Origin: a virus
Taxonomy: Duplodnaviria > Caudoviricetes
Virus record (IMG/VR): IMGVR_UViG_3300042914_002678
DNA length: 64,000 nucleotides
Direction: 5' to 3' (one strand)
Shown: in pieces, positions 1 to 64,000 of the stretch
Numbering within the stretch: position 1 is the stretch's first letter
How the letters are laid out: each line of letters starts with the position of its first letter
The notes under the pieces: generated by a model
Database searches by the model: none
What the model saw: the letters and a program-made list of their open reading frames with translations, nothing else
Told to the model about the DNA's origin: nothing
Translations under genes and position numbers: made by a program

Positions 1-1
1 T

Positions 2-370
2 ACAATTGGACTAGATGAATATTTTGATCGCATCTTTAGTCTTCACGAAACAACTTCTAACTATCCCCCATACAATCTTGTTCAAGTTAGCAATGTAGAG
101 TCACGACTGGAACTTGCACTTGCTGGATTTAAAAAGAAGGAGGTTTATGTCTATACGCAAGACGGAAAACTCTTTGTTGAAGGGCAGAAAGAAGATAAAG
201 AAACGCAGTCAAACTATCTTCACAAAGGTCTGGCTCAACGGAGTTTTACACGTTCCTGGACACTCTCTGATGACACGGAAGTTCGATCAGTTGATTTTGA
301 GGATGGGCTTCTGACAGTGACTCTTGGTAGAATTGTTCCAGAGCATCATAAGCGAAAGGACTATCTATAA
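2..370 (+). CDS. hsp20: Small heat shock protein (Hsp20 family), 5' truncated by window edge
   Basis: Manual translation from nt 2: ...NYPPYNLVQVSNVESRLELALAGFKKKEV...YLHKGLAQRSFTRSWTLSDDTEVRSVDFEDGLLTVTLGRIVPEHHKRKDYL*, an alpha-crystallin/IbpA-type pattern. Not in the supplied ORF track. Confidence 0.93.
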   Translation, partial: TIGLDEYFDRIFSLHETTSNYPPYNLVQVSNVESRLELALAGFKKKEVYVYTQDGKLFVEGQKEDKETQSNYLHKGLAQRSFTRSWTLSDDTEVRSVDFEDGLLTVTLGRIVPEHHKRKDYL

Positions 371-373
371 ATA
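366..373 (+). promoter_or_regulatory. T4-type late promoter TATAAATA
   Basis: Exact TATAAATA overlapping the hsp20 stop. The same motif occurs at 7658, 13140, 43328, 44359 and 59573. Confidence 0.6.
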
Positions 374-394
374 TAACTGAATATCGTCGGCGCT

Positions 395-446
395 GGGAGG
401 CAACTGGCAAAATCCAGTTGACGCCTCCCCTTTTTCTTGCTAAAAT
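395..446 (+). terminator. Intrinsic terminator overlapping a sigma70-type promoter
   Basis: Hairpin gggaggc-aactgg-caaaat-ccagtt-gac-gcctccc plus T-run. TTGACG (418-423), 17 nt, TAAAAT (441-446). Confidence 0.7.
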
Positions 447-467
447 ATTACTAGGTAAAAGTGTTTT

Positions 468-848
468 ATGACTATTAAATTGCTGCTTCTCAAATCTGGA
501 GAAGATATCATCGCAAACGTAAATGAAATGGTTGTTGGTGATGAAGAAAACAAAAGAATCGTTGGATATTTTCTAGATAGACCTTGTATTGTCAAGATGA
601 GAAGTCCTACGATGATTACTGAAGAAGTTGGAGAGGGTGTACAGAGAACAGGATTTGAAGTGTCCTTGTTTCCTTGGATGCCACTGTCCAAAGATGAGAG
701 AATCCCAATCCCCGCAGATTGGATGATTACTATGGTTGAACCAGTTGATAAACTAAAAGAAATGTACGTTGAGGACATTACACAAAATGGAAAAGACAAT
801 AAAGATACTTCTTCTACTGAACAATCAGATTCTGATATCACAGATTGA
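468..848 (+). CDS. Conserved T4-like cyanophage hypothetical protein upstream of gp43
   Basis: 126-aa ORF (MTIKLLLLKSGEDII...), in the usual position before the DNA polymerase. Confidence 0.75.
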   Translation: MTIKLLLLKSGEDIIANVNEMVVGDEENKRIVGYFLDRPCIVKMRSPTMITEEVGEGVQRTGFEVSLFPWMPLSKDERIPIPADWMITMVEPVDKLKEMYVEDITQNGKDNKDTSSTEQSDSDITD

Positions 849-1047
849 GGAAGTATCTGCTGATATTGGGGAACCTGACTGTAAACTTGTTAAACCCTTT
901 GTCGTAAAAGAAAATAAAACCTTAGAACCATTCTTGTTTGAAGTGACCAAGCAAGACACATTTATGATGAGTTCGGACAAGATACTTACTCTTGCAAATC
1001 CAACTCCGACACTTCTTGAAAAATATGAGGACTTGATTAAGGAATGA
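787..1047 (+). CDS. Hypothetical protein, apparent paralog of the preceding ORF
   Basis: Start ATG at 787 (MEKTIKILLLLNNQILIS...). Stop overlaps the gp43 start (ATGA). Confidence 0.7.
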   Translation: MEKTIKILLLLNNQILISQIEEVSADIGEPDCKLVKPFVVKENKTLEPFLFEVTKQDTFMMSSDKILTLANPTPTLLEKYEDLIKE

Positions 1048-3539
1048 GATTTTACACTAATGTTCAATTGATTGGAAATCAATTTTTGGTTCGTGGCGTT
1101 GAAGATGATAAAAGATTTGAGACAAGAGATGAGTTTTTCCCAACTCTATTTGTAAAGACAAAAAAAGATTCTAAGTATAGAACATTAGGTGGAGAAGCAG
1201 TAGAACCAATCAATCCAGGAACAGTTCGTGACTGTCGTGAGTTCTACAAAAAGTATGATGAGATTGATGGGTTTGAAATCTACGGTAATGATCGTTACAT
1301 CTACCAATATATCTCAGAGAAATACCCTGAAGATGAAATCAAGTTTGACATTAGTAAAATCAAACTTGTAACTCTTGATATTGAGGTTGCTTCTGAAGAA
1401 GGATTCCCTGATGTAGAATCTTGCTCAGAAGAAATCCTTGCAATCACAATTCAGGACTACACCACTAAAAAGATTATTACTTGGGGAGTAAAACCATTCA
1501 ACAATAAACAAAAGAATGTTACTTACCATCACTGCCCAAGTGAGTATGAACTTCTGAATCACTTTATCAACTATTGGATGGTTGATGTTCCTGATGTGAT
1601 TACTGGTTGGAACATTCAGTTGTATGATATTCCATATATCTGTAAGCGTTTGAATCGTGTTCTTGGTGAAAAACTAATGAAGCGTTTTTCGAACTGGGGA
1701 CTGGTTACTGAAGGCGAAGTTTTTATCAATGGACGTAAGCACACGACATTTGATGTTGGTGGTTTGACTCAATTAGACTATCTTGACCTCTATAAGAAGT
1801 TCACTTATAAGGCACAAGAATCATACCGTCTTGACTATATTGCTGAAGTAGAACTGGGGCAAAAGAAACTAGACCACTCTGAGTTTGATACCTTTAAGGA
1901 CTTCTATACTCAAGGTTGGCAAAAGTTTATTGAATACAACATCGTTGACGTGGAACTTGTTGACCGTTTGGAAGACAAGATGAAACTGATTGAACTTGCA
2001 CTTACGATGGCATACGACGCAAAGGTAAACTATGCGGATGTGTTCTATCAGGTAAGGATGTGGGACAATATTATCTACAACTATCTTAAGAAGCGGGATA
2101 TTGTCATTCCTCCAAGGAACAAATCTCAGAAGAATGAAAAGTATGCTGGTGCATATGTAAAAGAACCAAAACCTGGTAGGTATGATTGGGTTGTGAACTT
2201 TGACCTTAACTCACTGTATCCACACTTGATTATGCAATACAACATCTCCCCAGAAACTCTGGTTGATGAAAGGCACCCAACAGTAAGTGTTGACAAAATC
2301 CTCAATCAATCAATTAACTTTGAGATGTATAAGGACTATGCAGTATGTGCTAATGGTGCAATGTTCCGAAAGGACATTCGTGGATTCCTTCCAGAACTGA
2401 TGGAAAAAATGTATCAGGATAGGGTCATCTTCAAGAAGAAGATGATTGCTGCAAAGAAAGAGTATGAGAAAACCAAAAACAAAGAATTGGTAAAAGAGAT
2501 TGCCCGCTGTAATAACATTCAGATGGCAAAGAAGATTTCTCTAAACTCTGCTTATGGTGCCATCGGAAATCAATACTTCCGTTATTATAAACTTGCAAAT
2601 GCAGAAGCAATCACTCTGTCTGGTCAAGTTTCAATTCGGTGGATTGAAAACAAGATGAACACTTATATAAACAAACTACTCAAGACTGAAGATGTTGATT
2701 ACGTTATTGCTTCGGATACTGATTCTATCTATCTTAATATGGGTCCTTTGGTTGAGACTGTATACAAAGGAAGAGAGAAAACTACTGAAGGCATTGTTTC
2801 GTTCCTTGATAAGGTCGCTTCAATGGAACTTGAAAAGTATATTGAGGGTTCTTACCAAGAACTGGCGACCTATGTGAATGCTTATGACCAGAAGATGCAA
2901 ATGAAGCGAGAGAACATCGCTGACCGTGGCATCTGGACTGCGAAGAAGCGATACATCCTTAATGTATGGGACAGTGAAGGTGTCCGATATGAGGAACCTA
3001 AACTCAAGATGATGGGTATTGAGGCAGTTAAATCTTCTACCCCAGCACCTTGCCGTAAAATGATTAAGGATGCTCTTAAGTTGATGATGAGTGGAACTGA
3101 AGATGAAGTTATTGACTTTATTGAAAATTCCCGTAAGGAGTTCAAGTCTTTACCTCCAGAGCAAATTTCATTCCCTCGTTCTGCATCTGATGTTGTTAAA
3201 TATCAGTCATCTTCCGACATTTATATAAAAGGAACTCCGATTCATGTTCGCGGAGCACTTCTGTTCAATCACTACGTTAAAGAGAATAAGTTGACTAATA
3301 AGTATTCTCTAATTCAAAACGGCGAGAAGATTAAGTTTGTATACTTGAAAAAACCAAACACAATACACGAGAATGTGATCTCCTTTATTCAAGAATTTCC
3401 AAAGGAACTTAACCTTGACAGATACATAGACTATGAACTACAATTTGAGAAAGCATTTCTAGAACCACTCAAGATTATCCTTGATTCGATTGGGTGGTCT
3501 GTAGAAAAAACTGTAAACCTTGATTCCTTTTTTGCTTGA
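1044..3539 (+). CDS. gp43: Family B DNA polymerase (T4 gp43)
   Basis: ExoI LDIEV; PolB motifs FDLNSLYPH, KISLNSAYG, ASDTDSIY, KKRY. Confidence 0.98.
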   Translation: MRFYTNVQLIGNQFLVRGVEDDKRFETRDEFFPTLFVKTKKDSKYRTLGGEAVEPINPGTVRDCREFYKKYDEIDGFEIYGNDRYIYQYISEKYPEDEIKFDISKIKLVTLDIEVASEEGFPDVESCSEEILAITIQDYTTKKIITWGVKPFNNKQKNVTYHHCPSEYELLNHFINYWMVDVPDVITGWNIQLYDIPYICKRLNRVLGEKLMKRFSNWGLVTEGEVFINGRKHTTFDVGGLTQLDYLDLYKKFTYKAQESYRLDYIAEVELGQKKLDHSEFDTFKDFYTQGWQKFIEYNIVDVELVDRLEDKMKLIELALTMAYDAKVNYADVFYQVRMWDNIIYNYLKKRDIVIPPRNKSQKNEKYAGAYVKEPKPGRYDWVVNFDLNSLYPHLIMQYNISPETLVDERHPTVSVDKILNQSINFEMYKDYAVCANGAMFRKDIRGFLPELMEKMYQDRVIFKKKMIAAKKEYEKTKNKELVKEIARCNNIQMAKKISLNSAYGAIGNQYFRYYKLANAEAITLSGQVSIRWIENKMNTYINKLLKTEDVDYVIASDTDSIYLNMGPLVETVYKGREKTTEGIVSFLDKVASMELEKYIEGSYQELATYVNAYDQKMQMKRENIADRGIWTAKKRYILNVWDSEGVRYEEPKLKMMGIEAVKSSTPAPCRKMIKDALKLMMSGTEDEVIDFIENSRKEFKSLPPEQISFPRSASDVVKYQSSSDIYIKGTPIHVRGALLFNHYVKENKLTNKYSLIQNGEKIKFVYLKKPNTIHENVISFIQEFPKELNLDRYIDYELQFEKAFLEPLKIILDSIGWSVEKTVNLDSFFA

Positions 3540-3703
3540 TGGACTTGCCTATTAACGACGATGAACTGAATACTATTATTAGTGCTATGCATCTTGGTGG
3601 AGATGTTGCACTTTATCAAAAACTAAAACTGGTGAAAGAACTGCGAGAGCAAGGTTTGCCTTATAAAAAAATACTTCGTGAACAGTATGGGATGGTGGCA
3701 TGA
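3539..3703 (+). CDS. Small hypothetical protein (54 aa)
   Basis: Manual: MDLPINDDELNTIISAMHLGGDVALYQKLKLVKELREQGLPYKKILREQYGMVA*. Start is coupled to the gp43 stop. Confidence 0.65.
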   Translation: MDLPINDDELNTIISAMHLGGDVALYQKLKLVKELREQGLPYKKILREQYGMVA

Positions 3704-3831
3704 TGATTAAAGTAAAGTATTATCTTAAAGAGTTTCCAAATACAACACTCTTTAAGTTTTTTAGAACTGAAGAGGCAGTAGAGATGTTTAAATCTCAAAA
3801 TCCAGATTATGTTTTTATTGGGGATAAGTGA
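3700..3831 (+). CDS. Small hypothetical protein (43 aa)
   Basis: Manual: MMIKVKYYLKEFPNTTLFKFFRTEEAVEMFKSQNPDYVFIGDK*. Overlaps both neighbours at their stop/start codons. Confidence 0.55.
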   Translation: MMIKVKYYLKEFPNTTLFKFFRTEEAVEMFKSQNPDYVFIGDK

Positions 3832-4832
3832 TGGATTTTCTTAAAGATATTGTAAAAGAGATTGGTGATGACTTTACTAAGTTAGCATCAGACATTGACG
3901 AAACAGAAACTTATGTTGACACGGGTTCATACATTTTTAATGCACTGGTTTCAGGTAGCATATTTGGTGGTGTATCTGGCAATAAGATTACTGCTATTGC
4001 TGGAGAGTCTAGTACTGGAAAAACTTTCTTCAGTCTCGCCGTTGTTAAGAATTTTCTTGATTCCAATCCCGATGGGTATTGTCTCTATTTTGATACTGAA
4101 GCTGCTATTACTAAATCCCTTGTAGAATCGCGTGGAATTGATACTTCTCGTCTTGTGGTTGTTAATGTTGTTACTATTGAAGAATTTCGTGGAAAGGCAC
4201 TCAAAGCAGTAGATATGTATCTTAAGAAACCCTTAGAAGAACGCAAACCGTGCATGTTTGTGCTAGACTCTTTGGGTATGCTTTCCACAGAGAAAGAAAT
4301 TACTGATGCACTAAACGATAAGCAAGTTCGTGATATGACTAAATCACAACTGGTAAAAGGTGCATTCCGAATGCTCACACTCAAACTAGGTCAAGCAAAT
4401 GTCCCGCTCATTGTCACAAATCATACATACGATGTCATCGGAGCTTACGTACCAACTAAAGAAATGGGAGGAGGTTCTGGACTCAAATACGCAGCAAGTA
4501 CGATCATTTATCTCAGCAAAAAGAAAGAAAAGGATGGAACGGAAGTGGTCGGAAATATTATCAAAGCTAAGACTGCTAAATCGCGTTTGAGTAAGGAGAA
4601 CAAAGATGTTGAAGTCCGTTTGTATTATGATGAGCGCGGTCTTGATCGTTACTATGGTCTTCTGGAACTTGGTGAACTTGGTGGACTCTGGAAGAATGTA
4701 GCAGGACGTTATGAGATTGATGGTAAAAAGATTTATGCTAAGCAAATTCTAAAAGAACCTGAAGTATATTTCACTGAAGAAGTGATGCAACAATTGGATG
4801 AAATTGCAAGGAAAGAATTTAGTTATGGATAA
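3828..4832 (+). CDS. uvsX: RecA-like recombinase UvsX
   Basis: Walker A AGESSTGKT, YFDTEAA, VLDSLGML, MGGGSGLKYAAS. Confidence 0.96.
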   Translation: MMDFLKDIVKEIGDDFTKLASDIDETETYVDTGSYIFNALVSGSIFGGVSGNKITAIAGESSTGKTFFSLAVVKNFLDSNPDGYCLYFDTEAAITKSLVESRGIDTSRLVVVNVVTIEEFRGKALKAVDMYLKKPLEERKPCMFVLDSLGMLSTEKEITDALNDKQVRDMTKSQLVKGAFRMLTLKLGQANVPLIVTNHTYDVIGAYVPTKEMGGGSGLKYAASTIIYLSKKKEKDGTEVVGNIIKAKTAKSRLSKENKDVEVRLYYDERGLDRYYGLLELGELGGLWKNVAGRYEIDGKKIYAKQILKEPEVYFTEEVMQQLDEIARKEFSYG

Positions 4833-5382
4833 ACTTTCTGATTTAATCAGGGTTTATGATAATGCACTGGATAATAAAATCTGCACACTGCTTATTCAAA
4901 AATTTGAGGAATTGAAAGGAGACCAGGAAAGAGTTGAACAACAAAGAAAACCAGATTTTACACAACTCAATCTTACTCAGATTTCTAATAAAACTCCAGA
5001 ACTAAATTATCTACATCAATTTTTAATAAAGTCTGCTCTTGAATATAAAAAGAAATATTATTCCCACATTGGTGATTGGAAGTTTCCAACAAAAAATGGA
5101 TTTGAAGAATTCAGAGTAAAAAGGTATCTTAATAACGGTAACGATGTATTTGAACGTCATATTGATGTCAATGATTATGCATCTGCCAGAAGATATCTTT
5201 CTTTTTTGTGGTACTTGAATGATGTTAAAGATGGTGGAGAAACAGTTTTTGATAATTTGACTATCAAACCAGAAACTGGTAAATTAATTATCTTCCCTCC
5301 TATGTGGATGTTTCCTCATAGTGGAGAGTGTCCTGTTAGTAATACAAAGTATATCGTTAGCACCTATTTACATTATATCTGA
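4825..5382 (+). CDS. 2OG-Fe(II) oxygenase (prolyl-4-hydroxylase-like)
   Basis: HxD (HID), YLNDVKDGGET, FPPMWMFPH and the terminal K-Y-I motif. Likely start is MDKLS at 4825. Confidence 0.88.
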   Translation: MDKLSDLIRVYDNALDNKICTLLIQKFEELKGDQERVEQQRKPDFTQLNLTQISNKTPELNYLHQFLIKSALEYKKKYYSHIGDWKFPTKNGFEEFRVKRYLNNGNDVFERHIDVNDYASARRYLSFLWYLNDVKDGGETVFDNLTIKPETGKLIIFPPMWMFPHSGECPVSNTKYIVSTYLHYI

Positions 5383-6758
5383 TGGATAAAGTTGAAATTC
5401 TAATTCTTCGCAATCTCCTTCATAATGAGGAATACATCCGAAAGGTAGTTCCTTTTATTAAGTCTGATTATTTTGAAGAAACAAACCAAAAAATTATTTT
5501 TGAAGAAATACTCAAATTTATTCAAGAATATAACCAACCAGCGACTAAAGAAGTTCTTTGTATTGAAGTAGAAAATAGGCAAGACATAAACGATTCCTCC
5601 TTTAAAGAGATTACGCAACTTATCAGTTATCTTGATGATGAACCATCTGAATTTAATTGGTTGGTTGATACCACTGAGAAGTGGTGTCGAGATCGTGCAA
5701 TCTATCTTGCTCTTATGGAATCAATCCATATTGCAGATGGTAAAGATGATAAGAAAAATCGTGACAGCATACCTAGTATTCTATCTGATGCTCTTGCAGT
5801 ATCTTTTGACACAAACATTGGTCACGATTACCTGCTAGACTATGAAAAACGTTATGAATCTTATCATAAGAAAGAAGACAAGATTGAATTTGACCTCGAA
5901 TACTTTAACAAAATCACAAAGGGTGGTTTACCTAATAAGACTCTCAATATCGCTCTTGCTGGTACGGGTGTCGGAAAAAGTCTCTTTATGTGCCATGTTG
6001 CTGCTTCCGTCTTATTGCAAGGCAGGAACGTTCTCTACATCACTCTTGAAATGGCGGAGGAACGAATTGCTGAGCGAATTGATGCAAACCTCCTCAATGT
6101 CCCGATTCAGGATATTGCAGAACTACCAAAGCAGATGTTTGAAAATAAAGTAACGAATCTTTCAAAGAAAACTCAGGGAACTCTAATTATCAAAGAGTAT
6201 CCAACTGCTTCTGCTCATGCTGGACACTTCAAGTCACTTCTTAATGAACTTGCACTTAAGAAGTCATTTAGACCTGATATTATTTTCATTGACTACCTTA
6301 ATATTTGTGCTTCCTCTAGGTATCGCGGAAATAGTAACATCAATTCCTATACGTTTGTAAAAGCAATTGCTGAGGAACTTAGGGGACTTGCCGTTGAGTT
6401 TAATGTTCCAATTGTCTCCGCTACCCAGACCACTCGTTCAGGTTATGGTTCTTCTGATGTTGAACTTACTGATACTTCTGAATCCTTTGGTCTCCCTGCT
6501 ACTGCTGATCTTATGTTTGCCCTTATTAGCACTGAAGAATTGGAGGGATTGGGACAGATACTTGTAAAACAACTTAAGAATCGTTATAACGACCCTACCA
6601 TTCATAAGCGGTTTGTGGTTGGTATTGATAGAGCAAAGATGCGTCTTTATGATTGTGAACAGTCTGCTCAACAGGATATCCTTGACAATGGAAAGGATGA
6701 AGAGTATGATTATGAAGAAAGAAAACCTAAAAAATCATTTGAGGGATTCAAGTTTTGA
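5382..6758 (+). CDS. gp41: Replicative DNA helicase (T4 gp41, DnaB family)
   Basis: ALAGTGVGKS, LYITLEMAEE, IFIDYLNI, SATQTTRSG, QLKNRYND. Confidence 0.97.
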   Translation: MDKVEILILRNLLHNEEYIRKVVPFIKSDYFEETNQKIIFEEILKFIQEYNQPATKEVLCIEVENRQDINDSSFKEITQLISYLDDEPSEFNWLVDTTEKWCRDRAIYLALMESIHIADGKDDKKNRDSIPSILSDALAVSFDTNIGHDYLLDYEKRYESYHKKEDKIEFDLEYFNKITKGGLPNKTLNIALAGTGVGKSLFMCHVAASVLLQGRNVLYITLEMAEERIAERIDANLLNVPIQDIAELPKQMFENKVTNLSKKTQGTLIIKEYPTASAHAGHFKSLLNELALKKSFRPDIIFIDYLNICASSRYRGNSNINSYTFVKAIAEELRGLAVEFNVPIVSATQTTRSGYGSSDVELTDTSESFGLPATADLMFALISTEELEGLGQILVKQLKNRYNDPTIHKRFVVGIDRAKMRLYDCEQSAQQDILDNGKDEEYDYEERKPKKSFEGFKF

Positions 6759-7042
6759 TTTACTACACGGTATTTGATGCAAATGGTAACAAGATTGCCG
6801 ATTGTGGTGATGAAGGAGATGCTAAGTGGTTGGCAGAATGTCGCAGAGGCACTTATAAAACCAACAGACTTGACTGGAGCGTAACTATTGATGTAGAATT
6901 GCCAAGATTTGAACTTCCTGTCCACCAAGTTGTTCCTAAAGAATATTGGAATTCTATGTATCCAGACATTCCAGATGACATTGATGAACCGATTGTTAAA
7001 CAACTTTCTGAATCTGACCTAGAAAAATTTACTGTTAATTGA
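6755..7042 (+). CDS. Hypothetical protein
   Basis: 95-aa ORF with a TTG start overlapping the gp41 stop. Confidence 0.6.
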   Translation: MIYYTVFDANGNKIADCGDEGDAKWLAECRRGTYKTNRLDWSVTIDVELPRFELPVHQVVPKEYWNSMYPDIPDDIDEPIVKQLSESDLEKFTVN

Positions 7043-7043
7043 T

Positions 7044-7457
7044 ATGACTAAAGTTATTGACTCTGATAAGTATATTGAATTTGTGCGCCAAACGACAAGT
7101 CCTGCCAGTAGTGACTTTGCACAACTTCTCACTCGAATGACTGAACTTGAAGCAAATGATGATGCAGATGTTCCCCGTCTCTTGACTGCTGCTTTTGGTA
7201 TTAGTGCGGAAGCAGGTGAGTTTACTGAAGTTGTTAAAAAGATTTTCCTTCAAGGAAAACCTTATAATGAAGATAATGTTTTTCACATGAAGCGTGAACT
7301 TGGAGATATCTGCTGGTATATTGCTCAAGCGTGTATGGCACTTGATACTAACTTTCGTGAGATTATGGAAATGAATTATGAGAAGTTAAGTGCTCGTTAT
7401 CCTGACGGTACATTTGATGTTTACCGTTCTGAAAATCGTGTGGAGGGAGATCTGTGA
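7044..7457 (+). CDS. mazG: MazG-like nucleotide pyrophosphohydrolase
   Basis: GISAEAGEFTEVVKK...KRELGDICWY...NYEKLSARY motif set. Confidence 0.93.
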   Translation: MTKVIDSDKYIEFVRQTTSPASSDFAQLLTRMTELEANDDADVPRLLTAAFGISAEAGEFTEVVKKIFLQGKPYNEDNVFHMKRELGDICWYIAQACMALDTNFREIMEMNYEKLSARYPDGTFDVYRSENRVEGDL

Positions 7458-7639
7458 CTAAAGAAAAACAAGTTACACTTAAACTAGATGCACGTTGTGC
7501 TGCAGCAGTTCGTCAAGTTCTATTTGATGCACAGAAAGGATACACTTATGATGAAGTGAGTGTTCCTCCTCGTGTCTCTGATATTCGTGGAGTAATTCAA
7601 CAACTTGATGATAATATTGGCGCTGTCCTTGGTGTTTGA
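7454..7639 (+). CDS. Hypothetical protein
   Basis: 61-aa ORF coupled to mazG (GTGA overlap). Confidence 0.7.
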   Translation: MTKEKQVTLKLDARCAAAVRQVLFDAQKGYTYDEVSVPPRVSDIRGVIQQLDDNIGAVLGV

Positions 7640-7665
7640 CCCTTCGGGGTCTTTTTTTATAAATA
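7638..7665 (+). terminator. UUCG-loop intrinsic terminator followed by a late promoter
   Basis: gaccc-ttcg-gggtc plus T-run, immediately followed by TATAAATA (7658-7665). Confidence 0.85.
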
Positions 7666-7687
7666 TCTAAAAAAGTATTTGTAAAAA

Positions 7688-8044
7688 ATGGACTCTAAAG
7701 AACTACGCGGTTTGATGGAAGCATATGCCGCAGTTTATGCCCCAAAAGAAAAAATTGAAGAAGCAATGCATGAAGATGAAGATGAAGAAGATGAGAAGGA
7801 AATGAAAAAAGGTAAGAAGTCCAAAAAGTCTGAAGAAGACGAAGAGGGCGATGAAGAGGAAGATGAAGATCTAAAAGAAGCATCTTACTCCGCAAAGGCA
7901 GCAAGAGCAGGTAAGGATATTGGCAAACCTGGTAAAGCATTTGCAAAGATTGCAAAGTCTGCTGCAAAGCGTTATGGTTCTGAAGAGCGTGGTAAAAAGG
8001 TAGCAGGAGCAATCCTTGCAAAACTACGTGCTAAGAAGGGTTAA
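7688..8044 (+). CDS. Charged low-complexity late protein (possible head-internal protein)
   Basis: 118 aa with acidic and basic blocks, downstream of a late promoter. Confidence 0.75.
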   Translation: MDSKELRGLMEAYAAVYAPKEKIEEAMHEDEDEEDEKEMKKGKKSKKSEEDEEGDEEEDEDLKEASYSAKAARAGKDIGKPGKAFAKIAKSAAKRYGSEERGKKVAGAILAKLRAKKG

Positions 8045-8068
8045 TAAATAACCACGGAAGGTTGCTCC

Positions 8069-8104
8069 AACCCACTTGACTTTTAGTTAAGTGGGTTTTA
8101 TAAT
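8069..8104 (+). promoter_or_regulatory. Sigma70-type promoter embedded in an inverted repeat, driving tRNA-Ala
   Basis: TTGACT (8076), 17 nt, TATAAT (8099), inside aacccactt...aagtgggtt. Confidence 0.75.
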
Positions 8105-8113
8105 ATCTGCATC

Positions 8114-8186
8114 GGGGAATTAGCTTAGTTGGTAGAGCGCCTGCTTTGCACGCAGGAGGTCAGGAGTTCGAGTCTCCTATTCTCCA
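8114..8186 (+). tRNA. tRNA-Ala(UGC)
   Basis: Acceptor GGGGAAT/ATTCTCC, anticodon arm cctgc-tt-TGC-ac-gcagg, T-loop GTTCGAG. Confidence 0.96.
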
Positions 8187-8209
8187 TTTCTAAATAAAAA
8201 TAAAACACG

Positions 8210-9514
8210 ATGGCTGTTTTAAATAGCACTTCTCCAGGACAACTTGGCAAATACGTTTTGCCAACAATAGAAATAATCAGAACTGGAACAGTAACTACAG
8301 CAACAAAAACCTTTAAATTAACTAAAGGTAAGTTTAATGAAGATGCAATAAAAAAATTTGCCGATGTTGGAATGAAGGGGTCTTCTCATCAAAAAGAAGC
8401 TTTACAAATTCCTCTAGAAACTACAGACCCAAAAAATAAATATGTTAATATTGGTAGATTAAATAAGCCTAATATAAAATACAATCTTGGTGACATGGCA
8501 GAAGGAGTTGTTGGGGCAGCTATCACCGCTAGATTTATATACAAAAATAGAAATATAAATTCTCAACTTGTATATGGAGTTTTGAGAACTTTGGCGAAGG
8601 CTGGAACTAGTAACTATCCAGGAAAGAAAGGTAAACAAGTTGAAAAAACATTTAAGTCTGCGAATGCAAACCCAAAAATTATGGATGATGTTAGATGTTT
8701 TATATCTTTAGCCGAAGTAAATATGAGTGCTTTGCTTGAGAGAAGTAAGGAATCTATATTAAAAGAATATGTAGACTCCGCAGTAAAATATGCAAACAGT
8801 AATAATGTTAAGAAGTGGGCGGAGTTAGTTTATAACAATAATAGATATGACAAAATAGAAGTATTGTCTGATGGATTGGGGGGGCAAAAAACAACAAAAG
8901 TTGATGTCACTGTAAAAATTACTGATGATAAAGGAAAATTAATGCCGGTTGATATTTTAGTTTCATTAAAAGCTGGTGATGTGAAACAATTTGGTCAAGT
9001 TTCTGGAGCAGAGTTTTCGAAACAAGAAGAACTATGGGAACGCTTATTTGGCTATAAAAAAATTATCAAACCTTTGGAAAAAGAATATGAAAAGTTAATG
9101 TTTGTTGATAAGCAACCAGATGAAGCAGTATTTTTGGTATATCAAAAAGTAAGTCAACAACTGCAGTCAGATTTGAATAGTAATAAGTCTGAGGAAATTT
9201 TAAAAAAAATGTCAGCAGCTATAAAATATTTTGCTACCTTAAATGAAGATTACGTATCTCTTGTGCAAGTAGGTGGTGGTAAAGCAAAAATTTATAAGTT
9301 TGATAACATTTATGAAAAATTAATTGGAAGAGACTATAGATCATCCATAAAAACTGGAGCAAGTGGGTTGCCCACAATAATTATAAGTAGTGGTAATGAA
9401 GATCTAATTCAATTTAGAGTAAAACAAGAATTCAAATCTGATGGTAGTCCATATATAAGAAATTACGTCGAAAAATTATCTTTACTTGGAGATTTGTTGG
9501 CAGAAACATTGTAA
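8210..9514 (+). CDS. Hypothetical protein, possible PD-(D/E)XK nuclease fold
   Basis: 434 aa. E-helix (MAEGVVGAAI), then KVDV...DILVSLK. The fold call is tentative. Confidence 0.55.
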   Translation: MAVLNSTSPGQLGKYVLPTIEIIRTGTVTTATKTFKLTKGKFNEDAIKKFADVGMKGSSHQKEALQIPLETTDPKNKYVNIGRLNKPNIKYNLGDMAEGVVGAAITARFIYKNRNINSQLVYGVLRTLAKAGTSNYPGKKGKQVEKTFKSANANPKIMDDVRCFISLAEVNMSALLERSKESILKEYVDSAVKYANSNNVKKWAELVYNNNRYDKIEVLSDGLGGQKTTKVDVTVKITDDKGKLMPVDILVSLKAGDVKQFGQVSGAEFSKQEELWERLFGYKKIIKPLEKEYEKLMFVDKQPDEAVFLVYQKVSQQLQSDLNSNKSEEILKKMSAAIKYFATLNEDYVSLVQVGGGKAKIYKFDNIYEKLIGRDYRSSIKTGASGLPTIIISSGNEDLIQFRVKQEFKSDGSPYIRNYVEKLSLLGDLLAETL

Positions 9515-9540
9515 TAAATAAAGGTATAAGATTAAACAAT

Positions 9541-10836
9541 ATGAAGAGTTTTTTCCAATTTCTAAATGAGGCAACCCAATCGCAAGCATCGATGCAAGCG
9601 AAGAAGTTAAACCTCAAGAGTGATGGTCACGGCGGTTGGTTGGACAGTCGTGGAGAATTTGTTGCGAAAACAGAGGGGGGAAAATTAGTATTCTATGATA
9701 AGGGTAGAGTAGACGGGGGTAAAGACCAACCAAAAGGTGCAGTAGGAAGATCGGATGCTACATCAAAACCAGAAGCAAAACCAACAGCAGCACCTGCGCC
9801 AAAGGCATCGGCAAAAGCAACTTCATCAACTGCAGATGTTCCTACAGATAGTGATACCTTAACTGTTGCATTTGGAAGATTTAATCCGCCAACAGTAGGA
9901 CACGAAAAACTTTTGAAGTCTGCAAGAAAGGCAGCTGCTGGTGGAGATTTGAAGATTTATCCTTCAAGAACTCAGGACCCAAAGAAAAATCCTCTTGATC
10001 CTGATATGAAGATTTCTTTTATGAAAAAAATGTTCCCCGACTTTGATGAGAATATTATTAATGATGATGAAATGAAATCAATTTTTAATGTACTAGTTGC
10101 AGCATCTGAGGAAGGATATGCTAATGTCAATATAGTTGTTGGATCTGATAGACAAGCGGAATTTGAAAATCTTGCTCAGAAATACAATGGAGACTTATAC
10201 CAATTTGATTTAATCCGTGTTATTTCTGCTGGTATGAGAGATGCTGATGCCGAAGGCGTTGAAGGTATGTCCGCATCTAAAATGAGAAAGGCAGTTATCG
10301 AAGATGATTTTGAATCTTTCCGCAGAGGAACACCAAAGACATTAGATGATGGTGATACTCAAGCACTCTTTGATGCAGTCCGTCAGGGAATGGGTGCAAA
10401 GAAAAAGAAGAAGGTTGCTGAGTTGTGGCAGATTGCTCCAAAGTATGATTTAGAGACTCTCCGTGAAAATTATATTACTGGCAAAATTTTCAGAATTGGT
10501 GATATTGTAGAAAATTTAAATACGGGATTGGTTGGAGAAATTATGCGTAGAGGTACAAATTATCTCATCTGTGTCACTGAAGATGGTTATATGTTTAAAT
10601 CTTGGATTCGTGATGTAATGGAATATACTGAAGTGAAAATGGAAAAGAAAGTGAGAGTTTCTGGTAAACCGAATACATTAGTTGGAACGGGTGGATATTT
10701 TAAATATGCTGTTGATATGACACCTGGATTTGAAAAAGGAGACAAAACAAATCTTCAATATGGCGCAAAACCTTATAGTGGATATAAGCAAACTAACGTT
10801 AAGGAATTCATAAATAAGTATAAGGTAAAGAAATAG
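9541..10836 (+). CDS. Cytidyltransferase-like (HxGH nucleotidyltransferase) protein
   Basis: TVAFGRFNPPTVGHEKL, VVGSDR and MSASKMR, typical of the cyanophage cytidyltransferase. Confidence 0.88.
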   Translation: MKSFFQFLNEATQSQASMQAKKLNLKSDGHGGWLDSRGEFVAKTEGGKLVFYDKGRVDGGKDQPKGAVGRSDATSKPEAKPTAAPAPKASAKATSSTADVPTDSDTLTVAFGRFNPPTVGHEKLLKSARKAAAGGDLKIYPSRTQDPKKNPLDPDMKISFMKKMFPDFDENIINDDEMKSIFNVLVAASEEGYANVNIVVGSDRQAEFENLAQKYNGDLYQFDLIRVISAGMRDADAEGVEGMSASKMRKAVIEDDFESFRRGTPKTLDDGDTQALFDAVRQGMGAKKKKKVAELWQIAPKYDLETLRENYITGKIFRIGDIVENLNTGLVGEIMRRGTNYLICVTEDGYMFKSWIRDVMEYTEVKMEKKVRVSGKPNTLVGTGGYFKYAVDMTPGFEKGDKTNLQYGAKPYSGYKQTNVKEFINKYKVKK

Positions 10837-10845
10837 TAAGTTACA

Positions 10846-12753
10846 ATGTCTATCAATCCTCTGAATGATATTTCCAGAGTGTATCTGGAGCAAGTTTCTG
10901 TTGATGAAGCAAAGCAATCTTTCCCTTTTAAGAAGGTTGAAGGAAAGATGAAGGAGAAATTTGCTAAGTCAGTATGGGCTAAAAAAGGAAATCCTGCTGT
11001 TCCTAATACAACTGATGATGAGAAGAAAGCAACTACTCAGCACAGTAAAATGTTCCGCACTTATGAGAAGGAAAAGAGGGCAAAACAAGAGGCAGATAAG
11101 GCAAGACGTTCATCGACTTTTTATAAGGACACTCACCCAGCAAGTGCTCCTAAGATGAAGAAAGCAAATGAAGAGTTTGAAATTGATGAAGCAGTGAAGG
11201 GTGCTGATCCAGAAATGAGAAAAGCAGCTGCCGTTGAAAGAAAAGAAGGGGATAAAAGACTTGCTCCTTCAAAAGGAAAAGGTTATGCAGACCAGCAAAA
11301 ACAAAGCATTGCATATATGGACAAGTTGACCAAGAAAAATAAGAACGTAGTTGGTCTTGTTGCTAAGGAAGCATTAGACCCAGTTGGTCAAGAGGATGCC
11401 GATATTGATAATGATGGAGATATTGATAAGTCTGATAAGTATCTTCATAAGAGAAGAAAAGCAATTGGCAAGGCAATTGCCAAAAAGAAATCGGTAAAGG
11501 AAGGTTTCTCAAATTGGAGACAAGATCTTGCTGAGGTTATGGATGACACTGAAGCAAGTAAGAAAATCAAAGAAAAAAAGGTTAATAATAAAATCAAAAT
11601 TAATCCCAAACTCAATGAAGCAGTAGAAGAGATTGGTGGAACTCTTCTTGAGATGGTGGAGATTGAAGGAGTTCTTGATGAACTTTCTGATGAAGAACTA
11701 CTCTTCCTTTCCGACACTCTTATTGAAGAAGTTGTTGAAGAGTTCTTTATTGAGTGTCTGGAGGAAGGATATGATATTGAAGAGGTTGAAGAGTATTTAA
11801 TTGAATCACTTGAAACATCTGCTGTTCTTCTTGATGAGGCAAAAGTTACTCTTGGGCACGATACTAAAATTAAGAGCGACAGATTAGAGAAAGTCAAGTC
11901 TGCTGTTAAGACTGCTGGAAGAGCAGCTGCCCGTGGCGCTGGATATGTTGCTGGTTTGGCAAAGAGAGCTGGTACTGCTGCTAAGAGAGAATTTAAAGCA
12001 GGATATGAGAAAGGAAAAGGTGGATCATCAGCATCCTCTTCAACTTCTTCAGCATCCTCAGGTTCATCTTCTTCATCTGATAAACCAAAGCGTCCTGGAC
12101 TTCTTGCACGTATCGGTTCTAAACTGAAGAGTGGTCTTAGAAAGGCAGTTGCAAGTGGTGCAAGGTCAATCTCTCGCGGAGCAAGAAATGTTGCCCGCAA
12201 GGTAGAAGGTGGTGAAACTAAGAAGGCAGAAGCACCAAAGGCAGCACCTAAGAAAGCAGAAAAACCTTCTGACCCTTGGGAAGGAAGTGCCACAACTCCA
12301 CCTAAAGCAAAAGCAAAGGCAAAACCCAAGAAACCTGCAGCACCAAAAGCAAAGGCACCAGCAAGAAAGAAAAAGTCAAAGTTAGATGATTTGCTTGCCT
12401 CAGTGAGAAGTGAAGAAGTTGAGATGATTGATGAAAAGACTTTGACTAAAATGGAAATGAAAAAGCGTGAAGAGATTGTCAAGTCTATGAAAGACAAGGC
12501 AGCAGATTTTGAAAAGAGATATCCTGGTCGTGGTAAAGAAGTAATGTATGCCACTGCTACTAAGATGGCAAAGAGAGTAGCAGAACAAATGGATACTGAA
12601 ATGTCTTCTGCACCTGCTATTGATAAAAAGAAAGAAATGTTAGACAAGCAAAAACTTGCTAACTTGAAAATGCTTCAACAGAAGAAGCAGCAATTGGATC
12701 GTCAAAAACTTCAAATGCAGAAATCAGGAAAACTTCCTCTTGACGCTAATTAA
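10846..12753 (+). CDS. Large low-complexity late protein (probable virion internal/core protein)
   Basis: 635 aa with K/A-rich and E-rich blocks and a DADIDNDGDIDKSD motif. Confidence 0.75.
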   Translation: MSINPLNDISRVYLEQVSVDEAKQSFPFKKVEGKMKEKFAKSVWAKKGNPAVPNTTDDEKKATTQHSKMFRTYEKEKRAKQEADKARRSSTFYKDTHPASAPKMKKANEEFEIDEAVKGADPEMRKAAAVERKEGDKRLAPSKGKGYADQQKQSIAYMDKLTKKNKNVVGLVAKEALDPVGQEDADIDNDGDIDKSDKYLHKRRKAIGKAIAKKKSVKEGFSNWRQDLAEVMDDTEASKKIKEKKVNNKIKINPKLNEAVEEIGGTLLEMVEIEGVLDELSDEELLFLSDTLIEEVVEEFFIECLEEGYDIEEVEEYLIESLETSAVLLDEAKVTLGHDTKIKSDRLEKVKSAVKTAGRAAARGAGYVAGLAKRAGTAAKREFKAGYEKGKGGSSASSSTSSASSGSSSSSDKPKRPGLLARIGSKLKSGLRKAVASGARSISRGARNVARKVEGGETKKAEAPKAAPKKAEKPSDPWEGSATTPPKAKAKAKPKKPAAPKAKAPARKKKSKLDDLLASVRSEEVEMIDEKTLTKMEMKKREEIVKSMKDKAADFEKRYPGRGKEVMYATATKMAKRVAEQMDTEMSSAPAIDKKKEMLDKQKLANLKMLQQKKQQLDRQKLQMQKSGKLPLDAN

Positions 12754-12791
12754 TCTCTAAATACCTTCGGATACTCTATTTGGAGGTCATT

Positions 12792-12965
12792 ATGGGAGCA
12801 GTAGTAGCAGTGGTAAAACCACTTCTTTTTCAAATTGCAACTCATCCTGCTGTTAAACAACTTGTTCTTGATCTACTCAAGAAATATGTTGACAGCACAG
12901 ACAACAGCATTGATAATGTAGTTTATGAAATGGTAAAAGATAAACTCTTTACTCCACAAGCATGA
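12792..12965 (+). CDS. Small hypothetical protein
   Basis: GGAGG SD before ATG 12792. MGAVVAVVKPLLF... Confidence 0.75.
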   Translation: MGAVVAVVKPLLFQIATHPAVKQLVLDLLKKYVDSTDNSIDNVVYEMVKDKLFTPQA

Positions 12966-13126
12966 TTACTTGTTTAGTAACCAATTGGGGGGTTACTGTT
13001 CTTCTTGGAGTTCTTCTTGCTTTATCTGAATGGATAGGTAGAAATCAAAATCTAAAAGAGAATAGTATTTTGTGTTTTATAATTAATTTTTTGAGAGTTG
13101 TTCTTCGTAAAGGGGACCAAAAGTAA
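12962..13126 (+). CDS. Small membrane protein (holin-like hydropathy)
   Basis: Manual: MITCLVTNWGVTVLLGVLLALSEWIGRNQNLKENSILCFIINFLRVVLRKGDQK*. ATGA overlap with the previous gene. Confidence 0.6.
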   Translation: MITCLVTNWGVTVLLGVLLALSEWIGRNQNLKENSILCFIINFLRVVLRKGDQK

Positions 13127-13147
13127 GGTCTCCTTTTTTTATAAATA
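13110..13147 (+). terminator. Intrinsic terminator followed by a late promoter
   Basis: aaaggggacc-aaaagtaa-ggtctccttt plus T-run, then TATAAATA at 13140. Confidence 0.7.
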
Positions 13148-13181
13148 TCTTATAGCAAATAAATTTTATCGGAAGACAGAC

Positions 13182-13706
13182 ATGGCACTCTGGGGAAACA
13201 ATGATAATGTTGGTTCTGGTGGATTAGTAACTCTTGATTACAGCACTCTTGTTGTAACAGGTTCTGGTACTAGTTTTGGAAACACTGGTGCTGCAAAGAC
13301 TGGTGATGTAATTAGATTTGGTTTCCGTGGAACTGGCGGAACCTATTTTGGAGATGCGGTTATTGTTGGCATCGCAAGTACAACTCAATTAAGTATTGCA
13401 TCCACTGCTGGTCTTAGTGGTGCTGCCATTGCTGCAACAAGTTTTTACATTAGTGAACTTCCAAAATACACTGTTCTCGATTCTTCATATAGTGAAGCAT
13501 CATGGGGAACGAATGATAAACTTGTATATGGAATTTCTACAGATAGTGTTGCAACATCATATCAAGGATTTACTCATCAAGGATGGGTTGGAATTACCAC
13601 TTACAATGATAGTGATGGAAACCTGAGAGTTAAGAGTGAAGTTCTTGTTGCAATGTCTGGAATCACGACTGGTGCTGACGGAATCCTCTACCCAACTGCT
13701 GAATGA
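13182..13706 (+). CDS. Gly/Thr-rich virion structural protein (cyanophage MALWG family)
   Basis: Start MALWGNND at 13182, C-terminal HQGWVG...RVKSEVLVAM, late promoter upstream. Confidence 0.7.
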   Translation: MALWGNNDNVGSGGLVTLDYSTLVVTGSGTSFGNTGAAKTGDVIRFGFRGTGGTYFGDAVIVGIASTTQLSIASTAGLSGAAIAATSFYISELPKYTVLDSSYSEASWGTNDKLVYGISTDSVATSYQGFTHQGWVGITTYNDSDGNLRVKSEVLVAMSGITTGADGILYPTAE

Positions 13707-13714
13707 TATAATAT

Positions 13715-14107
13715 ATGATTTTCAATGAGTTGAATGGGGATAATTTCCTTTTATTTGCAATTAAGTATTATGAAAATCCGCAAGCGGTAACGAAAGAGGA
13801 TTTTGAGAAAGATCTGAACCATTTTAAATATATCAAAAGATTATTGAAACGATATAAGAATACTGGTCAATTAAAGACTCATCTTCTTTTGAATCATTTC
13901 ATTATTCTTTATAATATTTTTGGTGAAGCTACAACTCCAATGCTTTTTTTCAGAATTGAAAAAGAGTTATGGTCTCCACTAAAAACTTTCATTATCTTTT
14001 TGGGAAGGTTGCCAGAATATCCCAGATGTTACATTCATGACATACAGGTTGATCTTCATTGTTTAACCGAACTTAATAAAATCTACAATGGAAAAGAAGA
14101 AGATTGA
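13715..14107 (+). CDS. Conserved T4-like cyanophage hypothetical protein
   Basis: 130-aa ORF MIFNELNGDNFLLFAIKYYENP... Confidence 0.8.
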   Translation: MIFNELNGDNFLLFAIKYYENPQAVTKEDFEKDLNHFKYIKRLLKRYKNTGQLKTHLLLNHFIILYNIFGEATTPMLFFRIEKELWSPLKTFIIFLGRLPEYPRCYIHDIQVDLHCLTELNKIYNGKEED

Positions 14108-14348
14108 TAGAGTTATTGAATCGTTTCGTAATTATGCAATTTTGAAAGAAGAAATGATGACGACTCAAAGCACAACTGGTAAACCTGGATTTAGTACATC
14201 TGCTGATGCCGCAGGTCCAGTTGCTGGAAGAAGTCCTAAAATGTTTTTTATGGCAAGAAAGTTTACAAAAAAATATGCAAAAGGTGGTCCTGGTAGCAGA
14301 AAAGTCTGGTTAGATTACCTCAAATCCTCCAATGGCAGAAGAAATTAA
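14088..14348 (+). CDS. Hypothetical protein
   Basis: 86-aa ORF overlapping both neighbours. Confidence 0.7.
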   Translation: MEKKKIDRVIESFRNYAILKEEMMTTQSTTGKPGFSTSADAAGPVAGRSPKMFFMARKFTKKYAKGGPGSRKVWLDYLKSSNGRRN

Positions 14349-14715
14349 GGTCGCATTATTAGAACAAAAAATAGAGGATGTAAAAGACATTATCATAAAA
14401 ATTGATAATGCCATTCAAAAACTTAGTGAAGTAAATAGTAATGTGAGTAAGATGCTCGCAGTACATGAAGAAAGAATTACCAAACAAGAAGAAACTGACA
14501 ACATACTCTTTGCTAAAATTGACAAACTCCGTGATAAGGTTGACATCGATTATGACCGTATTGTGTCAAGAGTACAGAATATAGAAAAAAGAGTATGGAT
14601 GGCAATAGGTGCCCTCGCTTGCCTTACATTTTTATTGAAAGTTCCTTCAGCACTTCAAATCTTGACACCGCAACCACAAAGTTCTATAATGGAGAGCAGG
14701 AACTTTAAGGTTTAA
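14332..14715 (+). CDS. Coiled-coil protein with a C-terminal transmembrane helix
   Basis: Heptad-like N-terminus, then VWMAIGALACLTFLL. Confidence 0.75.
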   Translation: MAEEIKVALLEQKIEDVKDIIIKIDNAIQKLSEVNSNVSKMLAVHEERITKQEETDNILFAKIDKLRDKVDIDYDRIVSRVQNIEKRVWMAIGALACLTFLLKVPSALQILTPQPQSSIMESRNFKV

Positions 14716-14717
14716 TT

Positions 14718-15686
14718 ATGGATTTTGTTGATGTTAAATACATCAATTTGATTTCTTCTCGCTTCCAAAAGTTTAAGAAAGTAAAAAGTAATCTTTATAA
14801 CTTTAGGTGTCCTATCTGTGGAGATTCCCAGAAGAACAAAAACAAAGCTAGAGGATACCTGTATCAAGTAAAAAACAATACAAACTTCAAGTGTCATAAC
14901 TGTGGAGTCAATATTTCTTTCAATAATTTTTTGAAACAAATTGACTCAGTAATCTATAAGCAATATACATTTGAAAAGTTTAAAGAAGGTCATACTGGTA
15001 GAAATTTTACGGTAGATGAACCCGTATTTAAATTTGAAGAACCTAAGTTCAAACCAAAACTAAATCTACCAAAGGCATCTGAAACTCCCGATGCAAAAGA
15101 ATATCTGGTAAAGAGAAAGTTAAACCCAGATAAATTTTATTACACTGATAAATTTAAATCGTGGACAAACTCTTTCAAAGATGTCTTCGATGATACAACT
15201 AAAGATGAACCCAGGATAATTATTCCTTTGTTCTATCAAAATACCCTTGTTGGATTTCAGGGAAGAGCACTTGGATTTTCCAAGGTTAAATACATTACCG
15301 TGATGATTAACGATGACGCACCAAAAATCTATGGTCTTGATGAGATTGAAAAAAGTAAAACTGTATACATCACAGAAGGACCCTTCGACTCAACATTCAT
15401 TCGCAATGCGATTGCTTTGTGCGGAGCTGACGGTGATGTTAGTAAGTGGGGCATTGGCGATTGTGTGTGGATCTATGATAACGAACCACGAAATTCAGAA
15501 ATTGTATCAAGAATCTCCAACACAATCAATAGAGGAGAAAAGGTCGTAATTTGGCCATCCAATATAATTGAAAAGGATATTAATGATATGATTTTATCTG
15601 GACTAGATGTTCAGTCTGTGATAGAATTAAATACTTACTCTGGATTAGAAGCAAAACTTAAATTTACTACCTGGAAGAAAATATGA
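14718..15686 (+). CDS. gp61: DNA primase (T4 gp61)
   Basis: Zn finger CPICGD...CHNCG and TOPRIM YITEGPFDS...DNE...KDINDM. Confidence 0.95.
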   Translation: MDFVDVKYINLISSRFQKFKKVKSNLYNFRCPICGDSQKNKNKARGYLYQVKNNTNFKCHNCGVNISFNNFLKQIDSVIYKQYTFEKFKEGHTGRNFTVDEPVFKFEEPKFKPKLNLPKASETPDAKEYLVKRKLNPDKFYYTDKFKSWTNSFKDVFDDTTKDEPRIIIPLFYQNTLVGFQGRALGFSKVKYITVMINDDAPKIYGLDEIEKSKTVYITEGPFDSTFIRNAIALCGADGDVSKWGIGDCVWIYDNEPRNSEIVSRISNTINRGEKVVIWPSNIIEKDINDMILSGLDVQSVIELNTYSGLEAKLKFTTWKKI

Positions 15687-17980
15687 GCAACGGAACTAAA
15701 GTAAAAAAGCGTGATGGACGTATTGAGTCTCTTGACCTGGACAAGATGCATTTGATGGTTGAAGAGGCATGTAAGGGTCTTGCAGGTGTGTCTGCAAGTC
15801 AAGTTGAGATGACTTCTGGTATTCAATTTTATGATGGAATCACCACTGCAGAGATTCAGGAGATTTTAATTCGTTCCGCTTCTGATTTAATTGATTTGGA
15901 CCATCCAAATTATCAGTATGTTGCTGCAAGACTGCTTCTTTTTGCAGTTCGTAAGCAACTTTATGGAAAGATGAAAGAGCTTCCAACTTTAGAGCAACAT
16001 ATTGTTGAGTGTGTTTCTGCTGAAGTTTATGATAATGATATTTACAGTAAATATTCTCAAGAAGAAATTATAAAAGCTGATAGTTTTATCGATCATGATC
16101 GTGACTATCTCTTCACTTACGCAGGTCTACGTCAAGTCGTTGACAAATACCTTGTGCAAGATAGAAGCGGTGGTGGAGTATATGAAACTCCCCAGTTTAT
16201 GTACATGATGATTGCTCTGACTATTTTTGCAGAGTATCCAAAAGAAACCAGAATGTCATATGTCAAGAGGTATTATGACGCAATCTCAAAGCACAAAATC
16301 AACATCCCAACACCAATCATGGCGGGAGTGCGAACTCCGCTTAGACAATTTGCTAGCTGTGTGCTTGTTGACGTTGATGACACCCTCGATAGTATCTTTA
16401 GCAGTGATATGGCTATTGGCAGATACGTTGCACAGAGGGCGGGGATCGGCATCAACGCTGGTAGAATCCGTGGCATCAACAGCAAAATCCGAGGTGGAGA
16501 AGTTCAACACACGGGTGTTGTACCATTTCTCAAGAAGTTTGAAGCGACTGTCAGATGTTGCACGCAAAATGGCATACGAGGTGGATCCGCGACAGTACAC
16601 TTCCCAATCTGGCACCAAGAAATAGAAGATATCTTGGTTCTCAAGAACAATAAAGGTACGGAGGATAATCGTGTTCGTAAACTTGATTACAGCATTCAAA
16701 TCAGTAAACTCTTCTATGAGAGGTTCATTCAAGATGGTGAAATCACGCTTTTCTCCCCACATGATGTACCTGGACTTTATGATCGCTTTGGACTCTCTGG
16801 TTTTGATGAGCTCTACTGTGCATATGAAAAAGATTCGACCATTAAGAAAAAAACTGTTAAGGCGCAAGAACTCATTCTTAACCTTCTCAAAGAACGTGCG
16901 GAAACAGGTCGTGTCTACATTATGAACATTGACCATTGCAACTCTCACTCATCCTTTAAGGACAAAGTTGAGATGAGCAATCTGTGTCAGGAGATCACTT
17001 TGCCAACTTTCCCAATTCAACATATTGATGATACGGATGGAGAAATTGCACTATGTATTCTTTCTGCAATTAATGTTGGTAAAGTTAAATCCGATGATGA
17101 ACTTGAAGAGCTTTGTGACCTTTCAGTTCGTGGTTTGGATGAGTTGATTGACTATCAAAAATACCCCGTAGCGGCGGCAGAAATCGCCACCAAGGCGCGT
17201 CGTTCTCTTGGTATAGGGTTTATTGGTCTTGCACACTATTTGGCAAAACTTGGGTATAATTATTCCTCCCAAGAAGCATGGGATGCTGTACATGGACTTT
17301 CAGAATCTTTCCAATATTATCTTTTGAAAGCATCTAATCAACTTGCCAAGGAGAAGGGATACTGTGAATATTTTGGACGTACTAAGTATGCTGATGGTAT
17401 CCTTCCAATCGATACATATAAAAAGGACGTAGATGAAATTACTTCTGTTGAACTAGAGCATGATTGGGAAGGTCTTAGAGCATCAATCTTACAGTACGGT
17501 CTCAGGCACTCAACACTGTCCGCACAAATGCCTTCGGAGAGCAGTTCCGTTGTGTCAAACGCAACCAATGGAATCGAACCACCTAGAGATTACCTGTCCG
17601 TTAAGAAATCCAAAAAAGGACCCCTTAAGCAGATTGTTCCACAGTATCAAACACTCAAGAACAACTATACGCTTTTGTGGGATATGCCTAGCAACACTGG
17701 TTATATTAATATTGTTGCAGTGATGCAAAAGTTCTTTGACCAGGCAATTTCTGGAAACTGGAGTTATAATCCAGAAAACTATGACAACAATGAAGTTCCT
17801 ACTTCAGTTATGGCAAATGACTTTTTGACTACATACAAATATGGGTGGAAAACTTCTTATTACCAAAACACTTATGATATTAAGACTGATGAGGTAGTAG
17901 AAGAGAAACCCAATCTTCAAGATTTGCTAAGTGAGTTAAGTTCAGTAGAGGAGGGAGAGTGTGAATCCTGTGCAGTTTAA
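15683..17980 (+). CDS. nrdA: Class Ia ribonucleotide reductase alpha subunit
   Basis: N-terminal ATP cone, PTPIMAG, ASCVL, SNLCQEI, QMPSESSS and C-terminal CESC. Confidence 0.98.
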   Translation: MSNGTKVKKRDGRIESLDLDKMHLMVEEACKGLAGVSASQVEMTSGIQFYDGITTAEIQEILIRSASDLIDLDHPNYQYVAARLLLFAVRKQLYGKMKELPTLEQHIVECVSAEVYDNDIYSKYSQEEIIKADSFIDHDRDYLFTYAGLRQVVDKYLVQDRSGGGVYETPQFMYMMIALTIFAEYPKETRMSYVKRYYDAISKHKINIPTPIMAGVRTPLRQFASCVLVDVDDTLDSIFSSDMAIGRYVAQRAGIGINAGRIRGINSKIRGGEVQHTGVVPFLKKFEATVRCCTQNGIRGGSATVHFPIWHQEIEDILVLKNNKGTEDNRVRKLDYSIQISKLFYERFIQDGEITLFSPHDVPGLYDRFGLSGFDELYCAYEKDSTIKKKTVKAQELILNLLKERAETGRVYIMNIDHCNSHSSFKDKVEMSNLCQEITLPTFPIQHIDDTDGEIALCILSAINVGKVKSDDELEELCDLSVRGLDELIDYQKYPVAAAEIATKARRSLGIGFIGLAHYLAKLGYNYSSQEAWDAVHGLSESFQYYLLKASNQLAKEKGYCEYFGRTKYADGILPIDTYKKDVDEITSVELEHDWEGLRASILQYGLRHSTLSAQMPSESSSVVSNATNGIEPPRDYLSVKKSKKGPLKQIVPQYQTLKNNYTLLWDMPSNTGYINIVAVMQKFFDQAISGNWSYNPENYDNNEVPTSVMANDFLTTYKYGWKTSYYQNTYDIKTDEVVEEKPNLQDLLSELSSVEEGECESCAV

Positions 17981-19151
17981 GATTTCTTCCGTAGAGGAAC
18001 AACAAACGAATATTAAAGGAATGACCGTATTCAATACGGAAAAAGTGGATACTAAAAAGCAACCAATGTTTTTTGGAAAACCACTTGGAATTCAAAGATA
18101 TGATTCATACAAATATCCTGTTTTTGACAAACTAACTACTCAGCAACTTGGTTACTTCTGGAGACCTGAAGAGGTGTCTCTCCAAAAGGATCGTGGAGAT
18201 TATCAAACACTACGCCCAGAACAAAAGCATATCTATACTTCTAATCTGAAGTATCAGATAATGCTTGACTCTATCCAGGGTCGTGGTCCTGGCATGGCAT
18301 TTATTCCATACTGCTCACTTCCTGAATTGGAAGCGTGTATGGAAGTATGGGGATTTATGGAGATGATTCACTCACGTTCATATACTTACATTATCAAGAA
18401 TGTGTACTCAGATCCATCTGAGGTATTTGATACTATAATTGGAGATGAGCGTATTCTGGAACGTGCTAAAAGCGTTACAGAATCATATGATGACTTCATT
18501 CAATCAGCACAACAATATGGTGTATCCGATGCATGGATGCACAATCTTGAAGGAGTTTCATATGCAAAGGAAACTGTCAATGATGTCAAACGAAAATTAT
18601 ACAGAGCAATCGCAAACGTTAATATTCTTGAAGGTATTCGCTTCTACGTTAGTTTTGCTTGTAGTTTCGCCTTTGGCGAACTTAAGCTTATGGAAGGATC
18701 CGCTAAAATCATCTCTCTTATTGCAAGAGACGAAAACCAACACCTAGCCATTACTCAAAATATTCTGAACAAATGGCGTGATGGTGATGATCCAGAGATG
18801 AAGCAGATTATGAAAGAAGAGGAAGAGTGGACATATGCTATGTTCGATCGTGCTGTAAATGAAGAAAAAAGATGGGCAGATTATCTGTTCAAAGATGGCA
18901 GCATGATTGGACTTAATGACAAGTTGTTACAACAGTATGTTGAATGGATTGCAAACCGTAGACTAAAAGCAATCGGACTTAAACCCCAGTATGATATTTC
19001 AGCAAACAACAATCCACTACCTTGGACTCAGCACTGGATTTCCTCTAAAGGTCTCCAGGTTGCTCCCCAGGAAACGGAAGTAGAATCATACGTAGTCGGT
19101 GGTATTAAACAAGATGTTACCAAAAATACTTTCTCAGGATTCAAACTATGA
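17961..19151 (+). CDS. nrdB: Class Ia ribonucleotide reductase beta subunit
   Basis: FWRPEEV, EMIHSRSY, LEGIRFYVSF, RDENQH, APQETEVESY. Confidence 0.98.
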   Translation: MNPVQFKISSVEEQQTNIKGMTVFNTEKVDTKKQPMFFGKPLGIQRYDSYKYPVFDKLTTQQLGYFWRPEEVSLQKDRGDYQTLRPEQKHIYTSNLKYQIMLDSIQGRGPGMAFIPYCSLPELEACMEVWGFMEMIHSRSYTYIIKNVYSDPSEVFDTIIGDERILERAKSVTESYDDFIQSAQQYGVSDAWMHNLEGVSYAKETVNDVKRKLYRAIANVNILEGIRFYVSFACSFAFGELKLMEGSAKIISLIARDENQHLAITQNILNKWRDGDDPEMKQIMKEEEEWTYAMFDRAVNEEKRWADYLFKDGSMIGLNDKLLQQYVEWIANRRLKAIGLKPQYDISANNNPLPWTQHWISSKGLQVAPQETEVESYVVGGIKQDVTKNTFSGFKL

Positions 19152-19263
19152 TGAATGGTGCGAACAAGAAATTATGAATGCTTATAAAGAAGCAGCGGAA
19201 TGTGATGAGTTTATGTTCGGTGATTATGACTATTGCAAAGAATGGTTGGGAATGGACAACTAA
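19114..19263 (+). CDS. Small acidic hypothetical protein (49 aa)
   Basis: Manual: MLPKILSQDSNYDEWCEQEIMNAYKEAAECDEFMFGDYDYCKEWLGMDN*. Overlaps the nrdB 3' end. Confidence 0.55.
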   Translation: MLPKILSQDSNYDEWCEQEIMNAYKEAAECDEFMFGDYDYCKEWLGMDN

Positions 19264-19300
19264 TCATTCATAGATAGAGGAGGTTATGCCTCCTTTTTTT

Positions 19301-19462
19301 ATGCCAAAAAATCAAATAACAAAAGAAGAACTTAAGGTTCGTGTTTTAAAGTTAAAGAATAATCTTTACAAAGAACACATTAGGCACGATATGGATATGA
19401 AGGGACTTGCCAATAAATATCTCAACGAAGTTCTTGATATAATTGATGAGTACAGATATTGA
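19301..19462 (+). CDS. Small hypothetical protein (53 aa)
   Basis: Manual: MPKNQITKEELKVRVLKLKNNLYKEHIRHDMDMKGLANKYLNEVLDIIDEYRY*. Confidence 0.65.
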   Translation: MPKNQITKEELKVRVLKLKNNLYKEHIRHDMDMKGLANKYLNEVLDIIDEYRY

Positions 19463-19889
19463 CTATGAAAACCCTTGGACCTACAATGGAAAAGTATTTG
19501 GTTCAAGTGATATTCAAGATTATTTTGGCTTTGTATATCATATTCATTGCAATCAAACTAATCGTGACTATATTGGTAGAAAGTATTTCTGGAGTTTCCG
19601 CACACCAAGAGGAAAATCTAGAAAAGTTAAATCGGAGTCTGATTGGAAAGCATATTACGGATCCTGTCCAGAACTCAAAGAGGATGTAGACAAATATGGT
19701 AGGGAGAATTTTACGCGCATTATTTTATCATTACATAAAACAAAGGGCAAAACAAACTTTGAAGAGACCCGACAACTCTTCTTCCATAACGTCCTCACCG
19801 AATCCCTTGACAGCGGCACCCCAAGGTACTATAATAGCAACATCCTCAATAGATACTTCCGAAAAGACTATTATGGCAACAAAGACTGA
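19443..19889 (+). CDS. GIY-YIG family endonuclease
   Basis: GFVYHI...RDYIGRK, SDWKAYYGS, the conserved E (NFEETRQ) and YNSNI. Confidence 0.8.
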   Translation: MMSTDIDYENPWTYNGKVFGSSDIQDYFGFVYHIHCNQTNRDYIGRKYFWSFRTPRGKSRKVKSESDWKAYYGSCPELKEDVDKYGRENFTRIILSLHKTKGKTNFEETRQLFFHNVLTESLDSGTPRYYNSNILNRYFRKDYYGNKD

Positions 19890-20046
19890 AGATATTGTTG
19901 CACATGTAAGAGAATGGTCTCTTGACCGTGCTGCAGATAAAAGTATCTCTAAGATGGATGCTCGTGCTATTCTTGCTGAGTTCTATGAGTGGATTGAACC
20001 AGAAGATGATGAATTGGAAATTGTCTCTTTAGAACCTGAAGATTGA
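19873..20046 (+). CDS. Small acidic hypothetical protein
   Basis: MATKTEDIVAHVREWSLD... from ATG 19873. Confidence 0.65.
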   Translation: MATKTEDIVAHVREWSLDRAADKSISKMDARAILAEFYEWIEPEDDELEIVSLEPED

Positions 20047-20071
20047 CAAAATCTAAATAAAAACTTATAAT
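20043..20071 (+). promoter_or_regulatory. Consensus sigma70-type promoter
   Basis: TTGACA, 17 nt, TATAAT. Confidence 0.85.
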
Positions 20072-20130
20072 GCTTACAACCCACCCCTCAAAGGTGGGTT
20101 TCACATTATGAGATATTGAGTGTGAAATTA

Positions 20131-20193
20131 GAGCCTAGGAGATTGCCCCTTGAGAAAGGGGAAGTGCGCTTTCTCTATTAGGATGTAGAGTTC
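20131..20193 (+). ncRNA. Candidate structured 5' leader of the lysozyme gene
   Basis: cccctt-GAGA-aagggg GNRA hairpin inside a gagc-ctag / ttagg...gttc closing helix, ending 12 nt before the ATG. Confidence 0.45.
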
Positions 20194-20204
20194 AATCGGA
20201 GTTA

Positions 20205-20846
20205 ATGCAAAATTTCTTTACAGTAGCCCTGCCTCTTGTGGCAACGGTTACAACCAATACGGCAACACTGCCTGGCGTGTTTCCTCCTCCCCCTGTAAGT
20301 GGTCCTCCACCATTCGCTATTATTCAAGAGGAGCCTACATCAAAGACAGCGACCAAAGAGGTTGCTCCCGAAAAACCTAAAGAGACAAGGTTAATTTGTA
20401 AAGGGTGTAATGAAAATGAGAATGCTACCCTGGCATTTTTCCAGGAACGTGGTATTAAAGACAGAAACGCCCTTGCTACCATCATGGGCAATATTCGTCA
20501 GGAATCAACTTTTGTTCCTAACATTTGTGAAGGTGGTAGCAGAACCAGTTGGGGTAACTGCGGACGTGGTTACGGACTGATTCAATGGACATCTGCCAAC
20601 AGATATTATGGATTGGGTGATTTTGCTAAGAAGTATGGTGGTTCTCCATCATCACTTCATACGCAACTTCGTTATCTAACGACTGAGGTTCAATGGCAAC
20701 GAATTGAGGACAGGATGAAGACTCCTGGTAAGTCTATCAATCGTTACATGGACTATGCGTATAGTTGGATTGGTTGGGGGCATCATGGTGCTCGCACTTC
20801 GTATGCTCATGATTATGCTTCCAAACTGATCACGGTAGAAGTTTGA
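20205..20846 (+). CDS. Phage tail-type lysozyme / cell wall hydrolase with a signal-like N-terminus
   Basis: ALATIMGNIRQES, GYGLIQWT, LHTQLRYL resemble the phage tail lysozyme family. Confidence 0.8.
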   Translation: MQNFFTVALPLVATVTTNTATLPGVFPPPPVSGPPPFAIIQEEPTSKTATKEVAPEKPKETRLICKGCNENENATLAFFQERGIKDRNALATIMGNIRQESTFVPNICEGGSRTSWGNCGRGYGLIQWTSANRYYGLGDFAKKYGGSPSSLHTQLRYLTTEVQWQRIEDRMKTPGKSINRYMDYAYSWIGWGHHGARTSYAHDYASKLITVEV

Positions 20847-20908
20847 TAAAATAGAATATAACAACTGAATAATAAATAGAGGAGAGCGGTTGCTACTCCT
20901 CTTTTTTT

Positions 20909-21316
20909 ATGTTTAATTTTAACTTCGGAAAGAAGAAACCAGATAAGAAGCAGATAATCCTTATAAGCCTCATACTCAGTGGTATCGTAGCAACCCTCTC
21001 CCAATGCACAGGAGCGCCCCAGGAGGCGCTCTGGGACCTTCTAGACGAGGTACAGAGGTCTCTGTTCCCAGGCACCATAATCAACGATGTCCTGCTCCAA
21101 GACCCTGGTGTGGTGGATAGAAGAGTTGAGAGAGATGTGGATAAAGCAATCAGAGAGTATGAACGCTTGACAAAGGACTCAGAACCACCTAGAGTACCTT
21201 TGCCCAGGTTGATTGAGAAAGATCCAGATGGCTCAGAGGCTCAAAGATTACTTGGTGGTGAAATGAGACTATGTGCTCCATGGGTTGACGATTGCCCTAA
21301 AGAACCTGTAAAATAG
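20909..21316 (+). CDS. Hypothetical membrane/lipoprotein
   Basis: Basic N-terminus, then hydrophobic IILISLILSGIVATLSQC. Confidence 0.7.
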   Translation: MFNFNFGKKKPDKKQIILISLILSGIVATLSQCTGAPQEALWDLLDEVQRSLFPGTIINDVLLQDPGVVDRRVERDVDKAIREYERLTKDSEPPRVPLPRLIEKDPDGSEAQRLLGGEMRLCAPWVDDCPKEPVK

Positions 21317-21324
21317 AATATATC

Positions 21325-21406
21325 GGGTAGGTGTCCGAGTGGTTAATGGAGGCGGACTGTAAATCCGCTGGCTCTGCCTACGGGGGTTCAAATCCCTCCC
21401 TGCCCA
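21325..21406 (+). tRNA. tRNA-Tyr(GUA)
   Basis: gcgga-ct-GTA-aa-tccgc, long variable arm, GGTTCAAATCC. Confidence 0.96.
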
Positions 21407-21578
21407 CTTGCCGTGGTTCAAGACTTGAGATAGGATGCAGTGGGGCGCCTATCAAAAAGGATTGATTTAGATTCACAACCACACGGCATTTAGGGAATTA
21501 TCTTGTAAAATAGCTCCGATGTTTTCCTCTTTGAGGTTTAGATTTTTTCCTTGACCGCTGCGGGTAAACGGTCAACCT

Positions 21579-21652
21579 GGGAGATTAGCTCAGTTGGTTA
21601 GAGCGCACGACTGATAATCGTGAGGTGCCAAGTTCGAGTCTTGGATTTCCCA
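21579..21652 (+). tRNA. tRNA-Ile(GAU)
   Basis: cacga-ct-GAT-aa-tcgtg, acceptor GGGAGAT/ATTTCCC. Confidence 0.95.
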
Positions 21653-21653
21653 C

Positions 21654-21686
21654 TTGACAATCAAATCCTCAACTGATATGATTGTC
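21654..21686 (+). promoter_or_regulatory. Sigma70-type promoter with an 8-bp inverted repeat
   Basis: TTGACA, 17 nt, TATGAT. GACAATCA-N15-TGATTGTC overlaps both boxes. Confidence 0.75.
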
Positions 21687-21768
21687 TCATGGGTGTTGAG
21701 GGTCCAAACCTCAAGTAAATCCTACCCCTCCCATGCCTCTCACAGAAGCACAAACAGGGAGGTCTCTT

Positions 21769-21842
21769 GACTCAGTAGCTCAGTTGGATAGAGCATCTGC
21801 CTTCTAAGCAGTTGGTCGGGGGTTCAAGTCCCTCCTGAGTCG
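21769..21842 (+). tRNA. tRNA-Arg(UCU)
   Basis: Anticodon loop ct-TCT-aa, acceptor GACTCAG/CTGAGTC. Confidence 0.95.
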
Positions 21843-21926
21843 TTGGAGTTCATCTCCATATATAAAAGTGATAGAGGGTAAGCCTCTGTTATATCCTTAT
21901 GAGGTATATTACGCTTACTCCATCAT

Positions 21927-22009
21927 GCTTCAGTGGTGGAACGGTAGACACAGCGGACTTAGAATCCGCCGCCTTAAAAAGCGTGGAAGTTCAAATCTTC
22001 TCTGGAGCA
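21927..22009 (+). tRNA. tRNA-Leu(UAG)
   Basis: gcgga-ct-TAG-aa-tccgc, long variable arm, acceptor GCTTCAG/CTGGAGC. Confidence 0.94.
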
Positions 22010-22010
22010 C

Positions 22011-22043
22011 TTGACAATCAAACTCAAAAGGTTTATGATTGTC
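22011..22043 (+). promoter_or_regulatory. Sigma70-type promoter with the same 8-bp inverted repeat
   Basis: TTGACA, 17 nt, TATGAT. GACAATCA-N15-TGATTGTC. Confidence 0.75.
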
Positions 22044-22049
22044 TCACAA

Positions 22050-22121
22050 GCGGAGTTAGTTCAGCGGTAGAACGCTATCCTTCCAAGTTAGATGTCGTCG
22101 GTTCGATTCCGATACTCCGCT
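22050..22121 (+). tRNA. tRNA-Gly(UCC)
   Basis: Anticodon loop ct-TCC-aa, acceptor GCGGAGT/ACTCCGC. Confidence 0.93.
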
Positions 22122-22143
22122 CTGAACCTTCGGGTTCTTAAAA

Positions 22144-22237
22144 TGTGGTTCTGGGTGGAATTCCCAGCAGTTCCGTTAGGGACTGTCCTTTGTAGGTTCG
22201 ATACCTACATCTTCCTTATGGGAGATAAGAACGGCTA
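22144..22237 (+). ncRNA. tRNA-like four-arm structured RNA (non-canonical)
   Basis: Hairpins ctggg/cccag, cagttcc/gggactg, T-arm gtagg-TTCGATA-cctac and an extra atcttcc/gggagat, closed by gttct/agaac. Confidence 0.55.
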
Positions 22238-22250
22238 TTGGAAACCACCT

Positions 22251-22322
22251 CCTCTGGTAGTCTATTGGTAAGGACGGGTGGACAACACACATGGAAACTA
22301 GGTTCGATTCCTAGACAGAGGT
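22251..22322 (+). ncRNA. tRNA-like element with a non-canonical anticodon arm (undetermined/pseudo tRNA)
   Basis: Acceptor cctctg/cagagg, D-arm gtct-attggtaa-ggac and T-arm ctagg-TTCGATT-cctag are intact. The anticodon loop lacks U33. Confidence 0.6.
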
Positions 22323-22326
22323 ACAT

Positions 22327-22399
22327 TCCCTTATAGCTCAATTGGCAGAGCACGAAGCTGTTAACTTTGGGGTTCCTGGTTCGAGTCCAGGTGGGGGAG
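22327..22399 (+). tRNA. tRNA-Asn(GUU)
   Basis: cgaag-ct-GTT-aa-ctttg, T-arm cctgg-TTCGAGT-ccagg. Confidence 0.94.
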
Positions 22400-22489
22400 T
22401 TGGAAGTGATCCTGCGATAACCTCAAGAGCACTCCTTCCAACTAAAACCTAGAATATTTCTAGGTCAGGGGGATGGCCTCCCCTGTTTC

Positions 22490-22561
22490 GGGCGATTAAC
22501 TCAGCGGTAGAGTGCCTCCTTTACACGGAGTAGGTCGGCGGTTCGAATCCGTCATCGCCCA
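22490..22561 (+). tRNA. tRNA-Val(UAC)
   Basis: Anticodon loop tt-TAC-ac, acceptor GGGCGAT/ATCGCCC. Confidence 0.94.
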
Positions 22562-22577
22562 TTAGTGGTATAGTAAT

Positions 22578-23534
22578 ATGGAAATCAACGTATACGATAA
22601 CAAAGGCAATGTATCAAATATCATAGAAGTAAATGATACATTAGAGTATGTAGATGGTAGAGTTAGTAAAGGTGACAAATATTATTACAAAGGATTAGGT
22701 CTTCCTTATCAGTGCCATCATATTCAACCAGAAGATATGTCTGATGAATATGAATTCATCGATGTTTGTGATGTTTTCTATATTGGTAATATAGTCTCTA
22801 AAAAGTCTTTCGCTGGAAAGTATGGTATCTTTCAAGAGAAATACCAAACCCACTTTACTGATTGGATTGGTGCTTGTGGTGTAAAAGAACTCAATATCTT
22901 TGAGAACTTATATGATGAAGGTGGATTTGAGTTAAGTGCTATTGATGTATTTGAATATCAAACCATTGATGAGGAGAACCAGCAATACTATCTTAAGGTT
23001 GATTATCCAGAAGGTAGAGATAACTATTTGACGAATCCAAATCCTAAAGAACTTAGAACATTGCTTGATTATATGATTCAGGAAGATTGGAATTTTCCTT
23101 GGGATAAAAACTCAATCTCAGATATTAACTCAAAATCAAAAGTAACAGATATTGCTGATATCTTTAAGTCATCAGATCTTTCTCATAAGATTGGAAGTGT
23201 ATATTCTGTTCTTCAAAGTTTATATAAAGCAGACATAAACCAATACGCTGAGTTTTGTAATTTAAATTCTTTATCTCATTCTTCAAACAGAATTAGTTTT
23301 ATTATCAATATCCTTGCTCTTTTGCAGTATAATGATATTGATATTAGATTCTTATATGACAAGACACCAATTGAAACTTATAAAAAAATAATTTTTGATT
23401 ATCTAATTATTGGAAAGAACTGTGGTTTTTGTGGAGTTGGTAGTTGTAAAAGACGGGAAGACTCAAACAAATCATACGGAGAAGAAATTAGAGAAGAATA
23501 TATTAGGAGAGCAAAACAAGAACTAAATATCTAA
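22578..23534 (+). CDS. Hypothetical protein (acidic, C-terminal Cys cluster)
   Basis: 318-aa ORF with no recognised motif except CGFCGVGSC. Confidence 0.75.
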   Translation: MEINVYDNKGNVSNIIEVNDTLEYVDGRVSKGDKYYYKGLGLPYQCHHIQPEDMSDEYEFIDVCDVFYIGNIVSKKSFAGKYGIFQEKYQTHFTDWIGACGVKELNIFENLYDEGGFELSAIDVFEYQTIDEENQQYYLKVDYPEGRDNYLTNPNPKELRTLLDYMIQEDWNFPWDKNSISDINSKSKVTDIADIFKSSDLSHKIGSVYSVLQSLYKADINQYAEFCNLNSLSHSSNRISFIINILALLQYNDIDIRFLYDKTPIETYKKIIFDYLIIGKNCGFCGVGSCKRREDSNKSYGEEIREEYIRRAKQELNI

Positions 23535-23553
23535 ATACTTAAAAAAGAGTAAG

Positions 23554-23988
23554 ATGCAGACCTTATATAAGTTACTTTCTGATACTCAGGCAAGTCTTTT
23601 TGTTCTGTTTCAAAAGACTTGGGTATATCACTGGAATGTTGTAGGAGATGATTTCAAACAGTTTCATGATCTCTTTGGAGAGCAATATGAAGCAATGTTT
23701 GGTGAGATTGACAGAATCACTGAACATATGAGATACTTGAATGTAAAACCAGTTCCTACTCTTTCTAGAATTACTGAAGTATCCCATATCTCAGAAACAA
23801 ATAGTGGACTAGATACTATGGGTATGGTTCGTGACTTGTTAGAAGGACACCAAAAGATTGTTGACCTTCTAACTCAAGTATCAGAAGAAGCAGAAACTCA
23901 AAAGTCAAAAGGAACTATTAACCTTGTTGATGATTTAAATGAAGCACACGGCAAATTTATCTGGATGTTAAGGTCATTTACGCAATGA
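23554..23988 (+). CDS. dps: Dps / ferritin-like DNA protection protein
   Basis: HWNVVGDDFKQFHDLFGEQY...EIDRITEHMR and HGKFIWMLRS ferroxidase pattern. Confidence 0.92.
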   Translation: MQTLYKLLSDTQASLFVLFQKTWVYHWNVVGDDFKQFHDLFGEQYEAMFGEIDRITEHMRYLNVKPVPTLSRITEVSHISETNSGLDTMGMVRDLLEGHQKIVDLLTQVSEEAETQKSKGTINLVDDLNEAHGKFIWMLRSFTQ

Positions 23989-24003
23989 CAGGATTTATGA
24001 ATT

Positions 24004-24249
24004 ATGATTATCGTAAGATGCAAAGATTGCAATAGAGAAATAACTAGCACTAATAAAACACAAACTTGTGGTTGTTCAAATATGATGACTGTAAAGGGAG
24101 ATGGTGTATCTGCTGTTGACTTAAGTAGAGTGGTTATGGTAAACTCTACACAGAAAGAACAAAAAAATGTTCTTTCATCATCAGACCTTGCCTATCAAGA
24201 GGCAAGAAGACAGCGAAAAGTCCGTAAATTGGATTTTGAAATTCGCTAA
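24004..24249 (+). CDS. Small Zn-ribbon-like hypothetical protein
   Basis: CKDC...CGCSN, 81 aa. Confidence 0.75.
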   Translation: MIIVRCKDCNREITSTNKTQTCGCSNMMTVKGDGVSAVDLSRVVMVNSTQKEQKNVLSSSDLAYQEARRQRKVRKLDFEIR

Positions 24250-24255
24250 ATCTTT

Positions 24256-24340
24256 GGAAAGGTGGTCGAGTGGTTGAAGGCTCCAGTCTTGAAAACTGGC
24301 GAAGTGAAAGCTTCCGTGGGTTCGAATCCCACCCTTTCCG
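24256..24340 (+). tRNA. tRNA-Ser(UGA)
   Basis: ccagt-ct-TGA-aa-actgg, long variable arm, GGTTCGAATCC. Confidence 0.96.
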
Positions 24341-24465
24341 TTACATAGAATACTGATTTAATATTTTCTTCAGTTTTCTGTATAGTAGTGTTACAAAACA
24401 CTGACATTTGATTGACGTTTAAAATTGCGTGATTAGTATATAGTAGTACTACTACTAAAATCCCA

Positions 24466-24615
24466 ATGGATCAACATACTTATGAGAATTGGGTGAAAAT
24501 CAAAGCAACTTTTGAAGAGTCTGGGAACACTAATAACATGTTTTATTATAGAGCGTGTGAAATTGTAAAAACAAAAAAAGACCCTTTAGCAAAATTTCTT
24601 GGAGATGAGAAATGA
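24466..24615 (+). CDS. Small hypothetical protein (49 aa)
   Basis: Manual: MDQHTYENWVKIKATFEESGNTNNMFYYRACEIVKTKKDPLAKFLGDEK*. Confidence 0.7.
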   Translation: MDQHTYENWVKIKATFEESGNTNNMFYYRACEIVKTKKDPLAKFLGDEK

Positions 24616-24815
24616 TGCATGAACAAGAAGAATTTATTACACGTTCTGAAGTTCAGGAGATGATTGATGCCGCAATACGAAGACACAACCGTAATGCTTC
24701 TATCATTAGTATGTGCGTCGGTTGGGTGGTTCTTGCTTTATTTGCTGAGGGACTTTTGAGATTAGTTGGAGTTATTCCACCATTACTGCCATGGCTCAAA
24801 ATCACATTGAATTAA
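24612..24815 (+). CDS. Small membrane protein
   Basis: 67 aa with a hydrophobic C-terminal half. Confidence 0.75.
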   Translation: MMHEQEEFITRSEVQEMIDAAIRRHNRNASIISMCVGWVVLALFAEGLLRLVGVIPPLLPWLKITLN

Positions 24816-24970
24816 TTGGAATAGTTTTCCTTTTGGTGTTTGCTGCCACCATGTTCTATCAAGGAACATGCATTTTGAGAAATCATCGTGGTTATTCTTT
24901 ACGTGATTACATGAAACAAGACAGCGCAAATATGCGTAAAAGAATAGAAGACTTACTCAAGGACAAATGA
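24791..24970 (+). CDS. Small membrane protein (59 aa)
   Basis: Manual: MAQNHIELIGIVFLLVFAATMFYQG...RIEDLLKDK*. Confidence 0.6.
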   Translation: MAQNHIELIGIVFLLVFAATMFYQGTCILRNHRGYSLRDYMKQDSANMRKRIEDLLKDK

Positions 24971-25083
24971 TTTCTTTAACGGAAAAAGATTTACGAGAAC
25001 TACAACAAAGAGTTCTTCAGCAAAAAATGAATGAACTCTTTGAAGAACCATCAACTTACGAAGACGAGGATGAAGATGATTAA
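24967..25083 (+). CDS. Small acidic peptide (38 aa)
   Basis: Manual: MISLTEKDLRELQQRVLQQKMNELFEEPSTYEDEDEDD*. ATGA coupling. Confidence 0.6.
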   Translation: MISLTEKDLRELQQRVLQQKMNELFEEPSTYEDEDEDD

Positions 25084-25168
25084 AACACTTTTTCTATTAT
25101 CAATCATATATTTTTCTACGATTGGTCTGTGGATTTATTGGGGATTAACCCATGCATACCAACCATAA
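25076..25168 (+). CDS. Small single-TM peptide (30 aa)
   Basis: Manual: MIKTLFLLSIIYFSTIGLWIYWGLTHAYQP*. Confidence 0.5.
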   Translation: MIKTLFLLSIIYFSTIGLWIYWGLTHAYQP

Positions 25169-25352
25169 ACAAAGATATAACTTTGCTATGTCTGCTTTTG
25201 TGAGAATGTATGGATACTCTGTGATACATAATCATGATATCAAGCAGTTCTGCACTGAATGGTCTAACTGGCAAGTAAATGCTCCATTATCAGGGCTTGA
25301 CGAAGCGGACCAATACTTGTATTATGAGTACAAGAACTGGAGAGGAAGATGA
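25152..25352 (+). CDS. Hypothetical protein
   Basis: 66-aa ORF in the coupled small-gene run. Confidence 0.65.
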   Translation: MHTNHKQRYNFAMSAFVRMYGYSVIHNHDIKQFCTEWSNWQVNAPLSGLDEADQYLYYEYKNWRGR

Positions 25353-25474
25353 TTTTTCATCTAGTTGAAACACTTGCAGCAAGTCCAATTTGGTTGGGTC
25401 TTTGTGGAGCAGGCTTGACAGTAGTTCCAATCCTTGGTATTATATACATACATTCAAAGAACAACGGGGCGTAG
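25349..25474 (+). CDS. Small single-TM peptide (41 aa)
   Basis: Manual: MIFHLVETLAASPIWLGLCGAGLTVVPILGIIYIHSKNNGA*. The stop lies inside the tRNA-Pro 5' end. Confidence 0.55.
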   Translation: MIFHLVETLAASPIWLGLCGAGLTVVPILGIIYIHSKNNGA

Positions 25475-25536
25475 TTCAGCGGTAGAATGCTGGTTTTGGG
25501 AACCAGAGGTCACAGGTTCGATCCCTGTCGCCCCGA
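25465..25536 (+). tRNA. tRNA-Pro(UGG)
   Basis: ctggt-tt-TGG-ga-accag, acceptor CGGGGCG/CGCCCCG. Confidence 0.95.
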
Positions 25537-25553
25537 CTCATAAAAATCACTTT

Positions 25554-25784
25554 ATGAAAATGTATCAAGAACTAAACGAACTTCAATCATTTACAGTTGA
25601 AGAGTTTCAAAAAGATTTTGACAAACTTATAGAAAGAGTTGAGAACGGTGAATCATTTATTATACGAGATGGAAATAAAAACGCTGTGATAGTTCCTTAC
25701 AATGAAACCATAAAGTACGCAATAGAATCTAACGTGGATGATGAATTGATACGTCTCCACACCGACCACGAAGAAGGTTCGTGA
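25554..25784 (+). CDS. Phd/YefM-like antitoxin-fold protein (no adjacent toxin)
   Basis: FTVEEFQKDFDKLIERVENGESFIIRDGNKNAVIVP parallels the Phd/YefM N-terminal beta-alpha-alpha-beta-beta pattern. Confidence 0.65.
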   Translation: MKMYQELNELQSFTVEEFQKDFDKLIERVENGESFIIRDGNKNAVIVPYNETIKYAIESNVDDELIRLHTDHEEGS

Positions 25785-25791
25785 TTTTCTT

Positions 25792-25863
25792 GGGAGTATA
25801 GCTTAATGGTTAGAGCGCCCTGCTTATAACGGGGTAGTCTGGGTTCAACTCCCAGTACTCCTA
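25792..25863 (+). tRNA. tRNA-Ile(UAU)
   Basis: ccctg-ct-TAT-aa-cgggg, acceptor GGGAGTA/TACTCCT. Confidence 0.9.
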
Positions 25864-25867
25864 CCTT

Positions 25868-25940
25868 GCTCCTTTAGCAATCTGGTGAATGCAGCGAACT
25901 CATAATTCGCCTGAGGCGTGTTCGATCCACGCAAGGAGCA
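25868..25940 (+). tRNA. tRNA with CAU anticodon (elongator Met or Ile2)
   Basis: gcgaa-ct-CAT-aa-ttcgc. The paired G1-C72 argues against an initiator. Confidence 0.9.
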
Positions 25941-25941
25941 C

Positions 25942-25971
25942 TTGACAGAATCCCTGTCAAACCCTTATAAT
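25942..25971 (+). promoter_or_regulatory. Sigma70-type promoter with an internal inverted repeat
   Basis: TTGACA, 18 nt, TATAAT. Inverted repeat ttgacag-aatcc-ctgtcaa. Confidence 0.75.
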
Positions 25972-25993
25972 ACTAAGGTCAACATTCAAAACA

Positions 25994-26209
25994 ATGACTC
26001 TTACAGCAAAATTCAAGAAAGATGTGCAAACCCTTCGTGGTGCAGCAAATGGTGATTTCTACCTTGATGTAAAGAATCCGAAACTATACAAAAAGGTTCG
26101 CCGCTACTACGAAAACGAAGGTGTAGTATTCTCTGGTGATCCTCTTGATGACTATGAAATGCTTATGGAATACGTCGCTAGTGATCTTGAATCAGTTGAA
26201 GTAGCATGA
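25994..26209 (+). CDS. Conserved cyanophage hypothetical protein
   Basis: 71-aa ORF directly downstream of the promoter. Confidence 0.8.
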   Translation: MTLTAKFKKDVQTLRGAANGDFYLDVKNPKLYKKVRRYYENEGVVFSGDPLDDYEMLMEYVASDLESVEVA

Positions 26210-26442
26210 AGACTAAAGTTCTTTTTGAACGTGAAGGATATCGCTTTGTAGAAGTTGGTATTCTTGAAATTAACGGTAAACCTGATTACCGTATGCAAAA
26301 ACAAAATGAATACACCAAACGTTGGAATGACATTTATCTCTTTGATAATGGTTTACAATGTACTACTGCAATGGAAGACATTGAATATGCGAAATGGTTA
26401 GACCCAGATAGAGTTCCATGCTACGTTAGAGATGATGATTAA
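26206..26442 (+). CDS. Hypothetical protein
   Basis: 78-aa ORF, ATGA coupled. Confidence 0.75.
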   Translation: MKTKVLFEREGYRFVEVGILEINGKPDYRMQKQNEYTKRWNDIYLFDNGLQCTTAMEDIEYAKWLDPDRVPCYVRDDD

Positions 26443-26490
26443 ATAGACACGGATGGTCTATAACAGCACTGGTCGGGAGCAAACCCCTTT

Positions 26491-26718
26491 ATGGCAAAAT
26501 CTGATTTATTCAGATACATTGGCAATATTCTTCTTTTGTCGGGATATTTTTTCCTGCTTTGGGGAGATATGCAAATTGGATTATTTGTAAAATGTATTGG
26601 GAATATTTTTGTTGTTCCCTTTGCAATCAAATATAAGTTTTGGGATATACTTTTCTTATGTGGATTTTATGCTGCTATTGAAGTACCAAAACTAATCCAA
26701 CTTTTCCTAGTTAAGTAA
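26491..26718 (+). CDS. Small multi-pass membrane protein
   Basis: 75 aa with about three hydrophobic segments. Confidence 0.7.
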   Translation: MAKSDLFRYIGNILLLSGYFFLLWGDMQIGLFVKCIGNIFVVPFAIKYKFWDILFLCGFYAAIEVPKLIQLFLVK

Positions 26719-26721
26719 AAC

Positions 26722-26845
26722 TAGGTGGTGGAGTCAATATGACCCCTTGGTTTCTTGCTTTTCCTCAAGAGCAAGTGGTGCGGATGGGGAATTCTTTCTC
26801 CGCCTGGTTTCCAATTTCCAGTTAAAGAATTGGTGGCGAGCCTGA
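26722..26845 (+). ncRNA. manA-like (manA/wcaG class) cyanophage structured RNA
   Basis: Two tandem modules, GGTTTCTTGC...GAGCAAGTGGTGCGGATGG and CTGGTTTCCAATTTCCAG...AATTGGTGGCGAGC, the second an H-type pseudoknot. Resembles the manA motif as I recall it; needs a covariance-model check. Confidence 0.65.
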
Positions 26846-26852
26846 GTTACCG

Positions 26853-26888
26853 AGGTGGGTTGCATAAACCCACCTTTTTTAGTATAAT
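26853..26888 (+). terminator. Intrinsic terminator overlapping a sigma70-type promoter
   Basis: aggtgggt-tgcataa-acccacct plus T-run. TTGCAT (26860), 17 nt, TATAAT (26883). Confidence 0.75.
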
Positions 26889-26904
26889 ATATAAAGGGAG
26901 TTTA

Positions 26905-28005
26905 ATGCAATCTATGAGTGATTATACGAAAACAGCACTTGTACTTGGTGCTGGTGGGTTTATTGGAAGTCATATGGTGAAGAGGTTGAAATCAGAGGGG
27001 TATTGGGTTCGTGGTGTGGACCTTAAGTATCCTGAGTTTTCTGTCTCTGAAGCAGATGAATTTATTCAGGGAGACTTGCGCGACATGAGTTTTGTTCGCC
27101 GTGTTCTTGAATTCAAAGGAGAGCAAGGTAATTTTTACGCTAATGTTCCTTATCGTTACATTCTTCCTTTTCACGAGATCTATCAGTTCGCTGCTGATAT
27201 GGGTGGTGCTGGATTTGTGTTCACTGGAGAGAACGATGCAGATATTATGCATAACTCCGCAACAATTAACCTCAATGTCCTTGAAGCACAACGTCAACTG
27301 AATGAAACATTTAATGGTGTTGAAAAAGAATGGACTAATTGTAACCGTCCTGTTCTAGATTACCAGACTAAAATTTTCTACTCTGGATCTGCCTGCATGT
27401 ATCCAGAGCACAATCAATTAGACCCAGATAATCCAGATTGTCGTGAAGAATCAGCATACCCTGCCAATCCAGATTCTGAATATGGTTGGGAGAAACTGTT
27501 CTCAGAGCGGTTGTTTTTCGCTTATTCACGTAACCATGGTATTCCTGTTAGGGTTGCTCGGTATCATAATATTTTTGGACCAGAGGGAACTTGGGAAGGA
27601 GGTAGAGAAAAAGCACCAGCTGCAATTTGTCGTAAAGTGGCATATCTTCCAAAAGAAGGTGGCACAATTGATGTGTGGGGTGATGGAAAACAGACTCGTT
27701 CCTTCCTGTATATTGATGAATGTATTGAAGCAACCCGTCGTTTGATGGACTCTAATTTCCAAGGTCCTGTGAATATTGGTTCTGAGGAAATGGTAACCAT
27801 CAATCAACTTGTAGAAACTGCTGCTAAAGTTGCTGGTAAGAATGTGGAGAAGAATCATATTGATGGTCCCCTTGGGGTTCGTGGTCGTAACTCTAATAAC
27901 GATTTAATTCGTGAGAAACTTGGATGGGATTACTCCCAAACCTTAGAAGAAGGAATCGCAAAAACGTATAGGTGGATTGAGGAACAAATAAATGTCAAGG
28001 CATAA
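26905..28005 (+). CDS. NAD-dependent epimerase, GDP-mannose 3',5'-epimerase-like (WcaG/SDR family)
   Basis: LVLGAGGFIGSH, AADMGGAGF, SGSACMYPEHNQ, YGWEK, RYHNIFGPEGTW, GVRGRNS. Start at 26905 or 26914. Confidence 0.9.
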   Translation: MQSMSDYTKTALVLGAGGFIGSHMVKRLKSEGYWVRGVDLKYPEFSVSEADEFIQGDLRDMSFVRRVLEFKGEQGNFYANVPYRYILPFHEIYQFAADMGGAGFVFTGENDADIMHNSATINLNVLEAQRQLNETFNGVEKEWTNCNRPVLDYQTKIFYSGSACMYPEHNQLDPDNPDCREESAYPANPDSEYGWEKLFSERLFFAYSRNHGIPVRVARYHNIFGPEGTWEGGREKAPAAICRKVAYLPKEGGTIDVWGDGKQTRSFLYIDECIEATRRLMDSNFQGPVNIGSEEMVTINQLVETAAKVAGKNVEKNHIDGPLGVRGRNSNNDLIREKLGWDYSQTLEEGIAKTYRWIEEQINVKA

Positions 28006-28798
28006 GTTTAATCTTGTAGGCAATACCTTTGACTATGCCGATGCTCCAAAGTGTTCTGTTTGGGGTAAAGAGTCGAAGAAAACTGAATGGGTAAGTGAAG
28101 GTGGAGATGGAACCTTTTACATTGATGCTGCCATAGGTTATGCATTTGATGATGATGTTAAGGGTCCAAAGTATGCTTGGATTCTTGAGTCTGCTGCAAT
28201 TCTTCCACAAATTACTGATTTTGTAAAAGGTGCAGGCAGAGAAAGAGTATTGAATTCTTTTGATATTATCTTTACTCATAACAAAGACTTAATTAAGATT
28301 AATCCAGAAAAATTTAAATGGGTTCCTGCACAGGGAACTTGGATTAAACAACCAAAGGTATATGAGAAGTCTAAGATGATTTCGATGATTTCCTCAAATA
28401 AAACAATGTGTGAGGGGCATAGAAAGCGTCTTGAATGGGTTGAAAGATTTAAGGATCAGGTTGATTTCTATGGTCGTGGGTTTCCGACCGAAATTAAGTT
28501 TAAGGAGGAAGGTTTGTGTGATTATATGTTCTCAATTGCAATTGAGAACGCTTCATACGAAACTTACTTTACTGAAAAAATCTTAGATTGTTTTGCCACT
28601 GGAACTATTCCCGTTTATTATGGTGCTCCTGATATTGGGGATTATTTTAATAAGGATGGCATCATTGATCTAAGTGAAGAGTTTGAGGTCTCAGATGATA
28701 TCTACTACAGTAAAATGGATGCTATCGAAGAGAACTTAGAAAAAGCTAAAAAAATGGAAGTGCTTGAAGATTTTATTTGGGAGAATTATTTCGCATGA
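27992..28798 (+). CDS. Glycosyltransferase family 10 (alpha-1,3-fucosyltransferase-like)
   Basis: YMFSIAIEN...YFTEKILDCFATGTIPVYYG motif. Confidence 0.82.
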   Translation: MSRHKFNLVGNTFDYADAPKCSVWGKESKKTEWVSEGGDGTFYIDAAIGYAFDDDVKGPKYAWILESAAILPQITDFVKGAGRERVLNSFDIIFTHNKDLIKINPEKFKWVPAQGTWIKQPKVYEKSKMISMISSNKTMCEGHRKRLEWVERFKDQVDFYGRGFPTEIKFKEEGLCDYMFSIAIENASYETYFTEKILDCFATGTIPVYYGAPDIGDYFNKDGIIDLSEEFEVSDDIYYSKMDAIEENLEKAKKMEVLEDFIWENYFA

Positions 28799-29337
28799 CA
28801 AAAGAAGTATTTGATTTGGCAGTGTCTGAAGGTAGACCTGTTTGCTATTATATCTTTAGAGATCTTGGAATCGGTAAAGAGTGTAAGTATTTTGTAGAGA
28901 CTGGAACTCATTTTGGTGGTAGCGTTCAGTTTGCTTTGGATCTTGGGTTTGAGCAAATTTACAGTTGTGAATTTATGGAGGATCGTTATCAGCATTGTAT
29001 GGAAAAATTCCAAGACAATGATAATGTAAATCTTTGGTTGGGTGATTCCAGTGATTGCTTTGCTGATATGATGAAGCAAGTGGACAAAAGAACTTGCTTT
29101 TGGCTAGATGCTCACGGAGAGGGTGGTGGAGTTCCTACGTTTGAAGAACTTGATTTGATTGAACAGAATGAAATCAAGAATCATACCATTGTGATTGATG
29201 ATATCCCCGTATATTTCCTTGGTAAAGAAAAGGAATTGGAAGAGAAACTACTTTCAATAAATCCTGATTATACGCTTAAGTATTATAAGTCTATTAATCC
29301 AACGGACGATTATGTTTTAGTTGCTTACGTCGAGTGA
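28795..29337 (+). CDS. SAM-dependent methyltransferase-like protein
   Basis: FVETGTHFGG, FWLDAH, IVIDD. Confidence 0.75.
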   Translation: MTKEVFDLAVSEGRPVCYYIFRDLGIGKECKYFVETGTHFGGSVQFALDLGFEQIYSCEFMEDRYQHCMEKFQDNDNVNLWLGDSSDCFADMMKQVDKRTCFWLDAHGEGGGVPTFEELDLIEQNEIKNHTIVIDDIPVYFLGKEKELEEKLLSINPDYTLKYYKSINPTDDYVLVAYVE

Positions 29338-29338
29338 T

Positions 29339-30046
29339 ATGAAACCTTGCATAATTAAACAACCTGCGGGAATTGGTGATGTTTTCTTTCTTCAAAAAGT
29401 AGCACACACTTATCGGGAAAAAGGTTGCAAAATTATTTGGGCACTTAGAGATGATATTTTCTGGGTTTCTGAATACATACCTGATATTGAATGGTATAAA
29501 TTGAGTGATCAGTTTCCAGGAAAAGAGTTGTTTAATTATGCTGGATTTGGTGAAACGGATGAATTTATTTACATAGATGCTTCAACTGCAGATAGAACTT
29601 TCAATACTGATCCCACAAGGATTATGTCTGCAAAATTTGGTTTAGTTGGACTTGATCACACTGACTGGGGAAAGTATTTTAAATTCAATCGCAACTATGA
29701 AAAAGAAAACAAACTTTATTATGAAGTTTTAGGTCTTACTGATGATAGTGAATATGTTTATGTAAACGATATTATCAATACTAATATAGTTAAGACCGGT
29801 AAATTTAATAATTTGGAGTTTAAGTATCCTGCAATTTTTAATCAAATCTATGAAGAATATACTTTATTTGATTGGATTAAAGTATGGGAGAATGCAAAAG
29901 AAATTCATACTATTCCAACAGGAATGTGTTTTATTATAGATGTCATTGACACTAAAGGAGAGATATACTATTATCCTCAGGACGAGAGACAATATAAAGA
30001 TGTGATAGACATCTTTAGCAAAGTTACTGAATACAGAAATGCTTGA
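29339..30046 (+). CDS. Glycosyltransferase-like hypothetical protein
   Basis: N-terminal QPAGIGDVFF motif, located in the glycosylation island. Confidence 0.55.
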   Translation: MKPCIIKQPAGIGDVFFLQKVAHTYREKGCKIIWALRDDIFWVSEYIPDIEWYKLSDQFPGKELFNYAGFGETDEFIYIDASTADRTFNTDPTRIMSAKFGLVGLDHTDWGKYFKFNRNYEKENKLYYEVLGLTDDSEYVYVNDIINTNIVKTGKFNNLEFKYPAIFNQIYEEYTLFDWIKVWENAKEIHTIPTGMCFIIDVIDTKGEIYYYPQDERQYKDVIDIFSKVTEYRNA

Positions 30047-30668
30047 AAATTATTCAAAGAACATAGATGGAATTGTCTATCAGGTAGATAAACAACACAT
30101 CGATTATGATAAAGATTATGTGAATACTCGCTATGTTAAGTATGGAGAACTTCCAACTTATATGGGATATTTGCGTTTAGGTAATATTATTGGATCTCTT
30201 AATCGAGTTCCAAAAAGTATTCTTGATGTTGGTTATGGTGATGGATCTTTTTTGAAAGTCTGTAATAATATTGTTCCCGAATGTTATGGGTATGATATTT
30301 CAACCTATCCTATTCCAAATGGATGTACTCAAGTTGAAAGTATTACAGAAAATTTTTATGATGTAATTACTTTCTTTGATTCTCTCGAACACTTTGAAGA
30401 CATTGATTTTGTTCGTGATTTGAAGTGTAGTGCTGTGTGCATTTCTGTTCCTCATTGCCACTATAAAAACGATGAGTGGTTTGAGAATTGGAAACATAGG
30501 AGACCAAATGAACACCTTTGGCACTTTGATAAAAAATCATTGGTTACATTTATGAACAGAATGGGATATGAAATTATATCTTCTAGCAATGTAGAAGATA
30601 CTATTCGTAAAAATAAGGAAGAAGAATCTAACATTTTGACTTGTGTTTTTAAAAAAGTAAAAGTATGA
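30039..30668 (+). CDS. Class I SAM-dependent methyltransferase
   Basis: ILDVGYGDGSFL, YDVITFFDSLEHF, EHLWHF. Confidence 0.88.
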   Translation: MLENYSKNIDGIVYQVDKQHIDYDKDYVNTRYVKYGELPTYMGYLRLGNIIGSLNRVPKSILDVGYGDGSFLKVCNNIVPECYGYDISTYPIPNGCTQVESITENFYDVITFFDSLEHFEDIDFVRDLKCSAVCISVPHCHYKNDEWFENWKHRRPNEHLWHFDKKSLVTFMNRMGYEIISSSNVEDTIRKNKEEESNILTCVFKKVKV

Positions 30669-31675
30669 AAGCTGTTGTATTAGAAAAAATTGATGCACCT
30701 CTTGCGATTAGAGATGTTGAATTGACTGAACTAAAGGTGGGTCAGGTTCTTGTTAAGATACTTGTAAGTGGTTTGTGTGGCGCACAACTCCATGAAATTC
30801 GTGGTCATAAGGGAAATGCAAAGTTTCTTCCTCATCTAATGGGTCATGAAGGATGTGGCATTGTTGAAGAAGTTGGACCTGGTGTAACCACAGTTAAAGT
30901 TGGTGATAAGGTTGTGATGCATTGGAGACCTGGAACTGGAATTGAAGCACCATTTCCATCATATGTTCTCGATGGAAAATCGATGAGTAGTGGTAAAGTA
31001 ACTACTTTAAGTGAGTATTCTATTGTATCCGAAAATAGACTAACTACTGTCCCTCAAGATACTCCAGAAGATTTGTGTGCAATTCTCGGTTGTGCTCTGA
31101 CGACTGCAATGGGAATTATTGATAATGAGATTGATCTTAAGTTTGGTGAAAGCGTTGCTGTTGTTGGATGTGGTGGTGTTGGATTGAACTTGATTCAAGC
31201 AGCAGCACTTAAGAGTGCGTGCCCAATCTATGCAATTGATAATAATGTGACAAAGAGAGATCTTTGCTTTACTGCTGGAGCATCTCTCTTTACTAACTCT
31301 ATCAACAATTTGGAGGAAAGTGTAGATGTAATTATTGATACTACAGGTATTCCTGAAGTTATTAGTGAGTGTGCATCAAAACTTTCTGGTAAAGGGCGTA
31401 TGGTTCTAGTTGGGCAACCAGCTCCTGGACGTGGTATTGAGATTATGAATGCACTTAACCTTTTTAATGGTATGGGTCAAAGTATTAAAGCAACTCAAGG
31501 TGGAAAGACCAATCCTGCAGAAGATATCCCTCGTTATGTTCGTATGCATAAAGAAGGTTTGTTAGATATCAAGCAATTTGTTACACATCGTTTCAAACTA
31601 GATGAAGTAAATGATGCATTCGACTTGCTTAAGTCAGGAAATGCTGGTAGAATTATTGTCGAAATAGGAGTATAA
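30665..31675 (+). CDS. Zinc-binding (medium-chain) alcohol dehydrogenase
   Basis: GLCGAQLH, MGHEGCG, ILGCALTTAMG, GCGGVG. Confidence 0.92.
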   Translation: MKAVVLEKIDAPLAIRDVELTELKVGQVLVKILVSGLCGAQLHEIRGHKGNAKFLPHLMGHEGCGIVEEVGPGVTTVKVGDKVVMHWRPGTGIEAPFPSYVLDGKSMSSGKVTTLSEYSIVSENRLTTVPQDTPEDLCAILGCALTTAMGIIDNEIDLKFGESVAVVGCGGVGLNLIQAAALKSACPIYAIDNNVTKRDLCFTAGASLFTNSINNLEESVDVIIDTTGIPEVISECASKLSGKGRMVLVGQPAPGRGIEIMNALNLFNGMGQSIKATQGGKTNPAEDIPRYVRMHKEGLLDIKQFVTHRFKLDEVNDAFDLLKSGNAGRIIVEIGV

Positions 31676-31678
31676 TAG

Positions 31679-32887
31679 ATGAGAGGAACTGATTGGACGC
31701 CTGAAGGTCTTCGTTCTTTTGTAGATAAGATCGCAGAACATCACGATGCTGGTCGTTTGCCTTTTGCCCTCCACCTTCCTGGTGGTAATGAAGAGCAATT
31801 GATTGATATTTTTTCGAACATTAATGAGGGGGATTACGTTTTATCCACTCATAGAAATATGTACCATGCCTTGTTGCACGGTCTTCCTCCAGAAGAAGTT
31901 GAGAATAAAATTCTTAATGGTCGAAGTATGTTTATGTTTGATCGTGAACGTAACTTCTACGTCTCTGCTATTATTGGTGGACCTGTTGCAATTGCTGTAG
32001 GCATTGCTTGGGCATTGAAGCGTAAGGGATCAACTCAAAAGGTTTGGTGCTTCCTTGGTGATGGAACTGAAGATACTGGGCACTTTGCAGAAGCAGTGCG
32101 TTATGTGGATGGATTCGATCTTCCCTGCACCTTTGTGATAGAAGATGACAGAATGGCAGTAGAAGCACCAAAAGAACGTCGCTGGGGAACTGATAAAGAC
32201 CTTGATTGGCCTTCTTGCGTTGTTCGCTACCATTACACTAAGACTCGCCCTCACATTCGTACTGGTAACTTTGCCGACTTGAAGGTGATGAAGGAAATTA
32301 TGCGAACTGATGAGGAGTATTTCCCTCTTCTTCCTAAGCGCGAGTATCCAAAACCAGTTGATTATCATCCCCTTGATATAAAGTTCAAGGATGCAGTAAC
32401 TCAGGGTATGACTGAACTTGGTGAAGATGGTGCAATCTTTATTGGATATAGTCTCATTCCTGGTGATGCAATGGGAACTCTCAAGAATGTTCCTGATGAC
32501 CAAAAGATTGAAACTCCCGTTGCAGAAAATCTAATGGTTGGTCTTGCAATTGGTATGTCATTTGAAGGTTTTAAACCAGTTGTTTATTTTGAACGGCATG
32601 ACTTTATGTTGGTTGCTGCCGATGCCATTGGCAATCATGTAGATAAAATCGAAAGAATCTCACACGGAGAATTTAAAGTTCCTATCATTCTAAAAACTGT
32701 TGTTGATGATGGTGGACTGTTCTATTCTGGACCTACTCATTCTCAGGACTTTACAAAAGTATTCCAAGAGTTGGTAGATTTCCCTGTTCTTGACCCTCAA
32801 ACTCCAGAGGAAGCTTTGGATATGTATAGGTATGCCAAAGATAGTGATGGTCCTGTGATGATTGTAGAGCACAAAAAGTTCCACTGA
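31679..32887 (+). CDS. TPP-dependent enzyme, fused E1-alpha-like and transketolase pyrimidine-binding domains
   Basis: STHR, GDG...EAV...VIEDD (TPP site) in the N-half; ETPVAENLMVGLAIG, GPTHSQ in the C-half. Confidence 0.88.
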   Translation: MRGTDWTPEGLRSFVDKIAEHHDAGRLPFALHLPGGNEEQLIDIFSNINEGDYVLSTHRNMYHALLHGLPPEEVENKILNGRSMFMFDRERNFYVSAIIGGPVAIAVGIAWALKRKGSTQKVWCFLGDGTEDTGHFAEAVRYVDGFDLPCTFVIEDDRMAVEAPKERRWGTDKDLDWPSCVVRYHYTKTRPHIRTGNFADLKVMKEIMRTDEEYFPLLPKREYPKPVDYHPLDIKFKDAVTQGMTELGEDGAIFIGYSLIPGDAMGTLKNVPDDQKIETPVAENLMVGLAIGMSFEGFKPVVYFERHDFMLVAADAIGNHVDKIERISHGEFKVPIILKTVVDDGGLFYSGPTHSQDFTKVFQELVDFPVLDPQTPEEALDMYRYAKDSDGPVMIVEHKKFH

Positions 32888-33699
32888 TGAAAACATATGT
32901 GTCCCTAGGAATCGGGGATTTATTTTTTCTCGATTCCATTCTTACAAAAGATGAGAAAGAAAGCATAACTGAAATCTATTGGGCATGTAGATTTGGATAT
33001 GTGATGAAAGATTTGTTGGAGAATAACCCATCATATCCAAATCTTATCTCTCAATATGTTATTGATGATGAAACTGGAAAGGCAGCAATGGCAACGCTTG
33101 ATCCTATTGCTGTCCCTTTTTGGCATTTTAGACCTGACTTTGAACGTAACTTTAAAGTTGGGTTAAAACTATTTGGTATCGAGAGTGATTGGGATAATCA
33201 AAATCTTCAGATAGTTGATGCTGTAAGTATGTTTCTGGATGACACAAGACCATTCCAAGAATCGTCTTTTATCAAACACGCCGATAGAATTGATGACAAC
33301 TACATCGTCTTTCATTACCCAACATCAACCAGACCAAGAAGTGACATCGCACACATTACTGATGATGATGTTGAGTTTGTGAATCAGTTATCAAGAGAAA
33401 CTGGTTATTGTGTCAAGATTATCTCCGATCATAAAGTAGATCTTGCAATTGAGAATCAAGAGCAGTTTATTAATGAACCCATTATTAAAGTAAAAGACTT
33501 GGTTGCCAATTGTAATTATTATGCTGGTTGCGATTCTTTCTGTAGTATTCTTGCGGCAAAAGCACTTCCAAAAGAAAACTTGTTTATTAAAACATCACCA
33601 AACTTTACTGGATGGAATAATTGGTTATTTCGAGCATTCCTTCCACATTCTCCCGAAGAAGTAAAGCAATTTTATAAACCATACATTGGAAGACCATGA
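32887..33699 (+). CDS. Glycosyltransferase-like protein (GT9/heptosyltransferase-like motifs)
   Basis: N-terminal LGIGDL and C-terminal YYAGCDSFCSILAA resemble GT9 motifs. Sits next to the heptose genes. Confidence 0.5.
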   Translation: MKTYVSLGIGDLFFLDSILTKDEKESITEIYWACRFGYVMKDLLENNPSYPNLISQYVIDDETGKAAMATLDPIAVPFWHFRPDFERNFKVGLKLFGIESDWDNQNLQIVDAVSMFLDDTRPFQESSFIKHADRIDDNYIVFHYPTSTRPRSDIAHITDDDVEFVNQLSRETGYCVKIISDHKVDLAIENQEQFINEPIIKVKDLVANCNYYAGCDSFCSILAAKALPKENLFIKTSPNFTGWNNWLFRAFLPHSPEEVKQFYKPYIGRP

Positions 33700-34427
33700 G
33701 TAGTATACTAGTTATTGGTGAGACTTGTAGAGATGTATTTGTCTATTGTGATTCCAATAGACTTTGCCCAGAAGCACCTGTTCCCGTTCTGAATATTGTA
33801 GACCAGAGGGAAAACCCTGGGATGGCTGGTAATGTTCGTAGAAATATTGAGAGTCTTTCTGGAAAGGTAATTAACATAACAACCAATTCTAATTGGTATG
33901 AGATTGTAAAAACAAGATATGTGCATCGAGAGAGTAATCATATGTTCTTTCGAGTAGATACAACACAACCAACTCCTAGATTAAATGTTAAAGATCTTGA
34001 TTTGGATTATGATTTAGTCGTTATTTCAGATTATAATAAAGGGTTTCTTCTTGAAGATGACATTTCATATATTTGTTCTAATCATAGTAATGTGTTTATA
34101 GATACAAAGAAAATTCTTGGTGATTGGGTGAAGGAAGCGAGGTTTATTAAAATCAATGATTATGAGTATCGTAATTCTGAAAAGTATTTGACAAGTGAGA
34201 TAAAGGAAAAGATCATCCATACTATGGGGGGTCTTGGATGTGAGTATAAAGGAAAAAGATACCCAACTAAAAAAGTAGAAGTTAAAGATCTATCTGGTGC
34301 TGGTGATACTTTCATGGCAGCACTAGTAGTAAAATTTATAGAAACAGACAATATTGATAAGAGTATTGTATATGCAAATGAATGTGCATCTAAAGTAGTA
34401 ACTCAAAAAGGAGTAGCAGTCCTATGA
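33696..34427 (+). CDS. rfaE: Heptose kinase (HldE/RfaE domain I, PfkB family)
   Basis: RLCPEAPVPV, GMAGNV, VISDYNKG, DLSGAGDTF. Confidence 0.9.
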   Translation: MSSILVIGETCRDVFVYCDSNRLCPEAPVPVLNIVDQRENPGMAGNVRRNIESLSGKVINITTNSNWYEIVKTRYVHRESNHMFFRVDTTQPTPRLNVKDLDLDYDLVVISDYNKGFLLEDDISYICSNHSNVFIDTKKILGDWVKEARFIKINDYEYRNSEKYLTSEIKEKIIHTMGGLGCEYKGKRYPTKKVEVKDLSGAGDTFMAALVVKFIETDNIDKSIVYANECASKVVTQKGVAVL

Positions 34428-35206
34428 TTATTCTGACTGGTTACAATGGATTTATTGGAAATGCTTTTTTGGATAAACTTGATAAAGAGAACCTTTATCG
34501 GGTTGGTATTGGTGGAGCATTTAATTTTTTAAATGAATACAATGACTGGGATAAAGTGCAACTAATACTTCATCAGGGTGCTATCTCAAGCACAGTTGAA
34601 ACTGACATAAACAAGATACACAAATATAATGTTGATTTCACGCTTAGATTATTTGAGAAAGCCATTGAATATAAAATTCCAGTTAAGTATGCATCCTCAG
34701 CATCTGTTTATGGAAATCTTCAAGGCATCTTCAATCCATTGAACTACTATGCTATTTCAAAACTACAAATAGATTATTGGGTTCAGGATCATATTAATGA
34801 CTTCTCTTTGATACAAGGTTTTAGATATTTTAATGTCTATGGTAATGGTGAAGACAGTAAGGGAGACCAAGCAAGTCCAGTAAGTAAATTTGCAAAGCAA
34901 ATAAAAGAGACTGGAAAACTTAATTTGTTTGAAGGATCGGATAAGTTTTTGAGAGATTTTATTTGTGTTAATGACGTTGTTGATGTTGTCCTTAACAATG
35001 AGAAAGGATCTGGAATCTATGATCTAGGAACTAGCAATCCTGTGAGTTTCCAACATGTTGCAGAATGTGTTGCAAAGAAGTATAATGGTGATATTAACTA
35101 TATTCCTTTCCCTGACCATTTGGTTGGTAAGTATCAAGACTACACTAAAGCAAAATGTGAATGGGGGGATTATAAGTTTATGCCCGTAGAGGACTACCTT
35201 AAATGA
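34424..35206 (+). CDS. hldD: ADP-L-glycero-D-manno-heptose 6-epimerase
   Basis: ILTGYNGFIG, HQGAISST, YASSASVYG, PLNYYAISK, RYFNVYG, RDFICV. Confidence 0.88.
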   Translation: MIILTGYNGFIGNAFLDKLDKENLYRVGIGGAFNFLNEYNDWDKVQLILHQGAISSTVETDINKIHKYNVDFTLRLFEKAIEYKIPVKYASSASVYGNLQGIFNPLNYYAISKLQIDYWVQDHINDFSLIQGFRYFNVYGNGEDSKGDQASPVSKFAKQIKETGKLNLFEGSDKFLRDFICVNDVVDVVLNNEKGSGIYDLGTSNPVSFQHVAECVAKKYNGDINYIPFPDHLVGKYQDYTKAKCEWGDYKFMPVEDYLK

Positions 35207-35607
35207 TTACAGTATGGACAAATGGATGCTTTGATATATTGCATCCAGGACATATGGAATTATTCAAGATTGCCAAATCTCTTGGTAATCGTTTGATTGT
35301 TGGTATCGATGAGGACCAAAAAGTCCGTAATGATAAAGGACCCAATCGTCCAGTAAATTCATTGTCTTTTCGTAAGGCAATGTTGGAATCAAATAAACAT
35401 ATTGATATTGTAATTCCATTTGGTAGTCGTCAAGAACTTGAGAATCTAATTCAACTTTATTCTCCAGACATTCTCCTTGTAGGTGGTGACTGGAGAAATG
35501 GTGATGTTGTTGGTAGACAATTTGCTAAGGAAGTAAGATTCTTAGATAGAGTTGGTGGATATTCTACTACTGATATTATAAGGAGAATTCATGAAATACG
35601 TTGTTGA
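35203..35607 (+). CDS. Heptose-1-phosphate adenylyltransferase (HldE domain II)
   Basis: TNGCFDILHPGH, KGPNRP, VGGDW, YSTT. Confidence 0.9.
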   Translation: MITVWTNGCFDILHPGHMELFKIAKSLGNRLIVGIDEDQKVRNDKGPNRPVNSLSFRKAMLESNKHIDIVIPFGSRQELENLIQLYSPDILLVGGDWRNGDVVGRQFAKEVRFLDRVGGYSTTDIIRRIHEIRC

Positions 35608-35923
35608 CATTGATGGGACAATTTGCGATAAACCAAGTAATATGCATCACGATGGCGATTACTCTATTAGTGTTCCAATCCCAGGTAGAATTGAAAAAAT
35701 AAATAAACTATACGAAGAGGGACATACTATCGTATATCTCACTGCTAGAGGTATGGGAAGGCACGGTGATTCTAGGATGTTAGCACATAAAGAATTTTAT
35801 AATCTAACTTATAATCAACTCATAAATTGGGGTTGCAAGTTTCACGAACTTCACATGGGTAAACCCTCTGGCGACTTTTACATTGACGATAAGGGTATCA
35901 ATTCTAATGAGTTCTTCAATTAA
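35591..35923 (+). CDS. HAD-family phosphatase
   Basis: VVDIDGTI, YLTARG, GKPSGDFYIDDK. Confidence 0.85.
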   Translation: MKYVVDIDGTICDKPSNMHHDGDYSISVPIPGRIEKINKLYEEGHTIVYLTARGMGRHGDSRMLAHKEFYNLTYNQLINWGCKFHELHMGKPSGDFYIDDKGINSNEFFN

Positions 35924-36260
35924 ATTTGTCCCTAAGGGATGGGGATTTGAAAAATGGATTGTAAACAATGAGCAATACTGTGGTAAACTTTTATACTTCG
36001 CACAGGGAAGAAAATGCTCTTGGCATTATCATAAATTAAAAGATGAAACTTTTTACATTCAATCTGGATGCATAAAGTTGTTATATTCTGATAATGATAA
36101 TAGAGAACTTGCTAATATTATTTTCTTAAAGAAGGGAGATAATTTTCACATTTATCCTGGTCTTCGTCATCAGATGATTGCTCTAGAGGATACAGAATTA
36201 TTTGAATTTTCTACTCAGCACTTTGATGAGGATAGTTACAGAATTATTAAAGGAGATTGA
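35907..36260 (+). CDS. Cupin-fold sugar isomerase-like protein
   Basis: VPKGWGFEKW, CSWHYHKLKDETF, HQMIALEDTELFEFST. Confidence 0.82.
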   Translation: MSSSIKFVPKGWGFEKWIVNNEQYCGKLLYFAQGRKCSWHYHKLKDETFYIQSGCIKLLYSDNDNRELANIIFLKKGDNFHIYPGLRHQMIALEDTELFEFSTQHFDEDSYRIIKGD

Positions 36261-37117
36261 TTATGATTGGTATGAATAAGTTGGGACAAAAGGGTAGACT
36301 GGGAAATCAATTATTTCAGTATGCTGCTTTAGTTGGGATTGCTAAGAATATGGGATATGACTTCTGTATTCCCGATCATTCAAAGGCAACTTGGTTTGAT
36401 CAACAAGTTGATGGAAATACTGTAACTGTATATCATCAACTTCAGCATCTTTTTGAGATGAACTATCTGGATGGTAGATTTGGTGAAGTTGATGGATATG
36501 ATATTGATGTACACCAAGCGGAATTTTGTGAAGAACTCTTTAATGAATGTCCAGATAATTCAAGTCTTCTTGGGCATTTTGAGTCATACCACTATTTTAA
36601 AAATGCTGAAGAAGAACTCCGTAAAGACTTTGTAGTGCGTGAGCACCTAGTTGAAGCAGCATCAAAGTTTCATAAAGATAAAGGAACCCAGAATCCTGTA
36701 TGTGTAAGTGTTCGACGGGGTGACTACATTAAGTTTCAAGATCATCACCCTCCTTGTGTAGAATCATACTATAGAGAGTGTATGGAAAAACTTGGAAAGG
36801 AACGTCAATATGTTATAACTTCTGATGATATTGAATGGTGTAAAACCGTCTTTATTGGAGATAATTTTATATTCAATGACGATGCACCTGAAAATGTGTA
36901 TAAACCTCATTTTGATTTTGCTGTTGGAACTCTATGTGACGATTTCATTATTGCGAATAGTACTTTCTCTTGGTGGATTGCTTGGGTTGGTGGAAAGAAG
37001 GATAAGCAAATTTTTATTCCTAAACCATGGTTTGGACCTGCTCTTTCTCACATTGATACTGAAGGATATTATGTTCCTGGTATGAATATTGTTGAAAGAG
37101 AGATTATAAGACTATGA
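36257..37117 (+). CDS. Glycosyltransferase family 11 (alpha-1,2-fucosyltransferase-like)
   Basis: GRLGNQLFQYA, VRRGDY, IIANSTFSWW. Confidence 0.9.
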   Translation: MIMIGMNKLGQKGRLGNQLFQYAALVGIAKNMGYDFCIPDHSKATWFDQQVDGNTVTVYHQLQHLFEMNYLDGRFGEVDGYDIDVHQAEFCEELFNECPDNSSLLGHFESYHYFKNAEEELRKDFVVREHLVEAASKFHKDKGTQNPVCVSVRRGDYIKFQDHHPPCVESYYRECMEKLGKERQYVITSDDIEWCKTVFIGDNFIFNDDAPENVYKPHFDFAVGTLCDDFIIANSTFSWWIAWVGGKKDKQIFIPKPWFGPALSHIDTEGYYVPGMNIVEREIIRL

Positions 37118-37920
37118 TGGATTTAACTTTCTTAATTCCAACTAGAATCGAAACCGAAGATAGGTTGAGAAATATTATTTCATCTGTTTCTTATCTTCTT
37201 GCATACGTTCCTGCAAAAGTGATTGTAAAGGAAGTTTCTGGTCGCAATACATTTAAGTTTAGAGCTCTACCTGAGATTAAAAAAAGGGTTAGTACAGAAA
37301 ATCTAACTCATTTGTATGAGGAAAATAATGATCCTTTATTCTGCAAGAGTAAAGTTTTAAATGATTTGATAGTTGCTTCGGATACAAAAGTTGTTGCAAA
37401 CTATGATGCTGATTGTATCCTTCCACTGTCTTCATACCACCAGGCATATGGTGCAATTAACGATGGACATGCAGATGTAGTATATCCATATGGATGTGGA
37501 ATCTATCAGTGGAGAGCAGAATACAATATGGATATCTTTGAAGACTTTATGAATAAGTTGGATATATCTGTTCTTGACAGAAATAAAACACTATCCAACT
37601 CTACAATTGGATGGACACAGTTTATCAATAGGCAGAAGTATATTGATTCCTATATGATGAATGAAAACTTTGTTTCCTGGGGATGCGAAGATGATGAGTT
37701 TTATTTTCGTATGAGTACTTTGGGAAATCGTATTGCAAGAATTGATAACTATGTCTATCACTTGGAACACGGTAGAACTCACAACTCTTGGTTTAGTAAT
37801 CCAAACTTCAATAACAATTGGACTCTGTGGAATACAATTAAAACATTTGACAGAAACCAATTGGTAGAGTATTATGAAAATCAAGACTATCTAAAAACAC
37901 GTAAAGCACAATTGAAATGA
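37114..37920 (+). CDS. GT-A fold glycosyltransferase (GT2/GT7-like)
   Basis: FLIPTR, DAD motif, ENFVSWGCEDDE. Confidence 0.8.
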   Translation: MMDLTFLIPTRIETEDRLRNIISSVSYLLAYVPAKVIVKEVSGRNTFKFRALPEIKKRVSTENLTHLYEENNDPLFCKSKVLNDLIVASDTKVVANYDADCILPLSSYHQAYGAINDGHADVVYPYGCGIYQWRAEYNMDIFEDFMNKLDISVLDRNKTLSNSTIGWTQFINRQKYIDSYMMNENFVSWGCEDDEFYFRMSTLGNRIARIDNYVYHLEHGRTHNSWFSNPNFNNNWTLWNTIKTFDRNQLVEYYENQDYLKTRKAQLK

Positions 37921-38735
37921 TAGGATTTAATGCACTTGGGCGAATGGGAAGGTTTGCCAATCAGATGTTCCAATATGCAGCCTTAAAAGGTATTTCCAGA
38001 AAAATTGGAACAGATACTTGTATCCCTAATCATACTCAAGTAGTTGATGATGGAATTGGAAATAAATTAAGGACTGAATTGTTTGATTCTTTTAATCTGA
38101 ATACAAAAGTTGGTCTCCTTAACAATGGACACGCTCCTGTTGTTAATGAGAGATTTTTTCATTTTGATGAAGAACTTTTTAATCTCTGTCCAGACCACGT
38201 AAGTCTTCAAGGATATTTTCAAACAGAAAAATATTTCAAGCATATTGAAGATGAAATCAGAGAAGAGTTTACCTTTAAAGGTGAAATTCTTTCTCCTTGT
38301 AAAGAAATGATTTCTTCTGTAGATAATCCGATTGCTTTACATGTTCGTCGAACAGATTATGTAACTAATAGTGCAAATCATCCTCCTTGTTCTTTGGAGT
38401 ATTATGAGGCAGCATTGGAGCATTTTGATAAAGATAGAAACGTTATTGTGTTCTCTGACGATCCTGCCTGGTGTAACCAACAAGAATTGTTTTCTGATGA
38501 TCGATTTATGATTTCCGAAAATACAGACAACAGAGTTGACTTATGTTTGATGTCTCTTTGCGATGATTTTATTATTGCAAACTCATCATTCTCTTGGTGG
38601 GGAGCTTGGTTATCAACAAATGAAGATAAAAAAGTCATTGCACCTTCACAGTGGTTTGGAAAGGAAGGATACACAAAAGATCATGACACTAAAGATTTAA
38701 TCCCAGATAGTTGGACTAGAATTACCAATGGATAA
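37917..38735 (+). CDS. Second GT11 family glycosyltransferase
   Basis: GRFANQMFQYA, HVRRTDY, IANSSFSWWGAWL. Confidence 0.9.
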   Translation: MIGFNALGRMGRFANQMFQYAALKGISRKIGTDTCIPNHTQVVDDGIGNKLRTELFDSFNLNTKVGLLNNGHAPVVNERFFHFDEELFNLCPDHVSLQGYFQTEKYFKHIEDEIREEFTFKGEILSPCKEMISSVDNPIALHVRRTDYVTNSANHPPCSLEYYEAALEHFDKDRNVIVFSDDPAWCNQQELFSDDRFMISENTDNRVDLCLMSLCDDFIIANSSFSWWGAWLSTNEDKKVIAPSQWFGKEGYTKDHDTKDLIPDSWTRITNG

Positions 38736-39531
38736 AAATAAATCTGCACATAAATTAAAAGGTCTTCCGAAGATTTACTGGTTAAATTTAGACGCCGATA
38801 CAGAAAGACGTGAGTATATGGAGCAGCAGTTCCAATACTGGGAGATTGAAAACCATACTCGCATCTCTGGATATGATGGTAGAGTTGATGATGTTGCTTG
38901 TCATCTTAAAGGAAGGATTCCTGACAATGTAAGTCAAAATGAACTTGGTTGTTGTATGTCTCATCTTAAGGCAATTAAAACCTTTTATGAGGAGACTGAT
39001 GATGAATATTGTTTGATTCTTGAGGATGATGTAAATTTTGATATTGTAAAATATTGGAACTTTACTTGGACAGAGTTTTTCTCTCTTGCTCCTTATGATT
39101 GGGATTGTTTGCAACTAACAACTATCTGTACTGGTGATATTCATGTTAGATTGCATTTGAAGTTTATTAATGATTTTTCTGCAGCAATTTATTTGATTAC
39201 TCGTCATCATGCTGCAAAACTAATGAGAAATCATGTTCGTGGAGATAAATTTAAATTAGATAATGGTGTAAAACCAAGGGCTGTTTCTGAAGATACAATT
39301 TTAGAAACGGGTAAGACATATACAATTCCTTTATTTTTGTATAACTTGAATATGGGGTCTACTATTCATACTGACCACCTTAGTATCTTCCATAAAGGAC
39401 CACACGATGCTTTGCTAAATTATTGGCAACAACAAGGTGCTACGATCGATATTAGGGAACATATGAATTATGATCCTTATTTGGGTAGAATCGTTGAGAG
39501 TTCTGCACCCCCACCACAACAAAATGCTTGA
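38728..39531 (+). CDS. Glycosyltransferase family 25
   Basis: YWLNLD...ERR, LGCCMSH, LILEDD. Confidence 0.85.
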   Translation: MDKNKSAHKLKGLPKIYWLNLDADTERREYMEQQFQYWEIENHTRISGYDGRVDDVACHLKGRIPDNVSQNELGCCMSHLKAIKTFYEETDDEYCLILEDDVNFDIVKYWNFTWTEFFSLAPYDWDCLQLTTICTGDIHVRLHLKFINDFSAAIYLITRHHAAKLMRNHVRGDKFKLDNGVKPRAVSEDTILETGKTYTIPLFLYNLNMGSTIHTDHLSIFHKGPHDALLNYWQQQGATIDIREHMNYDPYLGRIVESSAPPPQQNA

Positions 39532-39557
39532 CATGATCCCAAAGAGAGTGTTAAAAT
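39528..39557 (+). promoter_or_regulatory. Sigma70-type promoter of the porin gene
   Basis: TTGACA, 18 nt, TAAAAT. Confidence 0.65.
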
Positions 39558-39615
39558 AGTCAGACCTTGAGGAAACTTAAGGTTTTTTTCATATTCTATA
39601 GAAGAAATAAATTTT

Positions 39616-41109
39616 ATGAAACTCAAACAACTGATGCTTGCACCTGTTGCTCTGGGAATGGTTGCCCCTGTTGCTGCGAATGCCGCAGACCTTAATATGG
39701 CAGCAGTCAATCAATATTCCTCTGAGCAGGTTACTAGCGTCAACCAACTTTCTGATGTGCAACCAACCGATTGGGCATATCAGGCACTTAGCAACCTCGT
39801 AGAGCGTTATGGTTGCGTTGCTGGTTATGCCAACGGCACTTATGGTGGCAGTAAGGCAATGACCCGCTATGAGGCAGCAGCACTTCTGAATGCTTGCCTG
39901 GATCGTGTAACTGAAAATACTGATGAACTCAAGCGTCTTGCTGATGAGTTCCGTAATGAACTGACTGTTATTCAAGGTTCTGTTGCTAAACTGGAAACTC
40001 AGGTTGGACAACTTGAAGCAACCCAATTCTCAACCACTACTAAACTGAAAGGTGAAGCATCTTTCGTTCTTGGTGGTGTTGATAATGCTTGGACCCCTGG
40101 TTCTACTGCAAGCACCAATGTTGGTAATACTGCTTTTAATTACGATCTTCGTATCAATCTTGATACTTCTTTCACTGGTAAAGACCTGCTCCGCACTCGT
40201 CTGCGTTCTGGCAACTTCTCTTCACAACCCTTTGGTTCTTCTTCTTCCCTGTTCAAACTGGACAAGGCAGAGAGTACTGCTGATGCTGTGAAACTTGACC
40301 GTCTGTACTACAGCTTCCCTGGACTTGCTAAGGGTGTGACTCTGACTGCTGGTGCTCTGGTTCGTAACACTGAGATGACTTGGATTCCTTCTGCTTATAA
40401 GTCGGATGTTCTGGACTTCTTCCAACTTGCTGGTGCCCCTGGTGTCTATAACAAGGCAACTGGTTCTGGTTTCGGTGCTCAGTGGGTCCAAGGTAAAAAG
40501 GGTTTTGTTGCTGGTCTGAACTATGTTGCTCAAGGTGGATCTGATTCCACTAAAGGTGAGTTTAACGAAAAGGGTTCTCTGAACACTCTTGCTCAGATTG
40601 GTTATCGTGCTCCTAATTATGGCGCTGCATTCGGTTATCGTTATGGTACTGAAGGCACCCGTGTTCGCACTTTCAACGGTATTCTTGGTTCTTCTGGTGC
40701 TCTTGCTCCTGGTCAAACCTCTAATGGTTATGCTCTGAGTGCTTACTGGCAACCTTCCAAGTCTGGCATCATTCCTTCTGTGAGTGGTGGTTACGGTTGG
40801 AACACTGTAAGCTTGAATGCTGAAGGTCAAGCAACTCCTAATGGTGCTACCGATTCGCAAACTTGGTATGCTGGTCTCCAGTGGTCTGATGTGTTTGCTA
40901 AGGGCAACTCTGCTGGCTTCGCTATCGGTCAACCTGGTAATGCAGAAGGTCTTGAGAAAGACGCAACGATGTGGGAAGTATTCTATAAGTATCGTGTAAG
41001 CGATAATATTACAGTTACTCCTGCAGTGTTCTATGTGTCAAACAATCAGGCACTTGCAGATACCTCCTCTAACTATGGTGGGGTAGTTCAAACTACTTTC
41101 CGTTTCTGA
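39616..41109 (+). CDS. Cyanobacterial SLH-domain outer-membrane porin (Som/OprB-like)
   Basis: Signal peptide, SLH SDVQPTDWAYQAL...TRYEAAALL, coiled coil, QFSTTTKL and C-terminal TTFRF. Confidence 0.93.
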   Translation: MKLKQLMLAPVALGMVAPVAANAADLNMAAVNQYSSEQVTSVNQLSDVQPTDWAYQALSNLVERYGCVAGYANGTYGGSKAMTRYEAAALLNACLDRVTENTDELKRLADEFRNELTVIQGSVAKLETQVGQLEATQFSTTTKLKGEASFVLGGVDNAWTPGSTASTNVGNTAFNYDLRINLDTSFTGKDLLRTRLRSGNFSSQPFGSSSSLFKLDKAESTADAVKLDRLYYSFPGLAKGVTLTAGALVRNTEMTWIPSAYKSDVLDFFQLAGAPGVYNKATGSGFGAQWVQGKKGFVAGLNYVAQGGSDSTKGEFNEKGSLNTLAQIGYRAPNYGAAFGYRYGTEGTRVRTFNGILGSSGALAPGQTSNGYALSAYWQPSKSGIIPSVSGGYGWNTVSLNAEGQATPNGATDSQTWYAGLQWSDVFAKGNSAGFAIGQPGNAEGLEKDATMWEVFYKYRVSDNITVTPAVFYVSNNQALADTSSNYGGVVQTTFRF

Positions 41110-41131
41110 TAAACTACTCATAATATGAGTG

Positions 41132-41159
41132 GAAGCACCCCTTTCTGGGGTGCTTTTTT
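41132..41159 (+). terminator. Intrinsic terminator after the porin gene
   Basis: aagcacccc-tttct-ggggtgctt plus T-run. Confidence 0.85.
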
Positions 41160-41172
41160 ATGAAAACCAAAC

Positions 41173-41217
41173 CTTAACCAAATCTTAGTGGACTTTAAAG
41201 TTTCCTTCCAGTATTAT
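41173..41217 (+). promoter_or_regulatory. Putative Pho box promoter upstream of pstS
   Basis: cttaacca / cttagtgg / tttaaagt at about 11-bp spacing, followed by a -10-like TATTAT (41212). Confidence 0.6.
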
Positions 41218-41252
41218 TACTTACGAAGTCAATTCACTTCTAAAACTCTTTT

Positions 41253-42215
41253 ATGAAACTCAAAAACTTTATTGCTATTGGTCTAGTTGCTGCTCCTGCT
41301 GCTGCTCTTGCTGGACCTGCTCTGAATGGTGCTGGTGCTACCTTCCCTGCACCGATTTATCAACGATGGTTCCAAGATTATGCACGAACTTCTGGGAATA
41401 GGGTTAATTATCAGTCCGTTGGTTCTGGCGCTGGTGTTCGTCAATTTATTGCGGGCACAGTTGACTTCGGAGCAAGTGACGAACCAATCAAACCAGCAGA
41501 AGCAGCAAAGGTGAAGCGTGGTGTCGTTCAAATCCCTATGGTTGGTGGGACGATTGCTGTTGCTTATAACAAGCCTGGATGCAAACTGAAACTAACCCAG
41601 AAGCAAACTGTTGATATTTTTTCTGGTCGCATTAAGAACTGGAACCAAGTTGGATGTACTGCTGGTCCTATGACTGTGGTTCATCGTTCTGATGGTTCTG
41701 GAACCACTTATGCATTCACTAACTCTCTGGATGCTTTTGGTGGTTGGAAACCTGGTGTTGGTAAATCTGTAAATTGGCCTGTTGGTGTTGGTGCCAAGGG
41801 TAACGAGGGTGTCTCTGGAACTATCAAAAACACTCCTGGTGGCATTGGTTATGTGAATACAGGATTTGTCCGTGCCAACAAACTTCAAGCAGCAGTTCTT
41901 CAAAACAAAGCAGGTAAGTTCGTTGGACCTTCTGCTGTGACTGGCTCTGCTGCTCTGAATGGTATTACTCTAGATGCAAACCTTGCTGGTGAGAACCCCA
42001 ATCCTGCTGGTGTAAATGCATACCCCATTTCTACCCTGACTTGGATCCTTGCATATAAGAAAGGTAATGGTGCAAAAACGAATGATATCCGTGCCGCTAT
42101 CAATTATGCTTTAAGCACTAAGGCACAATCTATTGCTGATGACCTTGGATATGTTCCTCTTTCGGGAAGTGTTCTCAATAAAGCACGTCTTGCTGTTGGT
42201 CGTATCGGTCAATAA
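41253..42215 (+). CDS. pstS: Phosphate ABC transporter substrate-binding protein
   Basis: GAGATFP, YQSVGSGAG, DFGASD, HRSDGSGTT, GAKGNEGV, YPISTLTW. Confidence 0.97.
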   Translation: MKLKNFIAIGLVAAPAAALAGPALNGAGATFPAPIYQRWFQDYARTSGNRVNYQSVGSGAGVRQFIAGTVDFGASDEPIKPAEAAKVKRGVVQIPMVGGTIAVAYNKPGCKLKLTQKQTVDIFSGRIKNWNQVGCTAGPMTVVHRSDGSGTTYAFTNSLDAFGGWKPGVGKSVNWPVGVGAKGNEGVSGTIKNTPGGIGYVNTGFVRANKLQAAVLQNKAGKFVGPSAVTGSAALNGITLDANLAGENPNPAGVNAYPISTLTWILAYKKGNGAKTNDIRAAINYALSTKAQSIADDLGYVPLSGSVLNKARLAVGRIGQ

Positions 42216-42251
42216 TGTAAGCATTTATACTTACTAAAGTCAGAATTCTCT

Positions 42252-42320
42252 AACAAGGGTGGGTTTCCCCCTTGTTTTTTCTTTAGATTTCCTATATAAT
42301 TGTGTAACAGTTCTTTACAA
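42252..42320 (+). promoter_or_regulatory. Terminator/promoter fusion with an HLR1-like site upstream of hli
   Basis: Hairpin aacaaggg...cccttgtt. TTGTTT (42272), 17 nt, TATAAT (42295). GTAACAGT-tc-TTTACAAA just downstream of the -10. Confidence 0.6.
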
Positions 42321-42327
42321 AACCATT

Positions 42328-42537
42328 ATGACTGTAACAACTAATGATCGTGGGCAACAAAACATGTGGGCAATTGAGCCACCTGTTTACATTTCTGATG
42401 AAGATGCAAAGAAGTATGGGATGAAAAGTTATGCTGAACGAGCCGAATCTGCTAATGGTCGCTGGGCTATGCTTGGGATCGTGGCTGGTTTTATCTCTTA
42501 TGCCCTGACAGGGAATCTGTTTTTTGGTGTAATTTGA
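42328..42537 (+). CDS. hli: High-light-inducible protein
   Basis: AESANGRWAMLG chlorophyll-binding motif. Start at 42328. Confidence 0.95.
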   Translation: MTVTTNDRGQQNMWAIEPPVYISDEDAKKYGMKSYAERAESANGRWAMLGIVAGFISYALTGNLFFGVI

Positions 42538-42546
42538 GACTTGACA

Positions 42547-42633
42547 ATGACTTCAATTATCTTTACAATGACTAGTGTTGCCTTTTTTGTTTTACTGGCA
42601 CACTCAGTCAATCAACTTTCAGAAACTTATTAA
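42547..42633 (+). CDS. Small hydrophobic peptide (28 aa)
   Basis: Manual: MTSIIFTMTSVAFFVLLAHSVNQLSETY*. Confidence 0.5.
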   Translation: MTSIIFTMTSVAFFVLLAHSVNQLSETY

Positions 42634-42636
42634 TTT

Positions 42637-42927
42637 ATGACGTACAATGTTACTCTCCGCTCTCCCGATGGCACCGAAACCATTATTCAGTGTGATGAGG
42701 ATACTTACATTCTTGACGCAGCAGAAGAGGTGGGTGCCGATCTTCCATATTCCTGCCGTGCAGGTGCATGTTCATCTTGTGCAGCAAAAGTAATTGAGGG
42801 GACAGTTGATAACGAAGATCAAACATTTCTTGATGATGACCAACTCGCAGAAGGATTTATTCTGACTTGTACTGCATATCCTAAATCGGATTGTGTTATC
42901 CTCATTGAGCAAGAGGAAAATCTGTGA
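42637..42927 (+). CDS. petF: Plant-type [2Fe-2S] ferredoxin
   Basis: [12 protein letters not shown]...LTC. Confidence 0.97.
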
Positions 42928-43199
42928 CTGCTGGAATGCTTGGGCAGTTCGCACTCGCTCTTCAAGAACTGGGATGGGACGCCAACGATGAACTCTCTGT
43001 TGAGATTGGTGGCGTAGCAGTAACTGGAACTGCAACTCACCCAGACGCAAACGCAAAGTGGGCGAAACCATTTGGAACCGTAACTTACCAGAACGACGCT
43101 TTTATTGTTATCAAGAATAAAACCAGAAGTCCTATGGTTTTCTCCCAACCCAATCCAGAACTTAAACAACAACACCCTTACAAAGGAGAAAAACAATGA
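42924..43199 (+). CDS. Conserved cyanophage hypothetical protein
   Basis: 91-aa ORF coupled to petF and hli. Confidence 0.75.
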
Positions 43200-43303
43200 A
43201 CGAAAGAGCAGAACGTATTAATGGTTGGGCAGCAATGATCGGTATTATTGCTGCGATGGGTAGCTATGCTGCCACTGGTCAGATAATCCCCGGAATCTGG
43301 TAG
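43196..43303 (+). CDS. hli: Second, minimal high-light-inducible protein (35 aa)
   Basis: Manual: [43 protein letters not shown]. Confidence 0.92.
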   Translation: MNERAERINGWAAMIGIIAAMGSYAATGQIIPGIW

Positions 43304-43307
43304 ATTT

Positions 43308-43355
43308 ATTACGTAACTACTTATTTTTATAAATAATTTAAAGTAGTTACGTAAT
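43308..43355 (+). promoter_or_regulatory. 15-bp perfect inverted repeat with a late promoter in its loop
   Basis: attacgtaactactt (43308-43322) / aagtagttacgtaat (43341-43355). TATAAATA at 43328. ATG at 43359. Confidence 0.8.
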
Positions 43356-43358
43356 ACT

Positions 43359-43784
43359 ATGTCTGGGAAGGGAAACCCCAAAGGAAATATACCTTGGAAT
43401 TCTGGTAAAAAAGGCACTTATAAAAATGTAGAATATCATATTAAATCAAATGGTGAAATATGGGGCATTAGAAAAAATAAGTGCTATCTAATAGAAGGTT
43501 GGATAAACAAAAAAGGATATCGGTCATATACCATAAATGGTAAATCTATTGATGGTCATAGACTTGTTGCTGAAAAATACCTCCCTAATCCAGAAGGTAA
43601 AGAACAAGTAGACCATATTAATAGGATACGACACGATAATAGAGTTGAAAACCTTCGTTGGGTTACTAGAAAAGAAAATGGTGAAAATAAAATTTGGGGT
43701 GGAACCGAAGAAAATGCTATTAATTTTTTAAAAGAAATGGGATATACTATAATTCCACCAAAAACTATTAAGGAGAAAAATTAA
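43359..43784 (+). mobile_element. Free-standing HNH homing endonuclease
   Basis: GHRLVAEKYLPNP...VDHINRIRHDNRVENLRWVT, with an N-terminal IPWNSGKK (NUMOD-like). Confidence 0.88.
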
Positions 43785-43785
43785 A

Positions 43786-44325
43786 ATGGAGGTTAAAATG
43801 CGTAGCGAAGGTTATACTATTCCTGAAGTTCAATTTGAATTTCGGGAATCTGGTGAATTTGTAACTCGTACATCTTCCGAACTTTTCAATGGAAAGCGTG
43901 TGGTCATTTTTAGTCTGCCTGGTGCTTTCACTCCTACTTGCAGTGCCTATCAGCTTCCTGGATTCGAAGAGAAATACGACGACTTTGTTGGTCTCGGCAT
44001 CGATGATATTTACTGTATCTCTGTTAATGATGGGTTTGTAATGAATGCCTGGGCTAAAGACCAGAAAATTGAGAAAGTAACTCTCATTCCAGATGGCAAT
44101 GCATATTTCACACGTTCTATGGGAATGCTTGTCAATAAGTCCAACCTTGGTTTCGGCAATCGCTCTTGGCGTTATGCTGCGGTCGTGGATAACGGAATCA
44201 TCGAAAAACTATTCGTTGAAGCGGGGCAACGGGACAATGCTGACACCGACCCTTACGAAGCGACTACTCCAGAAAATGTTTTCGAATATGTGAAAACAAC
44301 AGTTCGAGAAACTGTTTCTGCTTAA
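43786..44325 (+). CDS. Peroxiredoxin (PRX5-like)
   Basis: FSLPGAFTPTCS, CISVNDGFVMNAW, RSWRYA. Confidence 0.93.
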   Translation: MEVKMRSEGYTIPEVQFEFRESGEFVTRTSSELFNGKRVVIFSLPGAFTPTCSAYQLPGFEEKYDDFVGLGIDDIYCISVNDGFVMNAWAKDQKIEKVTLIPDGNAYFTRSMGMLVNKSNLGFGNRSWRYAAVVDNGIIEKLFVEAGQRDNADTDPYEATTPENVFEYVKTTVRETVSA

Positions 44326-44390
44326 ACATAATTAAGCGTCTCAAAGAGGCGCTTTTTTTATAAATATCTGAGTGTTTAGAGTAATATCCA

Positions 44391-45062
44391 ATGACCCTAG
44401 ATCTTCATAACTTTTTTAAATTTTATGATGATGGTAATGCGAATCACGTAGCAGCGGTTCAATGGTTAGAGGATAACCTACCTGCTCAATTTTTAGATGA
44501 TGCGGAGACTGACTGGATTGGAATGTTCAGAACGAAACCACCAACTCCAGAAGTTCTTGCTGTTCCATACTTCAATCAAGTAGACAACTATAGAGATGCA
44601 CATAGAACTTGTAACAGTTCATCGTGCGCTATGTGCCTTGCTTTCCTCAAGCCAGGAAGCATCAAAGGCGACGATGAATATGTCAAGAAAGTATTTGCGA
44701 TTGGTGACACTACTGACCATGCGGTTCAGACGAAAGTTCTGGCAGGTTATGGAATTAAGTCACACTTTAGTTACAATCTTTCTTTTGCTGACATTGATAA
44801 GAGTCTTGATGCTGGGAAACCTGTTGTTATTGGTATCCTGCATCGCGGTTCTTTATCTGCACCTACTGGTGGGCACATGTGTGTTGTAATCGGTAAGACT
44901 CCAGATGGAAAGGGATATTACATTAACGATCCATATGGTTCACTCAACGATAACTATACTGGACCCGTAACGAATGGTAAGAAAACCATTTACACCAAAG
45001 CAGTTCTCAAGCATCGTTGGTGCCCAGGAGGAAATGATGGGTGGGGAAGGATCTTCGACTGA
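44391..45062 (+). CDS. Peptidase C39-like protein
   Basis: VPYFNQVDN, TCNSSSCAM, GGHMCVVIG, INDPYG. Late promoter at 44359. Confidence 0.85.
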   Translation: MTLDLHNFFKFYDDGNANHVAAVQWLEDNLPAQFLDDAETDWIGMFRTKPPTPEVLAVPYFNQVDNYRDAHRTCNSSSCAMCLAFLKPGSIKGDDEYVKKVFAIGDTTDHAVQTKVLAGYGIKSHFSYNLSFADIDKSLDAGKPVVIGILHRGSLSAPTGGHMCVVIGKTPDGKGYYINDPYGSLNDNYTGPVTNGKKTIYTKAVLKHRWCPGGNDGWGRIFD

Positions 45063-45183
45063 GTTTAAAAAAAAGATTCTGGAAGAAGTGAAGAAACTCA
45101 CAAATCAAGGCAAACATAAAGAAGCAAGTGAATTATTCGATATATACTTTCCAAATATAGGAGGCAACAATGGCAAGAATTGA
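45034..45183 (+). CDS. Small hypothetical protein (49 aa)
   Basis: From ATG 45034: MMGGEGSSTEFKKKILEEVKKLTNQGKHKEASELF... Confidence 0.55.
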   Translation: MMGGEGSSTEFKKKILEEVKKLTNQGKHKEASELFDIYFPNIGGNNGKN

Positions 45184-45847
45184 CCTGCACAACTTCTTCA
45201 AGTTTTATGACGAGAAGAACCCTAACCACGTTAAAGCAGTACAGTGGTTAGAAGATAATCTCCCAGTCAAATATCTAGAGGATAACATTGATTGGGCGGA
45301 GATTTATCGCGGAAAAAAGACTAGTGCTGCACCAGCCCCTGCCGCTGCTGCAGCTCCCTCTGCCCCAGTAGCAGGTGGTGATGATGTACCGCAAATGGGC
45401 ATTAAGTTAATTAAAGAGTTTGAAGGATGCCATCTAAAGGCATATCCTGACCCTTTGACTGGTGGACTTCCAATCACAATCGGTTGGGGTTCTACCCGTA
45501 AGAAGGATGGTTCAGCATTCAAACTTGGTGATACACTTACTCAACAAGAAGCTGATGAACTCTTAATTGAACAATGTAAAAAAGAGTTTCTCCCAGCACT
45601 TCGTAAAATTCCACATTGGGGAGAAATGTCTGATGGAAAGAGGGGAGCTCTGCTCAGCTTTGCTTATAATCTTGGTGCCGGTTTTTACGGTGGCGATAAC
45701 TTTAATACTATTACTAAACGCCTGAAGAATAAAGAGTGGGACCTAGTTCCCGATGCTCTTTACCTCTACCGCAATCCCGGTTCAAATGTAGAAGCAGGAC
45801 TTGCTCGTAGAAGAAAGGCAGAAGGTGAAGCCTGGAAGAAGGGATAA
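45170..45847 (+). CDS. Phage lysozyme (GH24) with an N-terminal extension
   Basis: LIKEFEGCHLKAYPDP...TIGWG, ALLSFAYNLG, GLARRRKAE. Confidence 0.92.
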   Translation: MARIDLHNFFKFYDEKNPNHVKAVQWLEDNLPVKYLEDNIDWAEIYRGKKTSAAPAPAAAAAPSAPVAGGDDVPQMGIKLIKEFEGCHLKAYPDPLTGGLPITIGWGSTRKKDGSAFKLGDTLTQQEADELLIEQCKKEFLPALRKIPHWGEMSDGKRGALLSFAYNLGAGFYGGDNFNTITKRLKNKEWDLVPDALYLYRNPGSNVEAGLARRRKAEGEAWKKG

Positions 45848-45905
45848 ATATAGTTACAATCATTACTGATTCTTGATCTTAACTGGTCTGAATCTACATA
45901 CTCCG

Positions 45906-45988
45906 AGTCCTCTGTGATTCGGTGAATACTTTACCTTTAAACATACTTCGGTTTGTTTTGTTTAGTACACACTGAGTCATAGAGGACT
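45906..45988 (+). ncRNA. Candidate cis-regulatory RNA sequestering the RBS of the autotransporter-like gene
   Basis: 19-bp helix agtcctctgtgattcggtg / cactgagtcatagaggact whose three non-Watson-Crick pairs are all G-U. The 3' arm holds the GAGGA SD. Internal UUCG hairpin. Confidence 0.65.
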
Positions 45989-45992
45989 TTAT

Positions 45993-48626
45993 ATGTCTTA
46001 CACTACAAAGGCGCTTGCTGCAGCGTCTGCGCTATTAGTTGGCGCACCAGCAGCATTTGCAGGAAATGTCACATTACAAGGCAACTGCGTAAAAATCGGT
46101 ACAAGTGATTTAGGAACTATAGGTTCGCAAGGAAACACCGCACCTGGTATTCTCTACGATTCTACTTGTACTGGAACCTTCAATCCATCATACGATTACC
46201 TCACACCAGGAACTCCTTTTGAGGGATGGACAATTAAAGGACTAGATGCGACTGGAGCAATCATCTTTAATCACACTAATAATAATGCTTCTTATATGGG
46301 TTCTAGTCCAATAACAGGAACCAATGCAGATTATTCTGGTGTCTCCTATCGTGGAGTTACATTTGATAATCGTGCAGTATGGTCTGGTTCAACCTCAAAC
46401 TTTCATATTGAACACGATGTAAGATTTAATGATAATCAACACTTTGTCGATATCAATACTCGTTTAGAGTTTTTAATTAATGTTCCCACTCTTTACTTCG
46501 GCAGATTCACTGACCCAGACGCAAGAGCTGCCGCAGGTGATAGTTCTGCGACTCTTAATGTCAGAGGATATGCAGGTGGTATTCCTGCAACCAATGTGGT
46601 TCTATCAGAAGCACTTGCATCCAAGTATGCTCTTGGACTGTTCACGGGGCAAATTGGTGGAGTTAATGCTGGTGTAAGTGCTGGATGGACTAGTGATCCA
46701 GTTGACTATTATAATGGAGTAAATGATGGTGATGGAGATTACACCATTGGACTTGGTTTTATGTTCACTGGTTTAAATGCCGGGGACATTGTTAACGTTC
46801 AATATGCATATATCTTTGGACCATCCGCATTCGCTGCTGGTTCTGGTGCTGTTGCTGGTGGTGCTGGTGGTTCTACTCCATCAACCTTTACTGTTACTGA
46901 CGTAGGTTCTGCTTCTGCACCAACAACTCCTTCAACGCCAACAGTCACAGGAACTTCAACTGCAGATTCAGTATCAACTTCAACATCATCATCAACTAGA
47001 ACTGAAACTTCTTATGTAACAAGAACAATCAACTCTACTGATACTGATGGAAATCCAGTTGTAAGAACTTATGTTGATACTGTTGTAACAACTATTCCAG
47101 TTACAACCACAACAACTACAACAACACCAGTTACAACCACAACGTATTCTGATGGTTCCACAACAACATCAAACGGAACACCAGTAGTTACCACCTCTAC
47201 TTCTGATGGAACTGGAACGGATGCTGTAACTGGAACTATTCTTGATGCTACTGCTGTTACAAGAACTGTTACAACAACTTCAAGTTCTTCTTCTTCCACA
47301 ACTGGAACCAGAACAGTTACTAGAACTGTAACCGATACAGATGCATCTGGAAATCCAAGAACTAGAACTTATACTGATACTGTTCTTGATACAACACCAG
47401 TCACAACAACCACAACAACGTCCACACCAGTCACAACCATCTATCATGCAGATGGTTCAACCACAGTTATAGAAGGAACTTCCACATCTTCAAGTTCTTC
47501 TTCAAATGGAAATGTAAGTTCTTCTGTGATTGCAACTGCTCTTGATGCAACCGTAGTTACCCGTCCTTCTGTATCATCCTCATCAGTTCAGTCCTCAACT
47601 CTTCCAGTTGTAAATGTAACTCTTACAGAGCACGATGCATCTGAAAACAAAGGAGTTCAGAAGATTGCAAGACACCATACAACAACTACCACAACTCCGA
47701 TGGTAAGAACTGTTGTAACCACACCAGTTACGACTACGACTAATTCGGATGGAACTGAAACCGTATCTAACGGAACACCTACAACTACATATGAGCTTTG
47801 GAATGATGTTGGTATTTCACACACATATGATAACTTGTTTGGTCGTGTAGACCAATTAGAAGTTCTTGGCAATATTAATGATAGTATTAATGGAATTCTC
47901 AATCACGAGGCATCACCAAACTGGAATAAGAGATTAAGAATCTTTGAGAACAATAGATTTGTTCAGTCCTATAATGCTGACGGATACACTGCGGATTCTA
48001 AAATCTTTGGTGGTGGATTTGAGTTTGATTTAACAAAAGGTTGGACGGTTGGTTACCAGTATAATAATGTAAATGTTAAACTTCGTGGTTCCGATTCAAA
48101 CACAACACAAGTTAAGAATGTTCATGGAATCTTCAACACATTCCATGGCAATACATTTACTTTAAATACGAATGCAGCAATTGCAGATAGTAAGTACAAT
48201 TATAATAGAACAGTCGAAGGTGTATTTAATAATACTGGTTCCACAACTGGAAACGAGTGGTGGGTAACAAACCGTCTCTATATGCACGTAACCAAGTGGT
48301 TAAGTCCATTTGTTGGTTATACTGCGTGGAACAACAAGAGAAACGCTTATGTAGAAACTGGTTCGATTCAGTCTTCCAGAACTGTTGAGGCATTCAATCA
48401 AACAACTCACGTCGGTGAAGCAGGGCTCAAACTTGAAACCAGATTTGGAGGTAAGAAGAGTGATGTTTTTGGTGTCAGTGTTGATGGTGCTTATGCTACT
48501 GATAACTCTTATGGTGTCAGTGCATCAATAGATTATAAAGAGATGTTAATTATTGAGGCATCCCACGGTGTAAATGATAATGTAACTAACAATTCTATTG
48601 CTGGTAAAGTTAAGTTTAGGTTCTAA
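45993..48626 (+). CDS. Autotransporter-like outer-membrane protein with a Thr/Ser-rich stalk
   Basis: Signal peptide, Gly/Asn-rich passenger, Thr-rich repeats, and an amphipathic beta-strand C-terminus ending KVKFRF. Confidence 0.75.
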   Translation: MSYTTKALAAASALLVGAPAAFAGNVTLQGNCVKIGTSDLGTIGSQGNTAPGILYDSTCTGTFNPSYDYLTPGTPFEGWTIKGLDATGAIIFNHTNNNASYMGSSPITGTNADYSGVSYRGVTFDNRAVWSGSTSNFHIEHDVRFNDNQHFVDINTRLEFLINVPTLYFGRFTDPDARAAAGDSSATLNVRGYAGGIPATNVVLSEALASKYALGLFTGQIGGVNAGVSAGWTSDPVDYYNGVNDGDGDYTIGLGFMFTGLNAGDIVNVQYAYIFGPSAFAAGSGAVAGGAGGSTPSTFTVTDVGSASAPTTPSTPTVTGTSTADSVSTSTSSSTRTETSYVTRTINSTDTDGNPVVRTYVDTVVTTIPVTTTTTTTTPVTTTTYSDGSTTTSNGTPVVTTSTSDGTGTDAVTGTILDATAVTRTVTTTSSSSSSTTGTRTVTRTVTDTDASGNPRTRTYTDTVLDTTPVTTTTTTSTPVTTIYHADGSTTVIEGTSTSSSSSSNGNVSSSVIATALDATVVTRPSVSSSSVQSSTLPVVNVTLTEHDASENKGVQKIARHHTTTTTTPMVRTVVTTPVTTTTNSDGTETVSNGTPTTTYELWNDVGISHTYDNLFGRVDQLEVLGNINDSINGILNHEASPNWNKRLRIFENNRFVQSYNADGYTADSKIFGGGFEFDLTKGWTVGYQYNNVNVKLRGSDSNTTQVKNVHGIFNTFHGNTFTLNTNAAIADSKYNYNRTVEGVFNNTGSTTGNEWWVTNRLYMHVTKWLSPFVGYTAWNNKRNAYVETGSIQSSRTVEAFNQTTHVGEAGLKLETRFGGKKSDVFGVSVDGAYATDNSYGVSASIDYKEMLIIEASHGVNDNVTNNSIAGKVKFRF
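46900..47790 (+). repeat. Three degenerate Thr-rich repeats (TPVTTTTYSDGSTTTSNGTP-like)
   Basis: TPVTTTTYSDGSTTTSNGT, TPVTTIYHADGSTTVIEGT and TPVTTTTNSDGTETVSNGT in the protein. Boundaries approximate. Confidence 0.8.
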
Positions 48627-48661
48627 AATCCTAAATATAACAGACTTCATCAAACAGACTG

Positions 48662-49000
48662 ATGGAACAAAACAAAAGAGAAAAGTGTATGAGTACTGTT
48701 ATTCGTGTTGCTATTCTGAGTTGGTCTGCTGCTCTCCTGACAGCTTCATATGCTGGTCTTCTTGCTAAGATGGACCCAACCTTTATTGCTACTGTCTTCA
48801 CAGCATCTGCTGCGACATTTGGTATCAATACTATGAAGAAAGGTGGAGAAGATGATGAAAAGAAAGATGAACCAAAAAGAGAAGAAGTGGTAGTTGAAGC
48901 TCCACCTGAACCACCTGCGCCCGAAGCAGCAGCACCATCTCTTGAAGAAAGAGTTGAAGTATTAGAAGGTCAAGTCCAGCCTCGTACTGGAGGAGCATAA
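48662..49000 (+). CDS. Two-TM membrane protein with an acidic Pro-rich tail
   Basis: VIRVAILSWSAALLTASY...FIATVFTASAATFGI. Confidence 0.8.
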   Translation: MEQNKREKCMSTVIRVAILSWSAALLTASYAGLLAKMDPTFIATVFTASAATFGINTMKKGGEDDEKKDEPKREEVVVEAPPEPPAPEAAAPSLEERVEVLEGQVQPRTGGA

Positions 49001-49107
49001 TGTCTAAATCTGCTAATAAGGGCAAGAAGGGATCTGCTAATAATAAAAAGCAGAACCAGGGCAATGCTACTGCTAAAAAGGCTAAGAACGGTGGTAAGAA
49101 AAAGTGA
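49000..49107 (+). CDS. Small Lys-rich basic peptide (35 aa)
   Basis: Manual: MSKSANKGKKGSANNKKQNQGNATAKKAKNGGKKK*. GGAGGA SD. Confidence 0.65.
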   Translation: MSKSANKGKKGSANNKKQNQGNATAKKAKNGGKKK

Positions 49108-49283
49108 TTGAATTTTTAATTTTGACCGTTGCAGGTCATGTAGTAATTGGACCTAATATGTGCCAAACTGATTATCTACACAAAAATGAAATCTATACAT
49201 TCACTTACCCATGCCACGAGAATGGAACACTCCTAAAAGAGAGTGTTGGAATGCTCCAATCCACAAAATACTTCAAGCAATAG
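49104..49283 (+). CDS. Small hypothetical protein (59 aa, GTG start)
   Basis: Manual: VIEFLILTVAGHVVIGPNMCQTDYL...YFKQ*. Overlaps the next ORF. Confidence 0.4.
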   Translation: MIEFLILTVAGHVVIGPNMCQTDYLHKNEIYTFTYPCHENGTLLKESVGMLQSTKYFKQ

Positions 49284-49411
49284 ATAATCACACCCGCCTC
49301 TATATGGAGACGGGTGATTTTTGGCATGAGGAGCAAGCAGAAATATTGAGAAAATATGTAAAAGATTTGAAGGTCTGGATTCATAAACAAGAAGGATGGT
49401 GGAATGAATGA
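49211..49411 (+). CDS. Hypothetical protein
   Basis: 66-aa ORF. Confidence 0.7.
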   Translation: MPREWNTPKRECWNAPIHKILQAIDNHTRLYMETGDFWHEEQAEILRKYVKDLKVWIHKQEGWWNE

Positions 49412-50154
49412 AAAAATTTCTAACTACACTTGGACTATCATTAACATTAGCATTACCTACATTTGCTAATTCAGTAGAACCAAAACAACCAACAGTAAGA
49501 CCCTATAGTGTTGAGGCAATGGGTTGTATGATTCTTTTAGAATGTACTGAGGGTATAGAAAAACTTTCAGTAAATTCTGAATTTTTAAAAGACCCTGATT
49601 TTGATCCATTCAGAGAGGAAATTGTAAGAATCATAAATGCTCTAGATAAACTTGAAATTCCTGTTTATGTTGCACCAGAGAGATATTTTACTCCAAGAAC
49701 AGTGGGATTATACAAACCAAATTATAATCGGTTTTTTATAAACGAAAATCTTGTAAAAGACGAAAGAGAATTTTTGGGAACACTTCGCCACGAAGGTTGG
49801 CACGTTGTTCAAGATGCTATGGGTGGTGGACTACAAACTTCATTTATGGCACAAGTGCATCAAGATTCTGAAATTCCTGTGTGGTTAATGAAGATGACTA
49901 AATTGACTTATGAATCAATGATGCAAAGTCGTGCTGTTCCCTGGGAAGCAGATGCTAATTGGGCAGAAGAACAACTCAATCAAACTGCTAGATTCCTAGA
50001 GATGGTAGCACAAGGTCCATTGTGGGAACAGGTAACACCAACTCCACTCACAAAGGAATGGTTAATTGGATGTGGATTTATGAAACCAAGAGATGGGTTG
50101 TATCCTTATTACCCAAATAAGAAAGTACAATATTGCACTGAAGGTAAGTATTGA
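49408..50154 (+). CDS. Exported protein with an HExxH zinc-metallopeptidase motif
   Basis: Signal peptide and TLRHEGWHVVQD. Confidence 0.7.
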   Translation: MKKFLTTLGLSLTLALPTFANSVEPKQPTVRPYSVEAMGCMILLECTEGIEKLSVNSEFLKDPDFDPFREEIVRIINALDKLEIPVYVAPERYFTPRTVGLYKPNYNRFFINENLVKDEREFLGTLRHEGWHVVQDAMGGGLQTSFMAQVHQDSEIPVWLMKMTKLTYESMMQSRAVPWEADANWAEEQLNQTARFLEMVAQGPLWEQVTPTPLTKEWLIGCGFMKPRDGLYPYYPNKKVQYCTEGKY

Positions 50155-50306
50155 TGGATAAGTTCCCTTGGGGAGTAGTAATATTATTATCTTGTGGACT
50201 TTCCTTTACTGCATATATCATTTACTACATACTAAGGTTAGCTAATGAGGAGATGAAAGATGAAGAACATAGCAATCATTCTGTCAGCGACGAGTCTGGC
50301 AATTAG
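50154..50306 (+). CDS. Small single-TM protein (50 aa)
   Basis: Manual: MDKFPWGVVILLSCGLSFTAYIIYYILRLANEE... Confidence 0.55.
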   Translation: MDKFPWGVVILLSCGLSFTAYIIYYILRLANEEMKDEEHSNHSVSDESGN

Positions 50307-50472
50307 TGGAGCACTTTGCTATGGTGCTTATGTGACTTATAAAAAAGCAGAAGCAATCCTTAACAACCCTGAAGAGTTTGTTGGAAAGGTTGTAGAGAAT
50401 CAAGTTAATAAAGCATTTGAGAAACTACCAATTCCCAAACTAAATACCAAAGAGTTTAAGTTACCTTTCTAA
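50260..50472 (+). CDS. Small membrane-anchored protein
   Basis: N-terminal hydrophobic helix, 70 aa. Confidence 0.7.
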   Translation: MKNIAIILSATSLAISGALCYGAYVTYKKAEAILNNPEEFVGKVVENQVNKAFEKLPIPKLNTKEFKLPF

Positions 50473-50906
50473 TGGATAAGGATCCTTATATTTACAGAAT
50501 CAAGCAAGTTTTAAGAGTTGTAGATGGTGACACTATTGATGCTGCTGTTGATTTGGGTTTTGATATTTCCCTTACTAAGCGAATTCGTCTTGCTGGTGTC
50601 GATACCCCAGAGAGCAGAACAACTGATGCGAAAGAAAAAGCACTTGGTCTTGAAGTTAAAGAATGGCTTAAGAAAAAATTAGAGGGTCAGACTGATATTG
50701 TTGTTAAAACAGAACTCCCAGATTCTACCGAAAAGTATGGTAGAATTCTGGGACATTTGTTTGTTGGTGATAAAGAAGTATCCGCAGTTAATAAGAGAAA
50801 ATCAATCAACGAAATGATGATTGAAGAGGGATATGCTTGGGAATATGATGGTGGAACAAAGAAGAAAGATTTTGCTTTACTAGAATCAAAAAGAAAGGCG
50901 GGCTGA
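50472..50906 (+). CDS. Thermonuclease (staphylococcal nuclease-like)
   Basis: RVVDGDTID, IRLAGVDTPE, KYGRILG. Confidence 0.9.
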   Translation: MDKDPYIYRIKQVLRVVDGDTIDAAVDLGFDISLTKRIRLAGVDTPESRTTDAKEKALGLEVKEWLKKKLEGQTDIVVKTELPDSTEKYGRILGHLFVGDKEVSAVNKRKSINEMMIEEGYAWEYDGGTKKKDFALLESKRKAG

Positions 50907-51773
50907 TAATTTCTTAGCAATCTTTTTTGGTGGGGCATAGAGACCTTTAAATCTCTCTTGCCCTTCTTTTGTAAATTTATCCTTCATTACATCATCTATA
51001 ATTACTTTGTTTTCAATCTCATATAGAGAGTTGGTTTCTACTTGGTCGCGGATATATTGCTCTACATTATCTGTTTGTGCGACCAAGCGTGTGCCTTCTG
51101 CAGAGTATTCAAATATATCAATGTGTCCACTATCTGCCATTACATAATGTAAGACAGGTTTGACTTGTTTAATTTTGATTTTAAACTTATTCTTTGCTGC
51201 TTCTCTTATTAGAGGTTCAGCAGCATTCTTAACTATATTTAAAGCCGCTGTTGATGCCATCGTAGCAGCAGTGGTAACTACTGCGACAGCACCAGCCGTA
51301 GCAACAAGAGAAGGATCAGGTAAATTAATATCGATTCCACCGACAGTAAAGGTAGGTTTGGGTAAATCTGCAGGAACTTCTGCAATTGGCTTTGGAGTTT
51401 CAACTTGTGGGATTGCTGGTATTGGAGGTTGAAAAACCTGAGGGGTTGATGGTGGTTTGGTATCTGGCAATCCTCTAGCTTTATCTTGTTGTTCTGCTGC
51501 TTGTTTTTCCTTATCGGCTTTTACTGCAGCATCAAATTCTGCTTGAGTTGGAACTTTTACAACTGGATACTGTATAGTTGTATTTGGTGCATCTATAATT
51601 GGAACTTCAAGACCACGAACAACCGGAGCATTTATTTGCTGAAGAATAGGTCTATCTACAGTTGGAATTACAGACGGTCCATTAATCCTATTGATGTTTG
51701 AATTTGGAACGTTAATCGGATTATTTCCGATTATCCTTATTAAATTTGTATCAATTTGGTTTATTGGTTCCAT
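50886..51773 (-). CDS. Pro-rich protein with one central hydrophobic segment
   Basis: Likely start MEPINQ at 51773. LVATAGAVAVVTTAATMA segment. Confidence 0.7.
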   Translation of the reverse strand: MEPINQIDTNLIRIIGNNPINVPNSNINRINGPSVIPTVDRPILQQINAPVVRGLEVPIIDAPNTTIQYPVVKVPTQAEFDAAVKADKEKQAAEQQDKARGLPDTKPPSTPQVFQPPIPAIPQVETPKPIAEVPADLPKPTFTVGGIDINLPDPSLVATAGAVAVVTTAATMASTAALNIVKNAAEPLIREAAKNKFKIKIKQVKPVLHYVMADSGHIDIFEYSAEGTRLVAQTDNVEQYIRDQVETNSLYEIENKVIIDDVMKDKFTKEGQERFKGLYAPPKKIAKKLSARLSF

Positions 51774-52383
51774 TAGATTTCCTGGACATTTCTTTATACA
51801 TATCACCCATATCATCTTTATATGTAATAGTTTGTTGTGGAACTACTACATTAATGTCCGCACAGATTTTGTAGTATGGACTTGTTGGGAAGAAATCAAT
51901 TCCTGATTTCTTTGCTTCACCACACTTTAATAATCTTACAAGTTCAAAGTCCAATCGTGCTTTGTCTGCTTCTGCTTGTTGTCTTGAGATTTCAACTCTG
52001 ACTCTTGATTTGCACAGTTCTTGTAATGAACCATCTAAAGGAACATTGAATCCCATTGATACTCCAGCATTTCCAGAGTATGAACTAAATTGTTCTGGGT
52101 CCTGACTTGCATTTCCATTTCCAATTATAAAGGGTGCAAATGAAAATGTTGCTCCTTGACAACTAACTCCACCCCCATAAGTATTCATAGCATAAGGACC
52201 CTGAAGCACCTGAACTGCCTGGTTTGTTACGTTACCAGTCGCAGATGCTGAGGGTCCTGCAATATTTGTATTACTTGGAGCTTGCTGTGCTCTACCAGAA
52301 GCAGTCAATAAAATAAGTATTACTGGGTAAACACAGAGATTGATGTAGTGGTTGATTGAGTTTCTGTGGTGCGATCTATCCAT
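51751..52383 (-). CDS. Exported hypothetical protein with paired Cys (start uncertain)
   Basis: Hydrophobic leader, then GPSASATGNVTNQAVQ, GGGVSCQG, LVRLLKCG. Confidence 0.7.
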   Translation of the reverse strand: MDRSHHRNSINHYINLCVYPVILILLTASGRAQQAPSNTNIAGPSASATGNVTNQAVQVLQGPYAMNTYGGGVSCQGATFSFAPFIIGNGNASQDPEQFSSYSGNAGVSMGFNVPLDGSLQELCKSRVRVEISRQQAEADKARLDFELVRLLKCGEAKKSGIDFFPTSPYYKICADINVVVPQQTITYKDDMGDMYKEMSRKSNGTNKPN

Positions 52384-52679
52384 GTTTCTTTAGCCACTCC
52401 AGGACCGAGGTATGTTTCGCTGAACTGGAATGGAGCACCTTGCGTCATAACCGAATAACTAGCACCACGCTGAGGTGTGCTAGGAATGTTGATGTTCGTT
52501 CCAGTTACAGTATAAGATTCACCAGTTGTATATTCAACTTGGCGTATTGCTTCTACAATTTTTGTAGTAGATTCTGTTGTTGCATTGATTGTGCCTCTTG
52601 TAAAATTGGGCACAACACTTTCCGCTAGGGCAGCATTATGAAACCCTAGCAGGAGCAAACCCGCTAGGATTTTCTTCAT
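52320..52679 (-). CDS. Exported hypothetical protein
   Basis: Signal peptide MKKILAGLLLLGFHNAALA, then a Thr-rich beta-like body. Confidence 0.8.
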   Translation of the reverse strand: MKKILAGLLLLGFHNAALAESVVPNFTRGTINATTESTTKIVEAIRQVEYTTGESYTVTGTNINIPSTPQRGASYSVMTQGAPFQFSETYLGPGVAKETWIDRTTETQSTTTSISVFTQ

Positions 52680-53137
52680 TTAAATACACTCAACTCTATT
52701 GATCTTTGACCTGTAGCAGTGGTTCCAGCACCACCAGCAGTTACAGTAGGAACACCAGTTCCTGATAGAGTACCCGCAAGAGTTCCCTTATCACCACCAG
52801 TTTGAGTTACGCTATCTCCATAAAGATTTGGAGTTCCGATAACGCCATTAGTAACCGTCTGTGTGGTTACAGGTGTATCAGCGGCGTTGAAACTCTCACT
52901 AAAGGAGAATGCTTGACCTGGAGTATTGATATCATAGGTTCCAGCACCACCTACACCACCGAATGATGTGGATTGGATATTGGTTCCTGATGCTGAGTAA
53001 GAAGCACCAATTCGGGTTGATTGAACTGCGGCACCATCAACTTTCAATTGTACGGAGTCAGTGATTCTTGATGTGATTTCAGCAGCATTAACTGGGATAG
53101 CGAAGAATAACGAAAAGGCTAATAGAAGTCTTTTCAT
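52676..53137 (-). CDS. Exported Gly/Thr-rich hypothetical protein
   Basis: Signal peptide MKRLLLAFSLFFAIPVNA. Start at 53137. Confidence 0.8.
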   Translation of the reverse strand: MKRLLLAFSLFFAIPVNAAEITSRITDSVQLKVDGAAVQSTRIGASYSASGTNIQSTSFGGVGGAGTYDINTPGQAFSFSESFNAADTPVTTQTVTNGVIGTPNLYGDSVTQTGGDKGTLAGTLSGTGVPTVTAGGAGTTATGQRSIELSVFK

Positions 53138-53208
53138 TTTCTTATTGTGATAAACACTGCAAGTATTTAGCAAATGACATTAAAATAAATACCTAAAAAA
53201 GTAACAAA

Positions 53209-53760
53209 ATGTCCTGTAGGTCAGCAATTCTTATTGATAATTTTTTACCTCAAAATAAATTTGATGAACTTTCTTCAAAAGTATCATCATCTATAAACTA
53301 TACTAATAATGAATTTGCTGAATTAAGAGACGAACTATGGGAAGAGTCATATAATCTTGTCTTTGAAAGATTAAAAGAAATTGGATTGTATCAAGAACAC
53401 TTTTCTGAATCAATAAAACTATTTGGATATAATCAATTCCGTCCATCTAATTATGGACACGGTAATTTATATGGACCACACGTTGACAATGGTGGGTATG
53501 TGTTTTATATTCATCCTCATTGGGATGAAAATTGGGGAGGTCAATTAAAAATTACAAATGCGGAAGATGGACAATATAGAGATGGAATTTTCGCAAAACC
53601 AAATCGTTTCATATGGATTGATCCATCGACACTACATGATGTAACAACAACGTCAGAGGATATAGAACACACTAGAGTTGCTAATATTGCTTTCCTTGGT
53701 GGAGAGATATATGTAGACCCTGTTGGAGTTGATTTCATAAATATTTTTACTACCCATTAA
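53209..53760 (+). CDS. 2OG-Fe(II) oxygenase
   Basis: YGPHVDNGG, HPHWDENWGG, LHDVT...R motif. Confidence 0.82.
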   Translation: MSCRSAILIDNFLPQNKFDELSSKVSSSINYTNNEFAELRDELWEESYNLVFERLKEIGLYQEHFSESIKLFGYNQFRPSNYGHGNLYGPHVDNGGYVFYIHPHWDENWGGQLKITNAEDGQYRDGIFAKPNRFIWIDPSTLHDVTTTSEDIEHTRVANIAFLGGEIYVDPVGVDFINIFTTH

Positions 53761-53771
53761 TTGGTTGCACT

Positions 53772-56700
53772 GTGAAGAGAAATAGATATAGTAAAGCACT
53801 CAAAATTTTAAAATCAACGGAAGTTAATGAAAAGTTAAGTGCTTTAGATGAGTCACTACCAACAAATCATACTAAAGGACTTTATAGCCTAAACGATCCT
53901 GGATTTCGTGTAGGTCAAAAGGATCCTCAGAAAATATATTATCCAGATGCAGATGGAAACTGGCCAGCTGGAATTCCTGGAACTCCTGGTGAACTGGAGT
54001 ATGTTCGTCCAGAGGGATACTGGAGCGGCGGAAGTGACTGGGAAACTCAAGTATCTACAGATTTCAGTCAAGATTATTTGAGTTCAGACCCAACAGGTAG
54101 AAGCACTGATAAACTTATTGGTGAAGACGGAACTGTTTTTTCTGGATTGCCTCCTGGGGGAGAAGGTTTTATTTTGGGTCCAATTGTTGATGGATTTGTT
54201 CCTAACCACGGATATGATTCTTACACAAATATTGGATATATTCAAAAAGATACTAGGCAGTTCGTTCTTTTGGCACGTATTCAGGGACAATGGAAAGCTG
54301 ATTTAAATGGATCATATTCCACTTGGAATGGAACTTCTACTGGGTTTACCTCATATAATCAAAACTTTACTCTTGAGATGGCACAGTGGGTAAGGGATAA
54401 AATCCTTGCAGATGCTTATGTTTCAAAGGTTCCTTACTTCTATAGTGGAGGTGTTCCACAACGCCCTCAAAGTCCAGCAGATTGTCCTAATTGTCCGCCA
54501 GGAATGTATGGTGGTAATGGTATAGACCCTAGACAATTTGGATCTGGTGGAAACCCAAGTATTGGATCGCAGCAAGGAAATCCAAAATCTGGTGATGCTA
54601 AAGATGCTGGATATCCTTGGGGTAAAGGGGATAATAAGAAAAAAGATAAAGAAAAAACTTATGAGAGTGAATGGGGATATAAAGATAAAGATGGAAAGTG
54701 GCATCCCAGAAAACTTAGTGATGAAGAAAAGAAAAATATGACTTGGGAAGAAAGGATGGAACATAAGTATGGTCCAACTTTATCTAAAGAAAAAGAGTAT
54801 GATGATAAGAAAAGAGAACAATACGAAAAGGAAGCAGGTAGTGTTCCTCCAAATTGGTCTGGTTCTCCTGAAGAGTGGAGAGATTATAAAGCTGGAGGCG
54901 GCGATGCTGCTGTAAGAGATGGTAAGAAATATGAAGATGTTGTAAAGCAGGGTAGAGAAAATCGTGAAAAGACTGGTGAAATCAGTCCTTTAGATAAAGC
55001 CCTTGGAATTGGGGGACAAAGTAGTAGTGCAGCAACTTTTTCTGCTTATAAAAATGGTGGAGGTGATGCTGCAGTTAGAAATGGAAAATCTGCTCAAGAT
55101 GTTATAAATCAAGGTATAACAAATATTGATAAAACTAATTCTGGACCAAGAAGGACATCTACTAGTATGTCCGACTTTAGTTCTCCAGCAGAATTTTCTG
55201 CATATAAAGCAGGCGGAGGTGATGCGGCGGTAAAGCAAGGAATGACTAGAAACCAAGTTATTCAGCAAGGAATACAAAATATTGATAAAACTGATTCTGG
55301 ACCTAGACCACAATTTAATTATACAGACTATGTGAATTCTTTACCTCCAGAAGTAAAGAATGATATGATAAAAGGTGGAAAAACTGCATCACCTGTGGGT
55401 GACCTTGCTATTATGTTGGGTGTTGGTGCTGCCATATATGGCGGTGGTGCTGTTGCTGCAGGTGTAGCAGCTGCTGGAGCAAGAGGAACTCTCAGCGCAA
55501 TATCCGCTGCTCAAGGAATTGACCTTTTGAGATCAATGTCGGGAGATGCAAATACTCCAAAAGATTTATCACTTCAATTAGCCAGTAAGTTGGTTGGATC
55601 GATTATTTCTGGACTACCACAGGAAATCAAACTATCAACTCAAGCTAAAATGGACCAAATAAAAAATTTGAATTTATCTGGATTTGAAAAAGCACTTGAA
55701 ATAGGTAAAGCACCAAAACCAGATGCAAAGAATGCAGTTAATCCTGGAAATAAAAGAGATGATGTTTTAGGTGGTGGATGGGGAGACCAGGGAGGGGTTG
55801 AAGTACATTATGACCCTAAAACAGATTCTCTCACTATCACTGGAAATAAAATGTTGAGAACTGGCGAAAAAGGTGATGCATTTGATGGAAATAGGCAAAC
55901 GGAATTTGGGGATATACCAAAATTAACTCCATCTCAAGTTGAACAGGGATTGGAAAGATATGGATTAAAAGAACCTTTAAAAAAACTTTTCGATAGTATT
56001 CCAGATAATGTGCCTGCTAGCGAAAGGCAAAGAATATACAATGAGGTTACAAGTGCATCTATTAATTATGCTGCACAGGGAACAGCATCAAATGCAGTTG
56101 CTGTCCGTCAAGCAATGGTGAATGCTGGAATTGTTCCCGAAAGTGAAACCGAAAAAACTGGTGGTGGTTATGGGCAAGTTTATTCTCAAACAACCTATAG
56201 TGGAAAAGAAATACCTCCAGAAGTTAGAAGTATTATTAATAAGAAAGTGGGAGTTAAAGAATCATATAATCTCACAAATAAACAACGTAAACTTCTCAAA
56301 GAAATCAAAAAACCAGTGGTTGTACCAGAACTACCGAAAAAATATAAAATGAATTTTGCTGGTAAGTATTCTCCACAGAATACTCCAGATAAAACTGCAT
56401 CTAAATTATCTGATGACTTAGTTGCATCGGGAAATGCAAGAGGTCAAAGATGGAGAACTCAAGACAAATATTGGCAAGGTTATGAAACTACAGAAAGAAT
56501 GAATATTATTTACGATAGAGTTGGGCATGGTGACCAATACTGGGAAGAAATAATTAAAGAAAATAAGAGAAAAAATAATTGGAAAACGAGAGAAATGCAA
56601 GAGCATTTGAATATTATGGCTCACGAAAAAGCAATGAAAGAGGGCAACCCAAATTATGAAAGTCCTTTCTATAAAGAGTTTATCCAAGAGCAAGAAACAA

Positions 56701-56957
56701 TTGAAGCTGATAAAGATCCTCTCTTTAAAAAGATTGCAAAGAAATTGAAAAAGGAAATCGATTATTCAGATAAACCATCTAAGACTGGTGTTCCAAATGA
56801 ACCACCACCACAAATGGTAAATGGTTACCATCCTAATTTTGGGAAGAGAAAAGACTATTACAATAAATTAGATCCACAAAGTGCTAGTGCAATGCCAGAA
56901 ACTGGTGACCCAGAGATTGATACACAAGTCAAGGCAGCACGAAAGAAACCCAAGTAG
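53772..56957 (+). CDS. Large modular hypothetical protein with three internal repeats
   Basis: 1061 aa containing three YKxGGGDAAV repeats. Confidence 0.8.
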   Translation: MKRNRYSKALKILKSTEVNEKLSALDESLPTNHTKGLYSLNDPGFRVGQKDPQKIYYPDADGNWPAGIPGTPGELEYVRPEGYWSGGSDWETQVSTDFSQDYLSSDPTGRSTDKLIGEDGTVFSGLPPGGEGFILGPIVDGFVPNHGYDSYTNIGYIQKDTRQFVLLARIQGQWKADLNGSYSTWNGTSTGFTSYNQNFTLEMAQWVRDKILADAYVSKVPYFYSGGVPQRPQSPADCPNCPPGMYGGNGIDPRQFGSGGNPSIGSQQGNPKSGDAKDAGYPWGKGDNKKKDKEKTYESEWGYKDKDGKWHPRKLSDEEKKNMTWEERMEHKYGPTLSKEKEYDDKKREQYEKEAGSVPPNWSGSPEEWRDYKAGGGDAAVRDGKKYEDVVKQGRENREKTGEISPLDKALGIGGQSSSAATFSAYKNGGGDAAVRNGKSAQDVINQGITNIDKTNSGPRRTSTSMSDFSSPAEFSAYKAGGGDAAVKQGMTRNQVIQQGIQNIDKTDSGPRPQFNYTDYVNSLPPEVKNDMIKGGKTASPVGDLAIMLGVGAAIYGGGAVAAGVAAAGARGTLSAISAAQGIDLLRSMSGDANTPKDLSLQLASKLVGSIISGLPQEIKLSTQAKMDQIKNLNLSGFEKALEIGKAPKPDAKNAVNPGNKRDDVLGGGWGDQGGVEVHYDPKTDSLTITGNKMLRTGEKGDAFDGNRQTEFGDIPKLTPSQVEQGLERYGLKEPLKKLFDSIPDNVPASERQRIYNEVTSASINYAAQGTASNAVAVRQAMVNAGIVPESETEKTGGGYGQVYSQTTYSGKEIPPEVRSIINKKVGVKESYNLTNKQRKLLKEIKKPVVVPELPKKYKMNFAGKYSPQNTPDKTASKLSDDLVASGNARGQRWRTQDKYWQGYETTERMNIIYDRVGHGDQYWEEIIKENKRKNNWKTREMQEHLNIMAHEKAMKEGNPNYESPFYKEFIQEQETIEADKDPLFKKIAKKLKKEIDYSDKPSKTGVPNEPPPQMVNGYHPNFGKRKDYYNKLDPQSASAMPETGDPEIDTQVKAARKKPK

Positions 56958-56960
56958 GGG

Positions 56961-56990
56961 CTTGACACGGGTAAGAAACCGTAGTATGAT
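56961..56990 (+). promoter_or_regulatory. Sigma70-type psbA promoter
   Basis: TTGACA at 56962, about 17 nt, TATGAT. Confidence 0.75.
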
Positions 56991-57051
56991 AAATAGGTAA
57001 ACAAATGTTACGAATTTCTCACAATTCTTAACATTGTCAAACACCCCGCAA

Positions 57052-57150
57052 ACCGAGACCTCTAGGGTGTATAAATTACGTCTCTCATATCCCCGCTAAG
57101 GGTGCGGGGAGCATAGTATCTCCACCATTTCCCTGATGGTCTTACTATCC
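57052..57150 (+). ncRNA. PhotoRC-II-like structured psbA leader
   Basis: gagac...gtctc stem, ccgc-taagggt-gcgg and accat-ttccctg-atggt hairpins, flanked by atagta/tactat. Location and motifs match the cyanophage psbA-leader RNA as recalled. Confidence 0.7.
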
Positions 57151-57161
57151 TTTTTAGAAAA

Positions 57162-58244
57162 ATGACTGCTACACTTTCACGTCAACAATCACAATCGAAT
57201 ATTTGGGAACAGTTTTGTAACTGGGTAACTTCAACAGACAACCGCCTCTATGTGGGTTGGTTCGGCGTTCTGATGATTCCTTGCCTGCTTGCTGCTACTA
57301 TCTGTTTCATTGTTGCCTTCATTGCTGCACCTCCTGTGGACATTGATGGTATCCGTGAACCCGTTGCTGGTTCACTCATGTACGGAAACAACATCATCTC
57401 TGGTGCTGTTATTCCTTCGTCCAACGCAATTGGACTGCACTTTTACCCCATCTGGGAAGCTGCTTCCCTAGATGAGTGGCTTTACAACGGTGGTCCCTTC
57501 CAATTGGTAGTGTTCCACTTCCTTATTGGTATCTACGCTTATATGGGTCGTGAATGGGAACTTTCTTATCGTCTTGGGATGCGTCCTTGGATCTGTGTTG
57601 CTTACTCCGCTCCTGTTGCTGCTGCTTCTGCGGTGTTCCTTGTTTATCCTTTCGGTCAAGGTTCCTTCTCTGACGCAATGCCTCTTGGAATCTCAGGCAC
57701 GTTTAACTACATGCTCGTCTTCCAAGCAGAACACAATATCCTTATGCATCCGTTCCATATGCTTGGGGTTGCTGGGGTATTTGGTGGCTCTCTGTTTAGT
57801 GCTATGCACGGAAGTCTGGTTACGTCTTCCCTTGTCCGTGAAACGACAGAGCAAGAGTCTCAGAACTATGGTTACAAGTTCGGACAAGAAGAAGAAACAT
57901 ACAACATCGTAGCTGCACACGGTTATTTCGGTCGCCTTATTTTCCAATATGCTTCCTTTAATAACTCACGTTCGCTGCACTTCTTCCTTGCTGCATGGCC
58001 TGTAGTTGGTATCTGGTTCACTGCTCTTGGTGTTAGCACCATGGCCTTCAATTTGAATGGCTTCAACTTTAACCAGTCTATCGTTGATAGTCAGGGTAAA
58101 GTAATCAACACCTGGGCTGATGTTCTGAATCGTGCTGGTCTTGGAATGGAAGTAATGCATGAGCGTAATGCTCACAACTTCCCTCTTGACCTTGCTGCTG
58201 CTGAGTCAACTCCTGTTGCACTCACCGCACCTGCAATCGGTTGA
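57162..58244 (+). CDS. psbA: Photosystem II reaction centre protein D1 (intronless)
   Basis: [37 protein letters not shown]. Confidence 0.99.
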
Positions 58245-58265
58245 GTTAGTTAAAACTTAATCACT

Positions 58266-58290
58266 GGGGTCTTCGGACCCCTTTCTTTTT
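58266..58290 (+). terminator. UUCG-loop intrinsic terminator after psbA
   Basis: ggggtc-ttcg-gacccc plus T-rich tail. Confidence 0.88.
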
Positions 58291-58313
58291 CTACACTAAT
58301 GTAAAGTTTTATT

Positions 58314-58496
58314 ATGCCCGATCTTATTGAACTGCTGACTTATTATGTAATTGTTGCTGCTCTGTTTATTGGAGCACCAGCAGTATTCTTCACAATTGTT
58401 TTTATGCCAGCACTTATGAATACCAAAGGTGCTGTAGTTGGATATAAAATTCACCGCGACTATGGTGATACTACAATCTACGATAAGGTAAAATAA
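58314..58496 (+). CDS. Small single-TM protein between psbA and psbD
   Basis: 60 aa with a long hydrophobic segment. Confidence 0.7.
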   Translation: MPDLIELLTYYVIVAALFIGAPAVFFTIVFMPALMNTKGAVVGYKIHRDYGDTTIYDKVK

Positions 58497-58499
58497 ACT

Positions 58500-59561
58500 A
58501 TGGTTTCATCTACACTTTCACAACCAATTCAACAAAGGGGGTGGTTCGATGTTCTCGATGATTGGCTTAAGCGTGATAGGTTTGTTTTTGTCGGTTGGTC
58601 TGGCCTTCTCCTTTTCCCTACAGCTTATCTCGCTCTTGGCGGTTGGCTTACAGGAACCACCTTTGCTACCAGTTGGTACACCCACGGCATTGCGAGTTCA
58701 TATCTTGAGGGGTGTAACTTTCTTACTGCTGCTGTTTCTACTCCTGCTGATGCTCTCGGACATAGCCTCTTACTCTTATGGGGTCCTGAAGCTCAGGGGG
58801 ATTTCGTCCGCTGGATCCAACTTGGGGGACTCTGGACTTTTGTGGCGCTCCACGGGGCTTTCAGCTTAATCGGATTTATGCTTCGTCAGTTTGAGATTGC
58901 CCGTCTTGTAGGCATCCGTCCTTATAACGCAATCGCATTCTCTGGTCCTATCGCCGTATTCGTCAGCGTCTTTCTGATGTACCCTCTGGGTCAATCTAGT
59001 TGGTTCTTCGCTCCATCGTTTGGTGTAGCAGCAATCTTCAGATTCCTTCTATTCCTTCAAGGTTTCCATAACTGGACCCTCAACCCCTTTCACATGATGG
59101 GAGTTGCTGGTATCTTAGGTGGTGCTTTGCTATGTGCCATTCACGGTGCTACCGTAGAGAATACCCTGTTTGAAGATGGAGAACAAGCAAATACTTTCAA
59201 AGCTTTTGAACCAACACAAGAGGAGGAAACTTACTCGATGGTTACTGCTAACCGTTTCTGGTCACAGATTTTCGGTATTGCTTTTAGTAACAAGCGTTGG
59301 TTGCATTTCTTTATGCTCTTTGTTCCCGTCATGGGTCTATGGACCTCTAGTATCGGTATCATTGGACTCGCTCTTAATCTTCGTGCTTACGACTTTGTAT
59401 CTCAAGAGATTCGTGCAGCGGAAGATCCTGAGTTTGAGACTTTCTATACGAAGAATATTCTTCTGAATGAGGGTCTACGTGCTTGGATGGCTCCTGTAGA
59501 TCAACCTCACGAGAACTTTGTATTTCCAGATGAGGTTCTCCCGAGGGGTAATGCACTATAA
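58500..59561 (+). CDS. psbD: Photosystem II reaction centre protein D2
   Basis: [42 protein letters not shown]. Confidence 0.99.
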
Positions 59562-59601
59562 AAATTATTTTTTATAAATAGTGTTACCCTGCGGTAATAC
59601 T

Positions 59602-60105
59602 ATGGCGAGACCCAAATCAAAATCTCACATTGGTGAGAAACACAATAGGCTGACTATCTTGGAGCAACACAGCGAAAAGAAGTCGGTCTATTTTACTATC
59701 AAGTGTGATTGTGGGACCATAAAGAAAGTCCGTAAGGATGCTATTATTGGACCCAGAGCAGAGACAAAATCATGTGGATGCATATTGAAAGCACACGATT
59801 GGAACAGGGGTCGTGATGCTCGTTCACCTATGTGGTCTCGGGCAAAATATAGGGCAAAGCAAAAAGGTCTGGATTTCAATATCACAAAAGAAGATATTGT
59901 TATTCCAGACACCTGCCCTTTGTTAGGCACTCCTATGGAATCACCATCATTAGATCGTATTGATTCTTCCAAAGGATATATTAGAGGTAATGTATGGGTC
60001 ATCAGTAATAGAGCCAACACTTTAAAGAATGATGCTACCATATCAGAACTTAAACTTTTGGTAGAGAGATTGGAAGAGGTCTTGCCGAGGGGCAATGCTC
60101 TATGA
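59602..60105 (+). mobile_element. Free-standing HNH-type endonuclease whose C-terminus is a second copy of the psbD 3' end
   Basis: CDCG...SCGC, CPLLG, SLDRIDSSKGYIRGNVWVISNRANTLKN, ending [10 protein letters not shown]. Late promoter at 59573. Confidence 0.85.
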
Positions 60106-60234
60106 TATACTGGGAGGGGAAACCCTCCTTTTTTAATGATTAGTTCAGAGACACCCTATAAACTAGCAGAAATAATTAGGGATACTTGGCCACAGTTATA
60201 CTCACTAAATAATTTTCAAAACAATAAAAAAGAT

Positions 60235-60471
60235 ATGAAGTTTACAGTTTATTCTAAAGATGGTTGCCCATATTGCACAAAAGTTCAACAGGTGTTAGAG
60301 TTGGCACAACTACAGCATGTGGTTTACAAATTGAATACAGACTTTACCCGTGATGAATTCTATGCAGAATTTGGTGAGGGATCTACATTTCCTCAAGTAA
60401 TTGTTAATGATAAGCACATTGGTGGATGTACAGATACTGTGCAATATCTGAAGGAGCAGAATTTGGTTTAA
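60235..60471 (+). CDS. nrdC: Glutaredoxin
   Basis: CPYC, TFPQV, IGGCTD. An in-frame upstream extension reaches ATG 60136. Confidence 0.92.
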   Translation: MKFTVYSKDGCPYCTKVQQVLELAQLQHVVYKLNTDFTRDEFYAEFGEGSTFPQVIVNDKHIGGCTDTVQYLKEQNLV

Positions 60472-60830
60472 TGAACAGCAATCTTCACGAAGTTTACACT
60501 GACGTTGAAAAGGCAATTGACTATGCTTTTAATGGACAATTTGTTCTAAAATTTTACGATTACCTAAAGATTCGTGGAACAAAAAGAGTTGAAGTTGAAG
60601 AGTTTATTGAAAGTTCTACCGCTAGCGAAATCAACAGTCTTATCTTAGATTTGGATGAATACCTTGAAGGTGGGTCTGACAGTATGCATAAACAACTTCG
60701 TGAGGGATATGGTCACATACCTAAACCAGAAGCAAGAAAAATTCGTAATTATTTGTATGGCATTTTAGAAGATGCCTGGAAGTATAGTCATGACAAGAGA
60801 CCGGGACGCAGAAAGAAGCAAACTAAATAA
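60471..60830 (+). CDS. Conserved cyanophage hypothetical protein
   Basis: Start ATG 60471, coupled to the glutaredoxin stop. Confidence 0.8.
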   Translation: MNSNLHEVYTDVEKAIDYAFNGQFVLKFYDYLKIRGTKRVEVEEFIESSTASEINSLILDLDEYLEGGSDSMHKQLREGYGHIPKPEARKIRNYLYGILEDAWKYSHDKRPGRRKKQTK

Positions 60831-60996
60831 ATCAGAACCCCAAATTAATAGGGGTGTTGAATTATTGCTACGTAATAGGAGGAGGAAATCACAAAAACCA
60901 AAGACTTTTCAAGTGAAGTTTGGTAAGATGATTTCTCTCTTTCGCAGAGAGTTTCATTTTTTTATAGAATTTCATTTTGATGTTAGAAAAAAATAA
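60772..60996 (+). CDS. Basic hypothetical protein
   Basis: 74-aa ORF, start uncertain. Confidence 0.6.
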   Translation: MPGSIVMTRDRDAERSKLNKSEPQINRGVELLLRNRRRKSQKPKTFQVKFGKMISLFRREFHFFIEFHFDVRKK

Positions 60997-61014
60997 ATTC
61001 TCTGGAGAAAACAA

Positions 61015-61242
61015 ATGGAAACAGCATATGTAATTACATTCACTGTAATGTTCACGTTGCTATTTTTTATGACGGGGGGTATAATAGGTTGGTTAACCTA
61101 TAGGCATTTGTTAGAATCAAAACCTCCATATTTGCATCCAGAGTTCTTTGATGAGAATGGGCAGGTGATTCCTGACGAAATAGTATCTGTACGATTTGAA
61201 AATAACGATTATGACTACTACGAAGACGAGGAAGAAGACTGA
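61015..61242 (+). CDS. Single-TM protein with an acidic tail
   Basis: GGAG SD, hydrophobic N-terminus. Confidence 0.8.
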   Translation: METAYVITFTVMFTLLFFMTGGIIGWLTYRHLLESKPPYLHPEFFDENGQVIPDEIVSVRFENNDYDYYEDEEED

Positions 61243-61780
61243 TGAAGTGTCTATTGAAACACTTCCAGTAAATCCTTTTGTATTTGAAATTTTAGAATTA
61301 GCATCAAAGCAACGTTCTAATGCAAAAAAAGTTGAAGTGCTTAAGACATATGCACACGACTCACTCAAGACTGTTTTTATTTGGAACTTTGATGAATCTG
61401 TCGTAAGTCTTCTTCCAGAAGGTGACGTTCCTTATGCAGAAGCAAATGACCAGACTGTTTACTCTGGAACCCTATCAGACAATCTTAGGAAAGAAGCACT
61501 GGGGGGAGAATCTGCTACAGGGCAAGACCTTGATGGCAGAGGTAAAACATCTCTACGCAGAGAGTATCAAAATCTTTATCACTATGTGAGAGGAGGTAAT
61601 GATTCTCTGAATAATATTCGCCGTGAGATGATGTTTATTAATCTTCTTAGGGGACTTCATCCAAAAGAAGCTGAAGTGGTTATCCTTACTAAGGATAAGA
61701 AACTAAGCACTAAATACAAAATAACTCTTGATAATGTAAAAGAAGCGTACCCTGACATTCAATGGGGTGGTCGTTCGTGA
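61211..61780 (+). CDS. Conserved T4-like hypothetical protein
   Basis: FEILE...KKVEVLK, RREMMFINLLRGLHPKEAE. Confidence 0.8.
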   Translation: MTTTKTRKKTDEVSIETLPVNPFVFEILELASKQRSNAKKVEVLKTYAHDSLKTVFIWNFDESVVSLLPEGDVPYAEANDQTVYSGTLSDNLRKEALGGESATGQDLDGRGKTSLRREYQNLYHYVRGGNDSLNNIRREMMFINLLRGLHPKEAEVVILTKDKKLSTKYKITLDNVKEAYPDIQWGGRS

Positions 61781-62112
61781 CAGTTGCAGTAAATATGGAG
61801 AAAGATATGGCAGAATTTGGAAAAGATGAAAGGTCGGTTCTGCCCTCTAGCTATGGTTGCGATATTATCTTAGAAAAAACAAACATAGAAGCAGCAAAAG
61901 ATTCTTCTTTTCCAAATGATGCTTATTTGATTTGGTATAGTGTTGATGATAAAGAGCATCTAGATTTAGTTAGAGGAACTAGAGTTCGTATTTTTGATAT
62001 GTACTATGATAAGTATGGTCCAGGAGCAGTTAAAAAAATTGACTTTGGATATGGACGTACTAATCCCAAACTATGGGGATATAAACAACCTGAGAAAAAG
62101 AAAAAAAGATGA
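61777..62112 (+). CDS. Conserved cyanophage hypothetical protein
   Basis: GTG start overlapping the previous stop. Confidence 0.75.
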   Translation: MTVAVNMEKDMAEFGKDERSVLPSSYGCDIILEKTNIEAAKDSSFPNDAYLIWYSVDDKEHLDLVRGTRVRIFDMYYDKYGPGAVKKIDFGYGRTNPKLWGYKQPEKKKKR

Positions 62113-62327
62113 GTGAAGGTTTTAAGGGTTTTGCTAAACCATCAAAAGATAGAGAACTAAAACTCTATCTTAAAAACAATGAAGTTAATAAACTAATCAA
62201 AGAGTATAAGAAACTTAAAAAATATCAAAAGTCTTCTATTTTTGAAATTGAAAAACTTTCAGGACAAGAAACGAAGATTGATAAATTACTAGATGAATAT
62301 GGAATAGATCCTGAAGCAATTGAATAA
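62109..62327 (+). CDS. Hypothetical protein
   Basis: 72-aa ORF. Confidence 0.7.
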   Translation: MSEGFKGFAKPSKDRELKLYLKNNEVNKLIKEYKKLKKYQKSSIFEIEKLSGQETKIDKLLDEYGIDPEAIE

Positions 62328-62653
62328 TGGGAAAACATTACTTACTTAACTTGTATGGATGCTCGTTTGTTCTTTTGGACGACGAGCGTTGCCTTATAGA
62401 CTTACTGGAGAATGCTGCTGTTGCAAGTGGTGCTACTGTGGTTCAAACTATTTCAAAGAAGTTTGAACCACAAGGTGTCACTGTAATTTGTTTGCTATCA
62501 GAAAGTCATATCAGTATTCATACTTGGCCTGAGGAAGGAAAGGCTGCAGTGGATGTTTATACTTGTGGTGATTGCAACCCAAAGATTGGTTGCGATATTA
62601 TTATTCAACAACTTTATGCTCAAAATCATACCCTAAGTTATATTGAGCGTTAA
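62327..62653 (+). CDS. speD: S-adenosylmethionine decarboxylase proenzyme
   Basis: KFEPQGVT, LSESHISIHTWPE (self-cleavage ES-H), DVYTCG. Confidence 0.95.
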   Translation: MGKHYLLNLYGCSFVLLDDERCLIDLLENAAVASGATVVQTISKKFEPQGVTVICLLSESHISIHTWPEEGKAAVDVYTCGDCNPKIGCDIIIQQLYAQNHTLSYIER

Positions 62654-62680
62654 CTAAATACACTATATCTGGAGAAGTAT

Positions 62681-62998
62681 ATGCTCTCTACTCAATACCG
62701 TCTTCGCCTTGAAGCAATCTGCGAGAGAATTGTGAAAGGCGAATCTGTAGAGTTAAGTGAAATGATATGGGCAGAAAAACTAGCAAAGGCAAATCGTTCT
62801 GCCTCAACTATTTTAAGACAAGCAAGACGCCGTGCTGCTAATCCTGATATGCAGGAAGGTGGTTTAGATGACTTTATGAATGCATTGGATTTGGGAGATC
62901 CTGATCCATCAAATCATAAAACTAGATTCAATGGTGCTGATGATATTATAGATTTCTTTAGTCAGGATAAACCAGAAGACTGGCGTACTAGAGATTAA
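62681..62998 (+). CDS. Conserved cyanophage hypothetical protein
   Basis: 105-aa ORF MLSTQYRLRLE... Confidence 0.8.
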   Translation: MLSTQYRLRLEAICERIVKGESVELSEMIWAEKLAKANRSASTILRQARRRAANPDMQEGGLDDFMNALDLGDPDPSNHKTRFNGADDIIDFFSQDKPEDWRTRD

Positions 62999-63000
62999 AA

Positions 63001-63053
63001 TTGTAACAAAAGTTACAAAAGAATTTACCTATATAGAGCGATGGGTCTATAAT
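63001..63053 (+). promoter_or_regulatory. NtcA-type box and promoter
   Basis: ttGTA-acaaaagt-TACaa (GTA-N8-TAC, 63003-63016). TTTACC (63024), 18 nt, TATAAT (63048). Confidence 0.65.
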
Positions 63054-63060
63054 ACCCTTA

Positions 63061-63153
63061 CGTTCATCCAGGAAACTGGACGCAAGTAGGACGGCGGAAC
63101 GGAACGTTCATTTGCTATTCGCAAATAGCAAACGCAAACCGCCCGAAGGAACG
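63061..63153 (+). ncRNA. Tandem Downstream-peptide / glutamine-II riboswitch-like RNA
   Basis: Two units of CGTTCAT-[hairpin]-ACGCAA...GGAACG (63061-63101 and 63105-63153), upstream of a YRG-motif peptide. Confidence 0.8.
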
Positions 63154-63185
63154 GGATTAACCATCTCATTCTGGAGGAAATCCTA

Positions 63186-63323
63186 ATGTCTAAAGTAGTG
63201 TATCGTGGCGTAGAGTATGATACTCAAAAGCGTCTTGAGTATCAACAGCAAATGATGCAACAACCCCAACAATACAACGAAACATACCGTGGTATTAAGT
63301 TTGTAAAAGAGGGGCACAAGTGA
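63186..63323 (+). CDS. DUF4278-like peptide (45 aa, two YRG motifs)
   Basis: Manual: MSKVVYRGVEYDTQKRLEYQQQMMQQPQQYNETYRGIKFVKEGHK*. GGAGG SD. Confidence 0.8.
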   Translation: MSKVVYRGVEYDTQKRLEYQQQMMQQPQQYNETYRGIKFVKEGHK

Positions 63324-63421
63324 TGCAAAAACTTAATGCACTTCAACTCATTAAAGAGCAGAAGCAAAAAGAAGAGAGACGTAAACAAGCGTCTCTTGCT
63401 ACGCTAGTAGCAGCAAAATAA
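63323..63421 (+). CDS. Small basic helical peptide (32 aa)
   Basis: Manual: MQKLNALQLIKEQKQKEERRKQASLATLVAAK*. TGATG coupling. Confidence 0.6.
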   Translation: MQKLNALQLIKEQKQKEERRKQASLATLVAAK

Positions 63422-63424
63422 TAT

Positions 63425-63463
63425 AAGAGGGTTCTTGACGAACCCTCTTTTTTTGTATATAAT
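63425..63463 (+). terminator. Intrinsic terminator whose loop is the -35 box of the next promoter
   Basis: aagagggttc-TTGAC-gaaccctctt plus T-run. TTGACG, 17 nt, TATAAT (63458). Confidence 0.85.
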
Positions 63464-63486
63464 TACCTTTGTAGAGGTTGATAAAA

Positions 63487-63657
63487 ATGGATAGAGAAAA
63501 GCTTAAATTGATTGTCAAAAACCTTGAGTCTCTGGTAGAATGCTTAAAGTCAGAAGTTTATTCTGATGTAGATTCATATAAAATGAACTACGAAGAGATT
63601 ACACAACACATTACTGATTACGACGAAGTATTTTATGACGGAGATGAAGATGACTGA
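63487..63657 (+). CDS. Small acidic hypothetical protein (56 aa)
   Basis: Manual: [27 protein letters not shown]...DEDD*. Confidence 0.7.
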
Positions 63658-64000
63658 ACAAGTCAAACTAATTAGTGTTACACCTGATGCAGAGAAGCAC
63701 ATGGCATATTGTGCTCGGGTAAGTAATCCTGCTAATCAAGAGAATGAAAAGTTTTCTGGTTTGTTGAAGTATTGTATTCAACATCAGCACTGGAGTATCT
63801 TTGAACAGGCAAGTATGACAGTTGAGATTAATACCACAAGAGGTATTGCAGCACAAATTCTTCGTCATAGGTCCTTTACATATCAAGAATTTTCACAACG
63901 ATATGCTGACAGTTCTTTGCTTGGAGATACCATCCCTCTTCCTGAACTTCGCCGTCAGGATACAAAGAACCGCCAGAATAGTATTGATGATGTTGATCCT
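63650..64000 (+). CDS. thyX: Flavin-dependent thymidylate synthase, 3' truncated by window edge
   Basis: Manual: [26 protein letters not shown]...HWSIFEQA...[18 protein letters not shown] (ThyX RHR-x7-SxR motif). Confidence 0.95.

Follow-up and report, generated by a model that had tools for sequence, protein, structure and literature searches.

A conserved tRNA-like RNA of cyanomyoviruses that carries a capped hairpin in place of the anticodon arm

We found that a 72-nt sequence in a tRNA array of a cyanophage belongs to a real, conserved family of tRNA-like RNAs of cyanomyoviruses, and this family is apparently undescribed. The window, that is, the whole stretch of 64,000 nucleotides that was analyzed, is DNA of a T4-like cyanophage, and ARAGORN called 13 tRNAs in it, the element being counted among them. 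The array runs on one strand in the order tRNA-Gly, a tRNA-like neighbour of 104 nt, the element, tRNA-Asn, and tRNA-Val. The coordinates of the features are given in Table 1. We consider the element to be almost certainly a real functional structured RNA, and we have little doubt that it is non-decoding. The explanation that we favor, with moderate confidence, is that the element is a conserved, phage-only, non-decoding mimic of tRNA, whose tRNA body and capped arm together bind one specific partner.

No prior description was found in the literature, including the paper on S-CREM1 ncRNAs and a survey of 10,006 viral structured RNAs, in a search that left subscription journals mostly outside its scope. 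The family was also absent from Rfam 15, and none of the six phage records inspected annotates it. The element has been overlooked in every annotation inspected, among them that of the model cyanophage S-PM2. The usual view of phage tRNA genes is that they assist codon usage or replace tRNAs destroyed by host defences, and the element fits neither description. It offers a case in which a virus puts the tRNA fold to use outside translation, and the phages concerned control a large part of the aquatic primary producers.

Table 1. Features of the element and of the tRNA array around it
Feature	Position	Strand	Basis
Whole tRNA-shaped RNA, 72 nt; last base is the discriminator position	22251..22322	+	ARAGORN, Rfam tRNA, family model
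Acceptor stem, 5' strand, paired with 22316-22321	22251..22256	+	Covariation
Positions 8-9 and D stem/loop (U13.G22 wobble, G18 G19), nearly invariant	22258..22275	+	Sequence counts
Capped arm replacing the anticodon arm	22276..22291	+	Covariation, RNAalifold
Pentaloop GACAA of the capped arm	22281-22285	+	Sequence counts
Bulged A (A39) of the capped arm	22289	+	Sequence counts
Conserved 6-nt connector, capped arm to T stem	22292..22297	+	Sequence counts
T stem (5 bp) and canonical 7-nt T loop	22298..22314	+	Covariation
Acceptor stem, 3' strand	22316..22321	+	Covariation
Variable discriminator; no CCA encoded after the element	22322	+	Sequence counts
Candidate sigma-70-like promoter 5' of tRNA-Gly, 11/12 consensus matches	22011..22039	+	Consensus scan only
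tRNA-Gly(tcc), upstream array member	22050..22122	+	ARAGORN, Rfam
tRNA-Asn(gtt), begins 3-4 nt past the element	22326..22400	+	ARAGORN, Rfam

Structure of the capped arm and of the tRNA body

Homologues were collected from IMG/VR by two exact-pattern scans on non-overlapping halves of the element, which matched at least 120 and at least 119 contigs. There were 121 distinct sequences of 122 nt (the element with its flanks) among the matches listed, and a family covariance model was built on 54 distinct copies. Because the first scan selected on a D-arm pattern, some of the conservation figures are biased.

The initial annotation had reported the letters and the position of the element accurately, and its parse of the middle arm with a 7-nt loop is also accurate as a literal reading. 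Read in this way, the arm (gggtg-gacaaca-cacat) has one stem mismatch, purines at positions 32 and 33, and CAA as the nominal anticodon. The comparison of homologues did not favor this parse. In the 54 distinct homologues listed, the arm with the 7-nt loop was paired in just 65.9% of the cells, and its pair 29:39 was broken in 37 of the 54 sequences. In contrast, an arm with a 5-nt loop and a bulged A was paired in 90.4% of the cells of the same homologues, and four of its five pairs showed compensatory changes on both sides. The pairs of this capped arm are 26:41, 27:40, 28:38, 29:37, and 30:36, with A39 bulged between the second and the third of them. Pair 26:41 is G.A in the window and A-U in most relatives, and the loop-closing pair 30:36 is G-C in 25, A-U in 16, and C-G in 11 of the 54 homologues listed. 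RNAalifold, without guidance, recovered the three inner pairs and the 5-nt loop, and the minimum-energy fold of the S-CREM1 copy was exactly the capped-arm model. The window element alone gave a minimum-energy fold that is not a cloverleaf, and three homologues folded as cloverleaves.

Positions 30 and 36 show Watson-Crick covariation, so that the loop consists of 5 nt. The 5-nt-loop model outpairs the 7-nt-loop model, RNAalifold agrees with it, and the arm is a defined pentaloop hairpin and no anticodon arm in decay. As judged from the aligned homologues, then, the aberrant-looking arm is a stem of 5 bp with an invariant bulged A and a conserved GAYAA pentaloop. The arm had been described as aberrant, but it is the part that tells the most, and what evolution keeps is the pentaloop hairpin and not the parse with seven loop bases. 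The loop read GACAA in 113 of the 121 distinct sequences listed and GATAA in 6, the other 2 being different, and the bulged A was kept in all 121. The change from C to U at the third loop base occurred in four different stem backgrounds, and a purine was never found there among the 121. The six letters of the connector were identical in 97 of them.

The rest of the molecule was likewise supported by paired changes. In the whole structure, 13 of the 20 pairs changed on both sides and 97% of the cells were paired, a result that none of 500 shuffles reached. Both-sided changes were found in five of the six pairs of the acceptor stem, where 98.8% of the cells were paired, and in four of the five pairs of the T stem. 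In certain lineages the acceptor stem and the T stem were wholly different around an unchanged core. The acceptor, D, and T arms had been called clean; this holds for the D arm, the T arm, and six acceptor pairs, but the seventh acceptor position (7:66), of which nothing had been said, is a mismatch in the window (G at 22257 and A at 22315). The same G.A was found in 106 of the 121 distinct sequences listed, and the remainder had U.C, G-C, U-A, or G.G. A few variants carried an extra C at this junction.

An 18-mer covering positions 8-25 was identical in 115 of the 124 listed copies that had been collected by the pattern excluding this 18-mer, and U13.G22 was present in 117 of the 121 distinct sequences listed. 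The elbow and tertiary pairs U8:A14, G18:U55, and T54:A58 were kept. Moreover, the change of G19 to A was accompanied by the change of C56 to U in all three distinct sequences listed that carry it. The initial annotation had suggested an RNA that mimics the tRNA elbow, and this replacement of G19:C56 by A19:U56 shows selection on that feature. By these substitutions and kept pairs, the L-shape is under selection.

The information content was 1.67 bits per position inside the element, compared with 0.29 and 0.21 bits in the 25-nt flanks. Since the information drops at both borders, the selected unit is exactly tRNA-sized. Pairwise identity was 0.87-0.91 for the element and 0.68-0.82 for the adjoining genuine tRNAs, a difference of which part is ascertainment bias. 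With this caveat on ascertainment, the element seems to be conserved at least as strongly as the tRNAs adjoining it.

These findings bear on the view that the element is a decaying tRNA pseudogene or an assembly error. Its low score with the Rfam tRNA model would suit this view. With RF00005 the element scored 30.7 bits, just above the cut-off of 29, and this only in a scan of a 5-kb region; the gathering scan of the whole window did not list it, and the twelve ordinary tRNAs listed there scored 52-72 bits. It is also unannotated in every deposited genome inspected. However, compensatory changes occur in all variable stems and in one tertiary pair, the same arm is present in all of more than 150 copies, and conservation is above that of the flanks and not below that of the adjoining tRNAs. 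A sequencing error is excluded because a copy with 100% identity is present in the phage DSL-LC03. We therefore consider decay or an assembly error extremely improbable; covariation rules it out as far as sequence analysis reaches. The earlier argument that the odd arm is not what random pseudogenisation would leave is borne out, since the arm is conserved with compensatory changes on more than 150 phage contigs.

Distribution in phages and position in the tRNA array

The element was found on more than 150 IMG/VR cyanophage contigs, and blastn detected it in six isolated species of cyanophage, which represent at least four genera, namely S-PM2, S-RIM32, one S-RIM8 isolate, S-CREM1, S-SZBM1, and DSL-LC03. 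The initial annotation had proposed looking for the unusual loop in other cyanophages; the same arm is present in all of these contigs and isolates. All six isolate copies sit inside a tRNA cluster. No listed homologue had a normal anticodon arm, a finding that would have pointed to recent decay, and in Syn33 and S-CAM9, which are relatives without the element, we found an empty slot and no normal tRNA in its place. A single family-level copy was present in each of the five records scanned (S-PM2, S-RIM32, S-SZBM1, S-CREM1, and a 36-kb fragment, G001) and also in the window.

With the family model, members scored 93-100 bits (100.4 bits for the window element), whereas every ordinary tRNA scored 36 bits or less, a separation that far exceeds chance. 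In 100 genomes of picocyanobacteria and other cyanobacteria the family model gave no match except a phage-like contig of 515 nt in one MAG, and three matches in GTDB bacterial assemblies (L135, L142, and L175) were phage DNA. As far as these genomes and assemblies go, the element is restricted to phages. The three GTDB matches come from cyanophage DNA in bacterial assemblies: one contig of an Acidimicrobiaceae MAG shares 99.85% identity with S-CREM1, another of 413 nt in the assembly of a Clostridium isolate shares 100% identity with S-PM2, and the third match is a phage tRNA array in a Vulcanococcus MAG, which had 69 tRNA matches overall and holds many tiny contigs of this kind.

In the phage collection, isolate RW_03_0807_WH8101 (KX349286.1, L005) was the sole S-RIM8 record matching the element by blastn, which suggests gain or loss of the element between very close isolates. 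One IMG/VR contig (L112:5439-5511, minus strand) carries a truncated copy, in which the 5' half through the pentaloop is followed by unrelated AT-rich sequence. This suggests a recombination or insertion breakpoint just past the loop.

Nearly all listed elements are flanked by tRNAs on the same strand, and in about 70 of the 127 loci listed the next tRNA begins 2-7 nt after the element. The promoter-like site upstream of tRNA-Gly is the likely start of a transcript bearing the element, as far as its match to the consensus indicates. The array context and this site fit co-transcription of the element with the tRNAs and its release by RNase P and 3' processing. A second near-consensus sigma-70-like promoter (11/12 matches) lies inside the tRNA array at 21654-21682 (+), and with two such internal sites, transcription of the array may be divided among several short units.

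The tRNA arrays of such phages are packed with other structured RNAs. The window contains the cyanophage RNA motifs wcaG, PhotoRC-II, abiF, and the glutamine riboswitch. Here the abiF RNA (RF03085, 44 bits) is located at 21727-21763 (+) and ends 4 nt 5' of tRNA-Arg; the order of abiF followed by a tRNA is also seen in S-CREM1, there before tRNA-Gly. Annotated wcaG, manA, and abiF RNAs are found within about 650 nt of the S-CREM1 copy of the element.

Such crowding would suit the view that the element serves as processing punctuation. That is, the tRNA shape would merely recruit RNase P and RNase Z to form the ends of neighbouring RNAs, as in the role of mascRNA for MALAT1, and the excised piece would have no job of its own. 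The tRNA-like spacing to the flanking tRNAs agrees with this, as does the permuted tRNA mimic that ends 3 nt upstream of the element here and in eight other loci listed. However, any ordinary tRNA would serve this purpose, and one usually follows within 2-7 nt. Punctuation would also leave unexplained why the pentaloop and the bulged A are invariant and the D arm nearly so in copies whose acceptor and T stems have been rewritten. We regard it as quite improbable.

The same upstream mimic had been thought to form a pair with the element. This stood only in a loose sense: the mimic accompanies the element in 25 of the 157 loci listed, a count in which blastn may miss divergent copies, and it is absent from S-PM2 and S-RIM32. 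Obligate pairing was rejected on this count. From their distribution, the two seem to share arrays in one lineage without being an obligate pair.

Decoding, charging and ancestry

The element has no U33, no purine 37, and no anticodon loop of seven bases. Because the loop is closed to 5 bases, U33 is missing, and the nominal anticodon differs between copies, the element cannot decode, as had been suspected in the initial annotation. ARAGORN nevertheless does assign anticodons to it, which could be taken to mean that it is an unusual tRNA that still decodes through an odd loop size, a frameshift, or recoding. The name given to the window element is tRNA-Leu(caa), but among the 127 copies listed the calls were Leu 61, His 25, Val 3, Cys 2, and undetermined 11, with no call in 25, and the S-PM2 copy received a two-base anticodon 'ca'. 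Even if the closing pair 30:36 were opened in spite of its covariation, the central triplet would read ACA or AUA, two triplets that differ in meaning. A decoding role is, in our opinion, scarcely conceivable. No tmRNA was called by ARAGORN in the window.

The changing false identities (Leu, His, Val, and Cys) inflate and distort phage tRNA repertoires in studies of codon usage and host range. A dedicated covariance model would cure this misnaming, since its members score at least 93 bits and ordinary tRNAs at most 36.

The element shares with canonical tRNA (RF00005) its 72 nt, the acceptor, D, and T arms, G18 G19 with a T54-U55-C56 loop, and U8:A14, as well as the position in an array, the tRNA-like spacing, and the lack of an encoded CCA, which is also seen in the neighbouring tRNA-Asn. 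It differs in having no 7-nt anticodon loop, no stable anticodon identity, and a position 7:66 that is usually mismatched. The proposal that the RNA is chargeable found no support. The discriminator was A in 68, T in 41, C in 9, and G in 3 of the 121 distinct sequences listed, the acceptor pairs change freely, and CCA directly followed the discriminator in just 5 of the 121. The acceptor-end identity sets G3:U70 (Ala), G-1/C73 (His), and U73 (Gly) showed no conservation among the copies listed. Aminoacylation of the element thus seems unlikely from its sequence.

The D arm points in one direction. Among the canonical tRNAs in the genomes of 185,579 bacterial species, the exact 16-nt D arm was found in tRNA-Glu only (seven of seven), and in cyanophage loci the U13.G22 D stem was otherwise confined to tRNA-Glu and phage tRNA-Gln. 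Other measures gave different rankings. Core identity to canonical tRNAs was highest for Gln, followed by Glu and His at about the same level; profile HMMs placed His at or above Gln; and the family model ranked His and Glu about equally and above Gln in phages, and tRNA-Gly(UCC) first in hosts. Because the D arm, core identity, HMMs, and family model disagree, no isotype was assigned. Descent from tRNA-Glu is not claimed, since the isotype differs between the four methods. The sequence makes the element, in our view, a derivative of the tRNA class with a short variable loop.

This D arm is one reason to consider that the element might be a charged carrier outside the ribosome. Most plausibly, the host non-discriminating GluRS would glutamylate the RNA, and the load would pass to a non-ribosomal enzyme such as glutamyl-tRNA reductase, with which the synthesis of chlorophyll, haem, and bilins begins, so that this supply would be uncoupled from translation; alternatively, the uncharged element would bind GluRS or glutamyl-tRNA reductase as an inhibitor. 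The D stem with U13.G22 is of the Glu/Gln type in cyanophage loci, and the major determinants of GluRS include U11-A24, U13.G22:A46, and the lack of residue 47, N73 not being required (PMC9976931). U11-A24 was invariant in the alignment of 54 sequences, which was itself collected via the D arm. In addition, the hosts of the isolated carriers are all phycobilisome-bearing Synechococcus, and cpeT lies just upstream of the element in a minority of the loci (17 of about 123 listed).

The plastid trnE of Balanophoraceae provides a precedent. It is a documented descendant of tRNA-Glu and is presumed to persist for the sake of tetrapyrrole synthesis (PMC13128298, 10.1101/2025.10.06.680833). Like the element, it is under purifying selection, has lost or changed its anticodon, and is given different names by tRNA finders even in closely related genomes (PMC13128298, 10.1101/2025.10.06.680833). 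The pattern of conservation is opposite, however: in Balanophoraceae the acceptor and T arms are kept while the D arm and the anticodon drift, whereas the element holds its D arm and its new, defined pentaloop constant, and compensatory changes accumulate in its acceptor stem.

Other points also speak against a carrier. The strongest determinants of GluRS (U34, U35, C36, and A37) are missing together with the anticodon loop, and G1-C72 and U2-A71 are not present. Residue 47 is absent by length, yet the arm supported by covariation leaves a connector of 6 nt, so that this determinant is ambiguous, and the equivalent of A46 is A in 91% and U in about 9% of the distinct sequences listed. The acceptor stem and discriminator vary freely, and the isotype of origin depends on the method. 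A charged carrier of this kind is rather unlikely. The more specific form, that is, a dedicated glutamyl carrier derived from tRNA-Glx, charged by GluRS via an augmented D helix, unusable by the ribosome, and feeding only glutamyl-tRNA reductase, would have a slim chance of being correct. If it were true, the element would be an auxiliary metabolic gene at the RNA level, parallel to ho1, pebS, and cpeT and to trnE of Balanophoraceae, and its glutamate would reach chlorophyll, haem, and bilin synthesis during infection.

Proposed action and comparison with known RNAs

We propose that the non-decoding mimic acts as follows. The element would be transcribed inside the phage tRNA array, RNase P would free its 5' end, and 3' trimming and CCA addition would follow; RNase P cleavage at the start of tRNA-Asn would set the 3' trailer of the element. 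Maturation like that of a tRNA is, judging from the array, quite probable. The released RNA would adopt the normal L-shape with the anticodon arm swapped for a closed hairpin. The closed loop would read no codon and would offer no anticodon loop for nucleases to cut. The element may thus be a high-affinity ligand of one specific partner, with the invariant D arm and the elbow as the first contact and the pentaloop and the bulged A as a second, sequence-specific contact.

The likeliest partner would be a protein that grips the body of a tRNA, namely a tRNA enzyme or a host protein that senses tRNAs or acts on them in defence. A role as a decoy or inhibitor of a tRNA-directed host factor is conceivable but doubtful from the sequence. 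Because a general decoy competes with the large pool of host tRNAs, an unusually tight and specific interaction would be needed. A decoy that resists anticodon nucleases, as suggested in the initial annotation, is one possible form of this role, but the compact GNRA-like loop is unlike the open anticodon loop that anticodon nucleases bind, which speaks against it.

The pentaloop has a counterpart in the boxB hairpin of phage P22, the binding site of the N peptide (PDB 1A4T), in which identical GACAA letters stand on a short stem. The P22 loop has a GNRA-like fold, and its third base is looped out and touches the N peptide (PMC12550061). The looped-out base corresponds to the sole variable loop position of the element, where only C to U occurs. 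By this analogy we infer that the pentaloop is of the P22 boxB type with a GNRA-like fold. P22 boxB differs in being part of an mRNA nut site next to boxA that serves antitermination, whereas the hairpin of the element is an arm of a tRNA-shaped RNA and carries a bulged A. GAYAA hairpins resembling boxB showed no excess in the window (25, compared with 19.5 +/- 4.2 expected), and no N-like partner protein was found in the gene-neighbourhood analysis.

The single tolerated change in the loop can also be read in another way. GAC and GAU are both aspartate codons, so that the sole tolerated change (C to U in four stem backgrounds with no purines, 121 sequences listed) is a synonymous one. As a codon mimic, an idea drawn from the letters only, the loop would form a kissing contact of up to four pairs with the anticodon loop of tRNA-Asp (U33-Q34-U35-C36) and would shield or sequester this tRNA. 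A looped-out pyrimidine touched by a protein, as in P22 boxB, also fits the pattern, however, and a closed GNRA-like pentaloop has poor geometry for a kiss of three pairs. A tRNA-Asp gene is also not consistently linked to the element in the loci listed. We think that such a codon mimic is highly unlikely.

Three other groups of RNAs resemble the proposed tRNA mimic in part. RNase P and RNase Z cut the mascRNA and the MEN-beta tRNA-like RNA out of a longer transcript, and both RNAs receive a CCA tail. Like the element, they are small and tRNA-like with a reduced anticodon loop, although comparable processing of the element is only inferred. They differ in being eukaryotic and unrelated in sequence, and RF01684 gave no Rfam match on the element at E values up to 10. 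The 'species 1 and 2' RNAs of T4 (rnaC and rnaD) are small stable RNAs of unknown function processed from the T4 tRNA cluster; they are longer and not cloverleaf-sized, and are likened to the element by description only. RNAs of the mascRNA type are processed by tRNA enzymes (PMC9976931). YrlA (RF02553) is an ncRNA of bacteria and mycobacteriophages that also mimics the body and elbow of tRNA (PMC4201824). It is longer, with its tRNA-like module joined to a long Ro-binding helix, whereas the element is tRNA-sized with free acceptor ends; the YrlA model gave no Rfam match on the element, whose 72 nt contain no extra helix.

For the partner search, ORFs within 3 kb were clustered over the 161 loci listed, and these gene neighbourhoods revealed no partner specific to the element. 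The commonest neighbour was a CxxC protein of 81-86 aa, present in 94 of the 130 eligible loci listed and encoded in the window at 24004-24249 (+), which matched no Pfam family. It was rejected as a partner because it occurs in 91 cyanophage records, many of them without the element. A ferritin/Dps-like gene (Pfam PF00210; 23554-23988 (+) in the window) lies downstream of the element in 74 of the 133 loci listed; this protein and the other neighbours were rejected as reflecting local synteny.

Three further ORFs lie in or near the array of the window. An ORF of 318 aa at 22578-23534 (+), directly after tRNA-Val, had no Pfam match. A homing endonuclease of the SegE type (GIY-YIG) is encoded upstream of the array at 19443-19889 (+), and an ORF with a weak Phd/YefM-like antitoxin domain is located at 25434-25784 (+), between tRNA-Pro and tRNA-Ile.

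Follow-up and report, generated by a model that had tools for sequence, protein, structure and literature searches.

A conserved leader with two alternative folds, possibly a translational gate, ahead of an autotransporter-like gene in freshwater cyanophages

Overview

A leader of about 135 bases (45857-45995) precedes the gene for an autotransporter-like protein in a T4-like freshwater Synechococcus phage (Kyanoviridae), and belongs to an uncatalogued RNA family that is confined to a clade of freshwater Kyanoviridae and missed by current annotation pipelines. The phage is represented here by the window, the whole 64-kb stretch of DNA that was analysed (64,000 nucleotides; IMG/VR record IMGVR_UViG_3300042914_002678). 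At equilibrium the leader is predicted to fold into a long rod that buries the start site of the gene, while its 5' arm can fold on its own before the rod has formed. We tentatively propose, with a confidence that stops a little short of even, that in the late mRNA this leader is a two-state cis-regulatory RNA, a default-off translational gate that is decided during transcription.

Post-transcriptional regulation in cyanophages is almost unexplored, and the two Rfam families wcaG RNA and PhotoRC-II, which are conserved structured cyanophage leaders before accessory genes, are without an assigned mechanism. Both occur in the window (26746 and 57029), and in that setting they resemble the leader described here, but neither matches it in sequence or structure. 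The new leader is simple, single-copy and covariation-backed, has two clear alternative folds and lies before the gene for what would be a surface protein of the infected cell, and may offer a tractable system for how a dsDNA phage limits or times the translation of its late mRNA.

Equilibrium fold of the leader

The features of the leader and its surroundings are collected in Table 1. Positions 45905-45924 pair with 45970-45989 to give 20 bp, including four G-U pairs. The initial annotation had described a 19-bp helix (45906-45924 with 45970-45988) deviating from Watson-Crick pairing by G-U only, and the sequence confirms this, the exceptions among the 19 core positions being G45914-U45980, U45918-G45976 and G45921-U45973; G45905-U45989 extends the rod to its twentieth pair. 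The 45-nt loop with a UUCG hairpin, also described there, is present as well. The MFE of the leader is -42.5 kcal/mol at 37 °C (z -7.85; 0 of 200 shuffles equally stable) and -53 at 25 °C, and that of the minus strand only -30.6. Of the 39 inverted repeats found in the 64-kb window, the rod is the second in rank among those listed.

Table 1. Features of the leader and adjacent regions, in window coordinates
Feature	Position	Strand	Basis
Putative late-promoter box GATAAATA, overlapping the lysozyme stop codon	45843..45850	+	motif conservation
P1, small 5'-proximal hairpin; outer stem GAUUC/GAAUC, inner stem GAUC/GGUC	45868..45894	+	in MFE
P0, 5' strand ACAUA; partner UAUGU at 45992-45996 covers the start codon	45896..45900	+	in MFE
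Pt, competitor hairpin within the 5' arm; 45903-45909 with 45916-45922, loop CUCUGU	45903..45922	+	prefix folding
P2, 5' arm of the rod, with anti-SD-like UCCUC	45905..45924	+	sequence, MFE, covariation
Apical part of the rod; imperfect upper stem, C(UUCG)G cap at 45946-45951	45925..45969	+	MFE
P2, 3' arm of the rod, with SD GAGGA at 45982-45986	45970..45989	+	sequence, MFE, covariation
U-rich tail (UUUAUAUG in the window, mostly AUUUUUAUG in relatives) and start codon (45993-45995)	45988..45995	+	
Secreted autotransporter-like protein, 877 aa	45993..48626	+	translation, structure model

Opening of the region from -20 to +6 of the autotransporter start is calculated to cost 27.4 kcal/mol, the highest value for any of the 80 ORFs of the window (median 6.9). 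The earlier view of a locked ribosome-binding site is upheld, with both SD and AUG occluded in the equilibrium fold. The SD does lie in the 3' arm, although its distance to the ATG, given as 4-5 nt, has to be corrected to 6 nt. In 29/35 leaders the MFE structure has the whole AUG paired; P0 is 100% paired in 20 sequences, and its sole changes (C-to-U facing the G of AUG, and one A-to-G facing U) keep a wobble pair. The two helices of P1 are 99% paired over 20 sequences, and in each helix both partners of one pair have changed. An SD-like motif is found in the 3' arm of 26/35 leaders and is absent from 9/35, and SD burial is therefore not a universal feature. The paired AUG, the leaders without SD, the U-rich, terminator-like tail and the conserved competitor within the 5' arm had all been missed in the initial annotation.

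Conservation and distribution

A set of 35 distinct leaders of close relatives was assembled from IMG/VR, metagenomes and two GenBank phages, and the rod was found in every one of them. Their rod pairs comprise 735 Watson-Crick pairs, 77 G-U pairs and 8 A-C mismatches, and this disparity between G-U and A-C points to selection on the RNA, specifically of the + strand. In a covariation alignment, which was fitted to the model structure, the paired fraction of cells is 97.3%, as against 30-45% in slid control alignments, and compensatory changes are seen at 15 pairs; 0 of 500 shuffles were as good. Homolog search and covariation, the check suggested at the outset, thus support the RNA-level selection that had been read from the G-U pairs of one sequence.

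Some leader types (L004/L074, L024, L041 and L043) have unrelated stem sequences within the same architecture, and some versions have no stem sequence in common and no SD. The helix ranges from 14 to 32 bp across leaders (median 24, small internal loops allowed). In other leader types the apical part of the rod varies in length and sequence, and in some it is shorter or has been exchanged, which, with the lack of an Rfam match, argues against a riboswitch. In a scan of the whole window at gathering thresholds, none of the 4227 Rfam models matches the leader, and a search of 45800-46050 at E up to 10 gave sub-threshold miRNA-precursor look-alikes only, in keeping with the earlier remark that the family was not a recognised one. 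Covariance model R1 detects the leader once in each of four relatives' genomes and not at all in fragment G001, and the leader remains linked to the autotransporter gene where a different gene lies upstream. More distant homologs of the gene (49-60% identity) were considered as a further source of covariation; these are without the leader and have free SDs, and therefore contribute none.

Upstream region and transcription

The TAAATA of the upstream box (45845-45850) lies 142 nt ahead of the ATG and about 55 nt ahead of the 5' arm. Among the 23 leader versions that were examined, 21 carry an [A/C]TAAATA motif some 100-149 nt ahead of the ATG, even with a different upstream gene. Across the window, TAAATA ends 0-40 nt before 15/71 + strand ORFs, compared with 2 expected, and the usual distance of the late box is 13-30 nt as opposed to 142 nt here. 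By analogy with T4 and cyanomyovirus practice (PMC3037559), the box is probably a late promoter. Its position upstream of the 5' arm means that late transcripts should still carry the whole hairpin. An alternative transcription start inside the loop, proposed initially as one means of opening the site, finds no counterpart, as the loops of the 35 leaders contain neither TAAATA nor a sigma-70-like pair and the only TAAATA is the upstream one.

An upstream ORF or leader peptide was considered and rejected, there being no ATG in the leader and only one GTG frame (45922-45975), which has no SD and is shifted by indels in relatives. Small shares of the stretch are present in 24 metatranscriptome runs. 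In the four runs examined, assembled contigs of mixed relatives cover the lysozyme gene, and the leader is seen in one run.

Competing fold of the 5' arm

In prefix folding, Pt appears first and the rod later; Pt, at -9.1 kcal/mol, is present in every transcript prefix that ends before some 10 nt of the 3' arm have emerged. An 8-bp version of Pt with a triloop, which would be stronger, occurs in relatives. Its residues C45903 and C45904 are paired in Pt only and are left unpaired in the rod. Self-folding of the 5' arm beats 95% of shuffles in 30/35 leaders (median -9.1 versus -3.2), whereas that of the 3' arm is significant in 0/35 (median -0.4), and this one-sided asymmetry is seen in every leader type. 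In L004/L074 the competitor is instead the 3' strand of P1, which pairs with the 5' arm in a 1:2 / 2:3 / 3:4 layout. A conserved antiterminator of P1 with the 5' arm was also considered for the main leader type and rejected, the 7-bp pairing of the window being lost in relatives. Folding of the 5' arm on itself or onto P1 in 30/35 leaders, and never of the 3' arm, suggests a two-state leader.

Refolding of Pt into the rod is predicted to cross a barrier of 4.2 kcal/mol in the window, with a median of 4.6 and a range of 2.3-10.1. First passage along the findpath route was estimated in 1-D with an assumed rate constant; SD burial at 25 °C would then take 0.02-13 s in 15/16 leaders and about 3,400 s in one outlier. 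Closing times of this order are borderline for the gate proposed below. For the window itself, the same 1-D estimate with its assumed rate constant gives a closing time of about 0.03 s, shorter than transcription of the remaining start region would take, and the open interval may consequently be nil here. An unobstructed zip would take microseconds, as a rough uncomputed estimate.

Proposed mechanism

The proposed gate would have an equilibrium state (B) and an earlier one (A), in a model in which we infer the transcription start, ribosome loading in state A, the true refolding rate and the effect on the protein. State B would be the long rod, made up of the 20 bp of P2 and the imperfect upper stem and closed by P0; since pairing would extend over the AUG, the SD and the 20 nt that precede the SD, translation initiation would be blocked. 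State A would arise first in transcription, the 5' arm folding on itself as Pt or, in one leader type, with the 3' strand of P1. With nothing for the 3' arm to pair with in state A, the ribosome-binding site would be free and ribosomes could load. Expression would then be decided in the interval between the start region leaving the polymerase and the 3' arm displacing Pt, and each mRNA would probably yield a small amount of protein, coupled to its transcription, before it locks. A factor holding Pt could prolong the open state, and the conserved Pt may itself be the trigger that the initial annotation had sought.

Certain features sit uneasily with a gate of this kind. The leader may have no ON state at all, if the transient 5' hairpin does nothing more than help the long-range helix to fold; only a low barrier is predicted between Pt and the rod; and the tail (U5 in most relatives) is terminator-like. 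A stronger version, in which the leader of this dsDNA phage acts as a translational timer that closes by itself, with no protein needed, and the strength of Pt, differing between lineages, sets the autotransporter dose, is possible but doubtful. If it were true, translation of each late transcript would be possible only briefly once it has been made, from a fraction of a second to a few seconds, and the leader would be, to our knowledge, the first MS2-like delayed-folding gate outside the ssRNA phages.

The leader of the MS2 maturation gene, the delayed-folding design reviewed in PMC4615214, is the closest parallel to the proposed gate. In both, the SD is paired at equilibrium with a complementary sequence upstream, a conserved metastable hairpin captures that upstream sequence first and so keeps the ribosome site open while the RNA is nascent, and no ligand is needed. 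Here the start site is paired upstream with covariation, and a metastable hairpin is found in 30/35 leaders together with the 2:3 pairing of L004/L074. In contrast to MS2, the RNA is the mRNA of a dsDNA phage, made by host polymerase from what appears to be a late promoter, and the two leaders are not homologous in sequence. A 20-bp rod does the inhibiting here, where MS2 has a 7-bp long-distance contact, and the delay is predicted at 0.02-10 s instead of minutes, because branch migration allows the incoming strand to take the place of the competitor.

Alternative explanations

An intrinsic terminator or attenuator is an unlikely, although serious, alternative to the two-state gate. The rod and its U-rich tail would stop transcripts of the lysozyme operon and of the late box, the gene would be expressed by read-through and the competitor would be an antiterminator. 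The resemblance to trp-type attenuators lies in the hairpin followed by a U-rich tract, in the competitor overlapping the 5' arm and in the literal 1:2/2:3/3:4 arrangement of L004/L074. Moreover, AUUUUUAUG directly follows the stem in most relatives, an A-rich 5' flank pairs with the tail in some, hairpin and U-run elements abut ATGs elsewhere in the phage (20880-20908 and 60113-60134), and the interval from 44352 to 60113 contains no ordinary terminator. However, there is no leader peptide of the trp kind, and the phage's 12 canonical terminators are GC-rich hairpins of 5-8 bp with U6-7, usually followed rather than preceded by a late box, whereas the rod has a far longer, AU-richer stem of at least 20 bp. 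The tail of the window is UUUAUAU, with three U before an A, and a C interrupts the tract in several relatives. The tail also lies directly against the start codon and is partly paired with it, P0 reaching the AUG beyond the expected release point, and the leader travels with the downstream and not the upstream gene.

Opening by a trans-acting factor appears improbable to a similar degree. Host RNase III would cut the 20-bp rod, or a protein or RNA would bind Pt or the 5' arm within the 45-nt delay. Such events are familiar from the lambda N and adhE leaders, in which an RNase III cut frees an SD-bearing 3' fragment, and from RAT/BglG antitermination and DsrA-rpoS, in which binding of a factor prevents the inhibitory fold. 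The lower stem does provide the approximately two turns of dsRNA of an RNase III site in most leader types, unrelated sequences included, mismatches cluster mid-helix, and RNase III and dsRBD are encoded in a Synechococcus control genome. The opening cost of 27 kcal/mol is too high for a spontaneous event, and the low barrier from Pt to the rod would suit a switch decided by a factor. On the other hand, some lower stems are only 14-17 bp, and a search of two complete and two near-complete relatives for RNase III, dsRBD, CSD and RRM found none of them, and RegA only. The variation of Pt stems and loops by leader type argues against a sequence-specific binder. Apart from 9-11-mers at chance level, the rest of the 64-kb window contains no complement to either arm, which also leaves the antisense RNA trigger of the initial annotation without a candidate there.

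It is less probable still that the rod is a static element, which stabilises or processes the message or permanently damps its translation, with Pt as a folding aid only. A leader of two hairpins and about 135 nt recalls 5' UTR stabilisers such as that of ompA, the rod is more stable than any alternative fold by about 20 kcal/mol, and a trigger was sought and none found. Such a reading is at odds with the retention of a canonical, well-spaced SD in 26/35 leaders even though it would almost never be free, with self-folding of the 5' arm alone in every leader type, and with the availability of a simpler damper in the form of a weaker SD.

Control as in the T4 gene e, soc, 49 and I-TevI leaders, or by an RNA thermometer, is very improbable: the likeness to the former extends to a T4-like phage and to a hairpin that hides the SD and AUG of a late gene, and the same window has a true example before its HNH gene (43307-43356, 16-bp stem, TATAAATA in the loop), but the internal late promoter of that design is missing from the hairpin here and no loop of the 35 leaders has a TAAATA or sigma-70-like pair, while a 20-bp helix of -42 kcal/mol is far stronger than known thermometers, with their weak, imperfect SD helices and physiological melting, and makes the temperature trigger envisaged in the initial annotation very unlikely.

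The downstream gene

The layout of the 877-aa protein comprises a signal peptide, a globular N-domain, Ser/Thr-rich repeats, and a helix with a 12-strand barrel ending in KFRF. A structure model of the last 289 aa (pLDDT 80) has a helix at 33-47 followed by 12 strands, and its best PDB fold matches are the translocators of NalP, EstA, Hbp, BrkA and EspP (E 3e-13, TM 0.73-0.75, NalP with these same values). No significant Pfam or NCBIfam match was obtained for the protein. The name autotransporter given in the initial annotation therefore stands by fold rather than by sequence match, the C-terminus being modelled as a type Va autotransporter barrel. In a homolog with 60% identity (L086), the gene is preceded by a hairpin of the T4 kind that buries the SD and carries TAAATA in the loop, and start-site occlusion therefore recurs in this gene family.

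Structure of the leader and occlusion of the start site

The helix proposed in the initial annotation, of 19 pairs with three G-U, is exact on reading the sequence and is extended by a twentieth pair, G45905-U45989. The intervening 45 nt, described there as a loop with a UUCG hairpin, form an imperfect stem with C(UUCG)G as its cap. In addition, the start codon is paired by an outer helix (P0), in which ACAUA binds UAUGU. The minimum free energy of the 106-nt stretch is -42.5 kcal/mol (z -7.85), that of the opposite strand only -30.6; among the 39 inverted repeats found in the window, the 20-bp helix (the rod) ranks second as listed. Opening of positions -20 to +6 around the autotransporter start costs 27.4 kcal/mol, the highest value of 80 ORFs (median 6.9). 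The earlier suggestion that translation is off by default is supported structurally.

Coordinates of the leader and of other features in the window
Feature	Position	Remark
Peroxiredoxin, C39-like peptidase		upstream of leader
Phage lysozyme	45170-45847	upstream of leader
Late box TAAATA	45845-45850	
P1, 5'-proximal hairpin	45868-45894	
P0, outer helix	45896-45900 with 45992-45996	
Pt, competitor hairpin	45903-45909 with 45916-45922	
Rod	45905-45924 with 45970-45989	+ strand; SD GAGGA at 45982-45986
Autotransporter-like ORF, 877 aa	45993-48626	downstream of leader
Variable Ser/Thr-rich stalk	47000-47800	protein residues about 300-600
Short GC-rich terminator hairpin + U7 + ATAAATA	7638-7665, 13112-13147, 44336-44366	recurrent fused module
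wcaG RNA	26746-26847	Rfam match above gathering score, ahead of glycan gene block
PhotoRC-II	57029-57124	Rfam match above gathering score, ahead of psbA
Glutamine riboswitch aptamer	63059-63157	Rfam match above gathering score
Short abiF RNA	21727-21763	Rfam match above gathering score, within tRNA cluster

Conservation and covariation

Loci with the protein's N-terminal domain were recovered from IMG/VR (49) and metagenomes (46). Every homolog of at least about 65% identity with an intact upstream flank keeps a common layout, namely [A/C]TAAATA, the small hairpin P1, ACAUA, a long rod, a U-rich tail and the ATG. When each of the 35 distinct leader sequences is folded independently and by itself, the rod is recovered every time; in the L004/L015/L051/L074, L024, L041 and L043 leader types a stem of unrelated sequence occupies the same place. 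A covariance model was built from ten leaders and then aligned 20 distinct sequences; this alignment, itself fitted to the structure, shows pairing in 97.3% of its cells and both-sided changes at 15 pairs. None of 500 shuffles was as good, and sliding the partners by 1-3 columns gave 30-45% paired. Summed over all leaders, the rod comprises 735 Watson-Crick pairs, 77 G-U and only 8 A-C mismatches, and since G-U lies far above A-C the functional strand is the + strand RNA. The observed helix is real and under strong selection at the RNA level, as the initial annotation had claimed.

The leader occurs once per genome and tracks the autotransporter gene though the upstream gene varies (DUF6450, C39 peptidase or something else). 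It is confined to a clade of freshwater cyanomyoviruses; in homologs of 49-60% identity it is missing and the SD is free. The window itself comes from a T4-like cyanophage, with the freshwater Synechococcus phages DSL-LC02 and DSL-LC03 (Kyanoviridae) as closest GenBank records.

At one locus (L037:2940-3006, IMGVR_UViG_3300008113_003285) the lysozyme gene breaks off at residue 187, where the rod's apical part follows directly; the late box, P1 and the entire 5' arm are absent. The contig otherwise resembles loci L035, L036 and L038, and the junction is either an assembly chimera or a natural deletion, in which case the 3' arm would be free.

A competing fold and its kinetics

In folds of successive transcript prefixes, the 5' arm pairs first within Pt (-9.1 kcal/mol), which gives way once the first 10 nt or so of the 3' arm are out. 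C45903 and C45904 are paired in Pt and unpaired in the rod. The 5'-arm segment beats 95% of shuffles in 30 of 35 leaders (median -9.1 versus -3.2), self-folding that extends to the sequence-unrelated L024, L041 and L043 types, and the 3' arm does so in none of the 35 (median -0.4). P1's 3' strand acts as competitor in the L004/L074 types, where it pairs with the 5' arm in a 1:2 / 2:3 / 3:4 layout. A conserved competitor, together with a 3' arm that has no fold of its own, points to two designed states, in only one of which the ribosome site is predicted to be free.

The Pt state is less stable than the rod by about 20 kcal/mol. Direct refolding along the best path meets a barrier of 4.2 kcal/mol for the window's leader (range 2.3-10.1, median 4.6), which is low because branch migration lets the 3' arm displace Pt. 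Along this path, a one-dimensional first-passage estimate (25 C, assumed rate of 1e6 elementary steps per second) puts the closing time at 0.03 s in the window and at 0.02-13 s in 15 of 16 leaders. An unobstructed zip would take microseconds by our own, uncomputed estimate, so Pt would delay closure by several orders of magnitude. On rough numbers the delay only about equals 30S loading and transcription of the remaining start region, and may not suffice with the sequence found in the window.

Mode of control

Tentatively, the leader is a gate of two states, decided co-transcriptionally and possibly aided by a factor, with a logic likened to that of the MS2 maturation-gene leader (reviewed in PMC4615214). 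As such it is new, an uncatalogued variant of RBS-sequestering leader control. Opening that depends on a factor or on RNase III is unlikely. A helix of 20 bp could plausibly be cut by RNase III, so activation or decay by cleavage may occur, and this enzyme is encoded, along with dsRBD and RRM proteins, by a Synechococcus control genome; however, in two complete and two near-complete relatives RegA alone was found, and RNase III, dsRBD, cold-shock and RRM proteins were not. Attenuation, with rod and U-rich tail as a terminator-like element, is similarly improbable, and could act jointly with the translational block. It is suggested by AUUUUUAUG immediately after the stem in most relatives, but the window's rod is followed by only three U, and the phage's 12 clear terminators are GC-rich hairpins of 5-8 bp with U6-7, whereas the rod has 20 bp or more, is AU-richer and lies downstream of its promoter. 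A static element is very unlikely.

Three of the 12 terminators run straight into a late box as U7-ATAAATA, in the order terminator then promoter, so that the U-tract also forms the late promoter's upstream portion. A textbook terminator (GGAGGG GAAA CCCUCC U6, 60113-60138) ends 1 nt ahead of an ATG.

An RNA thermometer, and with it the temperature trigger suggested initially, is very unlikely because the helix is far too stable for one, and a riboswitch is ruled out by the dispensable apical part. No Rfam family matches the leader, and no leader peptide was found. Complementarity to either arm is absent elsewhere in the 64-kb window beyond chance-level 9-11-mers.

Putative late promoters and T4-type hairpins

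TAAATA boxes lie about 13-30 nt ahead of 15 ORFs in the window (2 expected by chance). For the leader, the sole box stops 142 nt upstream and some 55 nt short of the 5' arm, and late transcripts should therefore include the whole hairpin. An alternative start site within the loop, as initially proposed, is not borne out: none of the 35 leaders has TAAATA there. The T4 e/soc/I-TevI design, with a late promoter in the hairpin loop, is accordingly very unlikely for this leader.

The HNH endonuclease gene (43359) does show the classic I-TevI-type arrangement, a perfect 16-bp hairpin (43307-43358) with TATAAATA in an 18-nt loop and a 3' arm stopping 2 nt before the ATG; at 21.0 kcal/mol, its start is the second costliest to open in the window. 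Moreover, an autotransporter homolog of 60% identity (L086:1040-1110, metagenome contig Ga0114978_10026793) is preceded by a hairpin of 12 bp that carries TAAATA in its loop and whose 3' arm includes GGGAG and ends at the ATG, so another lineage gates this gene family with a T4-style design. At 20873-20911 a hairpin plus U-run adjoins a start codon, and a late box overlaps its 5' arm, so late transcripts would begin within the hairpin.

The autotransporter protein and other elements

The 877-aa protein starts with a signal peptide, contains Ser/Thr-rich repeats and ends in KFRF; sequence models gave it no family name. The AlphaFold model of its last 289 residues (pLDDT 80) has one helix followed by 12 strands, with the NalP, EstA, Hbp, BrkA and EspP translocator domains as best PDB matches (E 3e-13, TM 0.73-0.75); the name autotransporter is therefore justified by predicted fold. 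Close relatives range from 653 to 888 aa, differing mostly in the repeat stalk, and one (L016) has a reading frame truncated to 330 aa. The sole cellular-genome match to the N-domain (49% identity), in a Prochlorococcus sp. AG-347-M18 single-cell assembly (QCCT01000010.1), has an AT-rich leader with TAAATA boxes and is probably phage DNA inside an infected cell.

The window has 13 tRNA genes; the abiF match, adjoining tRNA-Arg, may be spurious.

Follow-up and report, generated by a model that had tools for sequence, protein, structure and literature searches.

A stand-alone cyanophage cassette with a putative interlocked double glutamine aptamer and two small coupled peptides

The window analysed here is a stretch of 64,000 nucleotides of DNA from a T4-like cyanomyovirus (Kyanoviridae), and its nearest relatives are Synechococcus phages. 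Its content includes speD, thyX, a cluster of tRNA genes and RNAs of the wcaG and PhotoRC-II classes. Near its end, at 63002-63456, lies a stand-alone promoter-to-terminator cassette in which an NtcA-type box, a sigma-70-type promoter, a leader resembling a glutamine riboswitch, two short open reading frames and an intrinsic terminator follow one another (Table 1). A first-pass annotation, made without database searches, had described this region as a self-contained nitrogen-sensing module. Every element on its list was located in the sequence, and the description of a self-contained unit in the host style agrees with the promoter-to-terminator span and with the upstream neighbours, which differ between phages. 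The Pho box and HLR1-like sites also mentioned there fall outside this interval. The cassette is probably expressed as an early gene.

Table 1. Features of the cassette and its immediate surroundings (positions in the window; RNA elements are predicted)
Feature	Position	Strand	Basis or remark
Upstream neighbour gene	ends 62998		family phrog_507, unknown function
NtcA-consensus palindrome TGTA-N8-TACA, TGTAACAAAAGTTACA	63002-63017	+	sequence; GTA-N8-TAC = 63003-63016
Sigma-70-type promoter TTTACC-N18-TATAAT	63024-63053	+	promoter scan, 10/12 consensus matches
Interlocked double glutamine aptamer	63061-63153	+	RF01739, covariation, linchpin
CGTTCA...GGAACG unit 1	63061-63101	+	sequence
CGTTCA...GGAACG unit 2	63105-63153	+	sequence
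Outer P1	63061-65 with 63149-53	+	
Outer P1a-1	63067-71 with 63076-80	+	
Outer J1, ACGCAAGUA	63080-88	+	
Outer P3	63089-94 with 63139-44	+	
Outer GAA	63145-47	+	
Inner P1'	63097-101 with 63105-109	+	loop GAA
Inner P1a-2	63111-19 with 63124-32	+	
Inner J2, ACGCAAA	63132-38	+	
Predicted linchpin pairs	C63083-G63154; C63135-G63102	+	
3' leader / expression platform	63154-63185	+	sequence, folding
Shine-Dalgarno GGAGG	63173-77	+	8 nt before ORF1 ATG
ORF1, 45-aa probable DUF4278-family peptide	63186-63323	+	Gln-rich spacer between two YRG beta-hairpin motifs
ORF2, 32-aa basic helical peptide, MQKLNALQLIKEQKQKEERRKQASLATLVAAK	63323-63421	+	ATG overlaps ORF1 stop (TGATG)
Intrinsic terminator	63425-63456	+	hairpin 63425-63449 (10-bp GC-rich stem, 5-nt loop), then T7 run
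Downstream neighbour gene	starts 63487		family phrog_878, unknown function

Syntenic cassettes were recovered by BLAST from S-PM2, Bellamy, S-CAM7, S-B68, S-H34, DSL-LC02/03, S-SRM01, S-RIM32, S-SM2 and S-CAM9, and the cassette is absent from the record nearest to the window (G001). A scan of IMG/VR with the junction pattern CGGAACG-N1-6-CGTTCAT returned at least 119 loci. The loci listed yielded 76 parsable cassettes, 75 of them distinct, and among these matches the elements of the cassette are conserved across more than 70 distinct related cyanophage cassettes. In addition, metatranscriptome contigs of related phages span 63064-63424 only, which places similar sequence in RNA libraries and is not proof of transcription or of a start site.

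The promoter named in the first-pass annotation was confirmed by a promoter scan, and transcription is predicted to start at about 63059-63061. With a good -35 and a good -10, the promoter is near consensus and should need no activator; in relatives, TTGAC...TAnnnT elements occur at equal spacing. The -10 is framed by the inverted arms GGGT (63043-46) and ACCC (63054-57), and the -10 of relatives is likewise flanked by inverted repeats whose arm sequences differ (mean arm 5.5 versus 3.9 in shuffles). A late-promoter-like CTATATA (63029-63035) also overlaps the -35. At the other end of the cassette, the GC-rich hairpin and T-run bear out the terminator that had been proposed, with a fold of -16.9 kcal/mol (z = -5.42) that was matched by none of 200 shuffles. 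The -35 of the next promoter (TTGACG, 63435-40) sits in the loop and 3' arm of this hairpin.

The palindrome at the head of the cassette is perfect, as had been noted, and it is the only one of the 19 perfect GTA-N8-TAC boxes in the window that stands in promoter context. Its position recurs in relatives: of 71 distinct upstream regions, 41 have a perfect GTA-N8-TAC whose start lies between -62 and -52 relative to the first CGTTCA, where approximately 0.26 would be expected by chance (0.0037 per 11-nt window, from the background of the fetched loci). Downstream of the box in these relatives come TTGAC(T), at a distance of 7-8 nt, and a TAnnnT -10 another 17-18 nt on, with 7 nt between its end and the aptamer. 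Across relatives the GTA and TAC arms are invariant while the centre and outer bases of the box vary, as expected for a site recognised by a protein and not for a hairpin. Moreover, GTA-N8-TAC is the consensus by which NtcA sites are recognised in marine cyanobacteria and cyanophages, and NtcA boxes in cyanophages have already been published (PMC3037559). In the hosts, gifB and the IF17-like gene of Prochlorococcus MED4, the latter a case of an NtcA site at a DUF4278 gene, are NtcA-repressed via sites over the -10 or the start (PMC6212724). We therefore take the box to be real and NtcA to be its probable occupant.

The centre of the box (63009.5) lies approximately 41 bp from the centre of the -10 and at about -50 from the predicted start (~63060), a full turn of the helix farther upstream than a class II activator would bind; this matches neither the -41.5 activator geometry nor that of a repressor overlapping the -10 or start, with the start site itself being a prediction. 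The element might accordingly be a site for another factor, or might be kept as a hairpin or as an upstream region of the promoter. In line with a structural role, the box in the window forms a perfect 6-bp hairpin, and a GTA-N8-TAC closer to the aptamer falls on a covarying hairpin in S-H34, S-B68 and six contigs. Against this stand the conservation of the arms alone, the identity of the motif with the NtcA consensus and the NtcA sites at host DUF4278 genes, and we regard an element independent of NtcA as possible but clearly the less probable reading.

Downstream of the promoter, the Rfam model RF01739 (Glutamine-I, glnA RNA) matches 63059-63157 over its full length (model positions 1-53 of 53) at 40.5 bits, above its curated cut-off of 35 bits, and this is the sole Rfam match in this region at curated thresholds. 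The RF01704 model (Glutamine-II, Downstream-peptide), applied to unit 1 alone (63058-63107), scored 27.3 bits, under its cut-off of 33. Of the two families that the first-pass annotation had suggested scanning for, glnA was thus recovered and Downstream-peptide was not. In the RF01739 alignment the partner of the first CGUUC is the last GAACG, and the stretch from 63091 to 63142 is a 52-nt insert in P3, so that the model describes one aptamer.

This alignment bears directly on the architecture of the leader. Two tandem CGTTCAT...GGAACG units, able to pair with each other through GGCGG and CCGCC, had been proposed. Both units are present, but they are not tandem aptamers, as the Rfam insert, covariation and the linchpin pairs all place one aptamer within P3 of the other. 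Cross-pairing of the units likewise has support, but not in the GGCGG/CCGCC register, which lies four bases out of step and runs into the first GGAACG; it was set aside for the GGACGG (63089-94)/CCGCCC (63139-44) register common to all relatives. The latter helix is supported by covariation, contains one A.C mismatch, and is flanked by AGUA (63085-88) and GAA (63145-47), the two halves of loop E.

The comparative evidence supports a leader in which one aptamer is nested, in circularly permuted form, at the far end of P3 of the other, as judged from aligned sequences. The two strands of the long-range helix are the segment that follows AAGUA in unit 1 and the one that precedes GAA-GGAACG in unit 2. 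Their register is the same in three quite different sequence types (AGUCG/CGACU, AGCCGACN/N'GCCGACU, and GGACGG/CCGCCC in the window), with compensatory changes at several positions. In an alignment of 25 distinct compact cassettes, 93.6% of the cells are paired, compared with 83.8% in shuffles, and the covariation score is 0.269 compared with 0.095, a value reached by none of 500 shuffles; slid partners score at most 0.079. Within P3, both partners vary in five of eight pairs, and a conserved C.A or A.C mismatch occupies two positions. One pair occurs as GC (6), UA (6) and AU (3) with zero mispairs. P1a changes on both sides in all five pairs, and covariation was seen in P1a-1, P3 and P1a-2. 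P1 is invariant and thus carries no information for or against its own pairing. All four CGUUC/GAACG strands are invariant, two of them being fixed by the search pattern, so that their partners are inferred only via the covariation of P3 and of the linchpin.

The linchpin provides a further line of evidence. In the Glutamine-II structure 6QN3, a long-range pair, C19:G41, closes the ligand helix, its C lying in the joining strand and its G directly behind GGAACG (PMC6698751). The corresponding partners in the cassettes are position four of J1 (ACG[C/G]AAGUA) and the nucleotide that follows the distal GGAACG. They are complementary in 75 of 75 distinct sequences, as C-G in 59 and as G-C in 16, in conflict with a beads-on-a-string tandem. 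Behind the proximal GGAACG, a G stands opposite the C of J2 in 74 of the 75. In addition, the linker between the middle GAACG and CGUUC measures 3-6 nt and never 1-2 nt, although the search pattern permitted 1-2; this can be attributed to the larger loop that a hairpin needs. Single-sequence folding is neutral on the nested fold: the plain minimum-free-energy fold of the leader has z = -1.9, and in the window the nested fold (-34.5 kcal/mol) and the minimum-free-energy fold (-34.6 kcal/mol) are nearly equal in energy.

From the conserved cores, binding of glutamine at the outer site appears very likely. The inner core keeps the pocket nucleotides and is missing the AGUA/GAA loop-E motif; it may therefore bind glutamine weakly or not at all, and we consider binding at this site moderately probable. 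An alternative hypothesis is that the outer aptamer alone senses glutamine, the inner copy either lengthening P3 as a structural arm or serving as a decoy, with its GAACG in competition for the first CGUUC. In the decoy version the duplicated strands would themselves be the switch, with a tandem-like fold as the off state and the nested fold as the on state. The missing loop E, the equal energies of the nested and alternative folds in the window, and the relatives in which the inner hairpin loop or stem accommodates a whole gene are all consistent with an inner copy that binds nothing. However, the inner ACGCA and the G after the proximal GGAACG, with their Watson-Crick linchpin, are kept in 74 of 75 sequences and would be needless in a structural arm, and Glutamine-II aptamers bind their ligand without loop E (PMC6698751); a single outer sensor thus seems unlikely. 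The weakest reading, in which two independent aptamers (first strand with first, second with second) give a steeper, pseudo-cooperative response, follows the literature's classing of tandem glutamine riboswitches, including the 157 glutamine doublets listed as pseudo-cooperative by Sherlock et al. 2022 (PMC9481103), and can point to two possible local pairings and a partial Glutamine-II fit of unit 1 alone (27.3 bits), but it is highly improbable here given that this fit is under the cut-off of 33, that the units lie 3 nt apart with no space for a separate expression platform, that a covarying helix connects them, and that the linchpin, Watson-Crick in 75 of 75 sequences in the nested fold, would become G.G and C.C in 16 distinct relatives.

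Between the double aptamer and ORF1, the 3' leader contains a GGGAU (63153-57) that is able to pair with either AUCUC (63163-67) or AAUCC (63179-83). Two leader classes occur among the relatives. The class of the window, with GGGAU after the distal GGAACG, is common to S-PM2, S-CAM7 and others, while in the other class CUCUU directly follows the distal GGAACG and pairs with AAGGAG, the anti-Shine-Dalgarno arrangement proposed for gifB. No terminator lies between the aptamer and ORF1, and control is therefore most likely translational. The predicted accessibility of the Shine-Dalgarno sequence shows no consistent shift between free and aptamer-constrained ensembles over 25 cassettes (mean unpaired 0.26 versus 0.28), and in the window the unpaired fraction is 0.30 in the free and 0.14 in the constrained ensemble. 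DUF4278 genes preceded by glutamine riboswitches that act as ON switches have been described (PMC6212724), and by analogy with that work (Klahn 2018) it is moderately probable that glutamine acts as an ON switch here as well. The cooperative response suggested in the first-pass annotation remains plausible in that the aptamer cores feed a single expression platform, but the tandem arrangement on which it had been based does not hold.

ORF1 is probably a member of the DUF4278 family, in agreement with the YRG-repeat, DUF4278-like peptide claimed earlier. The peptide of the window matches Pfam DUF4278 (PF14105) at 19.1 bits (E 0.0017) and is thus sub-threshold when taken alone (cut-off 25.3), but all 36 aligned relatives match the family (E <= 0.01), with a best E of 1.8e-13. 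It also falls in phrog_5049 (E 4e-11). The two YRG motifs and Y11 are the invariant residues, and variable columns number 31 at the third codon position compared with 13 and 7 at the other two. An AlphaFold2 model shows a hairpin-helix-hairpin with moderate confidence (mean pLDDT 68.8). A PDB sequence search with the ORF1 profile returned nothing under E 0.1, and the same was found with the ORF2 profile; the ESM Atlas gave unnamed clusters only.

The second peptide, which had been noted as basic, helical and coupled, proved to recur as a coupled ORF in many related cassettes. ORF2 matches no Pfam family (E <= 1) and no PHROG family. It has a GAGG of its own at 63309-12, 10 nt upstream, and its variable columns number 26 at codon position 3 compared with 13 and 10. 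Its helix (LNxLxxIKxQ...AQL) is fused N-terminally to the YRG module in Bellamy-type proteins (phrog_545) and C-terminally in L099-type proteins, a family of 68 clusters; protein searches with both fused forms returned close relatives, nearly all of them on contigs that do not exceed a phage genome in length. Taken together, the recurrence, the codon-position bias, the separate GAGG and the fusions indicate that ORF2 is a real and functionally linked module. A weak likeness of ORF2 to FliJ/YscO in the ESM Atlas (scores <=0.87) was set aside as probably reflecting generic charged helices. A search for a host counterpart of the helix, in which species-representative genomes were scanned with the fused form, returned only three phage-like contigs inside MAGs.

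As for the roles of the two products, prediction of an ORF1-ORF2 complex, with each given as an alignment, yielded no answer (score 0.00) and is neutral on binding. In the host, DUF4278 is the N-terminal part of IF17 and not the part that binds glutamine synthetase, and the short DUF4278 proteins of IF17-like type are reported to lack the C-terminal residues required for this binding (PMC6212724). ORF1 appears to comprise the DUF4278 part only, without an IF7-like C-terminal region and its glutamine-synthetase-binding arginines. The two peptides may act together on a host protein of nitrogen assimilation, with glutamine synthetase specifically being a doubtful target. A bolder and rather unlikely extension is that a two-site cooperative glutamine sensor of new topology, together with host NtcA, times a two-part effector, made of the YRG and the helix module, whose binding to a host nitrogen-assimilation protein such as glutamine synthetase, PII or PipX would readjust the flow of nitrogen in the infected cell.

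On the preferred reading, with the nested fold, the cassette would copy the cyanobacterial control logic for DUF4278/IF17-type genes. Host RNA polymerase would initiate at about 63060, with the NtcA-consensus box directly upstream of the -35, and the leader of approximately 125 nt would fold as a single interlocked double sensor. The outer, canonical Glutamine-I aptamer would be closed by pairing of the first CGUUC with the last GAACG, and a second core would sit on P3, built from a capped hairpin of the middle GAACG with its CGUUC neighbour, a second hairpin and ACGCA. Each core keeps the glutamine-pocket nucleotides of the solved structures, and one short helix would link the two ligand sites to one expression platform. 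Bound glutamine would lock the distal GGAACG-G into the aptamer and remodel the 3' tail with its Shine-Dalgarno sequence, thereby raising translation of the 45-aa DUF4278-type peptide and also, via the TGATG overlap and its own GAGG, that of the 32-aa helical peptide, and the strong terminator would close the unit. We consider the feature to be real and this overall explanation, a stand-alone cassette with an interlocked double glutamine sensor and two peptides, to be likely.

Several components of this picture have precedents. Glutamine aptamers in cyanophages have been published (PMC5473149, PMC9964418), only two being reported in McCown et al. 2017, as have the tandem occurrence of glutamine aptamers (PMC2864571, PMC9481103) and the host link of the glutamine riboswitch to DUF4278 and NtcA (PMC6212724). 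The nested helix-sharing fold, the fixed position of the box and the second peptide family were not found in the literature examined; the nested fold and the second peptide thus appear to be undescribed. Phage riboswitches are regarded as rare and tandem glutamine riboswitches are treated as independent units, whereas the cassette presents a host-style nitrogen-sensing unit that recurs in more than 70 distinct cyanophage cassettes among the matches listed. If both pockets bind, the leader would be a naturally occurring and compact solution for cooperative switching by an amino acid. The cassette may also offer a handle on how abundant viruses of ocean and freshwater read, and perhaps reset, the nitrogen state of aquatic primary producers. 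Neither of its two micro-proteins belongs to a family of known function, ORF2 belonging to no family at all, and both are small enough for synthesis.

Among known systems, the closest parallel is gifB (IF17) of Synechocystis sp. PCC 6803, which combines an NtcA-repressed promoter, a Glutamine-I riboswitch and a DUF4278 protein (Klahn et al. 2018, PMC6212724). In both, a box of NtcA consensus is combined with a 5' UTR that contains a glnA-type aptamer, followed directly by a gene of DUF4278 type, in the phage a probable one (PMC6212724), and they presumably share translational control with glutamine switching expression on. However, gifB is cellular while the present copy is carried by a phage, its aptamer is single rather than double and nested, and its box lies over the -10 or start rather than upstream of the -35. 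The phage ORF1, of 45 aa, appears to be without the IF7-like, glutamine-synthetase-binding C-terminus of IF17, and the phage cassette adds a second, coupled peptide. The picocyanobacterial IF17-like genes that lie behind Glutamine-II (RF01704), such as the yfr6 locus of Prochlorococcus MED4, likewise encode short YRG DUF4278 peptides, and they share with the window the core CGUUCA...ACGCA...GGAACGG as well as an NtcA-type site near the promoter, in organisms that belong to the host group of the phage. These loci use Glutamine-II, whereas the RNA of the window passes the threshold for Glutamine-I and fails that for Glutamine-II (27.3 versus 33). Among the cyanobacterial genomes surveyed by Klahn et al., the two classes are mutually exclusive, with Glutamine-II in marine picocyanobacteria and Glutamine-I in other cyanobacteria (PMC6212724).

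With respect to the RNA itself, the tandem glycine riboswitch similarly couples two homologous amino-acid-binding cores to one expression platform, with cooperativity being possible, but its aptamers stand side by side and touch through tertiary contacts, whereas here one core would be inserted in circularly permuted form into a helix that both aptamers then have in common. The tandem glutamine doublets, which Weinberg et al. 2010 (PMC2864571) were the first to note and Sherlock et al. 2022 (PMC9481103) catalogued, have two cores close together, as in the window, and the RNA of the window is probably one of the doublets already catalogued. In those reports the doublets are described as tandem or pseudo-cooperative, while the cyanophage sequences compared here point to two cores that are nested and share P3.

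The inner aptamer, a circularly permuted core lying at the far end of P3 of the outer Glutamine-I aptamer in the nested fold, can also accommodate coding sequence. In most of the related cyanophage cassettes, a complete and conserved ORF (49-66 codons) lies within the inner-aptamer hairpin. Its ATG is located 9-11 nt past CGTTCA, on the 5' side of the stem, and its stop codon ends exactly 7 nt ahead of the unit end. The conserved core UGGGACGCAAACGACUGA encodes the final codons of this ORF (W-D-A-N/K-D-stop). In addition to L003, L007 and L008, this enclosed-ORF form was found in about 48 distinct IMG/VR loci (e.g., L018 and L024), and the cassette in the window represents the compact form, without the enclosed ORF.

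In S-H68 and RN05-S, the point between the middle GGAACGGAGCGT and the second CGTTCA is the exact insertion site of a homing-endonuclease-like gene (N-terminus IYYTYY...GYIGS; annotated as HNH in RN05-S). In the nested fold, this site corresponds to the inner P1' hairpin loop.

In the promoter of the cassette, the -35 element overlaps a late-promoter-like CTATATA, which is replaced by CTAAATA in many relatives, and the -10 element is enclosed as a loop by inverted-repeat arms, which are GGGT/ACCC in the window. These arms vary among phages yet remain complementary (mean arm 5.5 versus 3.9 in shuffles). As the -10 hairpin would exist as RNA only in transcripts begun upstream, this observation hints at a second, late transcription start site upstream of it. 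At the other end of the cassette, the loop and 3' arm of the terminator contain the -35 element (TTGACG) of the next, near-consensus promoter (11/12 matches), and thus the terminator and this promoter are interleaved.

Within ORF1, the DUF4278-family peptide gene, the codons for the conserved GVEYDT peptide form a second perfect GTA-N8-TAC, which most likely results from the coding sequence alone. Between its two YRG motifs, ORF1 has a glutamine-rich spacer (QQQMMQQPQQ; 8 Q in 45 aa), a property seen in the lineage of the window only. A glutamine-rich peptide encoded downstream of a glutamine sensor might make translation additionally dependent on Gln-tRNA, but this is pure speculation. Elsewhere in the window, three other RNAs matched curated families, and 12 tRNAs were found.

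Positions of the features discussed (L-numbers, loci of related cyanophage cassettes; all other positions, the window)
Feature	Position	Remarks
ORF inside inner-aptamer hairpin	L003:710-878; L007:1007-1224; L008:995-1179	
Homing-endonuclease-like gene	L014:976-1548 (S-H68)	about 190 codons; likewise in L011 (RN05-S)
GTA-N8-TAC palindrome near aptamer	L010:864-877; L009:841-854	six IMG/VR loci at -19
CTATATA at -35 and inverted repeat around -10	63029-63057	
GTA-N8-TAC within ORF1	63210-63223	
Gln-rich spacer of ORF1	63243-63275	
Terminator loop and 3' arm with next promoter	63435-63463	
Next small gene	63487-63657	phrog_878; served by promoter overlapping terminator
abiF sRNA	21727-21763	curated RNA match, 44 bits
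wcaG RNA	26746-26847	curated RNA match, 94.5 bits
PhotoRC-II	57029-57124	curated RNA match, 82.6 bits
tRNAs	8114 to 25940	

A different promoter type was observed in the S-H34 and S-B68 cassettes, which carry a T4-late-type TATAAATA in place of the sigma-70 promoter. Their GTA-N8-TAC palindrome falls right at the expected start site, the same position as that of the repressor site at the IF17-like gene of Prochlorococcus MED4, but also coincides with hairpins of the covarying class.
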